Below are positions 1 through 64,000 of a DNA stretch of 64,000 nt, one piece after another (position 1 is the stretch's first letter; every line of letters begins with the position of its first letter). The stretch is taken from contig CM119264.1 of NCBI GenBank assembly GCA_051294375.1, forward strand, positions 13,784,813-13,848,812, written 5' to 3'. Below the pieces are notes generated by a model. It searched no databases. It saw only the letters and a program-made list of their open reading frames with translations, and was not told where the DNA came from. This stretch comes from Paraspadella gotoi. Its lineage: Eukaryota > Animalia > Chaetognatha. The position numbers and the translations under genes are program-made.

Positions 1-2
1 AT

Positions 3-929
3 CTTTCGCCGACGGGGTCCGACCCTCCGTCCCCGCGGAACCACGACCCTCTTTTGCCCCCCGAATCGCCCCTGAGATCTTCGCGAAGGTCGCCCAGGAC
101 GGCCTACGATCCGCTCTTGCCTCCCAGTTCGCCGCTCAGGTCTCCACGACGGTCTCCTCGATCGCCTTCGGACCCTCTTCTCCTCCCGTCCAATCTCGAG
201 GCGGACTGTCCCCTTCTCCTCCTCCCTCCACCCTCCTCCTCTTCCTCCTCTTCCTCTTCCTCCGCTTTCGTCCGGACTTCGTACAAGAAACTCTTCCGCG
301 TCAAACCCCCGCCCTCTTTTTCTTTTGGCAAAAAGAAACAAACGAACAAACAAACGTTGATCGGAGGGAAGAACGGACAAACGAACGGAATAAAGAACGG
401 AGTGACGAACGGATTAACGAACGGATTAACGAATGAAAAGGCGAACAATGTCGTCGAAAGAACCAAAACCGGAACTTCAGTCAAAAACGGAGAACTGGAC
501 GAAGCCCGCGGAAAGGAACGACCGGAAGTGACGCCGAGAACGCCACTCGTTGAGGAGGCGCGAAAATGTCGCTCCGCCGCGTCGTTGTCTGCGGCGGCGG
601 CTGCGTCGGCGGCTGCGAAGGCGTCTCCCATCAAATCTTCGGCGTCCTTCGTCTCCCACGTTCCGCCAGAGTTTCTCCACATCGATTTTTCAAAACAAAC
701 AACGAGCGAGATTTGTAAACAAATAAAGGCCAAAGGGGCGGAAGGAGATGACGAGGGAAAAGGGGGAAAAGGGGAAGCAGCTCGAAAAAAGGACGTTTTG
801 TTTGAAATGGGCGGCGATTCTTCGGGGGAAAAGTCATCCACCTCTAATTCCGCTCGCCCTCTCGCGAACGCCGATAAAACGAAACGAAAACAAAAGACAA
901 AGGGAGAAAGGCATTCCATGTTTGTCGAG
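3..929 (+). CDS. Partial internal exon of an unknown Pro/Ser-rich low-complexity protein (gene begins left of the window)
   Basis: Frame open from position 3 through ORF 54..956, GC-rich, ends ...RHSMFVE at a GAG|GTAAGC donor (930). No recognisable domain. Confidence 0.6.
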
Positions 930-1471
930 GTAAGCGGAAAGAGGGAGAGGTGGTGAGGGGAGAAGGGGTAAGGAGCAGAGCAGGGGGCAAGAGTTGAATT
1001 AGGAAGGGGAAGTTTTGTTTGCGCGTTCCTTTTCTTCCTTTTAATAAACTTTGGTTGCGAAGACGAAAACAAAATCTTGAACAAAGAGAAACTCATAAAC
1101 ATTGGATCGCCGACCTTAAGAGGTTGTTATTGTTTGGAATCCAAGCGGGTTTGGAATGTTTTGGACGTGATTTGAAAAAAAGATGAGGGACACAAATATT
1201 CCTTTTTTCTCTCCCTCACTCTCTTTCTCTGCCTCGTAATTTATAGAAAACATTATTTTTTATCATTTGATTAAATCTGCATAAAATTCTGAAATACATT
1301 TTTGTTGTGTTAACTTAAAATCCTAAGGATTGATATAAGGTCATCTTGAGTGAGTGCTCGCGTCTCTTGAACACATTTCCAAAGAATTAGGATCATCGTT
1401 TGATTCTTGAATGAAAATGTAAATTTGTACAAGAAAAATTTCGATGAGGAAAGAGGAGAGAGGAGAGAGAT

Positions 1472-1524
<53 letters not shown>

Positions 1525-2355
1525 ATAAAGTTTTTATCCGTTAAAATCGTCTAGGTATCTTGGAAAAAAAAATCCCTCAAGGATTAACACGACAAATCCA
1601 TAAGGACTAACACGCCCACCAAGGACCACGACACAAACACAGAGACGCCACCTGATGATTTGCATATTACCAAGCAAACGCCCTCCCTTCCACTTTCAGT
1701 TTACAATCGGTACTCCTTCGAGGCGACGTTACTGTTCTCTTTAACGCTTTCCTTTTGTTTAAACTCTTTTCACTTTTGTTGACAAGACTTTTTTCTTCTC
1801 TTATACAAATCGATTAGTCATTGTCGTCGTCGTCATCGTCGTTTGATCTCGCTCCCTTCGTATGTCATTAATGAATTTTGAAATCCCCAATTTTTGTAAA
1901 AATTCTGTTTTTTTTTCTGGATGAGTTTTACTATAAAACAAAATATTTTTCTTTTGGGTGATATAAAACTTTGTGGCCAAACGGTATCGCCTACTTTCGT
2001 CTTTCTTTTTCTTCTCACGCAGAAGGAATTTTATTCCCATTTCGAAATCAATAGATGAACATTGATTTAGGCTTTATTACAATGAACGAGCTCAAACAAT
2101 CCTAAAAATGAATATCAAACAAATTTATTGAGATCGGATCCCAACCCTCAAAGCCATAAATTTAATTTGTTGATATTTATTTTGATTTGTTTTTTAAACA
2201 AAACTTGAAACTACCGCGCGCTATATAGTTGGCGATCATTCATCGGTTTTCTTAGCGACGTTGATAACTTGACCTTATTTTGACCTCGTTTGATCTTTCG
2301 TTTGATCTTTTTTTTTTGACCATTACTGACCTTTTTGACCCCGCCTTTGCATAAA

Positions 2356-2394
2356 GTGAAGGAAATACTCGGGGAGCGCTCCGATCAATACTGA
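2356..2394 (+). CDS. Possible short terminal exon (VKEILGERSDQY*) of the left-edge gene
   Basis: Follows a pyrimidine/TGACC-rich tract, but the acceptor phase is off by 1 nt relative to the donor at 930. Confidence 0.2.
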   Translation: MKEILGERSDQY

Positions 2395-3682
2395 TGAGAG
2401 AGAAAGCGAGAGCAAGAGAGAGAGAGAGAGAGAGACAGTGCTGGAAATTTATTATCAGCTACACGCTCTAACCGTCTGTTCGAAGAAAAAAAAAAGAAAA
2501 GGGGAACAAGAATTGAGTATAACTAATGAATATTCCGCAAAGAAGAAACGTGGAAGACTCAAAAGGGGTTCGAGGTTTAAGGGAAAAGGAAAGAGAGAAA
2601 AGGGGCAGAGAGAAATCACGAATATAGAAAAGAAAGAAGATAAAAGAGGAATTGGGGTGGGCTGGCGAGAAAAAAAGATAAGGATTGAGGGGAAACATAT
2701 CGAGAGTGGGGGGAAAGAGAGAGAGAGAAAAAAAGTTGAAAACAAAAAGGCAATTGTTGAAAAAAAAAATATTGGAGAGAGATTGGAAAGAGCGTTGGAA
2801 GAGAACGAAACGACGACGAGGAAAAGAAGAAGAAGGAAATGGAATTCAATGCGATGCATTGGATTCTCGAATGGAATTTCCGTGGATAATATTTCGATAT
2901 CGATTTAAATCGGTTTTGTTTCAATTTCAATTTCTCTCGTGGGTCATTTTAAAACAGACAAACTAGAAATATGACTACGGAGATGCATGTCTTCCTCAAC
3001 AGAAACATTAAAAAAATGACCGATAATAAAATCACGAGAATTAATTCAACGGAAGATGAAAATCGGATAAAACAGAGGAAAAGATAAAATCGTCAGAATT
3101 GAAAAAAAAAGGGAAATCTTGTATTTATAATATCTGTTTTGGGCAACTTATGATATTTATTTTCCGAGAGATAAAAACTGGGAATTTGAAAAATTGGACT
3201 TTATACAATATTTACAAACAATGATCTTTGAGGTCAAGGATGAGGATTTAGCCCCTAAATTTTAGGAGTGAGTAGTCTCGACGTTGACTGAATCCGAAAT
3301 GGGAACCGAAAATCGAATGTTAACTTCGCGAGTCAACATTTCCTTCTCTTTTCAGCGCAATCGAGTTGACGTCGAATCGATATCTCGCCAGAATAGGGAT
3401 CGACCAAACCCACAGGGATGACCAAAATTTCTCGTTGTAGGGATCGCTTAAATCCCCCCTTCCCCCGTCGCTGGGGAAATCCTAATCTTGATAAATTGCA
3501 AAGATGAGAGTTGAGATAAGAGAGAGTTGCGTTGGAGATGGAGAAGGGGAGGTAGGTAGGAATTTAATATATATATATTACATACTATGTAATTAAATAA
3601 AGGGAAGAGAAGAAGGTTGAAATAAAGAATAGGAAGTTACAAAAGTGAATAGTAAAAAAAACTTTGATATTAACTTGACTTG

Positions 3683-3717
<35 letters not shown>

Positions 3718-4354
3718 TTGGCGTTCATCCCCTCCCACGAATTTTACGACTATTTTGTTCGTCGTCATCGTCTTTATTGACAAGAGTTTTTATCGTCGTC
3801 ATCCTCCTTATTAACATCGTTTTCGTCGTCGTCTTCGTCGTCGTCTCTCCTTTCCCAGAGTCTCATCGCCTTTCCCCCCCACCCCCCCAGCCCCAGGTTA
3901 GCTAATTAAAAAAGTATTGTTTTTTAACGACGACGAAAACGAAGACGAAAGATTTGATTAGCGAAGTCGACGCTTTTTTATCTTCTCCACTTTGGCTTCT
4001 TTTTAATCTCGCCGAGGAAATCTTCCCCAAGAAGGAGTTGAGATCGTTCTCGGGTTCGTCCCCCTCCTCCTCTTACTCGCTTTACGTATATATTTCCCAT
4101 TCTCATCCCATCTTTACATTGTTAGCTATATCGTTTCTCCACTTCCGTCTTTTCCCAGATATCTCGGATTTCTCTTCGCCCTTTCCCCTTTATTGGTTTC
4201 CCTTCCTCTTATTCCCCGTTTTTCTCCTTTCTTTTTCTTTTTTCCAATTGTGACTCGTCTGGAATTAGATTGCGATACGTAGTCTTGTTTCACCAATCGT
4301 CAAATATTAGGAAGATTAATTTATTTATTTATTTATTTTTATTGGCCTATTTTG

Positions 4355-4401
<47 letters not shown>

Positions 4402-4456
4402 AAGAAATAAATAAATAAATAAATAAAAAAATAAAAAAATAAAAAAATAAAAAATA

Positions 4457-4545
4457 AATGAATTAATGAATGAATGAATGAATGAATGAATGAATGAATG
4501 AATGAATGAATGAATGAATGAATGAATGAATGAAAGAATGAATGA
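4457..4545. repeat. (ATGA)n microsatellite
   Basis: Direct reading. Confidence 0.95.
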
Positions 4546-4744
4546 ATAACTAAGAGGTATTAAAAAAAGAAAGAAGAACCCAAGCAAAAAAAATGAGGTA
4601 ACCAAGTAAGGGCGAAAAAAAATGTGAAAAAAAGATTAAAAAAAATGCAGAAAAGGATTAGTTGACAATTCTTTCGGTTTAGCGTCAAAAAGACGAGAAA
4701 TCAGCTTAAATCCGGAATTTGAAGTATGTTCCCTCGTTTGCTCG

Positions 4745-4837
4745 TTCGTTCTTTCGTTCGTTCGTTCGTTCGTTCGTTCGTTCGTTCGTTCGTTCGTTCG
4801 TTCGTTCGTTCGTTCGTTCGTTCGTTCGTTCGTTCGT
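4745..4837. repeat. (TTCG)n microsatellite
   Basis: Direct reading. Confidence 0.95.
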
Positions 4838-5639
4838 TGTTCTGGTTTTAATCGATTCCACTCAGAAAAAAAATCTTTGTAGGGGGAAACAACCAGTTCT
4901 CAATTACTCGATAATGGAAAAAAATTCGTTTCCATTTTGCGTCTTTTTCCGGGATCCAAGAAACAAACCAAATCCTAACAAAAAAACAAACAAACAAACC
5001 GAAAAAAAGAACTTTTTTTTGTTTTGGTTCCAACGGAGCTCGAAAGAGGCTGGAATTAATCCCATGACGGAGAAACCGAGAAGGGAGAGCAGGAGGGGGG
5101 GAGTAGGGAGGGGGGGGTTGGTTAAGAATGGAGGAAAAAGGGAGGAAAGGGAAGAAAAGAAGGGAGGAAGGAGAGGGAAAGATTACAAGGAGGAGATAAA
5201 GGGCGCAGAAAAGAAGAAGGGAATGAGGGAGAGTGATATCTCCTGGGTAAGAAACGAAGTAGCTGATATCTCTTTTCTTTTGTGTGCTAAGCGACGGGGT
5301 AGAGAGAACCGAGGGACGTAGCAGATGGGTCGGCGACGCCCGGTGCCAGGTTGAGGTGAAAACGAATGACGCACCATAAAAACAAGCGACGTCGGCGCCA
5401 AAATGACGTAAGACCCCATCTTGTTTCGTCTGAGATGGCGCACCTCGTCGTTGTTGGGCTTTATTGTTGTTGTTATGGTCCCACGGAGGGAAAGCTCGGT
5501 ATTCACGTTCCTATATTGTTGTTGTTGTTGTCGCTGGAGATATAAAACAATTTAATTATTTTAACAACGGGACCAACATTGGAAACGTTTTATTCGCGTA
5601 ATTATTTCTCATCACTCACTCCTTGTTAGCTCACCTCAG

Positions 5640-5787
5640 GGGCAGAGTCGACGACAACGGTAAAAACGACGACGACGAACTGAACGACGAGGAAGTCGAG
5701 GAAAAAACGGAAGACGACGACGACAACGACGACAACGACGACGACGGTGCTCTTCGGAATGACGCGAAAGGACGTTTAAGCAATTAA
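5640..5787 (+). CDS. Possible acidic terminal exon (GRVDDNGKNDDDELNDEEVEEK...KGRLSN*)
   Basis: CTCAG acceptor followed by an open GAC-rich frame. May simply be (GAC)n low-complexity sequence. Confidence 0.2.
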
Positions 5788-7020
5788 AACTTGAACTGAT
5801 CAAGAGTCGAGGTGACCTTGAAAGAACAAAGCTTCACATTACTCATGGTGAAAAAAAAGGCTGACGTTTCTCCGACATTTTCTCGACATTTTCCAGATAT
5901 TCCACATCCTATCTCAGGCAGTTTCCCCAACAGTTCTCCGACTGTTCCACGCTGTTCGACAGTTCTGGTCCAATGAACGCGATTTATTGATCCGAGTTTG
6001 GTCTTCGATTCTCTTCCAAAAGATTCTCCTCTGGCGAATCGACTTCCTTCGGGTTTCACGAGTCGATGAGGCCGTCGCTTCTTGGGGTCATTGGCAACTT
6101 TGCTCCTTTCTTTCTCGACACCATTTCCTATTTTTACTAAATTCCAATATAATATGTAAAATCTAACAATCTACAAATATCCATTTCGAAACTAGAATCT
6201 CTTTCACTCCGATCCGTCCATTTTGCTCGTCCATCGAGAATCTTTAAATCCGGTGATTAGGACTTCAAGGACGAAGGACGACGACGACGACGACGACGAC
6301 AACGACGACAACCACCATAACGATAACGACGACACCGACGTGACCCACTTTAAGTTTAAATAAGCCCCATCGTTCCTTCAAAACTGTTAATTTATTTGAA
6401 AAACAAAAAAAAAAAGCAAAAAAGTTGTGGAAGCACGAAACACAAGCTTCGCCGACTTGAAAAAAAAAGTCATTAAAACCAACAGGGTTTCATAACGACG
6501 TTGAATCGCGTCGTTCAATGGGGACCCGGTTCCATTTTAACGCTACCGACGTCGACGCCGTCACGTGACCCTCGTTGATGGTTATGATGATGAGCTCGTT
6601 ATTTGGTCGCCAGGAGGTCGAGGGTTCCAGGCGAGCAGGCGAAAAAAAAAGGTCCCGTCTGACGTTTTTTGATGTAATCTTAGCCAGAGTGGCGGGGTTA
6701 AACGATGTCAGTGGGCAAGCAAAGTTACCACGCCCACGTGAGCCCACGCATGAACAATGCGTGGTTCACTGCTTCGCTCTATTTTTCAAGAATCTTCCCC
6801 CGGTTTCTCTTTTATTTACAAAATGAGTTCCACCCCAAACCAACGCCCTTTTTTTTGCCCCATTTGCATACGAGCGTCATTAGCTTTTAATTCTGGCAAG
6901 TCCTGCAGAGAAAGTGCAGAGAAAGTGTAGTCAGTTGTGGCTTTTGTCTAAGTTTAAAAAAAATATTTTGAGGGACTAGTTTTTAGAAATGCTTCTTTCC
7001 GATCTCTGTATTCATTTGCT

Positions 7021-7205
7021 CTTTTCTTTTCTTTTCATTTCTTTTCTTTTCTTTTTTTCTTTCTTTTCTTTTCTTTTCCTTTCTTTTCTTTTCTTTTCTT
7101 TCTTTCTTTTTTTCTTTTCTTTTCTTTTTCTTTTCTTTTCTTTTTCTCTTTTCTTTTTTTTTTTTCTTTTCTTTTCTTTTCTTTTCTTTTCTTTTCTTTC
7201 TTTTC

Positions 7206-7237
<32 letters not shown>

Positions 7238-7292
7238 CTTTTTCTTTTCTTTTCTTTTCTTTTCTTTTCTTTTCGTTTTTTCCTTTCTTTTC
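7021..7292. repeat. (TTTTC)n polypyrimidine tract
   Basis: Direct reading. Confidence 0.95.
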
Positions 7293-8114
7293 ATTTATCT
7301 TTCTTTTTTAAATTTTTTTTCAGATATCGATTTACATTGCATTTCAGAAGACAGTTTTTAAATCGCTTTCAAGCCGAAAAGGTCTTCCCTCCTAACCTAA
7401 CAAGAAGAAAAAAAGAAAAAAAAATCTCGGGTTGCCCTCCGCTCCAGTTTGACCCTTTTAACCTTCACCTTTCTAATTCACAATTTTTTTCTCCTTTTTC
7501 TTTCCATCCGTTTGAACATCGCGTTTTGATCGTCCACTTTTATTTCTTTCCTCCATTTTCTTCTTCCATCCTTTCCTTCTTTCTGCCTTTTATTCGCCAC
7601 ATGTGCTACAACATCATTTTTCTTCTACTCTCCTTCCTCGAGCATGTATACAGCTTCTTTTTTGTCGCAAAGCCTTTTATTACTTTCTTTTCTTTCCTTT
7701 CCTCCCCTTATCTCCCATTTCCTCCCTTTCTTTCCTTCGTCCCCCGGAATATTTGATCCTTCGTTTGACCCTTCCATCCATCGACTCGTAATTCACCTTA
7801 AAAGAGGCTCTTCAATGATGCCACTTTGGCCGGGAGCGAGGGAGGCTTCCATCTGCAGAAGTCGGGGACGGGAGGGAAAGGGAAAGAGGAAAGGGGTTAG
7901 AAAGGAGAAAGGAAGGAAAAAGAAGAGAAAAAAAAGGAAAGGAAAAAGGAGGGGACAGAAGAAGGAAGGGCTTTCGGCTGGGATTTGAAAAAAAGCAGCT
8001 TAGAAGGAAAGGAAACGAGCTTTTCGGTTCGACTGGACCGACGAATCAGCCAGAGCTGAGAGAGTGATGCAGGGATTAAGGCAGAATTTCGAGAGCCTGA
8101 AGTCTCTCTCGAGA

Positions 8115-8145
<31 letters not shown>

Positions 8146-8151
8146 CGAGGA

Positions 8152-8201
<50 letters not shown>

Positions 8202-8312
8202 AGAAAGATAAAGAAAGAAAGAGAGAAGTGTAAAGATAAATATATATATATATATATATATGAAATTGGTACAACCAATATAAAAAATTATCCATTCATT
8301 TAATAAATAAGC

Positions 8313-8370
8313 TATCTTGCCCCTGACTTTGGACAGGCTTTGGTGGGGCCTCCATCACCTCTTACAAATA
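8313..8370 (-). ncRNA. Twister ribozyme, family A, defective copy (cleavage-site UAA deleted)
   Basis: Same as 8634-8696 but the + strand TTTAA is missing and there are small indels. Confidence 0.6.
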
Positions 8371-8633
8371 ATGACATAGCAGGTCCCTGCAAGCTTTCAA
8401 TCAAGACTCTCTCACAGTCTCGTTTATTCACTCCCAGAGTACCTGGCCTTCCCTATCAATGAAGTGGAAAATATTTCAAAGAATGTTTCAATTGTATGAA
8501 AAGACCACTCCCTTAAGTATTAGATCGGGGAATACTTATTGTACTCCGCACTAGCATCAAAATACAAGGAGCTGAATTTTATGAAATTGGTAACAACCAA
8601 TATAAAAATTATCCATTCATTTAATAAATTAGC

Positions 8634-8696
8634 TATCTTGCCCCTGACTTTGGACAGGCTTTGGTGGTTTAAGGCCTCCATCACTCTTACAAGATA
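8634..8696 (-). ncRNA. Twister ribozyme (P5-type), family A, intact
   Basis: UAUCUUGU AA GAGU GA UGG AGGCCU U^AA ACC AC CAAAG CCU G U CCA AA GU C AGG G GCAAGAUA. P5 8 bp, P4 CCUG/CAGG, T1 CCA/UGG, T2 AC/GU, catalytic GA and UAA all in twister order. Predicted cut at 8671^8670. Confidence 0.85.
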
Positions 8697-8960
8697 ATGA
8701 CATAGCAGGTCCCTGCAAGCTTTCAATCAAGACTCTCTCACAGTCTCGTTTATTCACTCCCAGAGTACCTGGCTTCCCTATCAATGAAGTGGAAAATATT
8801 TCAAAGAATGTTTCAATTGTATGAAAAGACCACTCCCTTAAGTATTAGATCGGGGAATACTTATTGTACTCCGCACTAGCATCAAAATACAAGGAGCTGA
8901 ATTTTATGAAATTGGTACAAACCAATATAAAAATTATCCATTCATTTAATAAATAAAGCT

Positions 8961-9025
8961 TATCTTGCCCCTGACTTTGGACAGGCTTTGGTGGTTTTAA
9001 AGGCCTCCATCACTCTTACAAGATA
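8961..9025 (-). ncRNA. Twister ribozyme, family A, third unit
   Basis: Identical core with one extra U and one extra A around the cleavage site (possibly homopolymer read error). Confidence 0.75.
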
Positions 9026-9727
9026 ATGACATAGCAGGTCCTATTGTATTTTGAATATAAAGTTCAAAGTTTATGCAAAAGAGTTAAGATCCGACGACGG
9101 CGATAAAGGCGACAAGGAGGACTCAAACAATCAGGTTTGGGTCTCCTCAGGGTAAGTCGACGCGAGGTGAGTTAACGAGGCGCTATTTTTGGTAGGGATT
9201 CTGTGCGTGCCTTCCGAGGCGTCTCTATCGAAGAAAGGAGGAAAAGTGCGAAGAGGAAGAATAAGTGAGAGACGAAAGAAAAATAACGAGCAGGGGTTGA
9301 ATTGGGTAAGTGTCTCCTTTAAAAGCCGGGCGGGCGGATCGCGTCTAAACGGCGGCCCGTCATGGGATAAGTGCCCTTCCAACTCGGGTCGGAGATGAAG
9401 GGCTCTTTCTTCTTCTTTTTTCTCTTGTGTCGCTAACTCGATTTCCGACGACACAGAGAAACATTGACACAAAATGTGAGATAGGAAATACCGAAAAAAT
9501 ATTTTTTCCATTAAACATTAGAAAGTTTTGGAAATCTCATGGAATAGATAGTCCCGAGCAGGATAATATTTCGATAACATTTAATTAACACTTAATTAAC
9601 TCTTAAATGCACAAAATAGAGACTTTTCCATTATAGTAATTTGACGGAGTAAATTCATCCCTTATCAAAAACCACTGAGTTACATCTGCGCTTCTTTTAT
9701 TCATACGTCACCATACCATATGTTAAC

Positions 9728-9909
9728 CAAACAAACAAAAATTCGAGGTTTTCTTTCATTCTTTCTCAAATAATAAAATAGATAAATATTGTGATAATCT
9801 GTCAAGTCTCCTCCGTGTGAATGGAGAATCTTTTCCTTTTTATGAAATTAAAAAATCGAGGAACGTGAAAGTCTTATTTCTGTTCATCGGTTTTTATTGC
9901 TCCATAGAA

Positions 9910-9997
<88 letters not shown>

Positions 9998-10124
9998 CTC
10001 TCTATTTATCAAAAGCTCAACTTTTCCTTCTTCTTCATGCATTCCTATTTCACGCAACTTTTTGCGTTTCTTTTCTTCTCCTTTTCTCATGCGTTTTCCT
10101 CTCTCGTTAAAAATATCTTTTCTC

Positions 10125-10188
<64 letters not shown>

Positions 10189-11903
10189 TTCTCTCTCTCT
10201 CCTCCATCTTTTTTCATATTCTTTTCAACTGATTTATTCATCTCCTTCTTTTCTTTTTTTTTCGTTATTTTTCTAAAACGAAACCGAATATTTTTTTTCC
10301 TTCTTTAGTGTAATCCCGAGTTCTTCTTCCTTTTTATCGGGAGCATTTATTTTTTTCCTTTNNNNNNNNNNNNNNNNNNNNNNNNNCACATATGTTTCAG
10401 TCTGAATATTAGAAAATTTTTTCGTTGACGCTCGATAATGACCAATGCTTCCTTTCACAGTCTTTCACTGTTGAGAAATCCTCTCTCCGATTTTCTTTCC
10501 TCGTTTCAATCTCTTCTAAATTCGTTTTGATCAACGCCAAGACGAACATGGACGTTCTATGCGCCACAAAAAGAAATATCAGTTTTCAACTCTGATTAAA
10601 CATTAAATGACATTTGATTTGAATTCAAGCCTGGGACGGGAAAAAGAGAATGGTTTATCTCAAGTGTTTCGTTAATAATTTGGTTTGTTTTATTCATTAT
10701 ACTATTTTCTTTTTTCTTTAAACTGTATCTCTTCAGTTTTCCACTCTCCTAAGTTTAGCCAAAGTTTTCTCCAATTTTTCTTTTTTTTACTTCAACTATC
10801 CTCAGTTTTCCTCTCATTTTTCTTCTCCCTTATTTTGTTACGCTCCACTCTTTTCATTATCACTTTTTGTTCTTCTTCGCCATCCTCTTGCCCCGATGTT
10901 CAACTTTCTCCTTCGTTCTGCCCCACTTCCTCCCTTCACGTCCATCTTTCAAATCTGCTCATTATCGAGGGTTGATGTGCGGCATTTTCGCGCGAGAATT
11001 TAAAATGGGCGCGCCTCACGACGGTCTTTGTATCGGAAACAGCGGTAACCATGAAACGGGGAGTATAAAGTTAGGGAAGAATAGGAGCGAAGAGGAAGAG
11101 GAGGGAACAAAAAATTGAAGGAAGAAGTAGAATTAGATTGGAGGAAAGAGAAATAAAAATAAGATAGAAAACACGAACTTCCGATAAAAGAATTAGTAGA
11201 TGTTATTCAAGTGATAATTAAAAAACAATAAACACAATTATGCCATCGTCCTTGGTACTTGATCAATACCATTTACTTTTGAAATAAACAAACAAAAAAA
11301 ATTCGAGGTTTCTGTCATTCTTTTCTAAAAATAATAAAATAAGATAAATATTGTATAATCTGTCAAGTCTCCTCCGTGTGAATGAGAAATCTTTTTCTTT
11401 TTAGAAATTAAAAAATCGAGAACGTGAAAGTCTTATTCGTTCATCGGTTTTTATTGCTCCATAGAATCTCTCTCTTCTCTCGTCTCTCTCTCTTCTCTCT
11501 CTTCTCCTCTCTCTCTCTCTCTTCCTCTCTCTCTCTCTCTCTCTCTATTATATACTATTATCAAAAGCTCAACTTTTCCTTCTTCTTCATAGCATTCCTA
11601 TTCCACGCAACTTTTTGCGTTTCTTTTTCTTCTCCTTTTCTCATGCGTTTTCTCCTCTCGTTAAAATATCTTTTTTCTTCCTTCTTCCTCCTCTCTCTCT
11701 CTCTCTCTTCTCTTCTCTCCTCTCTCTCTCTCTCTCCTCTCTCTCCTTACATCTTTTTCACTATTCTTTTCAACTGATCTTTTATCATCTTCCTCTTTTT
11801 CTTTTTTATTCTAAAACGAAACCGATATTTCTTTTTTCTTCTTGAGTGTAATCCGGAGTTCTTCTTCCCTTTCATACGGAGCAATTCTGATTCTTTTTTT
11901 CCT
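9728..11903. repeat. Direct duplication 9728-10361 / 11287-11903 next to the N-gap at 10362-10386
   Basis: Colinear near-identical text with many homopolymer indels. Probably haplotype or assembly redundancy. Confidence 0.8.
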
Positions 11904-12840
11904 TTATAATTTCAAATGTTTATTAAGACGATTAAAACGGTTTAGATTGGAAGAAGTTAGATATCTAGCTCTCCCTCGGCATCGCTCCTCTCACTCTCAA
12001 GTACACCATTATTTGCGAGTTTTATTGGCCGATTGCCAGCTTATCATTAATATAAATTTTTTTTTGCTTTGATACCTAAATTCAGCTATTTTCTTTTCAG
12101 GAAGAATCAGTCCTCGACTCTACAACTCGTAACGGTCGTGTTCACCTATTTGTTTTCTATTAATTTTTGTTGGTCAGCAAAGAATGATAAGGCGATCGAG
12201 CGGATAGTTCAGTTAACAACACAAGAATCTAAGGTTATCATGCCTGTGAGCACTTTCATCACGGAGAAAAATCAATAATCGCGTGAATAGATGCGTAAGC
12301 AAAACACGATATTCCCGCGTCTCAGATTATCGCGTGTGACAAATCTTAAAGTAATATTCGAGTGGGAGCGTAAAAGCGTGGGAAAAAAATGGGCTAAAGG
12401 ACGTTAGAAGGGCTTTCACCTCTTTGTGGCTATAATTTCAATGAGTCAAAATCGTCTGGCTCAACTATATTCTTATCCCATTCTCTGTCCTCATTGTCAT
12501 TAGTATACGTACATTATTACGGATCCTCAAACTCACATCATCAGGTAGTTTTAACGGCCTTCAACTGCTTTTTTGCCAACGTGCATACCGAATTCAAATT
12601 TTTCTCTCTCCTTTTATAAACTCATATCGTGTATTTCTCTCTGACTGAGGCTCTTAACTGTACGCCGATTAGCCCTTAAACATTTTCTCGACTTGGACTC
12701 AATCAAATTTCAAAACGAATTTGTGTCCATCCTTTAAAAAACGAGAAATATCGTTAGATAATGTCATAGCAGAGAAGAGAGAAAGAGTAGAGGGAGAGAA
12801 GAAGAAAGAGAATAATCTCAATGAGGCGAGAGCCGATATT

Positions 12841-15813
12841 TTTAGTCGGGATTGCTTATTCAGCAGTATCTCTCGACTCTATAATCCACTTTCTTATAAA
12901 CTCACTTTTTCCTGGTCCGATCGTCCGCCCCTCAAGCTATTGTTGCCCGGGCACACACTTATATCATGTCAGAACATTCGAATTATGAATAAATTAGTGC
13001 AAAAAAATGATGTCGTGCCGTCCGTCCGTCTGTCGTGTCCGTCCGTCCGTACGTCCGGTCGGTCCGTCCCACCTAGCAAAAACACCAATCTACTCGTGAT
13101 TGGATGGAATGGAATTCTAAATGAAATTTTGTGTGTGGATAGGCTAACGTGGTGTGATGAGCCTGGATATTAAGTTTCGATGGAATCGTCCGATGGAAAT
13201 GAGGTTTTAAATGGGAAAACAAAAAAAAAATATAGTTCACTATTTGAACATCCTAATTCTCATGGAGTGGTTATGGGGCTGATTGGACCCATGGATTTTA
13301 ATGTGGGTAGGAAAGTGGTGTGATTTGCAACATGGAAGTAGTTTCGATGGAATAGTTTAGATGGATAATGAGTTTCAATGGAAAAAAGCAAAAGATAGCC
13401 TGTTTAACTAATTGAGTTATGCTTATCTTGTTTCCTTTTTATATTATTAAATGTATCTGCAAGGATGTATAAATAAATCAATATAATTAATCAGTAATTT
13501 AATCAATTAGTAAATAAATTAATCATAATTATTAATTTAGTCAATCAATCCGTTCCATCCGTCCATCTTAGCAAAAAGCCCAATAATCTCGTGATTGGCT
13601 GGTTGGAATTGGAATTAAATTTTGTGTGTGGGTAGGAAGTGTGTAGATAAAGCTGGATATAAAATTCTCGATGGATATCGTTGTGAGGTGGAAATTAGTT
13701 TAAATGGAAAAACATAAGTCGAATTTACTAAAAATCTTTTTAACTTATGTTTAACCAATAAAAACTGCCATTAATTCAGTAATTGGATGGATAATTGAGT
13801 TGAAATTTTCTGTGTGGGTAGGAAACGTATTGACGAACGTTGATATAAAGTTTCAGTGGAAACGTACCAAGTGGAAATGATTTTAAATGAAAAAAATATG
13901 AGTCACATTTACTTGAATCTTTTTATTTATTTTTAACCCATGAATAGATTGAGATGACAATTTTGTGAGTCCGTAAGGAAAAGTGAGTGAGAAGCTGATA
14001 TAGGAAGGTTTTGACGGAATGCCAGAGTTGAAAAAATGACTGCAAAGTTGAAAAAATGATGCAAGTTAAAAAAATCTTAAAGCATAAGGATCGTTGCTAT
14101 TGCATAAAAGAGAGAGACGAAGAGAGAGACATAGAGAGAGTGAGAGAGAGAGAGAGAGATGAGAGAAGAGAAGTAGAGGAATGTGAGGGAGAGAGGAGGA
14201 GGGGAGAGAAGGAGACATAAAATAAAAAAATCTGTAGAAAGACTCAAGATCGAGCCAGAGCCCACTATCATAGAAATGTAATGAAAAACCGGGAAAAAAG
14301 AACGAATAATCGAATTGCGATAATAACGAATTGTTGAATGTACTAGTAATTGATTGAGGTACAACTAATTGATTGAGTGGTAATAGTAATTTTAATGATG
14401 TAATAGGAATTGATTATTGATTCGCATGAATAATCAATTATTGATGCGATGATAGTCAGTTCAAACTGCTGTGATGATGAGTCATGTCAGTGATCGCGAT
14501 GATTGTCATTCATGATCGAGTGATTGTCATTCATGTGATGCGATGAATAGTCCAATAAAAACACAAATCGTGTAATGATGAAAGAGAAGAGATGAGAGAG
14601 AAGAGAGAGAGAGAGAAGAGATGGAAGAGAGAGAGAGTAGGAGAGTAGAGAGAGAGAAAGGAAAGAAAGAGAAGTTAGAGATGAAGGGCGAAACAAGAGA
14701 CACGTCAACGGGAAAAGTCTCGCGATGAAATATATGGGATTTTTGTATTGAAAAGACGAAGCGCGGAATAAATGGCAATTAATAAAAAGTTTTTTGCAAG
14801 GAAGAAAATAATACAGAATTTTTAAAAACAAACGATCACGAAATGAAAAGATCGACAGATAGGGACAGAACACACACAGAGAGACAGAGAGACAGAGAGA
14901 GACGAGAAGAAAAAAGAGAAGAGAGAGAGAGAGAAGACAGCCGCTGCGAAGAAAGAAAAAGAGAAAGAGGCGATATATAATCAATTAAAAAGAGAGAAAG
15001 CCTAGCAGCCCGCTTTACCTCGTTAAGAATGCAGCAGTAACTTGATGGCAGCCGCACGTAGCGGAGCTATTCTCTACCGAAAGGACCCTGGTTGCGCGCC
15101 CTGTTCGCGGCATTCGTTGTTTACATTAGTGGAAGCCCACATGTTGAATCTAAAAAATTTTTTCTGTAAAAGAAAAAGAGGAGAGAGAGAGAGAGAGGAG
15201 AAGAGAGAGAGAGAGAAAGAAGCTGGACAGTATCGCTGCGAGCGGAACCGTTTTTTAAGAAGAAGCAAGGACGGAGGAAGAAGAGAGAGAGAGAGAGAGC
15301 TGACATATAAATTAAATAGTTTTTGTTTTTGATAAATAGAACAGTAAACAAACATACGCAAATATTGATATGAAACACTGAGAATTTTAAAGATCTGATG
15401 ATTAGAAGCCATGAGGTATGAAAGTTCAACCCCTATGATAGTATACAACTTTCGAAGCATGTTGCAAGAAAAAGGAGCGAGGACCGAAAGCTAAACATAA
15501 AAATTCTAGAAGACAGGCGGGCTTTGCCTACCCTGCTCGATTAAATGAGGATATTTGTTTGTTTTGATTAAAATGTAAACAAAACATTTATAACTGCTCC
15601 TGACTCAATTTTATAAGGAACATCGATGATGGACAAGCTGAATATTAAATTATAATTAATCTATTATATTAATAATTAATTATTATTAATTAATAAATTA
15701 TTTAAAATATTATAAATCTATTATTAATTAAAATTAATCTTATTAATAATATAATAATTAATTAATTATCGTAGGCAGATTCCGTATCTATTTGTTTCTG
15801 CTAAACTGCTGTT
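12841..15813 (+). mobile_element. Non-autonomous Helentron/HINE (DINE-1-like) insertion, possibly composite
   Basis: Absent from the duplicate (empty T-run at 18519-18525), no TSD. 5' hairpin AGTCGGGA..TCTCGACT, inverted subterminal motif CAGCAGT/ACTGCTG, (GTCC)n tract at 13012-13070, degenerate ~165-190 bp internal repeats at 13.1-14.0 kb, 3' hairpin GCAGA..TCTGC. Confidence 0.7.
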
Positions 15814-15844
15814 TCTTTCTTTCTCGTCCAAAAGTAGGAACAAA

Positions 15845-15914
15845 ATGGTTCATCGCCCGGAAGGGGAGAGGCCAGGGTTGTTAACCCAGATTTTTGGTGC
15901 CAATAGAGACAGGG
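15845..15914 (+). CDS. Possible first coding exon (MVHRPEGERPGLLTQIFGANRDR), gene unassigned
   Basis: AAAATGG start context after a pyrimidine tract and AG, strong G|GTAAGT donor. The duplicate at ~18553-18621 has a 1-nt deletion. Confidence 0.3.
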
Positions 15915-16322
15915 GTAAGTGAGACTGAAACTGGGAAGGGAATAATGGGATAGAAAATAAGAGAAACTAACTGAAGTGGTTAAGCTCACTAACGAACGAA
16001 CTAAAATTAAAAGTGAATAAAAATCTGTTAAACACGCTAACGCATCTGTCTAACCCAGCTAACATGTGTCACACTATTTCTTATTTCCGCCACAACTAAT
16101 TAATCATAACTAATTAAGCTTTAAAATTTGAGCCAAGAAACAACTATTTTATTAGTACTGATTGAAAAAAAAAGAAACACATAATGGAGAATTGACATAA
16201 ATGACTTGGATTCGGTTGCCGGTGTCGGATGTGGATTGTCGGCTATCGATTTAGAAATCCGCCACCAGCTGATTATCTTCATTTCCCAGACTCGCGACTG
16301 ACATGACACACTCTCCTCTTTC

Positions 16323-16395
<73 letters not shown>

Positions 16396-16463
16396 GATAT
16401 CAAGGCGTCATAAAACCTTCTCGCCTATCAAAAGACATCCTTTAAAACCAATTTCCATCAATG

Positions 16464-16520
<57 letters not shown>

Positions 16521-19033
16521 CCCCTTCCACATCCATTTTCATTTAAACAAAGAAACCCTTTCTGTCTTCCAAACTGTATTTTCTCTTCGACTCGATCTTA
16601 ATTTCCTTTTCAATTTTCTCGCATTTTCTCCACATGGATTTCACGCTCAATATTTCGATCCATTCTTTTAAAACCCTTTCATTGTCTATGTATATATCAT
16701 TGGTAGCTCATTACCTCAATAACGCATTGGTTTTAACTAAAAATTCGTTCCGATGTCTCCCATAGTTTCTTTCTCCTTCTTCCTTCCTCCTCCTTTCAAC
16801 CTCTTTTTTTATTGCCTCTCGAAATATGAGTCGTTTTTCGTTTTGCATATTTTACAACGCTTTTTCGGTTTTCCCTCTGATTTAAAAATCTTGTTTTCGG
16901 TATTCGCGAAGACGAGGGGAGGCCAGGCGGTCGAAGGCCTTCATTGGTTTCCTTTTTTTTCTTAGATCGACACTGACGTTTGGAATTCGCCTCAGACTTT
17001 CATGAGTCGTAGAAAATCCGCAATTAATGTAATTTTTTTTTCCGGAGAAAATAAATCCGTCCTGATAAAAAAGTTGACCGGAAGAAATCAAACTAAATCA
17101 TGAACACACAAGGGCCGCGATAGAAGTAGGTTGTTGAAAATTGAAGGAACTGAAAAAAAAAACTCAATATGACATTTATTGGCTTAGATTCCGAGCGAAT
17201 AAAAATTAATGGGAGGATTTTAAGAATGAGATTTTTTTTCCTCGACGGAATGAAAATTCCACTGACACAATTTCTCAGTGACAAGTTTTACTGTTAGTTC
17301 CGACCTCATTTTCATCTCCTCCTCCTCCTCCTCCTCCTCCTCTCCCTTTTCTTATCCTCTTCTTCTCTCTCAGTTTCACCTCAAAAAGTACTTCATCCTT
17401 TCTACTCAGATCGCCTCATGGTAATCCTCTCTAATTCTTTCTCATTTTAATCTCTTTTAATCTCGAGGTTATGAATCATTTTTCTTCCTTCGAGTCGCGC
17501 TTTGACCCTCAGACTGAAAGACGGAAGAACGTCGAGGAAAAATGATTAAAAAAAAAAAGAGAAAAAGGATAATGGGAAAGACAAACGAATTGTGGTCTTG
17601 TTCTTCTTAAATGACCCTCTCGGACAGGCTAGCATGGACGAAGAGGATGTTATCTGTATATTGAAAGACGAGACTCCACTTGGCAATTTCATATATTTCA
17701 ATGTTTATATAGACGATTAAACGATTAGATTGAAAGTTAGTATCTAGCTCTCCCTCGCTCTCTCACTCTCAGACACTTATTCGCGAGTTTTATGGCGATT
17801 CCACTATCATTATATATTTTTTTTTGCTTTGATCCTTAAATTAAGCCTATTTTCTCAGGAAGAATCAGTCTCGACCTCAACTCTACTCGTTTCCCTTTTG
17901 TTTCTTAATTTTTGGTCACAAAAATAAGGCGATCGAGCGAAGTTAGTTAACCAAGAATCTAAGGTTATCCCTGTGAGCCTTTTCATCGAGAGAAATAATC
18001 AATCGCGTGAATATCGAAAGCAAAACCGATATTCCGTCTCAGATATCGCGTGTGAAAAATCTTTAAAGAATATCGAGTGCGGAGCGTAAAAGCGTGGGGA
18101 AAATGGCTAAAGATTAAAGAGGGCTTTCCCCTTTTGTGGTCTATAATTTCATAGTCAAAAATCTCATGGTCTCACTATATCTTCCCTTCTGTCCTCCATT
18201 GTCATTAGTATACGTACATTTATTACGGACCTCAAACCACAACCATTCAGTAGTTTAACCCTTCACTGCTTTTTGCCAACTCAACCGAAATTCAATTTTT
18301 CTCTCCTTTTTAACCATTCGTTATTTTCTCTGACTGAAGGCTCTTAACTGTACGCCGATTTAGCCTTAAACATTTCTCGACTTGGACTCAATCAAATTTC
18401 AAAACGAATTTGTTATCCTTTAAAACGAGAAAATCGTTAGAACATTCATAGACAGAAAGAGAGAAAGAGAGAGGGAGAGAAAGAGAAAGAGAATAATCTC
18501 AATGAGGCGAGAGCCATATTTTTTTCTTTCTCGTCCAAAAAGTAGGACAAAAATGGTTCATCGCCCGGAAGGGGAGAGGCCAGGGTTGTTAACCCAGATT
18601 TTGGTGCCAATAGAGACAGGGGTAAGTGAGACTGAAACTGGAAGGGAATAATGGGATAGAAAATAAGAGAAAACTAACTGAAGTGGTTAAGCTCACTAAC
18701 GAACGAACTAAATTTAAAAGTGAATAAAAATCTGTTAAACACGCTAACGCATCTGTCTAACCCAGCTAACATGTGTCACACACTATTTCTTATTTCCGCC
18801 ACAACTAATTAATCATAACTAATTAAGCTTTAAAATTATGAGCCAAGAAACAACTATTTATTAGTACTGATGAAAAAAAAAAAGAAACACATAATGGAGA
18901 ATTGACATAAATGACTTGGATTCGGTTGCCGGGTGTCGGATGTGGATTGTCGGCTATCGATTTAAGAAATACCGCGCCCAACCAGCTGATTATCTTCATT
19001 TCCCAGACTCGCGACTGACATGACACACTCTCT

Positions 19034-19116
<83 letters not shown>

Positions 19117-19185
19117 GATATCAAGCGTCATAAAACCTTCCTCGCCTATCAAGAAGACATCCTTTAAAACCAATTTCCATCAATG

Positions 19186-19239
<54 letters not shown>

Positions 19240-20918
19240 CCTTCCACATCCATTTTCATTTAAACAAAGAAACCCTTTCTGTCTTCCAAACTGTATTTTT
19301 CTCTTCGACTCGATCTTAATTTCCTTTTCAATTTTTCTCCATTTTCCTCCACATAGATTTCACGCTCAATATTTCGATCCATTCTTTTAAACCCTTTCAT
19401 TGTCTATGTATATATCATTGGTAGCTCATTACCTCATAACGCATTGGTTTTAACTAAAAATTCGTTCCGATGTCTCCCATTTAGTTTCTTTCTCCTTCTT
19501 CCTTCCTCCCTCCTTTCAACCTCTTTATTTTATTGCCTCTCGAAATATGAGTCGTTTTTCGTTTTGCATATTTTACAACGCTTTTTCGGTTTTTCCCTCT
19601 GATTTAAAAATCGTGTTTTCGGTATTCGGAAGACGAGGGGAGGCCAGGCGAGTCGAGGCCTTCATTGGTTTCCTTTTTTTTCTTAGATCGACACTGACGT
19701 TTGGAATTCGCCTCAGACTTTCATGAGTCGCAGAAAATCCGCAATTAATGTAATTTTTTTTTCCGGAGAAAATAAATCCGTCCTGATAAAAAAGTTGACC
19801 GGAAGAAAATCAAACTAAATCATGAACACACAAGGGCCGCGATAGAAGTAGGTTGTTGAAAATTGAAGGAACTGAAAAAAAAACTCAATATGACATTTCA
19901 TTGGCTTAGATTCCGAGCGAATAAAAATTAATGGGAGGATTTTAAGAATGAGATTTTTTTTCCTCGACGGAAATGAAAATTCCACTGACACAATTTCTCA
20001 GTGACAAGTTTTACTGTTAGTTCCGACCTCATTTTCATCCTCCTCCTCCTCCTCCTCCTCCTCCTCTCCCTTTTCTTATCCTCTTCTTCTCTCTCAGTTT
20101 CACCTCAAAAAGTCTTCATCTTTCTACTCAGATCGCCTCATGTAATCCTCTCTAATCTCTTTCTCATTTTAATCTCTTTTAATTCTCGAGTTAATGAATC
20201 ATTTTTCTTCCTTCCGAGTCGCTTTGACCCTCAGACTGAAAGGACGGGAAGACGTCGAGGAAAAATGATTAAAAAAAAAAAAGAGAAAAAGGATAATGGG
20301 AAAGACAAACGAATTGTGGTCTTGTTCTTCTTTAAAATGACGCCTCCTCGGACAGCTTAGATGGACGAAAGAGGATTATCTGTATAGAATACAACAACTT
20401 GGCAATAAAAAACTCTACAAACTTTTGTTGAGCTTCGAATTCTTTCAATTTTTTCTTCCTGTTTTTAAGATCTTATCGAATCGAAGAATAGGAAAGTAAC
20501 GTTTGAGCGAAAGAAAGTTTAGCATCCGGTGATGACGGATAAAAACAACAAACGATGTTATTTGAAGAGAGAGAAAGAGAGTGTGTGTGTGTGAGTGTGT
20601 AAAACTCCAACCCCTCACGATATGTGAGAAGTTGGGAGAGTCAACGAGGCTTTGGCAAGCGAAGAGAAAAAATATGGAAATAGAAAGAAGAAAAAAGAAA
20701 TCGGAAACGGATCTCATTTTTGGCGAAGAGATGTCGATGTAGATGTTCCGCCTCGAGAAGGATTTTCGATTCCGGTTTTCATCCTTGGCTTCATCCGGTT
20801 CCATTTCTGGTTCCATCCTTTATCCCACAATCTTGTCTCAAGGTTTTCCCCCTTCTTTTGGTTACTCCTTCGAGACTTTAAAACCGATACTTTAATCCGG
20901 AACGTTGATGATATTATG

Positions 20919-21029
<111 letters not shown>

Positions 21030-21378
21030 AATCGGTGGTCGCCTTGAGTTTTCGCAAAGGGTAAAGGTTTTCTCCAAGTCACGTGATGTAAACAAAAAAC
21101 AGAAGGGGCGCCTTTATCGCTTCCATTAAAACAAAAGCAAATCTTTTTCGACCTCACGTTTCCCCTTTTCGTTTCGGTTCCTCATTACGAAACTTTTTTC
21201 AGGTTTCGAGTTCATTTTTTTCTTCTTACAAATAGGTTTGTGATTGACCGTAAAAGACGATAAATGAATCATGGAGTTAACGTTATTATGTATGCAACAG
21301 ATAAGAGAGAGTGAATTAAATTTCACCGGGGTATTACCGGAGAACAATAGAGTATTCACGATCTCATACTTACATTTG

Positions 21379-21804
21379 TTGAAATATTATATCACTTCAT
21401 TAATATGGAAGCCAGGTACTTAAACAACCAAAGCCTGTCCAAAGTCAGGGGCAAGATAGCTTAATTATTAAATGAATGGATAATTTTTATATTGGTTGTA
21501 TGTACCAATTTCATGAAATTCAGCTCCTTGTATTTTGATGCTGGGCGGAGTACAATATAGTATTTCCCGATCTAATACTTAAGGGAGTGGTCTTTTCATA
21601 CAATTGAAACATTCTTTGAAATAATATATCACTTCATTGATAGGGAAGCCAGGTACTCTGGGAGTGAATAAACGAATCTTGATTGAAAGCTTGCAAGGAT
21701 CTGCAATGTCATTATCTTGTAAGAGTGATGGAGGCCTTAAACCACCAAAGCCTGTCCAAAATCAGGTGCAAGATAACTTATTTATTAAATGAATGGATAA
21801 TTTT
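21379..21804 (+). mobile_element. Family A repeat, ~1.3 units, opposite orientation to the 8.3 kb array
   Basis: Reverse-complement match to the 8581-8905 unit with substitutions and indels. Confidence 0.85.
21713..21775 (+). ncRNA. Twister ribozyme, family A (T2 partner GU mutated to AU)
   Basis: TATCTTGT AA GAGT GA TGG AGGCCT T^AA ACC AC CAAAG CCT G T CCA AA AT C AGG T GCAAGATA. Predicted cut at 21738^21739. Confidence 0.75.
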
Positions 21805-21853
21805 GTTTATTTAAAATTCCTGTTTCTAATTTTATTTATAAACTTTAAGGTAC

Positions 21854-22090
21854 TGTAGTCGGGCATTGCCTAGGTTTATCCCGCCTATAAGCATGACACT
21901 TTCAGTTGTGACCCGGTGGCTCATTGAGTAATGAGTAATGAGTAATGAGTAAAGCTATCAGCTCATTACCACTAGATACCGGGAAGCGTGAGGACGGCTG
22001 TAAGCCGCCTTGGGAGTGTGGCAAACCCTCAAGCCTGGTTCCAAGCCCAGGACCCGTTCCATGGCTGCTAGAGGGGGTTATAGAAGTTCT
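21854..22090 (+). mobile_element. Family B: tRNA-derived SINE-like element with internal twister, copy 1 (B-box region deleted)
   Basis: Colinear with 24809-25035. A-box-like TGGCTCATTGAG at 21917 and a local (TGAGTAA)x4 expansion. Confidence 0.7.
21980..22056 (+). ncRNA. Twister ribozyme (P5-type with P3), family B copy 1
   Basis: CGGG AA GCGT GA GGA CGGCTG T^AA GCC GC [P3 CTTGGG..CTCAAG] CCTG G T TCC AA GC C CAGG A CCCG. T1 TCC/GGA, T2 GC/GC. Predicted cut at 22001^22002. Confidence 0.75.
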
Positions 22091-22618
22091 TGATAATCAT
22101 CTTCAGCCCAGATAGCGCCTTATCCGCAGTATTTTTTTCTTTCCGCCCTTTCATCATCGCGCGCTTCACCTTAACACCCAACGCGCTTTGGAGAATGACG
22201 GTGAAACCTTCTATTTTTCCGCCTTTTCCTTTTTTTCTCCTTTTTTTTTTCTTTTCTTCATCTTCTCTTCCCTCCTTGCCCTTCTCAATGACGGCGGAAA
22301 GGCAAAAAAGGAAGGCGTGTCCTTCTACAGTCAGAGAGACGCGAGTTTTATTGCTTGTTCCTTGTGAAGACAGTTTTAGCGATCGAGCGGAGGTCGGGAG
22401 CTTCAGTGATATGTCGATATGACGAGAAAAACTCGAACAATAAAAAGTGCATCAAATCGCGAGAGACCATGAACTCGGTGCTAATCGTTTCCGAACTCAC
22501 TAAGTTTTTTTTTTTTTTTTGATTGAGGAAACAGGCGAAATAATACACAGTATTCGTCATAAAGATATTTTTTGGTCATTGCAGTCTTTTAATAACCGTA
22601 GGAAAGACCCTCTTCTCT

Positions 22619-22704
<86 letters not shown>

Positions 22705-24119
22705 CATCTCAATCTGGTTTCCATTTCGGAATCTATTCTTGTCTCAACACAAAACTAAATGAAATTAAGACGGAGCACATCGGAATGGATAAATGTGAAG
22801 GAAAGAAAAATTACAATACATAGTGTTGAGAGATTGAATATATAAAAGGGGTGAATGGCAAAAACGATGAAAGTGTTATCAGTCAAACACTAAAAGTTAT
22901 GAAGAACGTTTTAATGATGTTGGATGAAAAAAGAAGATAACATTATCTTTACTACGTTCTATCGATATGAAACAGATGCAGCTTTGTTCAAAGTGACTCA
23001 GCTCGTTATGGAAAACAAAAAAAACCTAACGATGGGGAAGTCAGTGTGGCGTGTAACTCGGCCCTAAATTCAATCCACGTCGCTGGAAAAAAAAAAAGAA
23101 AGAAAAAAAGAAGAATAGATTCTTCGAATTCGCCGCCGAATGGTGGATCATAAAGAGAAACTGTTGTGAATTGAAAGCGGAATGAGAGAAGGGAATGTGA
23201 ATGTAGGATCGATTGAGGCGTGAGACGTGATTTAGAGAGATTGTGAGTCGGTGGCACCGCGAGATGGCGGAACGATTTTTCTTTTCTCCGCTCGGTCGCC
23301 TCGAGCAGTGTGGTGAACAGTGAATAGTCTCACGCGAATCGATTTGTCTGGGAAATACGTTTTTTTTAATATTTTTCTCACGTATAACTTATTCAGTGTT
23401 CACGCGTTTTAGAATAAGGGGTGTGACCTTTCGTCTAACCGCGAACTGGATGTGTCAGTAAGGTTTCGCCCTTTCGCCCTCCGAAGATGGAATTTTAGTT
23501 CGTTTTATGTTTATTCGTGGGCGGTGGCCGAACTAGGACGCTTCGTGGGAAGATCGAGAAGGGTCATTCTAACGCTGATGCGCGTTTATCAGGATCTTTC
23601 TTTCTTTCTGTCTGTTTTTTTTTTTTTTTTTTCTAATCATCATCATCATCATCATCATCGTCATCATCAATCTGGATTTAGTTTCCTCAATAAGCGTTGA
23701 ACGCTCTGCGGCGGCGTTTATCGCTTCGCCGCCACCGCCGCACGCCGCCGCCGCCACGCCGCCGAAAATTCTATTTCGCGACGAACGAGGACTGCGGCGA
23801 TTATTTTTAGAAAATCGCGCGTATCGGGGATGGCGCGTCGATTCGAGCTACAAGCGCATCCCGTGATACCACAGAAATTTACAAGATTTGATCGCACGAA
23901 ATACATTTTTCGGGTTGAAGGCCGAGTTTTTAAGACGCCATTTGGGTATTTTTAACTATTTGTTGCGAGCAGAGACACGCACTAACGCGCATTGGCTGCA
24001 CAGTGCACATGCGTGCGTCCCTTTGAAGGCGCGATTAAAACGCGTCGCCAGCATCGGAGGGCGTGGCGAACGTCGCGCCCGAGACGTGACGCCGAACTCG
24101 TTAGTGCTCTTTCTCTCTC

Positions 24120-24206
<87 letters not shown>

Positions 24207-24808
24207 GTCTCCGACAATAACTTTTTCCATTGTGCGTTTCTCTTTGAAAGTGTGAGTCGATCGCAGGTTTTCATTCTTGTGGTGATTAGCCCGATCCTCA
24301 AGGCCGCTTTTTACCTCCCCCTCTTTCGTCTCCTCTTTTTTCTTTCATTTTCTTTTTTTCCTTTTTTTCTTTTTTCCTCCACTCTTAACTGCCGCCTCCT
24401 CCCACTTTTTCCACTCAACTAATTCAACGTGATTTTACATGTAAAATAGTAAATTAAGATGCGTTAAGTTAATTTTATTAATATTGTTTTGAGTTATTTT
24501 CCTCTCGTTATCACAAAAATATACACTAATGAAAAGCCATCAATTCTAGAAGAAATAGAAGAAAAACGCTGACCAATCTTTTATGAGGAGCTCAAACACC
24601 AGGAGCAACACCCGATGCACCGGCACATAAATCTTTTACGAGATACGGCTCATTTTTTTTCTGCACAATTTTTTTCTTATATTTTTTTTCCTTTTCATAC
24701 GCATTTTACTTCCACTTTGAACTTTGACACTAAGATTTACGGATTCTAGTTTGATACCAAAATATGATAGTAATTGAGACGCACATTGTTATCTAGTATT
24801 AGTAGACT

Positions 24809-25035
24809 TGTAGTCGGGCATGCATATGCATAAGTTCACCCCTTCAGACGTGATCCCCTGGCTCCTCGAGTAAAGCCATGACCACTAGGTACCGGGTTCA
24901 ATCCCAACCCGGTACCTACCCTGCGGAAAGCGTGAGGACGGCCGTAAATCCCCTTGGGTGTCTAGAAAACCCCCAAGCCTGGTTCCAAGCACAGTACCCG
25001 TTCCATGGCTGCTCGAGTGGTTAAAGAAGTTGCGC
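24809..25035 (+). mobile_element. Family B SINE-like element, copy 2
   Basis: A-box-like TGGCTCCTCGAG (24859), B-box GGTTCAATCCC (24895-24905), shared 5' TGTAGTCGGGCAT and 3' CCCGTTCCATGGCTGCT. Confidence 0.7.
24923..25001 (+). ncRNA. Twister ribozyme, family B copy 2, degenerate
   Basis: GCGT GA GGA CGGCCG T^AA ATC CC [CTTGGG..CCCAAG] CCTG G T TCC AA GC A CAG. T2 and the G-C pair closing L4 are mutated. Confidence 0.6.
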
Positions 25036-25145
25036 TGATGAATCCAGAGAAAAAAAATTATGTACAGTTTAACTTTAAAGATATTTTTTCCCCTGGTTGC
25101 TTTGGATTTCTTTGTTAAAAGATGGACCCATTTTTTAATTTTCCT

Positions 25146-25241
<96 letters not shown>

Positions 25242-27309
25242 TTTTCTTTCGTTTACTTTATTTCTTTCTTTTCATCTCTCCCATCTCTTAAGCCTCCACA
25301 GTCTAGCGATTTTATGCCAACAATGAAAGGGAAAAGTGGCGGAATTTTCACTTTGAATACAAATGGAATTCGGTGGCCTTTAATTATTTTTCTATTTTCC
25401 CACTCGGTTTTGGGGTTTTGAAGAGCTTTCTTTGAAATTTTGGCTTGATTATCAGGGGGTTTCTTAATATTTTTTGCAAAATGGCGATTCGGTCATTTTT
25501 TTAAAAAATTTAGTTCGGCTTTGAGTATATCAGGGACAAAATAAAAATGGCCAACAGAAATCACTCGTGGGGAGAAAATAAGAAATAAGGTAAAGATATT
25601 AGCAGTGAAAGTGGAGAAAAAGAAATAAGGTTGATTTAAGGAACCTGTCAATGGATTAAAAAACGTGTTGATAAGTTTCAAAACGAATTAATGAAGAGGA
25701 AAAACATCGAAAGTTTGTTAAAACTTGGTTAAAAATAAATTGATGTGTGAGTAATGTAGAAAAAGAAAAAATAAGGAAGGAGAAAAAACGAGATAAAGGA
25801 AATGTATAATGAGAAGTGAAAGATAAGAGAGTTTTGATGATTGTGGAGCCAGACAATAAAGCGGATAAAGCAGATAAAGGAACGAAGCGTTGATAGATCG
25901 AAGCGGTAAAAAAAGAAGCAGTGATAGAAAAAAGCGTTAAAAATGCGGGGACAGAAAACGAAGCGGTAAAATCAACAGAACTGAAAAAAAAAAAACAAAT
26001 AAAATATTTCCGAGGTGAGAAACTGAATTAGAACGATGAAAGAAAAGGAAAATAAAGGGAGAACTCGTAAAGAGGGAGGATGTATAAAAGAAAAGTGAGA
26101 TGGGCTGTGAGCGAGTTGAGAGTGGCGAGAGACCGAGAGAGTGATCGATGCGTCAGTTGAGTTGATGAGGAGGAAGAGGAGGAAGAGGAGGAAGGAGGGC
26201 GGATCCAAAAAACGTGTCCTTTTTCCCAGTGAGGAATATAAATTTATGACCCCAAAAACAGAGAAGAGAAGGATAGGGAAAAAAAAAGGTTTTCTAGTAT
26301 TAATATGAAATTATACTATAGAACATAAATTTATTTTCCGAAGTAAAAAATTAAAAAAATTTCCTGAAAATTACATAATGAATAATGTAGTTTTTAAAAT
26401 TCTTCTTTCTCATTGTTATTCATTAATTCAGCGACCGTGATTAAAAATTAGCGTAAAATTGAAATGTATTTAAAGCAGGGAAGGGATTGGCGGAAGGAAA
26501 GGAAAGGAAAGGAAAGGAAAGGAAAGGAAAGGAAGCTTAACGCCGATGGCATTTCAGAGAAATCTTCGAGGAAATAGTAAATAGTATGGACTATTGAGGT
26601 TTGAAACACTAGGAAAAAAGCTTATAACTCCAGAAATAACTAAAAGTACAAAAATAAAAAAAAATTAATGGTAATATTAAAAAAAAAAATTAAAATGTAA
26701 AGAAAAACTAGTTTTTAAAATTCCTTTTGAAAAAACACAACAAAACGAAGAAAAAAAACCCTAAACTTATTTTAAATAAAAACTTCGTTTTTTTTCTCGT
26801 TGAAAACGATTTAAAAAAACCGCGAACAAACCGATTAAACCTAATTTGCAGCCTGGCGATGCGAACTCAAAACAAAAGAATAAATCGTCTCTCTGTTCAA
26901 CAAAGACAACCACCCCAAGGCAGCCCAAGGCAGCCCATGGATCTGGTCGGTGATTCTAAGTTATTGTTTCCTTAATAACCGAGAGAGGCTGCGGCCAAGT
27001 TTCTTATCTTCTTTCTTCCAGACGTCGCATGGAGGATATGACTCTCTCTCTCTCATTCTCTCACTGGTCTTTTTCTCTCTCTCTCTTTTTCTCTTTCTTT
27101 TCTTTTCTTCCTCTCTAGTTCAAACAGTCGCGTGAAGCATTGTTGGTTGTTTTTCGATTTATAGACAGAAAAAAAGTTTGAGAAAGATTGAGGAAATCCT
27201 ATTCTGCATCGCTCTCATCATTACCATTGTATACGCGTCTTATATATACGCGTCTTAAATACGTGTCTTTGTGAATTGTGATCTTAATCATCGTCATCGT
27301 CATCATTAG

Positions 27310-27319
27310 CATCATCATT

Positions 27320-27400
<81 letters not shown>
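27310..27400. repeat. (ATC)n microsatellite
   Basis: Direct reading. Explains the poly-Met ORF. Confidence 0.95.
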
Positions 27401-27401
<1 letters not shown>

Positions 27402-27507
27402 GTACGTATCTAGAATCGGAGCCGCAATTGTCAATTCTACGGAAATAATAGTTCACACCATCGTTTCCGTCTTTGTGGTTATCGTCATAGTTTTCGTCAT
27501 AATTCCT

Positions 27508-27556
<49 letters not shown>

Positions 27557-28251
27557 TCGACTCGGTCGTTCTCCGCTTTTCACTTCCTGCCAGTTTCTAC
27601 ATCATTTCTTCCGCAAGCGAAAGAACGATGCGACGAGGGCCAAACATAAACAAAGAGAATCGTAAACAAAGACAAATATAAACAACGGAAGTAGATGCCA
27701 ATAAAAAAGTAAACAGAGCATTCATGGAAAACGCGCGAGGTTGGCAAGTGGCAACGCAACCTTCTTGTTTACAAAGGGTAAACGAAAGGACTTGCAATAA
27801 ATATGTATGCGAATGACAAAACCGCAATACATAAAAAAAATAAGAAGGAAATGGTGGGATATGATAAAAAAAATGTATTATTTGTGGTATTAAAACTACG
27901 AATATCACGAAAAACACGAAAGAGTTGAACCCCAAAATTAATTTATGTATGAATTTATTCTTTTGAAAACAACAACAAACGATGAAAAGGACGAAAAAAC
28001 GTCAATGACGAAATAAGCAATCAGTCCAGAGAAAAGAAAATACTCGAAATGTTCCAATCTAAATCCAAGTGACAACGAGATCGAAACCCGATACTCAATT
28101 GACCTTTTCCATATCTTAAGAGTCTTATCCTGCAAATTGAATGACCTGCGACGATAAGATTCCAATTTTCAGTCATGACCTTACCTTTTTTGTCGTCTTG
28201 CCAAGCGGCATTAACCTTTTCTCAGAAACCACAGGTCTCTCTCTATGTCTA

Positions 28252-28313
<62 letters not shown>

Positions 28314-28407
28314 TCCAAAATGGCGCCCGGGTGAATCAAGAAAGTAGAGCAGCCATGAATTCACGAGCAGACGAATGGTCTCCGCCCGTCAAGGCCGAGG
28401 ACAACGT

Positions 28408-28441
<34 letters not shown>

Positions 28442-28929
28442 CACGACGACGACCGAAATGAGAAATTTAGGCGGACGACAACGAGTAGGACGATGATAGA
28501 GAGACTATGAAAATTATGGCGACAAAGAGAATGAGACACAATAAAATTGATTCATACGGAGATAATCATGATGGCGACCACATGAACGACAACGTGGGCT
28601 TCGGCTAAAGTTCGATGAATGAAATTCTGGCAAATATATTATTAATAGACTAGACAAAGAAAAAAAAAGGCAATGAATTCCATGACGACGAAGAACGACA
28701 ATGAATAAATTTAAAGCGGTTCTAAAAATAGAATAAACGTATAATTATCGCAGTAACGACCGAAGTACCAGAGACGAAATATAATCGAAAACGACAACGA
28801 CGACGACAACGACGACGACGACGACAACGACGACGACGACAACGACGACGATTTCGAAGACTTATGTTTTCAAATACACTGAGGTAAAAAGATGCCAGCA
28901 AAAGTCACAAGAACGTAATGAAACAGTAA

Positions 28930-30476
28930 TTCTTAATCTGTCGATATAAATAAGACGAAAATGACGAGGACTGCGACGACGACGACGATCAAGATGACGA
29001 AGACCGCGACGACAACGACGACGACAAAGATGACATCTCGTCCTCTCGCTACATCCGATTTCGAGCAAATCAACTGGGTAGACGAAAATGGAAACGAGGC
29101 TGAAGTGAGAGGGAGGGCAATTACTTGGAACTGACAGACAATGATAGAGCAATGATATCGAAGTGACAAGACAATGATTACAGTGGCGACGATGACAAAA
29201 TCATAACGAATCGTACTATTAAATGTTATCAATTTGTTTAAAAATAAGGTTGGATTAATGTCGCGTTGTTGCTTCACTGTCGAAAGCTAATTCACAAGTG
29301 TTTTAATTTCACTTTGCTACTCGTTCTCTTTTTTTTTGGGTTCGAACTCTTTCCAAACTTTTTTCTTTTTTTTTTCTTTTTTTCTTTTTTTCCCTTTTCC
29401 TTTTTTTCCCCTTTTTTTTCTTTTGGCCCAAAAGTTTTTCCGACGTCACATTAACGTCGCCATTTCCTTTGATGTCCTTTTCGCTTTCCGAGTCTCGAGT
29501 TGGCGGAGACGAAGCCAGAAAACCGAAAAGGCGGAAGGGACTCCATCAAACGATAACAAACGTCAACGACGACAACATCAAGACGATTGGAGAAAGGAAG
29601 ACGACGACTTTTAGAAAACGAGAAAAATCTATCTCTCCAGCAATTTAATCTTTCTGTCAATCTACTTTATCTATTGATCGATTGATTGATTGATTGATGT
29701 TTGATTGATTGATTGATTGATTTTTTTATTTAATTTGATTGTTTGTTTATTTATATATCGCAGTCTATCAAACAAAACAGTTTTAGGTTAGCAGGTTAAA
29801 TGACAACGTTATATTTTCTAAATACAATTGCCATCGACTAAGAAATACTAATATAGCAAAACGAATTTCTTTCTAACAAGTCACAATCGGTTGAATAAAA
29901 CATTAACGAGAAACATCCTCGTTCGAACTCAAACGGAGTTCCCTTCTTAATGAAAGCAAATCGTCTTCTTGGAACAGAAGATAAAAAAGGAATAATAGGA
30001 GAAAATAAATAAGAAAAAGTAGAGAAATCGAAGAAGACAACGACTGAGATTAAGAGGAGAAAGATGAAGTGGATCAGCGAGAGAAGAAGAAAATGAAAAG
30101 AATACATATGTAGTTTTTTTTTGGAATTTAAAATATGATTTCAACTTGATTCTAATAAAAGAAAAAAATTAAAGAAATGTAAACATCAATTTATTTATAA
30201 ACATACTTCAGTTATTGATTAATTGATAATATAATTTCCTTTCTTTTTCGTTGCGTTAATTGATATATTTATTGTTTGATCGATACTTTCTATCATTTTC
30301 TACTTTAATACTATTACTTCTTTAAAAAAATAATATCGCGAGAAAAATGCAGGAGGTATTGAAGAAATTAGCGGAGGCACCAAATAATTCGGTATTCTGA
30401 CACAAATGATTATGCAAGTTTTTTCGAGCACTTGATGATTCTTGATCGTAGTTAAAACAACAATTCTTTGCACGAG

Positions 30477-30554
<78 letters not shown>

Positions 30555-33488
30555 ACTCTCTCGTGCCCAGCTCGTTCTCTCTCGTTCTCTAACTCGCTCT
30601 CTCATCTCCATGGCAATATTTGTGACGCACGTAGAGAGAAATACCAAAACCAAATTCTCTCTGATTTCATCCCAGTTTTTTTTTTTTTTTTTTTTTTTTG
30701 AAGCACGTAAACTTTTCGGTTAACGGACTACGATCTAAAACACTGCAAATTTTCTTTTTTTCGTATGATGCTACAGTTTCTGGACTTTCGAGATGTAAAA
30801 TTTAAGGTAAATAATTTTTTTTTTTCAACTACAAGCACTTGTAAAACTGATAATACTGATAGATTTTACTTTGGTGCATTGAATATTCTATCTATCCTGA
30901 AAAGTGTATAATTATTTTTGATGTACCCTATTTGAGCTCTGACCAATCTGAGTAGTCAAAGGTAAGGCGCTTTGAGCGTCTTTAAAGTAGGTCAGCGACC
31001 GACTTTCGATTGATACCATACTTCATATGTGGAGATTGANNNNNNNNNNNNNNNNNNNNNNNNNTCTTAGATCTGGTCGATATAAATAAGAACGAAATGA
31101 CGAGGATGCGACGACGACGACGATCAGATGACGAAGACGCCGACGACAGACAACCGACAAAGATGACATCTCGTCCTCTCGACTACATCCGATTTCGAGC
31201 AAATAAGGGGGTAGACGAAAATGGAAACGAGGCTGAAGAGAGGAGAGAGGCCAATTACTTGGAACTGACAGACAATGAATAGAGCAATGATATCGAAGTG
31301 ACAAGACAATGATTACAGTGGCGACGATGACAAAATCATAAAGATCGTACTATTAAATATTATCAATATGTTTAAAAATAAGTTGGATTAATGTCGCGTT
31401 GTTGCTTCACTATCGAAAGCTAATCACAAGTGTTTAAATTTCATTTGCTACTCGTTCTCTCTTTTTTTCTTGGTTCGACATCTTCCAAACTTTTTCTTTC
31501 TTTTTTTTTCCTTTTTTCTTTTTTTTCCTTTTCCTTTTTTCCCCTTTTTTTTTTTGTTGCCCAAAAGTTTTTCCGACGTCAACTTAACGTCGCCATTTCC
31601 TTTGATGTCTTTTTCGCTTTTCGAGTCTCGAGTTGGCGGAGACGAAGCCAGAAAACGAAAAGGCGGAAGGGACTCCATCAAAACGATAACAAACGTCAAC
31701 GACGACAACATCAAGACGATTGGAAGAAAGGAAGACGACGACTTTTAGAAAACGAGTAAAATCTATCTCTCCAGCAATTTAATCTTTCTATCATACTACT
31801 TTATCTATTGATCGATTGATTGATTGATTGATTGATGTTTGATTGATTGATTGATTGATTGATTATTTTTTATTTAATTTGATTGTTTGTTTATTTATAT
31901 ATCGCAGTCTATCAAACAAAACAGTTTTAGGTTAGCAGGTTAAATGACAACGTTATATTTTCTAAATACAATTGCCATCGACTAAGAAATACTAATATAG
32001 CAAAAGAATTTCTTCTAACAAGTCACAATCGGTTGAATAAAACATTAACGAGAAACATCTCGTTCGAACTCAAACGGAGTTCCCTTCTTAAGGGGACCCA
32101 GTGATAAAAATGATATCATAAGCTTAAGGGTCTATCATCAAAGGAATTTGAATGGTGATAGTCATTAATTTTTCTTTGCACGGGAAAGTGGCAAAAAAAT
32201 TCCTATCTCTTAATGTAGCGGAAACAAAAATTTTATAATATTGAAAAAAAATTTAGTTGATACTACCTCACTAATATATATATATAATCCATTATTTTTT
32301 TGCATTGAAAGTATTTTTTACTAAATTCCAATTTTTTATTTTTTTACTGTACAAAGCTATAATTTTAGGTTTAAGCCTCATTGAACAAAGGCTTTACAAG
32401 ACTAATATTTTTATATTTTTATATTTACTTAAAAGCAGACAAATCAAACCTAAATTCTATTCTTTACAGAAACAAAACTGTAATAATTATTAATTAATAT
32501 TCATATTCATCCCTTAAATGTATAATTAAACTATATTGATTCCTAATTATAACAATTAAAAATTAGCAAAAGTACAGAATCTTTCTCTTCTTTTTATATT
32601 TATATTACTTCAAAGAGTTTTATTTTCATCCAATTAACGAATCATTTGAAAGAAGTTAAATAAAATCAGTCGATACCAACTTAATTTGTTCATTCCTAGT
32701 TTTTTTTCTTATAAATTTTTGTGATAAAAGCTGAAAATCTTTTTAAAATTAGATCTTACCCTTTTTTTGGAAAAAAAAATTTTAAACTTGAAAAAGATTT
32801 TCTTCTTACCGATTTTTAAAGAAAATTAAGCTCGCTGATTTTATCGAATTTTTTTAACTACTTTCCCAAATGATTATAGAAGAAAAAATTATATGATCAG
32901 AACCAGCTTAAGTTAAAGGGTCAAACGTTATGTTTTCAGCTTTTTACCCCCCTGTTCACTTGGTCCCTCTTATGAAGCAAATCGTCTTCTTGAACAGAAG
33001 ATAAAAAAGGAATAATAGGAGAAAATAAATAAAGAAAAAGTAGAGAAATCGAAGAAGACAACGACTGAGATTAAGAGGAGAAGAATGAAGTGGATCAGGC
33101 GAAGAAGAAAGAAAATGAAGAATACATATGTAGTTGTTTTTTGGAATTTAAAATATGATTTCAACTTGATTCTAATAAAGAAAAAATTAAAGAAATGTAA
33201 ACATCAATTTATTTATAACTTACTTCAGTTATTGATTAATTGATAATATAATTTCCTTTCTTTTTCGTTGCGTTAATTAATATATTTATTGTTGATCGAT
33301 ACTTTCTATCATTTTTCTATTTATACTATTACTTCTCTTTAAAAAAAAAATATCTGAGAAAATCAGGTATTGGGAAGAATTAGCGAGCACCAAATAATTC
33401 GGTATTCTGACACAAATGATTATGCAAGTTTTTTCGAGCACTTGATGAATTCTTGATCGTAATTAAAACAAACAATTCTTTGCACGAG

Positions 33489-33549
<61 letters not shown>

Positions 33550-34034
33550 TTCTTACTCTCTCGTGCCCAGCTCGTTCTCTCGTTCTCTAACTCGCTCTCT
33601 CATCTCCATGGCAATATTTGTGACGCACGTAGAGAGAAATACGAAACCAAATTCTCTCTGATTTCATCCCAGTTTTTTTTTTTTTTTTTTTTTTTGAAAG
33701 CACGTAAACTTTTCGGTTAACGGACTACGATCTAAAACACTGCAAATTCTCTTTTTTTTCGTATGATGCTACAGTTTCTGGACTTTCGAGATGTAAAATT
33801 TAAGGTAAATAATTTTTTTTTCAACTACAAGCACTTGTAAAACTGATAATACTGATGATTTTCTTTGGTGCATTGAATACTTCTATCTATCCTGAAAGGT
33901 GTATAAATTATTTTTGATGTACCCCTATTGAGCTCTGACCAATCTGAGTAGTCAAAGGTAAGGCGCTTTGAGCGTCTTTAAAGTAGGTCAGCGACCGACT
34001 TTCGACATGTACCATACTTCATATGTGGAGATTG
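28930..34034. repeat. Direct duplication 28930-31039 / 31065-34034 across the N-gap at 31040-31064
   Basis: Colinear near-identical sequence. The second copy has an 878-bp insertion. Confidence 0.85.
32092..32969. mobile_element. Non-autonomous TIR transposon (MITE) in a TTAA site, Kolobok-like
   Basis: Empty site CCCTTCTTAATGAAAGC at 29941. Filled site TTAA|GGGGACCCAGTGA ... TCACTTGGTCCCTC|TTA. Purine-start termini with a TTAA target fit Kolobok better than piggyBac. AT-rich interior with no transposase. Confidence 0.75.
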
Positions 34035-34047
34035 AAAGATGGAGATT

Positions 34048-34089
<42 letters not shown>

Positions 34090-34105
34090 GAGAGAGAGAG
34101 AGAGA

Positions 34106-34142
<37 letters not shown>

Positions 34143-34484
34143 GGTTTTATGTGATTTTCAATTTAATTTTGAATTAATCCGACAAGACGTCGAGAAATGT
34201 CTTTGTAGTTGTCTGGAGTTGTCTAGTTTTGCCACAACCACCCGGATGAAATACCTCATATTAATAAACAAAATAAATTTCGTAATACCTACATATAAGA
34301 GAATATTTTCATAATGAACACAAACGTACAAAAGTTTTTCAAATTTTTAAAAATTTTTCGTAGTACAATGGAGGCTACACAAGTTATTACGTGATCTGTA
34401 TCAATACAACAGAATACGCTTCGAACAAAGCATAAGCGTCAAACCTGGAAATTAAAAAAAAACAACCGAATTTGCTTCTTCCAG

Positions 34485-34679
34485 GATTCGAGGAGTGTCT
34501 CCGTCGCCCCCTCGACATCCCTCCCCCGTCTTTGGCCTCTGGAGTCATCCTCTTCGCCGATCGGTTCCTCAATCGACCAATCAGGAGGCTGGATGATGTC
34601 CGATAAATCGGGGCACCTTGCGGTGGCCAAGAACGGTCAAGGAAGACGAATATTCCCGGAGCCTTTCGATTTGCTCGAG
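34485..34679 (+). CDS. Probable upstream exon of the GRASP-like gene (DSRSVSVAPS...IFPEPFDLLE)
   Basis: TTCCAG acceptor, GAG|GTAAGT donor, 195 bp open frame, phase 0/0. The link to the PDZ exons is inferred. Confidence 0.55.
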
Positions 34680-35711
34680 GTAAGTTCCGTGTTGATTGTT
34701 GCCTCGATTCCGGACTCCTCTCTACGGACGAATTAGTAATTTAATAAAATGTTCAGAAAATATTTAACAATAATTAAAAAAAAATGTTTATCTCAAACAG
34801 TTGGACAAGAAATTAATCAAAACGACGGCCGAAGAAAACAGAAGAAGAAGAAACGTCATCGTGAAGGAAAGAAAGAACGGGACGCTTGGTTTCACGTTAC
34901 AAGTGAGTCGAGGGGAAATGGTGATCTTGAAAAAATATTCTTTCTCGAAGGGAACGCGCTGATTTTATGTCGCCTACGATTATTACTCTAACCATTATCT
35001 GGTGAACAAAGGTATTGTGGCGGTATATTCACACCGGTATATTCATAGTGAAAAAGAGGAATCGTGTCAAGTTTCTTACAATCCTACACGGAGAGGTTTC
35101 AAGTACATTTCTGAAACAACTTTACTATTGTGATTTATATCCGCCTTGTTTTTTTCCTTTTATTTATCTAAATATTTAAAAAAAAAATCTTAAAAGAAAT
35201 AGAGAAAGAAATTAATGGTTTTTAATTTCCCTCCAAAGACTGAGTTTGGAAGAAAAATGAGAGAAATGCAAAAAAAGTGCGGCGGCTGTCGCGATTTCTG
35301 CGACGCTAAATTGATGTAAAGTCTCGTGGTTTTTAGTTGATTTTTTTTTATCATAATTTTAATATGTATACAAAGTCGGGTAAAATTTGTTTAAAATTTG
35401 TAATCAGTTGAAGAAATTATAGAAAGTAGGAGACAAAGCGCACTCAACTTTAAAAAAAAAAACCTCGCCAAAGAACGGAAAGAATCCCGTATGAAGGGTC
35501 ATAAGGGTTCCCTCGCCCAGCGCTCGTTTGTTATCGCCAGCCAAAGATTTGTTTCTTCCTTCTCGTTTCGCGTGAAACTGACGCAAGGGGGAGAGAGAGC
35601 GAAGCCTGGAGGCACGAGCGGAACGGTTATTCAAACTCACTCGCTTTATTATCACCGCTTTACTTCCTGTTTGCTTCCTTGCTTCCTTGTTTGCTTGCTT
35701 GCTTGCTTTTT

Positions 35712-35743
<32 letters not shown>

Positions 35744-35771
35744 TATTTCTATCTTTCTTTCTTTCTTTATT

Positions 35772-35823
<52 letters not shown>

Positions 35824-36001
35824 TTTTTCTTTCTTTCTTTCTTTCCTTTTTTCCTTTTTTCTTTCTTTTCTTACTTCCTTCGCCGGAATATGTTTATACT
35901 GAGCTTTCCTCTTTTTCCTTCTTTTTCTCTCCCTCTTCTTATCGGTTCTCATGTTTCTCATAAATCATCCTTCCAAATTTCCGTCGCCTCTAAGAAAAAT
36001 A

Positions 36002-36051
<50 letters not shown>

Positions 36052-36967
36052 GTCTCTGCGTTGGTCCAGGCAGCCGTTTCCAGTGATGAATAGAGGCATG
36101 TGACGTGTCGTGGGAGAGGAGGGAAGGAAACGGGCGAGAAAATCTAATAAAAATTCGATTAGTGCATAAACAAAGTTTATAACAAATACTTAGTCCTCTG
36201 TACTCAATCTTTGGGGGATAGTTAATATTTATTTCTAAAAACTGTGACGGCTCATGAAACTCTTGCGATAAATCTGTGCTTAATATCACTATCATTTTTT
36301 TTGCCGAAATACGACGTAATGCCACCCATACTTTCAGATTCAATGCCACTCTGCGACTTTCGGAGTCACTCCATCTCCATCTCGCATGAAATAGTCGAAA
36401 GTCAAAAATGATTCAAGACATTGAATCGTCAAGACCGAAAGGGATAGATGAAGATTATACTTCATCTTTTGTTGACGCGTTGATTCATTCTAAATCGACA
36501 GAGGACGTTTCAATCGTAAAATATTTAAAATCAAATCTCTTTCGACATTCCGGTTGAAATCTTTGGCGAAATTATTATTATTTTAAAATTATTATTTTAA
36601 AAATAGGGTTTCCTTCTACAGTTAATGAGCTTTACTTAATTGATGGGCCCTTTATAGATTACAGTAACATTAATGCCTTCCAGACTATAAAGTTATAAAT
36701 GGTCTTTACATTCTCCTCGAAACACATCTCTTCCTCGGTGGCAGTTACTAGTTACAAGGGTGGGAACAAGAGCGATAACAAGCGAGCACCATAACGAGGT
36801 AATGGCTCATCCGACGCCGGGAATCGGGGGAGCGGAAGGGGGGAGAGAAATGATGGGGTGAGCGAGCGAGCGTGAAGCGAAATGGCGGGAGGGCACGAGG
36901 GAAATTTGAGGGGGAAAAAAGGAATGGTGAGAAAGGGACGTTTTAAAAAAAGGAAATATGTGGAAGG

Positions 36968-37248
36968 GTAAATGGGTAAATGGGTAAATGGTAAATGGGT
37001 AAATGGGTAAATGGAAGGGCTTATAAGGAATAAATGGAATCAATAGATTTAATACCGAGGATAATGCTTGGATTTGGCGGCACGCGGGAAATGGGGAGAA
37101 AGGATAGAATGGATTCGGTCGCGGGGGAAAAAGGTTGGATGAGAATGGAGAAGAAAAAGGAGAGAGAATGGCGATATACGAGTTTTGGGATGGGGAGTAG
37201 AATCCAGGCCCTCCTCAGAGAAAGAGAGAGAGATAGAAGAGAGAGAGA

Positions 37249-37298
<50 letters not shown>

Positions 37299-39333
37299 GC
37301 ATAATTTCATGACATGGTTTGCATGAGCCGACAGGCTTTCATTTTCTTGAAACACTAAAGTATCTCGAAAACAGCAAGATGCCATAAAAACTTTCAAACC
37401 GTCACGGTACGAAAAGTGAAAAAAATTATTCTGTCCAAAAATTGAAAGGAAGTTGCCCATTTTCTGAAATCAAAGCCGATCCAAATACGAAATGTCAAAG
37501 CGACAATCTTTTTACGAGAAAACCGGAAGTCGGTGAAATTAGTGGTGAGGTTTGTGTGAGAAAGAAATTTCATCATTCGAATGGCGGGTACAAATGGAAA
37601 ACCGAAAATTTGAGAAATTTTTAATCTTGCCTTGGCTCACGACATCAAATTTTAATGGCGATATGCATCTGAACGGGAATGGGTCTCATGCAGCAAGACT
37701 CAATTTTTTTCTGGCACTCGTTTCCCGTTGCGCGAATGACACCCCAAAAATATTTAATATACTTTTAAAAATCTGATGAAGTTAATTCATTAGTACATCA
37801 TTAGTAAGAGAACTAACGGACATTGATAGAATTGTTTTTCGATTAAATTTGCTATGAAATCATAACTGACGGCAATAAATTAAAAAGGCGGCCTCATCAC
37901 ACGCAACGACGAAATAAAAAAACGACCAAGAACACAAACACCAGAGAAAAAAAATGCGGATAAAATGCGGAGAAAATGCATTAAAATTCGAAAAATGTCG
38001 CATGAGACGAAATTCGCGATTTGCGCTGATGACAATTGACGGAAACAAATTCGATAAAATCCAAGGTTTACATCACGCAAATCATCGACGACGATGACGA
38101 CGACACACGACGACGCTATCCATCAAATCTTAGTTTATAAGCCGGAAACGTTCTTTGCATCCCACTAACCCCTACCCCCCAGATTTTGCTGCCTCTCCCC
38201 CCTATTTCGCACAAAAATCGGCGGGTAAACATAGTCCAACGGCGACGTTTGACGTCGACGGCGACGACCGACGATGACGACGAGAAGCTCCTAAAGTCGA
38301 AAACGTCTCCATTAAACGAAGATAATAGATCATCTTTTTAGCACTTGAGATATGGATTGGAATCCACGGACTAACGAAGGGAAGCGACAGACGACGACGA
38401 CGACACGTCAACATCCGAAACGCTTCTTCCGCGCAGACCTATCCGATCACTGCCTTTTTTTGCTTGGTTTCACTTGGTGTGTTCTGGCCTCTCTCTCTCT
38501 CCTCCTCATCTCTCTCCCTCTCTCCCACGTTAAAAAAATGTTCCTTTCGCCCTCATGGACATTTGAAAAGGTCGCCGTCACGTGACGGCATTGAACCGTA
38601 TCCGAATCGGGATCGCCTCGTCCCGCCATCGGCTCGATCCGGCTTCCGGAGAAAGAGCGGAAGAGAAATGCGACGCGGAAGTGGGGAGGCGAGGGCTGAG
38701 GTGGGGGGCGGAGGGAGCGGAGGACAGCAGTTGGCTCCATCGAGATCCTCTTTCGATTGGAGCAACGGAAAATGGCGAGACGGAAAGAATGAGGGAAAAA
38801 AAAGGGCAAAAGATTGCGCGACACTAATAGCCGAGAGTTTAACGAGGACAATAACCTAAACACATCACACCAACTTGTTTACTACTATCCAATTGATTCA
38901 ACTTAGGAATCCAATATCAATAAGACAAAACGGCAGGCTACAGCTACGACAACGTGGCCAGGGCGGCAGCGGTGGGCAGCCGCGCGGAATTCAATATCAA
39001 TAGAACGGCGTCTGTATTTTTCTATTTCGTTTTTGATAAAAATCTTCCGAATTTCGTTCTCCTGTTTTTTCTTTTGCCTCCACAAATATTGCGGTTTTTT
39101 TTCTTTTTTTTCCATTCTCTATTTTTCGGCATGTAATGTGCCGCCTTTTCTCATTTTTTTTTCACCATCACCCCCGCGAGGGGGCGATTCCTCATTCGAA
39201 GCCTCGAGTTCCTTTTCGTTCTTTTTTTTTCAAATTTCGGTTTTTGAAAAAAAGTGTTTTCTGAGTCCGAATGATTTATTTTCCTCCCACCCTTGCGCGA
39301 CGTCTCTCTCTCTTCGTCTCTCTCTCTCTCTCT

Positions 39334-39418
<85 letters not shown>

Positions 39419-42064
39419 TCTCTCCCTCTTTTGCTTCCACCCTGCAGCGAAAATCATAAATGGGAAAGCAATTTTGCGGTCGACGTCGAAGCTTTGAAAG
39501 ACGTGAAGGAAAAGATCTTTCCAGTCGAGCGAAAACGAAGATGAAACCAATTAGAATCTTTTTTCATGACGCGTGAATATTGCACAAAACATTTCAATCT
39601 CTCTTTCTCTATTCTCTCTCTCACTCTGTTCTCTCTATCTTTCTTCTTCCCTCCTTCTGTAACTCCCACTGCCTTTCTCTCTTCTCCTCTGATTTACTGC
39701 AACATCACAATCCAAACTTGTGGAAAGGAGGTCAAATCACAGCTGTGCTGCTACGCAGCTGTTGAACTTGAAAATTGTGTGAGCAGAGANNNNNNNNNNN
39801 NNNNNNNNNNNNNNGTAAATGGGTAAATGGGTAAATGGGTAAATGGGTAAATGGAATGGGCTTATAGGGAATAAATGGAATCAATAGATTTAATACCGAG
39901 GATAATGCTTGGATTTGGCGGCACGCGGGAAATGGGGAGAAAGGATAGAATGGATTCGGTCGCGGGGGAAAAAGGTTGGATGAGAATGGAGAAGAAAAAG
40001 AGAGAGAAGAATGGCGATATCAGAGTTTGGGATGGGAAGTAGCACCAGCCTCTCAAAGAGAAAGAGAGCAGAGAGATAAGAGAGAGAGAGAGGGGAGAGA
40101 GAGAGAGATTTTGCATAATTTCATGACATGGTTTGCATGAGCCGACAGGCTTTCATTTTCTTGAAACTAAAGTATCTCGAAAACAGCAAGATGCCATAAA
40201 AACTTTCGAACCGTCACGGTACGAAAGTGAAAAAAATTATTCTGTCCAAAAATTGAAAGAAGTTGCCATCTTCTGAAATCAAAAGCGATTCGAAATACGA
40301 AATGTCAAAGCGACAATCTTTTTACGAGAAAACCGGAAGTCGGTGAAAATAGTGGTGAGGTTTATGTGAGAAAGAAATTTCATCATTCGGAATGGCGGGT
40401 ACAAATGGAAAACCGAAAATTTGAGAAATTTTTAATCTTGCCTTGGCTCACGACATCAAATTTTAATGCGATATGCATCTGAACGGGAATGGGTCTCATG
40501 CAGCAAGACTCAATTTTTTTCTGGCACTCGTTTCCGTTCGCGAATGACATCAAAAAAAATATTTACTATACTTTTAAAATCTGATGAAGTTAATTCATTA
40601 GTACATCATTAGTAAGAGAACTAACGGACATTGATCGAATTGTTTTTCGATTAAATTTGCTATGAAATCATAACTGACGGCAATAAATTAAAAAGGCGGC
40701 CTCATCACACGCAACGACGAAATTAAAAAAACGACCAAGAACACAAACCACCAGAGAAAAAAAATGCGGATAAAATGCGGAGAAAATGCATTAAAAATTC
40801 GAAAATGTCGCATGAGACGAAATTCGCGATTTGCGCTGATGAAATTGACGGAAACAAATTCGATAAAATCCAAGGTTTACATCACGCAAATCATCGACGA
40901 CGATGACGACGACAACGACGACGCTATCCATCAAGATCTTAGTTTATAAGCCGGAAACGTTCTTTGCATCCCTCACTAACCCCTACCCCCCAGATTTTGC
41001 TGCCTCTCCCCCCCTATTTCCGCAAAAATCGGTAAACATGCCAACGGCGACGTTTGACGTCGACGGCGACGACGACGATGACGACGAGAAGCTCCAAGTC
41101 GAAACGTCTCATAAACGAGATATGATCTGCTTTTCCTTCGAGATTGGAACCACGGACAACGAAGGGGAAGACGACGACGACGACGACGACGACGACTCAA
41201 AATCGAAAGCATCTTCCGCAACGCAGTCGATCACTGCCTTTTTGCTTGGTTTCCGTTTGGTAGTGGTATTGGGACTCTCTCCGCTCCCACGTTCCACCAA
41301 AATGTTCCTTTCGCCCTCATGGAATTTGAAAAGTCGACGCGGTCACGTGCGGCATTGAACCGTATCCGAATCCGGGATCGCCTCTCGTCCCGCATCGGCT
41401 CGATCCGGCTTCCGGAGAAAAGGGCGGAAGAGAAATGCGACGCGGAAGTGGGGAGGCGAGGGCTTGGTGGGGGGCGGAAGGGAGGGAGGAGCAGTTGGCT
41501 CCATCGAGATCCCTCTTTCGATTGGAGCAACGGAAAATGGCGAGACGGAAAGAATGAGGGGGAAAAAAAGGGCAAAAGATTGCGCGACACTAATAGCCGA
41601 GAGTTTAACGAGGACAATAACCTAAACAACATCAACACCACTTGTTTACTATTCCAATTAGTTCAACTTAGGAATCCAATATCAATAAAGCAAAAACGGC
41701 TACAGCTACGACAACGGTGGCAGGGGCGGCAGCGGCGGCAGCGTCGGCAGCCGCGGCGGAATTCAATATCAATAGAACGCGCGTCGTATTTTTCTATTTC
41801 GTTTTGATAAAAATCTTTCGAATTTCGTTCTCCTTTTTTTCTTGCCTCCACAAATATTGCGGTTTTTTTTCTTTTTTTTCCATTTCTATTTTTCGGTCAT
41901 GTAATGTGCCGCCTTTTCTCATTTTTTTTTCACCCATCCCCGCGAGGGGGCGATTCCTCATTCGAAGCCTCGAGTTCCTTTTCGTTCTTTTTTTTTCAAA
42001 TTCGGTCTTTTGAAAAAAAGTGTTTCTGAGTCCGAATGATTTATTTTCCTCCCACCCTTGCGCG

Positions 42065-42162
<98 letters not shown>

Positions 42163-42416
42163 CCTCTTTTCTTTCCACCCTGCAGCGAAAATCATAAATG
42201 GGAAAAGCAATTTTGCGGTCGACGTCGAAGCTTTGAAAGACGTCGAAGGAAAAGATCTTCCAGTCGAGCGAAACGAAGATGAAACCAATTACAGAATCTT
42301 TTTTCATGACGCGTGAATATTGCACAAAACAATTTCAATCTCTCTTTCTCTATTTCTCTCTCTATCTTTCTTCTTCCCTCCTTCTGTAACTCCCACTGCC
42401 TTTCTCTCTTCTTCCT
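36968..42416. repeat. Direct duplication 36968-39687 / 39815-42416 between N-gaps
   Basis: Colinear near-identical sequence, both copies starting in (AAATGGGT)n. Confidence 0.85.
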
Positions 42417-43657
42417 NNNNNNNNNNGCTCATGAATAATAGATTTCCTTAGGAGAAAAACGAGTCCGTCCTGGCAAAAGACTTCTTCGTCGGCATCATCT
42501 TCTTCTTAATCTTCTTCCCCATCGTCTTCGTCTTCGTCGTCGTCCTTGTCCTCCTTTTCGTCATCATCATCCTAAACAACCTTGTCCAGGTTGTCGTCGT
42601 CGTCGTCGTCGTCGTCGTCGCCTCCGAACGAAAAAAGATTCCAATTTGCGGCTTTTCGGAGAAAAGCGGCGAAAGACGACGGCGCCAGTGACGCTTAAGT
42701 CGCGCGCTTCTCATTCTCGTCCATCTTCACGTTAACCACTCGAACCTTACCCAGTACCCATTCATTCTTCTAAGTCTCCTTACCCTGGCACCACCTTTCC
42801 AAAACGTTAGTAATTAAAGCTTCTATTCTACTATTAAATATTGATATACATCCCTCTCCTGCTACTTCCTTCCTTGTTCAAATCTTTTTTTCCAATATAT
42901 AATAATCTCTGAACTCTTTTTACTTGGCGCAGCTCTCGAGACTCAACCAACCCTTTTCGACCTCAACCCCAAAAAAAACAAGCCGAGCGACCTTCCGCCC
43001 TTACCTAGCGTTGCCATGACAACGTCACCTCCTGGCTGAGCTCTAAAAACCGAGTTCGTTCTCTCGGGAGACGTTAAACCCGGAAAACGTGAAATCGGGA
43101 AAGAGGAAAGGGAAGGGGAAGGGAAGAGATTTCGTGAAAGGAGACGTAGGAAGGTTTTGTGTCGAGAAAGCGTCTTGTAAAAAAAAAAAGGGAAAGTGTT
43201 TAAAGAGAATATACGTCGAGAAATAATAGGGTTTTTTTTAATTGGAAGAAAAAATATTTACGTTTATACCTTGGAGCCTTTTTTCTTAAGTATGTGGGAG
43301 AGCGCTAATATCGATTGGAAGATTAATCTCTCTTTTGTTGAATTTTGTTTTGTTATGCGTAATAAATAAAGGGGAGTAACCAAGACAAAGCTTTTAAACG
43401 AAATATAACGCAATAAAATCTTAAAACAAATTAAATGAAAGAAAAATTTCTCATGATAGTTTTCAAGCTGCAGCTTTTAAGATCCAGAGCAAAAAAAATG
43501 ATATAAGGGAAAGAAGACGGAAGAAATGAGAAGCGAAGGAGAGAAAGAAAACAGATGGAAAGAGAAGAAAGATAAAGATCAGTTGACGGAACTGGGAATG
43601 AAATGGGTGGGAAGAGAGGGGAAAGATTGGGGAGGAAAGGGAAGGGTTGAGAATGGA

Positions 43658-44003
43658 GGGAAAAGTAAAGGAAAGTAAAGGAAAGCAAAGGAAAGCAAGG
43701 AAAGCAAAGGAAAGCAAAGAAAAGCAAAGGAAAGCAAAGGAAAGCAAAGGAAAGCCAAGGAAAGCAAAGGAAATCAAAGAAAAGTGAAGGAAAGTAAAGG
43801 AAAGTAAAGGAAACCAAAGGAAAGCAAAGAAAAGCATAGGAAAGCATAGGAAAGCAAAGGAAAGCAAAGGAAAGTAAAGGAAAGAAAAGGAAAGCAAAGG
43901 AAAGTAAAGGAAAGCAAATGACAGCAAATGACAGCAAAGGAAAGCAAAGGAAAGCAAAGGAAAGCAAAGGAAAGCAAAGGAAAGCATAGGAAAGCAAAGG
44001 AAA
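43658..44003. repeat. (GGAAAGCAAA)n 10-bp minisatellite
   Basis: Direct reading. Confidence 0.95.
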
Positions 44004-44479
44004 GGGAGCAAACCCGCGGTTTTAATCTTTGCCATCTGAATCGAACGTCGCGTCGTTACGACGTCTCAGTTTCGTCGTCGTCATCGTCGGCTTCGTCGTC
44101 GTCATCGTCGTCGTATTCGCTTCTTGATATCAAACTGAGCCCAAAACCCATATTTCCTCACCCCATCGCCTTTTCTTTTCTTCCTCATTCGATAGCGATT
44201 ACTTCCCGCCGTCGCGAAATTCTGAGAGGAAACTTCTCTCTCTCTCTCTCGCGACGCAACCCCACTCTCTCCCGAGCAGATAGAATCTAATCGGGCGCTT
44301 CCTTCTCGCGACTTCTCAATGTCTTCGATCCGGAGGATCTTTAATTCCAATCACGTGACTAACTCGTTATTCTTAATCAAACGATGGATCGACGAATCGG
44401 ATCCCTGACTTGATATCCCCTTTCACTCGCTTTCTTTTATTTTTTCTTTTTATCGGTTTATATTTCTTCTATTTTTCAG

Positions 44480-44585
44480 ACGTACGGACTAAGAAGTAAG
44501 AAAAAACCCGGGGTCATCACGGACTACACTTACGTTGACTACGTCGAGATCAGCAGTCCGGCGTTCAAGGCCGGAATGAGGGCAG
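44480..44585 (+). CDS. GRASP: GRASP/tamalin-CYTIP-like protein, PDZ exon (TYGLRSKKKPGVITDYTYVDYVEISSPAFKAGMRAG)
   Basis: TTTCAG acceptor. TYGL...V..SPA..AG..GD pattern of the GRASP/CYTIP PDZ domain. Phase 1 donor matches the next exon. Confidence 0.85.
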
Positions 44586-45069
44586 GTCGCTATTTTGCTT
44601 TCTTTAATATGTTTTTCGCTTTGAAAAAACAACTACCAATTTATAAACCAGAAAATGAGAACGACGTCGCATTTTATCCGAAATATTTTATTGCCTTGTT
44701 TATAATTTCGTCCCTGAGCAATCAATTCGTTCTCTTTATAAATATTTCCCAGTGCACTCTCACTCTTCATCCCTTTCTCTTTTCCCATCCGTCTCCATCT
44801 CTAACTATTTCTCTCTCCCACCCCCCCTCCATTGAAAAAACCTCAATAATGAATCGGTTCATTAATTCCGCGGGCGATTGATGAGCTCCGTTGAAAATCC
44901 TCTGGGTTTTCGCTTCATCATCGATGCATCCAAACCGCATCCGACTTCCTATTCCTCCTATTTATTCTTCCGCTTTAGCTCCATTCAATCTCGCTGCCCC
45001 CTTTTCCGCAAAAACATCATTGGGGTTTTATTCTATGTCTAAAGCAGCAGCGAGCGGAATTAAAGCCCC

Positions 45070-45320
45070 TGTGGCGGTATATTCACACCGCCTCACGTCC
45101 ACCATCCTTCCGCTAAATCCATTGGCTCTGAGGGGGAACACACCATCCCAGGCGTAGTGTTCCATCCACAATCCTAACGACTTGTTGGCAAAGCGAGACC
45201 GTCCTAGGGTAGCCGCGCCAGTGACTGGAGGCGTCACTGAGGGTCGGAAGCCCCCGAAGCCAACAGTGAGATGCCCCATCCCAATGGGCATCACAGGCAA
45301 CCTGGCTGTTGCCATACCCC
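45070..45320 (+). mobile_element. Family C: GC-rich, hairpin-rich ~250-bp element containing a twister, inside the PDZ intron
   Basis: Compositionally distinct from the intron. First 21 nt TGTGGCGGTATATTCACACCG recur at 35016-35036. Boundaries approximate. Confidence 0.55.
45182..45266 (+). ncRNA. Twister ribozyme (P5-type with P3), family C
   Basis: TTGTTGGC AAA GCGA GA CCG TCCTAGGG T^AG CCGC GC CAGTGAC tggaggc GTCACTG AGG G T CGG AA GC C CC CGAA GCCAACAG. P5 8 bp, P3 7 bp, T1 CGG/CCG, T2 GC/GC. UAG replaces UAA and P2 has one mismatch. Confidence 0.8.
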
Positions 45321-45559
45321 GTTCATTAAAACCCCTTTCAAAAAGTTTTATTTGGTTTTAAAAACGAATATCAAGTTTCGGATAAAAATATTACTCTACG
45401 ATATTTAGCCAAAGAAAAAAGGCAGAAATATCATTTTCACTTTCCTTTCTATTTATTCCTCATTTTTCCCTTCCTTCCCTTTATTTTCATACCCCCTTGT
45501 TTTTTCTTTCTTCCGCTTTTTCCTTTCTTTCCATTATTTTTCCCTTTATCCTCCGCCAG

Positions 45560-45720
45560 GCGACATCATCCTCTCCGTGAACGGATGCCTAATCGAGAGT
45601 CTGCCCCACGTGGAGGTCGTCTCCCGAATTCGCTCGTCGACGCTTCCGCTCCGAATGGTGCTGCTCTTCGAAGACTGCACGCGAAAGGTCGATCTCAACC
45701 TGAGGCACCTCAAGTTGCAG
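45560..45720 (+). CDS. GRASP: GRASP-like exon: PDZ C-half and start of leucine zipper (DIILSVNG...LFEDCTRKVDLNLRHLKLQ)
   Basis: GD.I.SVNG..H.EVV..I PDZ motif followed by the RK.EL..R...L zipper typical of GRASP/CYTIP. AG/GT boundaries in phase. Confidence 0.9.
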
Positions 45721-47581
45721 GTCTGTTTGGATGAAACTGGACAGGTCTTAATGGCTTTTATTTTTTGTGTTTTTTTTTTTAATTCTTTTATATTTTTTAA
45801 AATGTTTATTCCGCTTTTTTCCAATTTTTGAGTTCGAGGTTTCTCCAAAATTATTGTATATATAAAAGAAATAAAAGAATAAGAGTGTTTATCTTGTAAA
45901 CGCCCATAACGTCCAAAAATTCGTGGTGCAAAATATTTTAGCCTAATCGCGGATAAGGCGTCGACCTTCGAAAATACGTCAAGCGGTATCGGACCCACGC
46001 TATCCGTATTCTCATCGGGTTCCCTCCTTTTTATCGATTCTACTTTCGGCTTACGTCCTCTTATTTTCTACATTTTATAGAAAATTGCAAGAATATTTGG
46101 TTTTTTGTATATTATCTTTATTAATGATATAAAAATTAACTTTGGGGATGAAAAGTTCTTGTTTGTAAGTCAATATTTTTTCAAAATCTTCCAATTTTTT
46201 TTCGTGTTTTATCCTCTTTTGGTTCTTTTTTTTTTCAGTTTACCCTAAAGCCAAGTTACGATTCCCGTTCTCCTTCTGTACAAACGAATTATTTTCCAAT
46301 TTCCCGCCTTTTTTTTCGTCCTACCCCTTTGCCCCCCTGCCCCTGGCCCCCCCAACCCACCTACACGTTTTCCGCCATGAGTAAATCTTTTCATTCTTTC
46401 CACCATTCCGATTCTTCCCTTCTGTATTTCTCGTTTTTCTTTTCCCCAAGTTTTTTTCCGCCCATTTGCCTTTTCCGGTCTTTTCTTTTTCTTTTCCAAA
46501 TTTGGTTTCTTTCTTCCACTTCCATTTTTCCGGCAAAAGGCTTCCACCCTTTTTCTCTCCATCCGGCGCCGACGAAACGAACACAAATCTCCGGAACTGC
46601 TTCTGTTTCTTCCCCCCCCCCTTGGACTGTCGACTTCTCGGCCGATCGACGAGTTGCCATTGGATCCATTTATTTGCTTCTTGCGTTTCCTTGGCAACCG
46701 GTTTTCATTCCCTTGGTTACTATTAATATCGATTCTTTCATATATATAAAGAAGAAAACAGTTCTTTGAAACTAAGAATCGTATAAGCTCCAGTTTTATT
46801 TGAAACTTTTTTCATTCTAAACGTTTTCACGGTTAGCTAATTCTCGTTTACATTGAAAACCGTTTATTTCCGTGATACGGAAATCGCTCCCGATTATTTC
46901 ACCCAGAAACATTTCCGTCCTAACCATTATTCATTGGCCCTTCTAAAAAGTTCCCGCCCACCCTTTTCGGAGCGAAACATAAGTCAACTCAACGCGATTT
47001 TTCGTTTTTCTTTCGTTTCCAGTTTTATTGTGTTTTGGGTTGTTTTTTTACATCAAGACGCGCGCGCGCTCATCGTATTTCCGTTTCTGTTTCTCCGTTA
47101 TTTCTTTCTTTCTTTACTTTTCTCCTTCCCTCCGAACCACATCTTAAAAAAATTCCACAGAAAGCAAGAAAGGAATTTTACGTTCCGCGTTTCCCCGGTT
47201 GACTTTTCCTTTCGTATCTTCCCACCCTTATTTTCTTTTTCCTCCCTTTTACGCTTAACTTCTATTTCAAACCTTCCTCCTTTTCTACCCTTTTTTCAGT
47301 TCACAGATTCCTCACCGCCATTTCCTCTTCCAAGTTGCCCAATGCTTCCTTCCTTTCCGCCCAAACCCTTGGGCAATTGGCCAATTGGCCAATTGGCCAT
47401 ACCTCTAAAAAAATACATAAAAAACATAAAAGTAACAAAAAAGACCCCCCCCAAAAAAAAAGAAAAAAAAGAACAAAACAAAAAACGATAACCTAAGGGG
47501 AAAAGGGAAAAACCGCTGATGGACGCAGGTTTGTCGCGGTTTTTTTTTGTACCCTGGCTGTCTGTCTGTTTTTTTTCTTTT

Positions 47582-47638
<57 letters not shown>

Positions 47639-48202
47639 TTTCTTTCTTGTCTTGTCATTACTGTACTTGCCATTCTTACCCGTCAATTACTTCAATATTT
47701 TCTTCTCTTCTTTTTCTTTCTTTCTTTCTTTCTTTCTTTCTTTTTTACTTTCTTGTAACTACTTGCCCTTCGTGATGTTTTCCCGCCTAATTACCATCAA
47801 AATTGTCTCATTATATGAACTCATCACCATCCTTTTTTTCAACACTCATATCTCTTTATTGACATTTTCCGGTCATTCCTTCTCGTCGTTGCGTCGCGTT
47901 GCAAAGTTTTACCAATTTTTAAAAAGAGTAGTTTCTCCTTTTTTGCTCTCTGTTTTGCCTCCTCACTGTTTCGAGTTGTTTTTATTTTGATTTTCGTTTT
48001 CTTTTCCTTTTTTTTTCTGTTTTCCGTCAAAGTTGGGATCAACTTTCGTCGGTTGACCTCAAACATTTCGACTCCAAGGCTGAATACGACGACGGAAACG
48101 ACGACGACAATAACGACGATTTACGTAGACGTAAAAAAACAACAACACAATTATGATGTCTCCCTCTCTCTCTCTCTCTCTGTCTTTCGCCTTCCATCTC
48201 TG

Positions 48203-48277
<75 letters not shown>

Positions 48278-48655
48278 AAAATTAAAACATTGCCAGGTGC
48301 CCACAAGTCAGGCGGATGTCATCCTGACATAATACATCATTATGTGTTTTTTTCGTCGTATTAAGCCTTGGAGTTGGAATATTTAAGGTCAACCGACGAG
48401 AGCCGTTCACGACCAAAGACAATTTCGGACTCTTCCCGTACGCAATTATTTTGGCAATCGTCCCTTTTTCGTTTCGTCCACGTTGGCGTAGATTTCGTTG
48501 GCGTAGATGAAGCAGATTTTGTTGATATCGTCTGGGATGATGAAAAGGGATTTTTTTCCCGTCACGAATTCGACTTTGTTCTTCTGAGTTGGATTATGGA
48601 TTTGTGATTTGATCGGTGCACGTGCATTCAGATAGCGAGAGACGGAGAGAGAGAG

Positions 48656-48695
<40 letters not shown>

Positions 48696-49155
48696 GTCAA
48701 AGCGAGGGAGTCATGAAGGGCAGGGACGTGCTTTTCCTTTCATGTAGGCGGCTCACTTGTTATCACTGATCTAAAGCGATTTTTGGCGTGGTCGTTTGAG
48801 AATCAAGAGCAAGCAGAGAAGCAAGCAACCATCTAAGGGACCCGCCCTTACTAAGCGCTATTTCCTGTTTGTTATAAAAAAAGGCGAGCCCGAAGAAAGT
48901 GGGCGAAAAAAAAACAAACCCTGAAAACAAAAAAAGAAGAAAAAGAAAGAAAGCGAGGAAAGAAAAGACGATTATGTTGTTGTTTTGTCTGGTTTTGTTT
49001 ACTTTTTTGGAAGGCAAAGGGACAAATGAAGCTTAACGATTGGCGGAAGAGGGAGCTGGCTGGCCGAGGTCGGTTTAGGCTGGGGGGAGGACGATTGGGC
49101 GAGAATGGATGTTGTGAGAAGTGATAGAAAGAAAAGGGATGAGGAATGAAAAGGA

Positions 49156-49242
<87 letters not shown>

Positions 49243-50004
49243 AGAGAGAGCCCTTTAAAAAGTAGCAAGGACCCAAAAATAAGTAAAGGTGGAGGGAAAA
49301 CCGCAAAGGGAATTGACTTTGTGTTTCGCGTTTCGAGTGAATCCATCCATCAATAGTTTCTGTCGATCATGGAGTCACAAAGAGGAATCATTTGGTTTCT
49401 TTTCTTTTTATCGATGAAAAACCGACGTCAAGTTTCGCGTTTTCTTACAAAGACGAAGTTTTTCAATTCATCGTCGCTTGAATATCACGAAGTCTGCAAC
49501 GAGCCTCGATGTTCGAAGGAATGAGATTAATCCGAAGCCAACGCGTCTTCCTTCAGACCGCATGAATAGCAATCGCGCAATGACCCGAAATCGCCGAGCA
49601 GCAGAGACTTCTGTCGGCGGAAGAGAAGAGAGAAACCGAATATCGGAATCTCATTCGGTTAAGAAACTAGACAAAGAAAAAAAAATCGAAAAAAAAAGGG
49701 AAACGGTTTCGTCGTCAACGGAAAAAAAAAGATGAGGTCGTTAACTTGAGAGAAAGTTGGGGCGAATATTGAGAAAAGGAGGCAGAAGAAAAGAGAGAGT
49801 TTGAAGAAAAAGAGAGAGAGAGAGAGAAATAGAAGAGACGAGAAAAGAGTCGGAAAAACCATTTCACGCTTCAACATCATTTATTTATTCCATTTTCTAC
49901 AGGGTCGTCCGTCTTTGTTTTGTTTTTTTCTTCAGGGTATCGTTTCGTTTGATGACACCAAAACTTCAATCGATCAATCAATGTCCCGTTTTTTCTTTTG
50001 ACAG

Positions 50005-50091
50005 GATCTGTTGAGAGACAAAGTCTTTGAACTCCGGTCTCTCTGCGTTCAAGAACGACGAATCCTCGAGGGCCTCACCCGATTCGATACG
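50005..50091 (+). CDS. GRASP: GRASP-like exon: coiled coil (DLLRDKVFELRSLCVQERRILEGLTRFDT)
   Basis: Matches the L.EK..E.RSL.VQE.R...GL cytohesin-binding segment. ACAG acceptor, GTAAGT donor. Confidence 0.85.
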
Positions 50092-50243
50092 GTAAGTTCG
50101 AGAACTGAACAACTACCACTAATATATCACAGAATGATAGGTGGCCAAGACCAAGTGAAAGAAAGTTTTCCTACGCCATTTTTCGTTCACATCCGTACAT
50201 TGTCACATTTCGTTCGTTTCTCCCACCTCCACCAACTTCCAAG

Positions 50244-50543
50244 GTGCCGACTTCGCCATCGACGCCGTCGACGACGACGAAGACGCCCTCCTCTCGGCCT
50301 CCTTCGGCATCTCGGGTCTCTACGACAGCGACTCTCTATCCTCGGCGCCCTCCGTCGCCCGCGCGGGTTCTTGCAGCGGCAACTGCCACGCCGCCTGCAA
50401 CGCCTTCTGCGGAATCGAGCAGATGGACATCACGGATTCCGGTTTCGTCGGCGACGACGAAAAGAGAGACGATGACGACGACGAATTCGACGACGAGAGA
50501 CGAAAGTCCAACTCTGTCTCCAGCAGCAGCGTCGACGAATCAG
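50244..50543 (+). CDS. GRASP-like exon, acidic low-complexity (ADFAIDAVDDDED...SVDES)
   Basis: AG/GT bounded, 300 bp. The phase-1 frame links to all downstream exons. Confidence 0.6.
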
Positions 50544-50652
50544 GTTGATGGAGTGGAGTGTAGTTGAGAAGAATGTTTTAATAAGAAACGAATGTTAGTC
50601 ATTTCACATTAGGGATTAAGGATTTGAGATAAGAAACGTTTTCTTTGTTTTC

Positions 50653-50700
50653 ACAACGAAGTTTTAATGAAAAATATCACCGACATGTTTCGGTCTTAAC
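50653..50700 (-). mobile_element. Truncated Penelope-type repeat remnant with 3' half of a minimal hammerhead (GACCGAAACATGTC)
   Basis: Resembles the arm of the 57812-58061 inverted repeat. CUGANGA half is missing. Confidence 0.4.
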
Positions 50701-51056
50701 CAACGAAAAAGAAAGGTAAAATATACTAATACTACTATGGATTAAGGATTATAAAAGGTTCTAATCATTTATAATTTAACCGGAACAAACATGAAATTAT
50801 TTTTAAAAATAATCGTCCATAGGCCTTGATTTTGTACATTAATCTCCTCGAGTCGAAATTGCGCCATTTTCTGCCTAATCCTTCCTTTTTCTCCGACTCT
50901 ATTTTTCTCTAGTTTCCCTTATTTTCCTTTTTTTTTTTGTCCTTTCTCTCTTCCCTGATTCTCGATCCTATAAATCCGACCCAAAAATCCCCTCTCGCCG
51001 CGTCGCCCCGCCTTCCGCCGTTCGGTTCGCGACCGTAACCCATTTCCGTTTCTCAG

Positions 51057-51176
51057 TCGGCAGCTGCGACACCGGAAGCGGCGGGACGGCGGCCGGGAGT
51101 CGGTCGTCGCTGCCGGCGGCCGCGCGCCGAGAATCCTCATCCTCATCTTCCTCCTACAGGACGGCGAGGAGTGCCG
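51057..51176 (+). CDS. GRASP-like exon (GSCDTGSGG...YRTARSA)
   Basis: CTCAG acceptor, G|GTAAAT donor, 120 bp, phase 1/1. Confidence 0.6.
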
Positions 51177-51293
51177 GTAAATAGAAAACGGAAGGAGTAG
51201 GAGTTAACTTTTCCATTCCTAGCTAGAACCAACTCATTTTCTACTGAACCGTTTCCATGACCTTTTAAATACTCCTCTCTTTCCGCTCCTCAG

Positions 51294-51747
51294 CTCCCCT
51301 CGACTCCTCTCTTCGCTCCAACGGCGACCCGCAACTCCGTCTCCTTCGCGACCTCGACTACCTCGTTTTCCGGCGTCCGACGCTCACCGGCGACGCCGTA
51401 GCAACGGCGCCGCAAAACGATCACGGCGCCGTAGCCAAAGCGGAGCTCCATCGACACGACGACGCTGCCGTGACGTCTACGCCTCTCTCGGACGCCGCTG
51501 GTCGCCCTGCGTCAGGATCTCCGGATCTTCTTTCGGCGTTTCCGGCCGTGACGCCGCGTCCGTTCCGACATTGCGGAGACTTTCACCGAAAACGGTCGGG
51601 CGCCAATGGGTCGTTGCTTGGCAACGACGAAGAAGACGACGACGAGACGAGCGTCGATCTTTCGATCGACTTTGAGAAAGAGCACGTGCGGTTTCGTCTC
51701 GACGGAAGTTCGGTGCATCTTGGATCGATGGGCGGAAGCGACGCTGG
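51294..51747 (+). CDS. GRASP-like exon (PLDSSLRSNG...SMGGSDAG)
   Basis: CTCAG acceptor, GG|GTGAG donor, phase 1/2, contains ORF 51470. Confidence 0.65.
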
Positions 51748-51888
51748 GTGAGCTGAGTGAAATGAAAAGAAATGCAATCAAAATATAAAAAAATAAAATT
51801 ATAAACGAAATGAATAACAAATCATAACTGCTACGAGATAACGAGAAACCGAAGAAAATCAAAAACAAACATTTTTTTTCGGCAACAG

Positions 51889-53413
51889 AACTTCCCTTCA
51901 CCTCACCTCCTACGACGACCTCCGCTTCATCGACGAGACCTTCACTTCTCAAGACGCTCGTCGAGTCGCCTCCGCAACCAACGACGCCTTCGACGACGAA
52001 GACCTCAATTGCGAGGCCGACGTCACCATCGACGACGTCACCGACACTCTCATCGACGCCGAGGACGACGACGACGACGGCGTGTTGGAGAGAACGCAGG
52101 ACGCGACCATCGAGACTCTGGAGGCGATGGACGGAGACGACGAGGCGGTGGGTGGTGTCGGTGACGGATCGCCGAAAACGGCGGGAGAGACGTCGCCCGT
52201 TAAGAAAGGAGACGACGACGACAACGACGAGGACGCCCTGGCCAAAGACCTCAAACGCATAATCGTCTCGGCGATCGATCCCGTGGAAAACGATTTCGGT
52301 CGGCGACGCCTCATCCGCGAATTGGAGGCCATCATTAACGACGTCGACGCCATCGTTGATCGAGACGAAGCCAGACACGCCCACCGCGCTACCGAGTCGG
52401 TTTCCAGCGTCAAAACCGAAGCGGCTCCAATTTCCGGCACCGAGTCGATCGCTCCGACGCAAGATCGCAGAGTCTCGCCGAGATTTGAAAATCGATCGAC
52501 GCGAGAAAGGACGAGCGATCGATCGCCGCTCATCGATTACGGCGACGAAGACGACGACGACCCGAACGAAAAGGGCGAGAGAGACGAAGTCGGCGGATCG
52601 ATCGACAACTTGAACCACTCGGCCGACAGCGTCGATAGCGTAGCTTGGTTACTGTCGAGAAACTCCTGCGCTTTTACCGAAGAGGACATGCGGGACATTT
52701 TGGGCGTCGAGGTTCGAGCATCGCCAGATCGAGGCTCGATCCATTCGGCGGCCGATCGGTCGAAATCGCTTGAACATCGCGAACGAAACTCATTCGTTGA
52801 AATCGAATCCGTTGAGATTTCGCCGAATCGAAGTCGTCCCCATTTTCGATCCTCGATCTCTCTTCAAATCGGACCAAATGCTTCGTCGCTGACTTCGCTC
52901 AATAAACCCGAGGAGGACGATGCTTTTGGCATTTCTCGCCGAAGCGAATCCAATCAAACGCTCAACTCAAACGCTCAAGCAGAAACTCCTTGTCCGCGCG
53001 ACGAAACTTCGGACCTTTTGTCTATCGAGAGAGAGGAGGCGAACCAGCCCCTCGAACGTGGTTTGCCCAAAAATGGGACAAACTGGGAGAATAAAAGCGA
53101 AACGTTAGTCTTTTGTTCGCTCGAAAATCAGGACTCCACGCCCACCTCGCTCAGCGCGACGAATCCGTTTGCGGAAGATCTAAAGATCGACTGTTTGTTC
53201 CGCGACGCCGCCATCGACGAAGACACGTTTCCCGGAAAGATGATGGAGAGAAAATTGGAAACGGAAGCGACCAGCGGAAGCGCCAATGTTGATAGAGGGA
53301 ACGAATTGGTTCGCGCCGACTGCGGGTTTGTTGCCGCCAGCATTCGACGCCGTTCTCGTGGCTACGAACGCTGGGGTCTCGTCAACGCCGAAGACGAGAC
53401 GACGAGACTTTGA
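51889..53413 (+). CDS. GRASP-like terminal exon, acidic and disordered, ends EDETTRL*
   Basis: AACAG acceptor in phase 2 leads into ORF 52082..53413. The acidic class-I PDZ-binding C-terminus resembles tamalin EESQL. Confidence 0.8.
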
Positions 53414-54207
53414 TAGTGGCAGGACGCGTTGAAAAATAGCAGAGACTTTGCGAGACAGTATCTCGGGCCTCAATGCGCTTTATGTGTACCTCAGTAATTT
53501 AAGTATTTATTGCAACCGAAGTAACTTTGAACGATAGTTGTAAAACAAAACTATCAATGAAAAATATCGATTGGCCAAAGCGCAGTAAAACATCTAGTCT
53601 CTGAACAGCTCTGTGTTTGTGAAAATGTTTTTTTTAATTTTTGATCTCTATAGTCAACTTGTTAACCAGTCATCCCGTTCATATTTCTTCTCTTGTTCAA
53701 AGTAAACTTTTTGTGATTTTTTTAAACGGATAATTTTATTATCTCTAGCTAAGCTACATAGATTGGGGATTTTTTAGCTATCCAGATGTCAAGGCATTGA
53801 AAAAAGCTTTGAGAAAAGCGTTGGGAGAAGTCGACTAAGACATTGAAAACAATGAAGAAAAATAAGTGAAGATATTCTCTATATTAGCTTGTTGTTGCTC
53901 AAGAAAGTGCAATTTTTCCTAGAGCTACGCGACTTTTCAGCCCTTGCTTCTGGCCTCTGTGAAAATTAAAAACAAACTAAAAACAAAAGACAAATTCGTT
54001 GGAACAATTAAATCTTCTTTATTTCATAGAAGTTAGAAAGCCAACATAAATTTAAGCTGTTAAAATTTAACAATTAGTAATTGACAAGGAAATGGAATTG
54101 GTAAAAATGTTTAAAGTTAATTAATTGGGACTTATTTTTTAATTTAATTTGATTTTTTTTGCTCCTAGGATAAAATAAGTCTCATGAATATTCGCTAAGT
54201 TTCGTTT

Positions 54208-55978
54208 TCAAGATAAACTCTTCTTTTTAGATTCCACCCATGACTTGATTTTGTCGTTGGCCAAGACATGGTCATGCACCGCCATCCACTTTTCCGGAAA
54301 TTCCATTTTGGATGCCACGCCTTCCTTCATCAGGATGCTATAAAAATAATGTATAGATACATTTATTTATTATGTCTTTGTCTTCATACAATCATCACCT
54401 AGACTCGAACTATGACTATGCATATGTAAAATAGTTTATTGAATTTTATAACAAATAATCTTACGTCATGTCGAAAATGACCAAATCCGCGAGCGAAATT
54501 CCCGAACTCAAAACGAAGTCTCCTTCGATCCATTGTTCAACTTTTTTCATAATTTTCGGTAATTCCTATAAAATAATAAATATAGGACTAAATTTTGCCT
54601 TAATATATGTATATTCTTATACCTATAAAGAATGACGGAAATATTCTTATTATTAACTGACATGTAAATCGAACCATGTATAATGAATATAGAAAATATT
54701 AAACTTTAAAAAATCCAACACTTTAAAAGGAGAAGAGAAAATCTTGAATATTCCCTCAGAGTAAATAAATATTTCGCTGTTCTCTTTCGGAGTTTTCTTT
54801 ACCCTAACGAAAAATCGTAGAAAGTTGGGAGAGGTCTCAAATTAAAGCTTATGAAATTGGTACAACCAATATTATGCTTTGTATATAATGATAGGCAAAT
54901 AAATATTTAAATTTACAGCTTATTCACTAAAACACTAAAAAAAATCCTGCTTTGATCGTGTTTTGCTGACATACCCACATTGAGAGTATTAAGAGTATAC
55001 TATAAGATTTTATAGTTTTCAAAAATAGCACTTTTTGTTTCTTTCACATCATCTCTGCCCTACCGTGCGGAATCAAGCGTTTTTACATCTATTTTCTACC
55101 GAAATTATAAAGTTTGATAGCCCGATTTGAACGAAATTCTAAATTGAAAAAAATATTTTTCGATTTCTAACAAATACGTCGACTAAAAGATAGCTTATTT
55201 ATTAAATGAATGGATAATTTTTATATTGGTTGTACCAATTTCATAAAATATTAGCCCTTGTTCCCGGACAGAAATTCATTGAAATGACTAAACTTTACAC
55301 TTCATATCTACACTTACAATGACCAAATTTTTTTCTATTTCCGACTTCTTTGCTTCATCAGTTTCATAATACCATTGAATCATTTTTCCCGCGATATCGA
55401 GCCAAACTGTGTCTTGAACCATGTCCACTTTTAGATTCTGAATAAAAAAATGGTTCAGTTCTGGAGTAATTAACTTTTTTAATATATATCCGTTTTTAAA
55501 TAGGCGGTTTTTCCTACAAAGAAAATCATCCAAAATAGGGGAACATTTCATTATCCCGCTCCCTTTCACCTCCATTTCGTCCTTTCCAAAAAATCCGAAC
55601 TTCTTCGCCAAATGTCGCGCCAACGACGATTGCTGACAATACTTGACCCCGTCGATCTCCAGAACAGGCATTTGTCCCAGCGGCATCCCGGATTTCGCGG
55701 CGTCGTCCCACAACAAAGTTCCAGAACTAAAATCGCAGATATATATTACTTATTAAACCGCGCTTATTATTCAACAATTTATTAGGTTTAGAGAAAGACT
55801 CACATTTAAAAGGTAGCAACAACGCTTCATCATTTCTCCCATCAATCTTTTCAGCCTCTCACCGTTCTTCTTTAGCGTATCTCACATCTTCGAATGGCTC
55901 TCCCGCCAGAGTAAAGAGGAGTCGAATCAACTCGCCCTTTCCCGCCAGGTCAAAGTAGTGCAGCTTGTAAGACGGCAT
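54208..55978 (-). CDS. Glutathione S-transferase, sigma-like, 207 aa; exons 55978-55863, 55726-55570, 55437-55318, 54565-54465, 54337-54208
   Basis: MPSYKLHYFDLAGKGELIRLLF..GEPFEDVR, MPLGQMPVLEIDG, ISLADLVIFD. All introns GT-AG and in frame (phases 2,0,0,2). Confidence 0.92.
55187..55249 (+). mobile_element. 3' fragment of family A repeat in a GST intron (shorter inverted fragment at 54849-54872)
   Basis: About 60 nt match to the family A unit downstream of the twister P5 strand. Confidence 0.75.
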
Positions 55979-57269
55979 TTCCTCTGGAGTCTGAATGCAA
56001 CGTTATGAAAAAAAGTTTGACCTTGTTTTGAATCCTTGATGTAAGAGAAAGCTTAAATTTAACTTATTTATATTGAATTTGTAGGCACAAATTGGGAGCG
56101 GTACTGCTGTAATTCCTCCCGTTTCAAAAACTGGAATATTATTTGAATTTTATTCCAAAAAAAAAAACTTTAAAAATCCGGTTTATGACCTGCGGGTCTT
56201 GGAAATAGGAATCAAACGAAGTCTTAATATTCTTTTTTTTTACAGCCCAGTGATTTTGTTTTAATTTCATTTGTTAGCTCTAGAAAAAGTTCAACAATAA
56301 ATTAATTCTTAACATTTGGATATATTCTTTTTATATTTGTAGTTACCCCATATGTGCTTCTTACTGTTAAACAGTTTACTTTGGCATTTATCACTGTAGT
56401 ATCGAAATAGAAACAAAAAAATGTATTTATATACATTTATATACTGAGAAAGTAAATCCGCACATATGATTTACTTATGAAATAAAACAATGGAATTATG
56501 ATATCAAGGTCAAGGCAAACATCGATAAAAGGAAAACTTTATTCGGTGCTGGCGATGATAGCTTTTATAGCATAAAAAAAAGCAAAAGTGGCTTAGAAAA
56601 AAAGGAGGCGGTTATTTCAGCTTTGCTGAATTTTTTTTTTTTTTTTAGAACTGCGATCTGAATTACGAGCCGAACTTAAACAGATTAACGAGCGGGTCAG
56701 TCAGTTGTTTTTCACCACGATCCCTGCCGACATCTATGGAGACATTTCACATGATATCAATGACAATGGCCACAAACTTGTTCGTAAAGATGATGAGAAG
56801 AATTATTCTGCGAAAAATTTGTAATCATACGCTTACCAATACAATTGGCGCTCTTTACATAAATTCGTAATTGCAATTACAAGCTTTTTATTTTCATTGA
56901 AAAATACAGAACATACTTTCTATTTAAAAACCCAATTTTGGGAACAAATGAATGGGAACGGGTGTCAATTACTAGCAAGTCAATAGTTATTACAACCATC
57001 CGATTGTACATCCCCTTCACCAAGAAATATTCGGTATTCTAAGATAATTGGCTCTCCAAAGGTGGTTTCAACCAAATTTTATCCCTTGCTCTCCGAGTAA
57101 ATCCCCTTGTACGATTTAATTCGATCAAAACGCGATGCACGAATGATAAATATATTTGTATTTACGAATTCCATTTGACAAGTTTGAAATTTTTATTATA
57201 GGATAAAAGTTAAGGTATTAAAAAACAAAAAATAGGACTTGTTATGTATGTACGAGCAGTTAAACCAAT

Positions 57270-59091
57270 TTATTTTGAATTAAGCCAATTCATGACTTTT
57301 GGGTCCTCTTCAACGTTTTTCTTTATAGACATCAACTCTGACGGAACATCCAAATCAGGGATGACTTTGTTCACAAAGCACCTATAAATAGATATTTGCG
57401 TCAGTCAATATTTTATATCTAAGTTGTAAATTAAGTATTACTGTTTATAATTTATTTTAATGATTGCTTTTAGGCAAACTTTTTTTTCATTTTTCAAAAA
57501 AAAGAGAAAAGTACAATAAACTTACAGTGTGTCATAGATCGCCAAATCCGCCAGAGAGAGCTTGTCACCCAATACGAAATCTCCTTTTATCCATTTCACG
57601 GTCCTCGCCATCAGCTTTGGAAGCGTCTATAAATGAAAATCAATAACGCTTAACGTCAACATAGCTAAAAAAAATAGTGGGTAATTTTGTCTCAGTCTCA
57701 GTTTGCGAAATAATATATATTTTTTTTTGTTCAGTAATATAAATTTATAATAAATAATATTGTTTTAAATTTATTTTAATTGCTATTTTTATGTTTAAGG
57801 TAGAAAATGAATTGTTTACGTACGAGTTTGATAAAGAAAAATAAATTTCGGACATGTTTCAGCTTCAATGTAAGCTTTTATCAGCGCAAAAACAGATTTG
57901 TGAAACAAATATTTTCTCTCTTTTTCTTTCTTCAAACTTCAAAATTTGTGAAAATATTTGTTTCACCAATCAATTCGTTTTTGTGCTGATGAAGATTTAC
58001 ATTGAAGCCGAAACATGTCCGAAATTTATGTTTCTTAATAAAACTCGTTGTACGTAAACAAACAAGGAAAAGAAAGGAAAGGAAAAACAATATTTTTTAA
58101 ACTGTTAGCAATTGGGTTAAGGTTGGTTAGGGATTAGGGGTGGTTAGAGTTAGGGGTAGTTAGGGATTTGTAATAAAAAGTTTTTCTACCCTAACCAATG
58201 TCCTTTTTTTAAGTTTTGTGTAACGAGATTTCTATACGTCACTCATAAGAAGCGAAAAACAAAATAAGCGACCGCAAAATCCAAGTCTGCGAATGTAAAA
58301 ATAAGCCAAAATGGTATTTCAACGAAAACTTTTGCATTCACCTCTTGTAGTTTCGACTTGAGCTTCATCTTTTCCTCCTCGTCATTTCCCAAGTGAAGCA
58401 TAATTGTTGAAGCTGCGATGTCGTCCCAAAATGTCTCCAGTACCATGTCGACTTTGAAAGCCTAGAAACAATCAGTAACATTGCCCTAAAAAAACTGTAC
58501 GACAGAAAAGGTACATAGCAAAATATGAAGTAAGTATAAACTGTTTAATGATAAACGAGCATCATCAAATATTCCAAAATTATATAATTATATAATTACT
58601 TACCTCCATTTCGTCCTTTCCCATGAGTCCGAATCTTCTGGCCAAAAACCTCGCGATCGACGATTGCTGACAGAATTTCTCTCCGTCGACTTCGAGGACC
58701 GGGATTTTTCCCAGCGGCATCAAGTCCTTACTTTTGTTGTCAAAGTGCCGGACGCTTTCGCTGCGGAGTTTGGGTTAAAAGAAATTTTATTAACAAAAGA
58801 ATAATCGTTATAACTAAAATATTCTTCCTGGCACCGAATAATCTTAATCTAAAATTGGACCCATTTTAACATTATTTTCTCATATTTTTTTTATTCACTC
58901 CTTCCCCTCCACACGTGACGCATCCCAGTCTTTCATATCAATTCCACCTACGTGGCATCTTTCGCGTGCCAGCAATAGAAGCTGTCCTCATACTCCACGC
59001 CAGCGACGACAAAAAGCATTCGAATCAGTTGGCCTTTTCCGTCGAAGTTGAAGTAATGTAAAGTGTATTTTACATCTTGTTCGGCCGCCAT
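57270..59091 (-). CDS. Glutathione S-transferase, sigma-like paralogue, 209 aa; exons 59091-58952, 58760-58604, 58461-58342, 57626-57526, 57381-57270
   Basis: YTLHYFNFDGKGQLIRMLF, MPLGKIPVLEVDG, LSLADLAIYD. Internal exon sizes (157,120,101) and phases are identical to the neighbour. Confidence 0.92.
57845..57892 (-). ncRNA. Minimal type I hammerhead, degenerate (CUGAUAA)
   Basis: UUUUGCG CUGAUAA A AGCUU acauug AAGCU GAA ACAUGU C CGAAA. Core G8 mutated. Confidence 0.55.
57978..58025 (+). ncRNA. Minimal type I hammerhead ribozyme with palindromic stem III
   Basis: TTTGTG CTGATGA A GATTT acattg AAGCC GAA ACATGT C^CGAAA. Intact core, decayed stems I and II. Predicted cut after 58019. Confidence 0.65.
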
Positions 59092-59427
59092 CGTGCTAGT
59101 TCGGAACTCTGAGCAAAGATTATGTAGCAAAGATCTTAAGGTATAAATATAGAGTTGATTAATTCTTCAGGAAATGAAATAATATTATAAAAGAAATAAC
59201 ACAGATATTTAAATAAAAAAACCGAATCAATAAAGATTCTTTATTGTTTCGTTTTTTTTTTTTGTTTTTTGTTTTTGTTTTTTTCAAAAGAACGTGATTA
59301 AAATGGCACACAATCCTTCTCGGGATACAATTTAAAAAATTCCACAACCTTTTTTTTTTCAGGACGCTTTTTTTTATTTTAAATTTGGAATTAAATAAAT
59401 TTTTTTTAGTTAAAGATTAGATTATAG

Positions 59428-59592
59428 GTTAGGGTTAGGATTAAGTTAGGGATTAAAATGATGATTAAGGTTAATGATTTTGTTTATTATTAAGGTTAGA
59501 GATTTGGGTTAGAGTTTAATATTAGAAATTAAAGATAATAATTCACAGTTAGGGTTTAGGATTAAGATTAAGGTTAGGGATAAAGGATAGGG
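59428..59592. repeat. Degenerate (TTAGGG)-like tracts (also 58114-58165)
   Basis: Direct reading. Short, interstitial and imperfect. Confidence 0.6.
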
Positions 59593-60911
59593 ATTGTTTA
59601 AAATTTTAAAAATATATTTAAATTAAATTTAAATTAAATTCTGAAATTAACGAACATAAATAGGGGACTCTCGAAAAAGAGAGCCCATTCAACAAACGCC
59701 GGTTTTGTCGATATGATTTTTTTTTTATCTTTGATAAGTTTGTTACTTTAAAACTGGAAGTTTTCTAGCGGATTTTTTATGCTCAAACGATGCCCGCAGC
59801 GGCAGTCAGATATTGGTACCCGACTAAACTTTATCGTAAATTTGAAACTTTAAGATTTTATTTCTTTTTTAATTTAAAAATCCGATTTAGTTTATGCAGT
59901 CTGGAATGTGAAATTGAAAGGAAAATTATTAGGAAAACCTGCGTATCAAGTTTCCTAGTTCAAAATCCTATGGCCGAGAAGTCGACATACCGGTTAAGAC
60001 TCAACCAGTTCTACAGTATAATTTGATCAGAATCAAGGGAACAGCAGAATTACAGAAAAGTATTTACCTGTATCCATCAAAATCATATTCGTACGAAAGC
60101 TTTGCGAGTAATTTCCACTATTCACAATATTCACACTGATGGTAATACAGTTTAAACCAGATTTAAAAAGAGAGAGAAAGAGAAATAATATGGAGTACTA
60201 AAAAGCCTTTAGTAACATCTAATGGTAATAATCAATCCCAGTTTTTTTTTCTAATTAAAAAACCATCACATTCTTTGCCTATAACCCGAAACCGAGCCTA
60301 ATTTACCTATTATTTTTTCTCCTGCAGGTGAAGTTTAATTGATCATCGTCATCACCATCAACATCTTCTACAACGCCATCAACATCTTCTACATCACCAT
60401 CATCATCATCATTATTATAATTTTATGAATCTTCATTATCATCGTCTTTATCTGTATCGTTGTCGTCGTCTTACAAATTACGAATTCTCATTAATGAATA
60501 AAGACTCCATTACTGTGTGTATTGTCCATTGTCCAAGTTGGTTCTCAAGTCTGTTTTAAAAAAATATAATTAAGAAAACGACATAACGTGTAAGATCAGC
60601 GAATAGTAAGCAAAGATAGCTAAGTTAACTGAAGAATAAATTTTGGAAAAAGCCTTTTGCAAAATTTCTTTACTAAAGAACATAAATGGTTGCACGGCTC
60701 CAGAATCCTAATTTTTAATCATCAAATTTCCCCTGTAAAAAATTTCTCTCTCGTACATATTTCTTTTTAATATCTTTTTTTTTAAGTTTTACGTTGTTTT
60801 TTCAACCCCGATTTTTCCCCCAAAATTTTCCTTCATTCAAATTGGTAGTTTTTGCTAAATCTAATCTTCCTGATGGTGAACGTTTGCTTATCCACCTTGC
60901 CGAAACTAAAA

Positions 60912-60942
<31 letters not shown>

Positions 60943-60997
60943 TTCTTTTAGGCAACCACTGTCCATTTCTCCCCGTCGACCAAAATGAGGTTTAAAA

Positions 60998-61092
<95 letters not shown>

Positions 61093-62002
61093 ATGAGGCA
61101 GACATAACCATACGGCTTCGTGACGAGCTCGTGCGGCAAAAGTCGATGTTGAACACTCAGGATGTACATCGAGTGAAACGTATTCAACGAAGGACTTGAC
61201 ACGCCTCGTTTTCGACCAATCAATGAAACGGACTCGGCCACCAATCACCCTCTTCGATCAATCACGTGCTTCTTCACCGATGTCGAAAAGAAAAAGTTAA
61301 TTCGATGAAACCTTTTTTTTCTTCTCTCTCTTTTACTGCTTTGTTTGTTCGACACCTTCATACCATTTTATTTTTAAATAAAAAAAAAAAGAATAAGAAA
61401 ACAAAAGGTTGTGACTTGTTCGGACGTGAAGGAGTTTTTATCCTTCGCGAGTTTTGAATCTCTTTGTTGCATCGCTATCGTTTTTCCCCGATCGGTGAAG
61501 GGCTGCTGGAACACGTCTTCAAGGAAATCGATACCTTCATTTCAGCTTAGCCATATTCCCCAAAACCCCAACATAGACAAAAAAAAAATTGTATTTATAA
61601 TACAAAATTTTATTTTCCCCATTACCGAGTAAAGATATCCGTTTCCCGCCGACAAAATCTTCAATCCCATCCCGTTATAATTAGTTCAATACCATCCCAT
61701 TGGCCTTCTAGTCAAAGATCCCGATTATTGATTTGTTTCTCGGTTCAAGAAAATATTTTTATACTTCATTCTCGGTACAAACTTGGTTGCGCTTCAATAT
61801 TTGTTTTCTTCTTATTTTTAATATATTTGAGTTCTAGGTAGTAATTAAAGACAAATATCTAGTCAAACCTTTAGATTTTCTTCCTCCTTGTGAAACTAAT
61901 ATTTAGAGAAGCACAAATAATAGTAATCGATAAAATATATATAAAAAAAACAACCGAACAAAACAAGAAAACAAACCCCCCCCCAAAAAAAAGAGCTGGA
62001 AA

Positions 62003-63129
62003 ATGATGCGAATGCCACCCTCTTCATCTCCGCCGCCCATTGACTTTTACTTCGCGACTCCTTTCAAAGGTGAGAATCACCCGGGATCACATGTGGGGAG
62101 GGTAAGCTAAAAGAGGGCGCTGGGGTGAGGAAGACGCTCGAGTGCAATTTATAAGAGTGTGACTTATGATTCTCCAATCGAAAACGAAACAACTATAATA
62201 AATGAGAGAGAAAGCGTTGATAACAACGACAACAACGAACGGACGAATGGTGAATTGTGTTTGAAGATCAAGAGGGTGAAAAATGATATGAACCCGAGGG
62301 GGGGGGGGTTGACTAATATAGGGTGAGTCATTCGTCGAGGGGAGGAATTTTATCGAGGGATCAAATATAGTAATTTAATAAAATATTAATAATTGATCCT
62401 TTTGTTTTTTAAAAATAAAAATATTAGAAAAGAAGAAGAAAAGGAAAAGAAAGAATTCTACAATATGAAAGCCAATTTTGAAACTCACGGTTTGAAAAGG
62501 TTCATTTATCAAAAATAAAAAAAGTATCAATGAATAATTATATAAAATTAATTTTTAAACTCACATTCATACATCATTCATTGTTTAATCCAACTTTTCA
62601 ATCGAGGCATGCGATCGTCAAGCGTCGGTCCCGACCATATCTACGTGTCTCGACGCCGCCTTGCTTCCCTTCCACCTGAAGGCGACGCCGCCGAAGCCGA
62701 CAGCGACGCCGCGTCCGATTCTGTCGACGCCGGTCGAACTGGAACGACCAATCGACGCAACGCCTTGCAGAGACCATATTCGGTGGCGGGGATGCTGGAC
62801 GCGAAAAGCGGCGCCATCGACGCCGTTAATTTGATCCGCGGCGCCGACGAAACCGGAAATGACGTCGTCACTTTTGAAGAAACGAAGAGAAAAACGACGG
62901 TCATTTCGCCGACGTCCCCGAAAAACGGTCGGTCGGTCTGTCGGTTGTTTCTTCTTATTTTTACGACCCTGTCTCTCTCAGTCTCTCGCTTTCTCCCTCA
63001 ACGTTCGTCCCCCCCCTCAAATTCCAACTCTCCTTACTTTTCTCAACAATCAAAATCACGAGCTTCAATATATCAGGCTCTGTCTTCTCGACTTTCACAC
63101 ACAAGGCACGCGCCTATAAAAAACGGGCG

Positions 63130-63190
<61 letters not shown>

Positions 63191-64000
63191 TCTCTTCGCG
63201 CATATTCGATCTTCGAAGTGCGCGATCTCAAACTGGCCCAACTTATTTTTTCTTTATTTTCTTTCATCCATTGATTCTTCGATATCATTTTTTTTCTTTG
63301 CGATTTCGTCTGATTAGAACCAAACAATTAAAATTTTTCACGATTTTTTGAAATACATTTGTGTAATAATAAATAATTTTCTTACTGTTTTAATTTAAAA
63401 ATATTAATAGAAAAGTGCAATCTAATCGAAATTCTCGGTGGGTTCTTTCACTATGCAATATATATAATAACGATATTTTTACCTTTTATCAAAACTAAAA
63501 TTCTGCATATTGTATAATACATCGGTTAAGCTTGATTCCACAGAAGTCGCCATGAACCAACGCCCGCCCAGATCCTTCGTCCTCACAACCTCCTCTTCCT
63601 CCTCCTCTTCCTCCTCCAAGCAACGCCCGGCATCTGTCCACCGAGAATCTACATCTGTCCACCGGGAGTCAGCATCTGTCGGCCGAGAACTATCGGCCTC
63701 CGCTCTCCGATCAGAAACGGGCACATCAGCCGCCGAGCAAAGCGGTGATGCTCCGGCGCCGATGGCCGAGATGGAATTTCCGGAGATGATTTTGTTGAGT
63801 ATGTCTTCGTCGTCGTCGTCCACGTCTTCGTCGAGGGATCCGGGGTCCTCGGCAAGAAGCGGTTCCATCTTCGACAACAACAACCAAAAACTGACTCGAT
63901 CCTGCTCATCGATAGAGCAGAGACGCTCCACCGGAATGCCCGACGCCAAGACGGGACCGGAAGCTGCCAGCGGTTTCGCTCACGCCGATTTCTCCGGCGC
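62003..64000 (+). CDS. 5' part of an unknown Ser-rich protein; join(62003..62069, 62607..62927, 63544..>64000)
   Basis: ATG exon with G|GTGAGA donor, AG-bounded 321-bp exon (..NALQRPYSVAGML..), CACAG acceptor with a frame open to the window end. All junctions phase 1. An extra exon near 62982-63105 is possible. Confidence 0.6.

Follow-up and report, generated by a model that had tools for sequence, protein, structure and literature searches.

A tandem repeat on the minus strand of this 64-kb stretch of DNA (the window) appears to carry a twister ribozyme where the non-LTR retrozymes of other animals carry a hammerhead. The repeat, at 8260..9041, is a non-coding insertion of 2.4 units, with a fixed 3′ end at 8260 set against a (TA)n run and a truncated 5′ end at 9041. 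On the evidence of its letters, no core element of a type-P5 twister is missing from unit 2 of this array, and the family's ribozyme is very probably functional in self-cleavage. The insertion is likely a twister-bearing non-LTR retrozyme that is also a non-autonomous element of the Penelope type. A first-pass annotation of this DNA had proposed a retrozyme architecture based on twister: the twister in the hammerhead's place holds up, but it is not intact in every unit.

The tandem array and its predicted ribozyme

TRF places the array at 8259-9041, with a period of 325, 2.4 copies and 96% matches. The units follow one another on the minus strand: unit 1 at 8260-8580 (321 bp); unit 2 at 8581..8905 (325 bp, or ~324 if the base at 8592, absent from most mapped contigs, is counted as extra); and a partial unit 3 at 8906-9041. 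Together, TRF and these coordinates confirm the earlier description of head-to-tail, non-coding units of 321-325 bp. With a GC content of 37.5% and a longest stop-free stretch of 71 aa, the unit is a non-coding tandem of low GC, within the range of 170-400 nt and without LTR/PBS/PPT organisation. The hammerhead core CUGANGA is found on neither strand of the array, even with 1 mismatch. Four inverted repeats had been named in the unit; all of them exist, but folding favours only AGACU/AGUCU (p 1.0) and UUGGU/ACCAA (p 0.8), and not AAGUAUU/AAUACUU (0.07) or GCAGG/CCUGC (0).

The family is a high-copy one, with many dispersed copies and oligomers. BLAST finds four loci in the window, and the unit is matched by 21739 of 7042937 contigs in run X2 and by 7204 of 969560 in run X1. 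One or two contigs each from organisms B, C and D and from a marine metagenome also match the unit, and may be contamination. Pattern scans returned no match in the metagenome contigs, and none in viral contigs for the terminus of this family or for the second family described below. A looser scan of the viral contigs gave nine loci, none of which passes the twister descriptor; these were treated as chance.

The twister of unit 2 (8634..8696, minus strand) was parsed against the published consensus and Rfam. P5 has 7 bp; P2 has 3 bp with one bulge (8685); and P4 has 4 bp, with a G-C pair adjoining L4. The GA element is at 8682-8681, including the catalytic G, and the U/A/A residues of L4 are present. 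Both pseudoknots can form (T1, UGG/CCA; T2, AC/GU), and every pair in P2, T1, T2 and P4 is Watson-Crick. P1 is reduced to the palindrome AGGCCU (8677-8672), which can form only 1 bp plus a tetraloop, or else pair between molecules. By the twister consensus, as given in the available part of PMC5408937, the predicted scissile bond is U8671^A8670 (8670..8671, minus strand), in the context U^AA.

The motif thus resembles the type-P5 model RF02684 in strand order, GA, U^AA, both pseudoknots, the G-C pair of P4 adjoining L4, and P5 as the open stem; it differs in its 6-nt palindromic P1, the short and bulged P2, the AC/GU form of T2, and a score below the gathering threshold. That model expects a long P1. 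RF02684 matches 8643-8685 (minus strand) with 25.8 bits (E 0.0046 when 901 bp are searched, 0.32 for the full window) and 8970-9014 (minus strand) with 19.6 bits; at the gathering threshold (37.6 bits for RF02684), Rfam has no match in the window. A strict twister descriptor, devised after the motifs had been seen, matches two loci in the window, as against five matches in 300 shuffled windows, none of which has two. The stub of P1 and the bulged P2 fit a working ribozyme, because tested twisters tolerate the loss of P1 and bulges in P2; they do not tolerate changes in the pseudoknots or catalytic residues (PMC11662667, whose tests, in the part available, concern type P1 only). The consensus, too, has P1 as conserved but dispensable (PMC5408937).

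The other two units are damaged. Unit 3 (8961..9025, minus strand) has a U and an A too many around its predicted cut, 8999^8998. These bases are absent from some reads in the mapped contigs and so may be errors of assembly or changes private to this copy; the broken pairs in the automatic parse of this unit arise solely from the extra A not being skipped. Unit 1 retains a remnant (8313..8370, minus strand) from which the cut site (TTAAA) is deleted, and which is predicted to be dead. The first-pass annotation had the cut positions right, 8671^8670 and 8999^8998, on the twister parse; its count of one twister per unit does not stand, only one of the three units being intact.

If the fold matters, copies of the family should vary less within it, and this is what the contigs show. 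Unit 2 served as the reference for the run X2 contigs (the same 21739 of 7042937), and all counts that follow concern the best-supported 40 of 137 variants in the well-covered zone 8605-8780, with 8630 dropped (an error or a private base of the window) and two sites that appeared twice merged; frequencies come from summed contig depth, which is not copy count. Variants fall at 2 of 52 constrained positions and at 29 of 124 others (p 0.0008), and those of at least 5% at 0 of 52 and 15 of 124. The contrast persists among G/C positions alone (2 of 25 constrained, 18 of 49 other), after removal of CpG positions and those past 8762 (2/52 vs 21/104, p 0.004), and within the span of the ribozyme, where the comparison is with linker or bulge positions (2/52 vs 3/11, p 0.03). 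The two variants above 10% in that span lie in the P2 bulge (8685) and in a linker (8641). Both changes in T1, each at about 3%, are C>U and keep a wobble pair (all among the best 40 of 137). The first-pass annotation had named pairings no better conserved than the rest of the unit as grounds for rejecting its proposal; ribozyme positions in fact vary less than the remainder. By this pattern of variation, the ribozyme is under selection.

A second repeat family contains a type-P5 twister of its own, at 21979..22056 (plus strand), with a P1 of CGGCUG, a predicted cut at 22001^22002, and a P3; this is the other descriptor locus in the window (21990). Another copy at 24924..25000 (plus strand) has a P1 of CGGCCG and decayed T2 and P4. 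Outside the ribozyme the two families have no similarity. Within it, family 2 shares with family 1 the bulged P2 and a 6-nt P1 of the NGGCCN type, so that a palindrome or near-palindrome occupies the P1 position, adjoining the cut, in both. Compensatory pairs distinguish the families at two of the three T1 pairs and one of the two T2 pairs, and also in P4; these counts were not taken from the MAFFT alignment of six twisters, in which P3 is misregistered. The two ribozymes may share an ancestor, and the family comparison counts as one comparison, not many.

As repeats, the family-2 copies (21855-22100 and 24809-25040, both plus strand) have a common start, TGTAGTCGGG, and their likeness extends ~86 nt beyond the predicted cut. 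In the 24.9k copy, the loop of an 11-bp hairpin resembles a tRNA B box, and a long stem encloses the ribozyme.

These observations bear on the simplest alternative: a DNA-level satellite, or a tandem repeat derived from a Helitron, whose likeness to a twister is chance or the relic of a dead ribozyme. The sub-threshold Rfam scores and the single intact unit of three would suit such a repeat. It is nevertheless highly improbable: variants are depleted at paired and catalytic positions, a second family has compensatory pairs, and only five descriptor matches occur in 300 shuffles. Moreover, Helitron ends carry the motif TC...CTRR, and this repeat ends without it.

Ends, copies and the machinery of insertion

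The family has one preferred end, which, like the palindromic P1, had escaped the first-pass annotation. When contigs are mapped to a two-unit junction, 38 X9 and 21 X1 contigs exit at 8580/8581 into non-matching, TA-rich flanks; the next largest exit comprises 6 contigs, among the 13 listed (518 more exist). With a single unit as the reference, exits at this end number 365+65+66 (X2), 59 (X9) and 1 (X16), tandem junctions and tails included. Exits of 122 and 57 contigs near 8792-8795, among the 17 listed (724 more exist), continue as unit-like sequence, and are read as a subfamily indel. X9, X12 and X16 are possibly RNA runs, but their contigs carry no information on transcription; along the unit, the summed depth of X9 declines as in DNA, and this poor measure plays no part in the argument.

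In the sense of the twister, this end is 3′. It falls 90 nt downstream of the predicted cut, right after a terminal hairpin (8581..8601, minus strand; UUGGU/ACCAA) with an AC-rich 3′ arm. Contig ends at 8580/8581, the folding probability of 0.8 and analogy with the anole element of PMC11167929 make this hairpin a candidate internal start for reverse transcription. The same 3′ end recurs in three of the four loci in the window, once with a tail, whereas the 5′ ends differ in all four.

Besides the array, BLAST bears out the presence of dispersed copies in the window that the first-pass annotation had noted. The longest, at 21338-21811 (plus strand), is an older copy of ~1.3 units with internal deletions and no canonical 3′ end; its twister (21713-21775) has a broken T2 pair, and at a junction within it (21419-21420) sequence equivalent to ~8764 is joined to within 2 nt of the cut site. 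A 5′-truncated copy at 55187..55261 (plus strand) runs past the fixed end, with a 16-17-nt "tail" (55245-55261) like the start of the next unit; its score is equalled by 1 in 20000 random 17-mers of the window. This tail, the one example in the window, is shorter than the 30-40 bp described for Penelope-like elements. The third copy, 23 bp at 54850..54872 (minus strand), consists of the fixed 3′ end only, and lies 315 bp from the second in inverted orientation. One joint between opposite strands is among those listed in each contig mapping. Around the 23-bp fragment (54845-54877), the 5-nt direct repeat TTATG flanks it and overlaps its end, inside an AAAGC/GCTTT inverted pair; in this single case, the repeat may be a duplicated target site that extends over the terminus of the element.

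No (TA)n separates adjoining units, and the tail enters the next unit; therefore the RNA would not end at the fixed end, and initiation would be internal. In their fixed 3′ end, variable 5′ ends, AT-rich flanks and single tail, the copies match the footprint of internal initiation left by Penelope-like elements, whose traits include 5′ truncation, partial tandems, tails and (TA)n targets (Craig et al. 2021, PMC8557442, in the part available). Non-autonomous head-to-tail families of such elements, for example MRC1, are described in the same source. That Penelope-type machinery mobilised this family is, on these marks, probable.

The closest parallels are the anole Poseidon element PAc (Frangieh et al. 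2024, PMC11167929) and the Naiad/Chlamys elements (PMC8557442). As far as the available parts of these sources describe them, they are alike in fixed 3′ end, 5′ truncation, partial tandems and optional tail; in AT-rich or (TA)n targets; and in an AC-rich hairpin ~90 nt past the ribozyme cut. They carry a hammerhead; the present family has a twister and no ORF. In the anole element, reverse transcription initiates in an AC-rich stem-loop at +111-118 and the hammerhead cuts at +26, 85-92 nt apart (PMC11167929). The match with the 90 nt seen here is striking, as an analogy with one characterised element.

We also considered whether Naiads use twisters in place of hammerheads. Of the 54 Naiad consensi, 8 were read by eye over their final ~450-500 nt and have no twister there; six short motifs of family 1 gave no match either, so this idea was set aside. 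Several Naiad 3′ ends (in the part of the PMC8557442 supplement available) have a GAAA(C) half before a CUGAUGA/CUGACGA half, the parts of a hammerhead in swapped order.

LINEs, too, leave copies with a fixed 3′ end and truncated 5′ ends. The unit might instead be a SINE that depends on an RTE, L2 or CR1 LINE, finishes at its 3′ side in a stem-loop and (TA)n, and has a twister, like RTE elements. Twisters do head the RTE element Perere-3 (PMC8501958, in the part available), and according to an unpublished remark they are conserved at RTE 5′ ends. Perere-3, however, begins at the cut and its target site makes P1, whereas here the permutation is P5 and the cut internal, with no loose ends at the cut among the exits listed. 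There is no (TA)n between units, the tail enters the next unit, and neither pol III A nor B boxes were found on the twister (minus) strand of the unit. A SINE of this kind is quite improbable.

The enzyme that would perform the insertion is presumably encoded elsewhere. The window has 428 ORFs of at least 60 aa; among the 150 longest of the 161 that are not of low complexity, none matches an RT or a GIY-YIG domain. One 2153-nt X9 contig (depth 115) matches 8622-8766 at its end, exits at 8766, and continues for ~2 kb unlike the unit. An X12 contig exits at 8762, and its letters there agree with the variants found in X2 at 8764, 8766 and 8767. The breakpoint at 8762-8766 recurs: in X2, a subfamily of ~10% has the twister module and differs upstream of it, and the junction of the 21.4k copy leads from this spot to the cut. 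It seems, from these cases, that a 3′ module of ~180 nt is common to elements with different upstream sequence, one of which may be autonomous.

With such a partner another reading comes into view: a longer, autonomous, twister-bearing Penelope-like element would have the unit as its terminal pseudo-LTR, and the short arrays would be fragments of that element, amplified locally or truncated. The ~2 kb beyond 8766 and the apparent module boundary at 8762 fit this reading, as does the derivation of hammerhead retrozymes from pLTRs by Li et al. (2026, 10.64898/2026.07.22.740005, in the part available). But the long contig could equally be host sequence joined to a truncated copy; the array here has 2.4 units between unique host flanks; no RT/EN was found among the 150 ORFs scanned; and no twister was seen in the eight Naiad 3′ ends. 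The first-pass annotation had itself allowed that the unit might be just the terminal repeat of a larger element. The unique flanks exclude this at the present locus, while at the level of the family the 2153-nt contig leaves room for it; overall we regard it as improbable.

Template and palindromic P1

No loose contig ends occur at the cut (8670/8671) among the exits listed, and there is no step in depth there (the X2 bins around it hold 4.77, 4.76 and 4.66 million). Priming at +90 on a cleaved linear monomer would yield copies of just 90 nt that stop at the cut; the template was therefore apparently continuous across it, and we infer either a circle, an uncleaved multimer or a jump between templates. 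Circles and tandems look alike in contigs.

The preferred scheme, of a non-autonomous retrozyme, would run as follows. A read-through transcript of at least two units would cut itself at every twister, and tandems would be cut better than solo copies because adjacent units would pair through their P1 palindromes. A host ligase would join the ends of the resulting monomer, a 5′-OH and a cyclic phosphate, to make a circle. An RT/GIY-YIG protein of the Penelope type, encoded elsewhere, would nick AT-rich DNA, and reverse transcription would start at the AC-rich hairpin ~90 nt downstream of the cut and proceed round the circle. Early stops would leave 5′-truncated pieces, and longer runs would leave arrays such as the 2.4-mer. 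As a whole (a conserved P5 twister with Penelope-like copying into AT-rich DNA, probably from a circularised unit of ~324 nt), this scheme seems to us to have an even chance of being right.

For the circle in particular, the case by analogy is close to evenly balanced, if not slightly short of that. It is favoured because hammerhead retrozymes of like architecture make circles, selection appears to act on the ribozyme, and in folding only 1 of 100 shuffles does as well as the circularised unit (z -2.25). The P5 permutation splits the ribozyme across the cut; like a type I hammerhead, it would then be heritable only from a template that is tandem or circular.

A circle is not required, however, because unprocessed RNA is the main template of the one Penelope-like element tested in vitro, that of the anole, which inserts without ribozyme cleavage (PMC11167929, in the part available). 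The family might accordingly be a Penelope-type element with a working twister that is copied from an uncleaved linear multimer, or by template jumping, with no circle at all; the ribozyme would trim 5′ ends or act late. This explains the fixed end, the tail and the continuity across the cut equally well. The junction of the 21.4k copy, within 2 nt of the cut, is what a jump from a cleaved 5′ end would leave. Nor is the twister fold the predicted ground state, a point that also counts against the fold itself: nearest-neighbour folding, which is blind to pseudoknots, does not favour the P2/P4 core, gives P4 a probability of 0.05-0.07 in monomer or circle, and puts the 71-nt twister core at a z of about -0.5. 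Against this stand the folding of the circularised unit and the accumulation of similarly built hammerhead retrozymes as circles in coral, mussel and axolotl. We consider the linear template rather unlikely, though with the anole result it is a near competitor of the circle.

The palindrome may offer a reason for tandem units to matter. In the natural transcript of unit 3 followed by unit 2, the palindromes of the two units pair with a probability of 0.99-1.0, whereas the closing pair within a single unit has a probability of 0. Axolotl and Penelope hammerheads likewise have a one-pair stem with a palindromic tetraloop beside the cut, and cleave as dimers; the weak helix of the axolotl HHR_Amex1 (1 bp plus a palindromic tetraloop), as given in the available source, is mirrored by P1 here. 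Dimer-dependent cleavage is suggested by this model, but only tentatively. A palindrome need not mean dimers: tested twisters can do without P1, and any palindrome that recurs in tandem units will pair between them. The cross-unit pairing establishes no more than that dimers are feasible, and this twister, too, may just have no need of P1. In its strongest form, the idea would be that a twister makes small circular RNAs, works as a strand-swapped dimer through a hammerhead-like palindromic stub, and is copied back by a Penelope-like element with twister-bearing ends, a design used by at least two families. That all of this holds together is doubtful.

Relation to known elements, and genomic surroundings

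Metazoan non-LTR retrozymes (PMC7229834; 10.64898/2026.07.22.740005), in the parts of these sources available, are alike in their non-coding tandem units of 170-400 nt with GC below 45%; in a self-cleaving motif split by the cut, one per unit in their case; in occurring as dispersed monomers and oligomers; and in a suspected Penelope origin. They have a type I hammerhead, however, and the family described here has a predicted type-P5 twister. It would work like a metazoan non-LTR retrozyme, yet by the published definition, under which a type I hammerhead is obligatory, it is not one.

Twisters themselves have been found in an animal retroelement, as T-variants in Perere-3 (RTE) of Schistosoma mansoni (Liu et al. 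2021, PMC8501958). As far as that source goes, Perere-3 is an autonomous LINE with its 5′ end at the cut and P1 supplied by the target site; here the cut is internal and the unit tandem and non-coding. Twister circles are known from viroid-like RNAs (PMC12542633, in the part available). The literature at hand, in the parts available, describes neither a twister-based genomic retrozyme nor a twister with a palindromic P1, and an earlier listing is possible in twister surveys (Roth et al. 2014, CHiTA).

Published animal retrozymes and Penelope pseudo-LTRs are defined by their hammerheads, and genome searches use hammerhead descriptors (10.64898/2026.07.22.740005, in the part available). Families with a variant twister would be missed twice: by such descriptors, and by their sub-threshold Rfam scores. 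If cleavage proves true, the retrozyme life cycle would be independent of ribozyme class, and eukaryotic type-P5 twisters would gain a role. The family is also a candidate for a natural dimer-gated twister. Finally, the spacing of 90 nt from cut to end, held in common with the hammerhead-bearing anole element, makes reverse transcription of retrozymes directly testable.

The window is animal-like DNA, with exons of sigma-class GST and PDZ proteins. Two sigma-class glutathione S-transferase genes lie in tandem on the minus strand, at 55288-56002 and 58246-59166, and the repeat fragment at 55187-55261 is just downstream of the exons of the first. On the plus strand, 44414-45831 holds exons of a PDZ-domain protein, which may resemble the GRASP/cytohesin scaffolds. 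Its PDZ match (Pfam PF00595) is just under the cut-off. The window also contains local duplications of 0.6-2.8 kb with 80-95% identity (9724-12843, 15812-20386, 28931-34035 and 36976-42412), three of them across 25-N gaps; these may reflect haplotype or assembly duplication.

What the first reader, a model, noticed from the sequence alone, without database searches (positions are those of the whole stretch)
21854..25035. tRNA-headed SINE-like element with a twister ribozyme directly behind the Pol III promoter
Seen: two diverged copies (21854-22090, 24809-25035) with an A-box-like motif, a B-box GGTTCAATCCC in copy 2, then a twister, then a conserved tail. About 55 nt of shared sequence lies upstream of the tRNA-like head. 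Known: SINEs normally begin at the tRNA head, and schistosome Sm-alpha combines a tRNA-like promoter with a hammerhead. Inference: self-cleavage would cut the promoter off a monomer transcript, so propagation probably needs tandem or circular intermediates. The upstream shared leader fits a circularly permuted unit.
Basis: partly seen in the sequence, partly recalled or inferred. Interest (0 to 1): 0.72.

Follow-up and report, generated by a model that had tools for sequence, protein, structure and literature searches.

The report
Twister ribozyme in tRNA-promoter jumping repeat
A short repeat, likely present in thousands of copies in this probably animal genome, carries tRNA-type promoter boxes followed by a predicted self-cutting twister RNA, and its fixed start upstream of the promoter makes it likely the terminal repeat of a miniature retrotransposon that would copy itself through an RNA circle.

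Summary
Both copies belong to a roughly 275-nt dispersed family of about 10^3-10^4 copies (depth ratio). The layout is a leader, tRNA-spaced A/B boxes, a type-P5 twister and a tail. Copy 1 keeps every twister pairing but has lost the B box; copy 2 keeps the B box but has a broken twister. Rfam's cut-off misses both. The SINE label and the tail-to-leader permutation are not supported: 102/70/35/61 contigs start the element at 21854 behind unrelated DNA, and the leader is as abundant as the core. Best reading (0.5): solo LTR of a Pol III-driven miniature LTR retrotransposon (Helenus-like) working like a plant LTR retrozyme. No internal segment, primer site or purine tract was seen, so membership is unproven. 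Two published wasp Helenus LTRs show, by eye, an unreported hammerhead at the same place. P1 is a 2-bp stem on a palindromic loop, here and in a second twister repeat in the window, suggesting a dimeric twister. Cleavage and transcription are untested. The scan had no sequence look-alike; it noted P5 twisters in other animal repeats.

The parts
21854..22128 (+). Copy 1, whole unit (275 nt), begins TGT and ends CA; no run of 4 T
   Evidence: 5' boundary sharp, 3' boundary approximate (family matches stop at 22124-22125)
21854..21909 (+). Leader upstream of the tRNA-like head (56 nt; U3-like in the LTR reading)
   Evidence: depth 0.94-1.36 times that of the core in 4 runs
21910..21983 (+). tRNA-like head of copy 1: A box from 21917, three extra TGAGTAA units (array 21925-21952), anticodon-loop-like and variable-loop-like stretch, B box deleted
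   Evidence: 45 nt from tRNA position 8 to 53 once the 21 extra nt are discounted (counted)
21980..22056 (+). Type-P5 twister, all pairings intact; predicted cut between U22001 and A22002; near-palindromic P1 segment 21994-22001
22057..22128 (+). Tail; its first part pairs back with the head region
21850..21853 (+). Left half of a possible 4-bp target duplication (GTAC)
   Evidence: 3 of 4 match, background 7%
22129..22132 (+). Right half of a possible 4-bp target duplication (GTAT)
   Evidence: weak
24809..25034 (+). Copy 2, more diverged, cut short at its 3' end
24852..24915 (+). tRNA-like head of copy 2: A box from 24859, B box 24895-24905, 8 nt shorter than copy 1 between the boxes
24924..25000 (+). 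Damaged type-P5 twister (T2 and P4 broken); cut-site position 24945/24946; exact 8-nt palindrome 24938-24945
21372..21811 (+). Context: partial tandem of a second repeat family (about 325-nt unit) with its own P5 twister at 21723-21767, T2 broken in this copy
8259..9041 (-). Context: 2.4 tandem units of the second family; intact twister at 8643-8686 with compensatory T1 and T2 pairs

Best explanation
The two copies are decayed members of a high-copy non-coding repeat and are likely solo long terminal repeats of a miniature, non-autonomous LTR retrotransposon whose LTR holds tRNA-derived promoter boxes followed by a predicted type-P5 twister ribozyme. In a two-LTR source element (inferred, not seen), Pol III would start at the tRNA-like head of the first LTR and read through, because the unit has no T4 stop. 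The two twisters would cut, possibly as a strand-swapped dimer through their palindromic P1. That would release a unit-length RNA that carries the promoter of the second LTR at its 3' end. A host ligase would close it into a circle. A Gypsy-type reverse transcriptase and integrase would rebuild two LTRs and insert them, as proposed for plant LTR retrozymes. Recombination or short cDNAs would leave solo LTRs like these.
For: (2) Leader depth 0.94-1.36 times core depth, so no 5'-truncation gradient. (3) A 3' end near 22125-22130: 6 of the 8 listed contigs that match to 22124-22125 end 2-5 letters later, and the other 2 run into other DNA. (4) Copy 1 reads TGT...CA with flanks GTAC/GTAT and no T4 run. 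(5) The twister passes a descriptor with controls. Where copy 2 breaks T2 and P4, most read depth carries copy 1's letters. Between 21980 and 22062, differences above 10% lie only in the P1 loop and the upper part of P3. (6) A second twister family in the window has the same build with compensatory T1 and T2 pairs. (7) The swapped dimer is 14.5-20 kcal/mol more stable than two active monomers, and the unconstrained co-fold forms the swapped P1 for copy 2 and for the second family. From papers: Helenus LTRs carry tRNA-like boxes, make 4-bp duplications in animals and leave solo LTRs (PMC10886601). Two of them (277 nt) show, by my eye, a type III hammerhead behind the boxes. The LTR-retrozyme cycle is in PMC4918200 and PMC9695139.
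Against: No internal segment, primer-binding site or polypurine tract was seen, and the loose-end letters before 21854 show no purine tract. The family's last letters were not shown and seem to differ from copy 1 after 22125, so the terminal CA rests on one copy. The target duplication is 3 of 4, which chance gives 7% of the time. One X7 contig with two copies (matched to its joint by depth 24.1) allows a period of at most about 268 nt, which leaves no room for an internal segment. In copy 1 a competing hairpin is 13 kcal/mol more stable than the nested part of the active fold and survives in the co-fold (pseudoknots not scored), whereas 5 of 5 bacterial or phage P5 twisters fold as expected on their own. 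The A box lacks the YGG seen in most Helenus LTRs. No Rfam hit reaches the cut-off.
Confidence: 0.5

Rival explanations
1. A schistosome Sm-alpha-like element: a SINE-like non-LTR retrozyme whose source loci are head-to-tail arrays. The upstream unit's Pol III promoter transcribes the next unit, twisters release monomers, and a LINE or Penelope-type enzyme inserts them.
For: It has the same promoter-then-ribozyme order as Sm-alpha (PMC6765202). 3 contigs show a downstream second copy, one with a period of at most about 268 nt. A tandem twister repeat of another family exists in the same window. The palindromic P1 suits tandem units as well as two LTRs.
Against: Monomers released by the twister should begin at the cut site or have ragged ends, but the family begins at 21854 with unrelated flanks and full leader depth. 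No tail-to-leader joint or loose end appears among the rows shown (15 of 74 joints and 24 of 763 loose ends). There is no A-rich or simple-repeat family tail.
Confidence: 0.25
2. The twister is a passenger that folds poorly or is dead. The element spreads as an ordinary Pol III-driven TRIM or SINE-like unit without cleavage or circles.
For: The competing hairpin is 13 kcal/mol more stable in copy 1. P1 has 2 bp and P2 has 3 bp with a bulge. The Rfam score is far below the cut-off. An uncut transcript avoids the promoter-loss problem.
Against: All core letters and both pseudoknots are kept in copy 1 and in most read depth. The same build recurs with compensatory changes in a second family. The unit has no T4 terminator, whereas most Helenus LTRs seen in the supplement have a T-run right after the tRNA-like part (by eye).
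Confidence: 0.15
3. A non-autonomous derivative of a Penelope-like or RTE-type retroelement, in which the twister marks the RNA end and the tRNA part was captured later.
For: Twisters head Perere-3/RTE elements (PMC8501958; PMC7761336). Animal retrozymes are tied to Penelope-like elements (10.64898/2026.07.22.740005). Unchecked scan notes report tRNA- or twister-bearing Penelope-type repeats elsewhere.
Against: The 5' end lies 148 nt upstream of the cut site, and no loose-end cluster at 22002 appears among the rows shown. Neither copy is a partial tandem or has an inverted arm. There is no coding sequence downstream, and the unit stops near 22128.
Confidence: 0.1

Closest known systems
Helenus / TRIMp3 (Kojima 2024, PMC10886601), especially Helenus-2_SyJa and Helenus-2_SyUm
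   Same: tRNA-like A/B boxes inside a short unit, behind a leader that starts TGT; decayed cloverleaf; size (277 against 275 nt); by eye, those two LTRs also have a ribozyme core behind the boxes and no T4 run
   Different: Twister rather than hammerhead. No twister-like L4 motif was found in the Helenus sequences by the short-motif searches (line breaks can hide a match). The paper describes no ribozyme. Internal segment, primer site and purine tract were not seen here.
Plant LTR retrozymes (Cervera et al. 2016, PMC4918200; PMC9695139)
   Same: Ribozyme inside an LTR-sized repeat with the promoter upstream of the cut; solo LTRs; 4-bp duplications; the circle model solves promoter loss
   Different: Those are in plants, use type III hammerheads, have 300-400-nt LTRs and have no described tRNA-derived promoter.
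Schistosome Sm-alpha SINE-like elements (via PMC6765202 and PMC2770079)
   Same: tRNA-derived Pol III promoter followed by a self-cleaving ribozyme; about 10^4 copies
   Different: Hammerhead, and described as tandem; here a twister, and dispersed copies with a fixed 5' end upstream of the promoter.
Type-P5 twister ribozyme (Rfam RF02684)
   Same: Strand order, GA-T1 motif, UAA cut site, P2, P4, 8-nt L4, both pseudoknots
   Different: P1 is 2 bp on a palindromic GGCC-type loop instead of a 7-9 bp hairpin; P2 is bulged; P3 is long; the score is below the gathering cut-off.
Dimeric hammerheads of amphibian retrozymes (PMC7229834)
   Same: [quoted passage not shown]
   Different: Different ribozyme class; no dimeric natural twister turned up (20 of 57 listings seen).

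Membership tests
Twister ribozyme, type P5 | GA + T1 strand, U/AA cut site, P2, P4 and 8-nt L4 in P5 order | tested here: met
   copy 1; 0 of 5000 shuffles of the copy
Twister ribozyme, type P5 | Both pseudoknots T1 and T2 | tested here: met
   copy 1 has 4 of 4 G-C pairs; copy 2 has T2 broken; the second family has compensatory pairs
Twister ribozyme, type P5 | Rfam RF02684 gathering score 37.6 | tested here: not met
   17.8 bits in a wrong register; no hit for copy 2
Twister ribozyme, type P5 | Site-specific self-cleavage | not testable with these tools
   needs a bench assay
Helenus / TRIMp3 | tRNA-like A and B boxes inside the repeat (TRGCY, GGTTC) | tested here: met
   YGG of box A absent; 45-nt tRNA spacing in copy 1
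Helenus / TRIMp3 | LTR termini TG...CA | tested here: inconclusive
   5' TGT fixed across contigs; 3' CA only in copy 1, and family matches stop at 22125
Helenus / TRIMp3 | 4-bp target duplication (animals) | tested here: inconclusive
   one copy, 3 of 4 match, 7% background
Helenus / TRIMp3 | Two LTRs enclosing a primer-binding site and polypurine tract | tested here: inconclusive
   not seen in the window or in the contig tables; no genome held
tRNA-derived SINE (SINE2) | 5' end at the tRNA head | tested here: not met
   56-nt leader present at core depth
tRNA-derived SINE (SINE2) | A-rich or simple-repeat 3' tail, 3'-rich copies | tested here: not met
   tail/core depth 0.34-0.41 (lowered by copy-1 divergence); the A-run after copy 2 lies past a truncation
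LTR retrozyme (plant type) | Type III hammerhead in the LTR | tested here: not met
   the ribozyme is a twister; this lowers membership, not the working analogy
LTR retrozyme (plant type) | Unit-length circular RNA | not testable with these tools
   no raw RNA reads listed
Non-LTR retrozyme / Sm-alpha type | Head-to-tail tandem units | tested here: inconclusive
   unrelated flanks in 102/70/35/61 contigs; 3 contigs with a second copy; tables cut
RTE / Perere-3 T-variant | Element begins at the twister cut site | tested here: not met
   begins 148 nt upstream

The most novel reading that the evidence does not exclude
This is an animal LTR retrozyme driven by RNA polymerase III, in which an obligate dimeric twister replaces the terminator. 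The ribozymes of the two LTRs swap strands through a palindromic P1, so cutting happens only after both are transcribed, and the released RNA circle keeps the promoter. With the hammerhead-bearing wasp Helenus LTRs, it would define a wider unrecognised class of tRNA-promoter, ribozyme-processed LTR elements with interchangeable ribozymes.
Probability: 0.25. Interest if true: 0.85.

Novelty: new variant of a known kind. Interest (0 to 1): 0.66.

Why it matters
Reviews place LTR retrozymes in plants and hammerhead-only non-LTR retrozymes in animals, and say retrozymes seem to lack promoters (PMC7761336). An animal element joining a Pol III promoter, a twister and LTR-type ends would bridge TRIMp3 elements and retrozymes. 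It would give a concrete role to one kind of eukaryotic twister and explain how a ribozyme can sit right behind its own promoter. The palindromic P1 offers a simple bench test for a natural dimeric twister. It also shows thousands of twisters that Rfam's cut-off misses. Searches of the open-access library listed no such combination; subscription journals and Repbase/Dfam were not searchable.

Tried and rejected
No whole genome was held, so copies could not be pulled out with their flanks. The family-specific twister pattern had 0 matches in metagenome contigs. A looser B-box-plus-twister pattern gave 3 viral and 47 metagenome loci; none matched the element by blastn. Five of the 8 that I rescanned held Rfam-grade P5 twisters (6 hits) and served as controls. 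The second family's motif had 0 matches in viral contigs. No RNA holder was listed; run X9 is only guessed to be RNA and is held as contigs, so it says nothing on expression. ARAGORN at lowered thresholds gave only off-register calls, and Rfam gave no tRNA match on copy 2's head. My first, stricter descriptor recovered no control twister, so I loosened it and cite; it was written after I had read the sequence. Plain folding z-scores are unremarkable: -2.1 and -1.9 for the whole copies, and -0.2, +1.2 and -0.5 for the three twisters alone. The idea that the two copies are the two LTRs of one element was rejected: they are 2.7 kb apart, diverged, and have no primer site or purine tract inside. 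A GTAGTC stretch in a tail variant looked like a tail-to-leader junction, but it aligns 8 of 10 with the ordinary tail. The host lineage was not resolved: the GST gene is 35-39% identical to 2 unnamed proteins. A MAFFT alignment of the twisters misregistered P3 and was not used. The original Sm-alpha paper was not held.

Full report
Observation. The window holds two same-strand copies of one repeat, at 21854 and 24809. Their core is 85% identical over 109 nt, and no third copy exists in the window. Intron-broken GST-like and PDZ gene pieces suggest an animal host; the lineage was not resolved. No genome was held, so family-level evidence comes from short-read contigs of organism A: 9 runs listed from 3 studies, 6 of them laid. 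One of these may be the source of the window.

Copy number and boundaries. Summed contig depth on the core is about 2,400-16,000 times that of single-locus contigs in 4 runs. The tool warns that this is no copy number, so I take it only as 10^3-10^4. Depth rises at 21854. The loose ends before that base are mutually unrelated, mostly AT-rich DNA in 102, 70, 35 and 61 contigs (agreement 0.39-0.42). Leader depth is 0.94-1.36 times core depth. On the 3' side, depth falls to background within the bin 22122-22135. Of 8 listed contigs matching to 22124-22125, 6 end 2-5 letters later and 2 run into other DNA. So the unit is about 275 nt in copy 1, starts TGT and ends near 22128. Copy 1 ends CA and is flanked by GTAC and GTAT, a 3-of-4 match that chance gives 7% of the time. 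The family's last letters were not displayed and seem to differ from copy 1 after 22125.

Promoter. Copy 2 has the only strict B box and the only TRGCY..B-box pair in the window. In copy 1 the distance from tRNA position 8 to 53 is 45 nt once three extra TGAGTAA units are discounted, which is the standard tRNA spacing (recalled). Copy 2 is 8 nt shorter, and contigs carry those letters. The stems are decayed and no tRNA is called. Neither copy contains a run of four T. Pol III activity is inferred.

Twister. Rfam gives no hit at its cut-off and a weak, misregistered Twister-P5 match. A descriptor with both pseudoknots recovers 4 of 6 Rfam-verified P5 twisters from fetched loci. It finds copy 1 and one more site in the window, against 19 hits in 200 shuffled windows and 0 of 5000 shuffles of copy 1. 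It was written after reading the sequence, and a first version failed its controls. In copy 1, P5, P2 (bulged), P1, P3, P4, T1 and T2 all pair, and the predicted cut is U22001/A22002. The mapping of catalytic G and A is recalled, and the G/A mechanism is stated in PMC6765202. Copy 2 breaks T2, two P4 pairs and one P5 pair; at these places most read depth has copy 1's letters. Between 21980 and 22062, differences above 10% lie only in the P1 loop and upper P3. Against activity: a competing hairpin gives -27.2 kcal/mol against -14.1 for the nested part of the active fold (pseudoknots unscored), while 5 of 5 control twisters fold correctly on their own.

A second family and the dimer idea. A 325-nt tandem repeat (2.4 units at 8259-9041, a partial tandem at 21372-21811) holds another P5 twister of the same build, with one T1 pair and one T2 pair changed on both sides. 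In both families P1 is two pairs on a GGCC loop (GGCT in copy 1 alone; over 99% of depth reads otherwise), so the segment is self-complementary. It is an exact 8-nt palindrome in copy 2; such 8-mers make up 0.7% of the window. A strand-swapped dimer is a nested structure and is 14.5, 18.9 and 20.3 kcal/mol more stable than two active monomers. The free co-fold forms the swapped P1 for copy 2 and the second family, but not for copy 1. Amphibian hammerheads with a weak stem on a palindromic tetraloop work as dimers (PMC7229834). The dimeric twister is inference.

Mechanism. A SINE made by target-primed reverse transcription of a Pol III RNA cannot carry a fixed 56-nt leader upstream of its promoter. 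A ribozyme-released monomer should begin at the cut site or end raggedly. A fixed TGT start upstream of an internal tRNA promoter is the anatomy of Helenus LTRs (PMC10886601). With two LTRs, Pol III would start in the first and both twisters would cut. The released RNA would keep the promoter of the second LTR. Circularisation and tRNA-primed copying, as modelled for plant retrozymes (PMC4918200; LTR promoter upstream of the ribozyme in PMC9695139), would rebuild the LTRs and leave solo LTRs. A precedent sits in the Helenus supplement: Helenus-2_SyJa and -2_SyUm (277-nt LTRs, 4-bp duplications; a tRNA-Trp primer site is listed for SyJa) show, by my eye only, a type III hammerhead right behind the boxes, which the main text does not mention. 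Their tail resembles 22111-22128 at 13 of 18 letters, a weak match noticed after the fact.

What is missing or contrary. No internal segment, primer site or purine tract was seen. One search lists 11 joints, 2 of which go back to an earlier position, in 3 contigs at single-locus depth. For one of them the period is at most about 268 nt if the record with the same depth is the one, which fits a tandem or a rearrangement rather than an LTR pair. One search showed 15 of 74 joints and 24 of 763 loose ends, so a tail-to-leader junction is not excluded. Transcription, cleavage and circles are untested. I put the LTR reading at 0.5, the tandem Sm-alpha-type reading at 0.25, a passenger twister at 0.15 and a Penelope/RTE derivative at 0.1.

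Literature seen. PMC10886601: parts 1-4 of 6 of the text, part 1 of 11 of the supplement, and motif searches in it (the rest of the supplement was not read and may bear on other ribozyme-bearing LTRs). Passages only: PMC8501958, PMC6765202, PMC4918200, PMC7229834, PMC7761336, PMC9695139, PMC13570524, PMC2770079. Abstract and passages: 10.64898/2026.07.22.740005 (its supplements are closed). The original Sm-alpha paper was not held and the original twister paper is recalled. Searches listed no tRNA-promoter element with a twister, no animal LTR retrozyme and no natural dimeric twister, judged from listings. The scan's own index had no sequence look-alike and no note with all these words.

Verdict. 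This is a real, abundant element that joins known parts in an order I could not find described. It works most likely like an LTR retrozyme, but it is not shown to be a member of Helenus or of the retrozymes. It is a new variant of a known kind; interest 0.66.

Noticed in passing
window 8259-9041 (-), 21372-21811 (+), fragment 55187-55261: A second repeat family (about 325-nt unit, 38% GC, partial tandems) with its own type-P5 twister, intact at 8643-8686 with compensatory pseudoknot pairs; it looks like a non-LTR retrozyme that uses a twister instead of a hammerhead.
   Followed up: partly
PMC10886601 supplement DataS1, Helenus-2_SyJa-LTR and Helenus-2_SyUm-LTR: By eye, a type III hammerhead with complementary loops lies right behind the tRNA-like boxes in these gall-wasp LTRs; the paper does not mention it. 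Not run through any tool.
   Followed up: partly
window 24886-24918: The B box of copy 2 sits in the loop of a 13-bp perfect hairpin that replaces the tRNA T arm; copy 1's deletion falls between two CGGG words flanking it.
   Followed up: partly
window 22069-22096 and 25013: Contigs show at least two tail variants, so the family has subfamilies.
   Followed up: no
window 9724-12843, 15812-20386, 28931-34035, 36976-42412: Long near-duplicate blocks (80-95% identical) and 85 N suggest redundant or error-prone assembly.
   Followed up: no
window 57812-58061: A 250-nt inverted repeat, 79% self-complementary.
   Followed up: no
window 54300-56000 (-): An intron-broken glutathione S-transferase-like gene, only 35-39% identical to its 2 nearest proteins.
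   Followed up: partly
L048:265-320 and L048:1045-1101: Two type-P5 twisters 780 nt apart on one metagenome contig.
   Followed up: no
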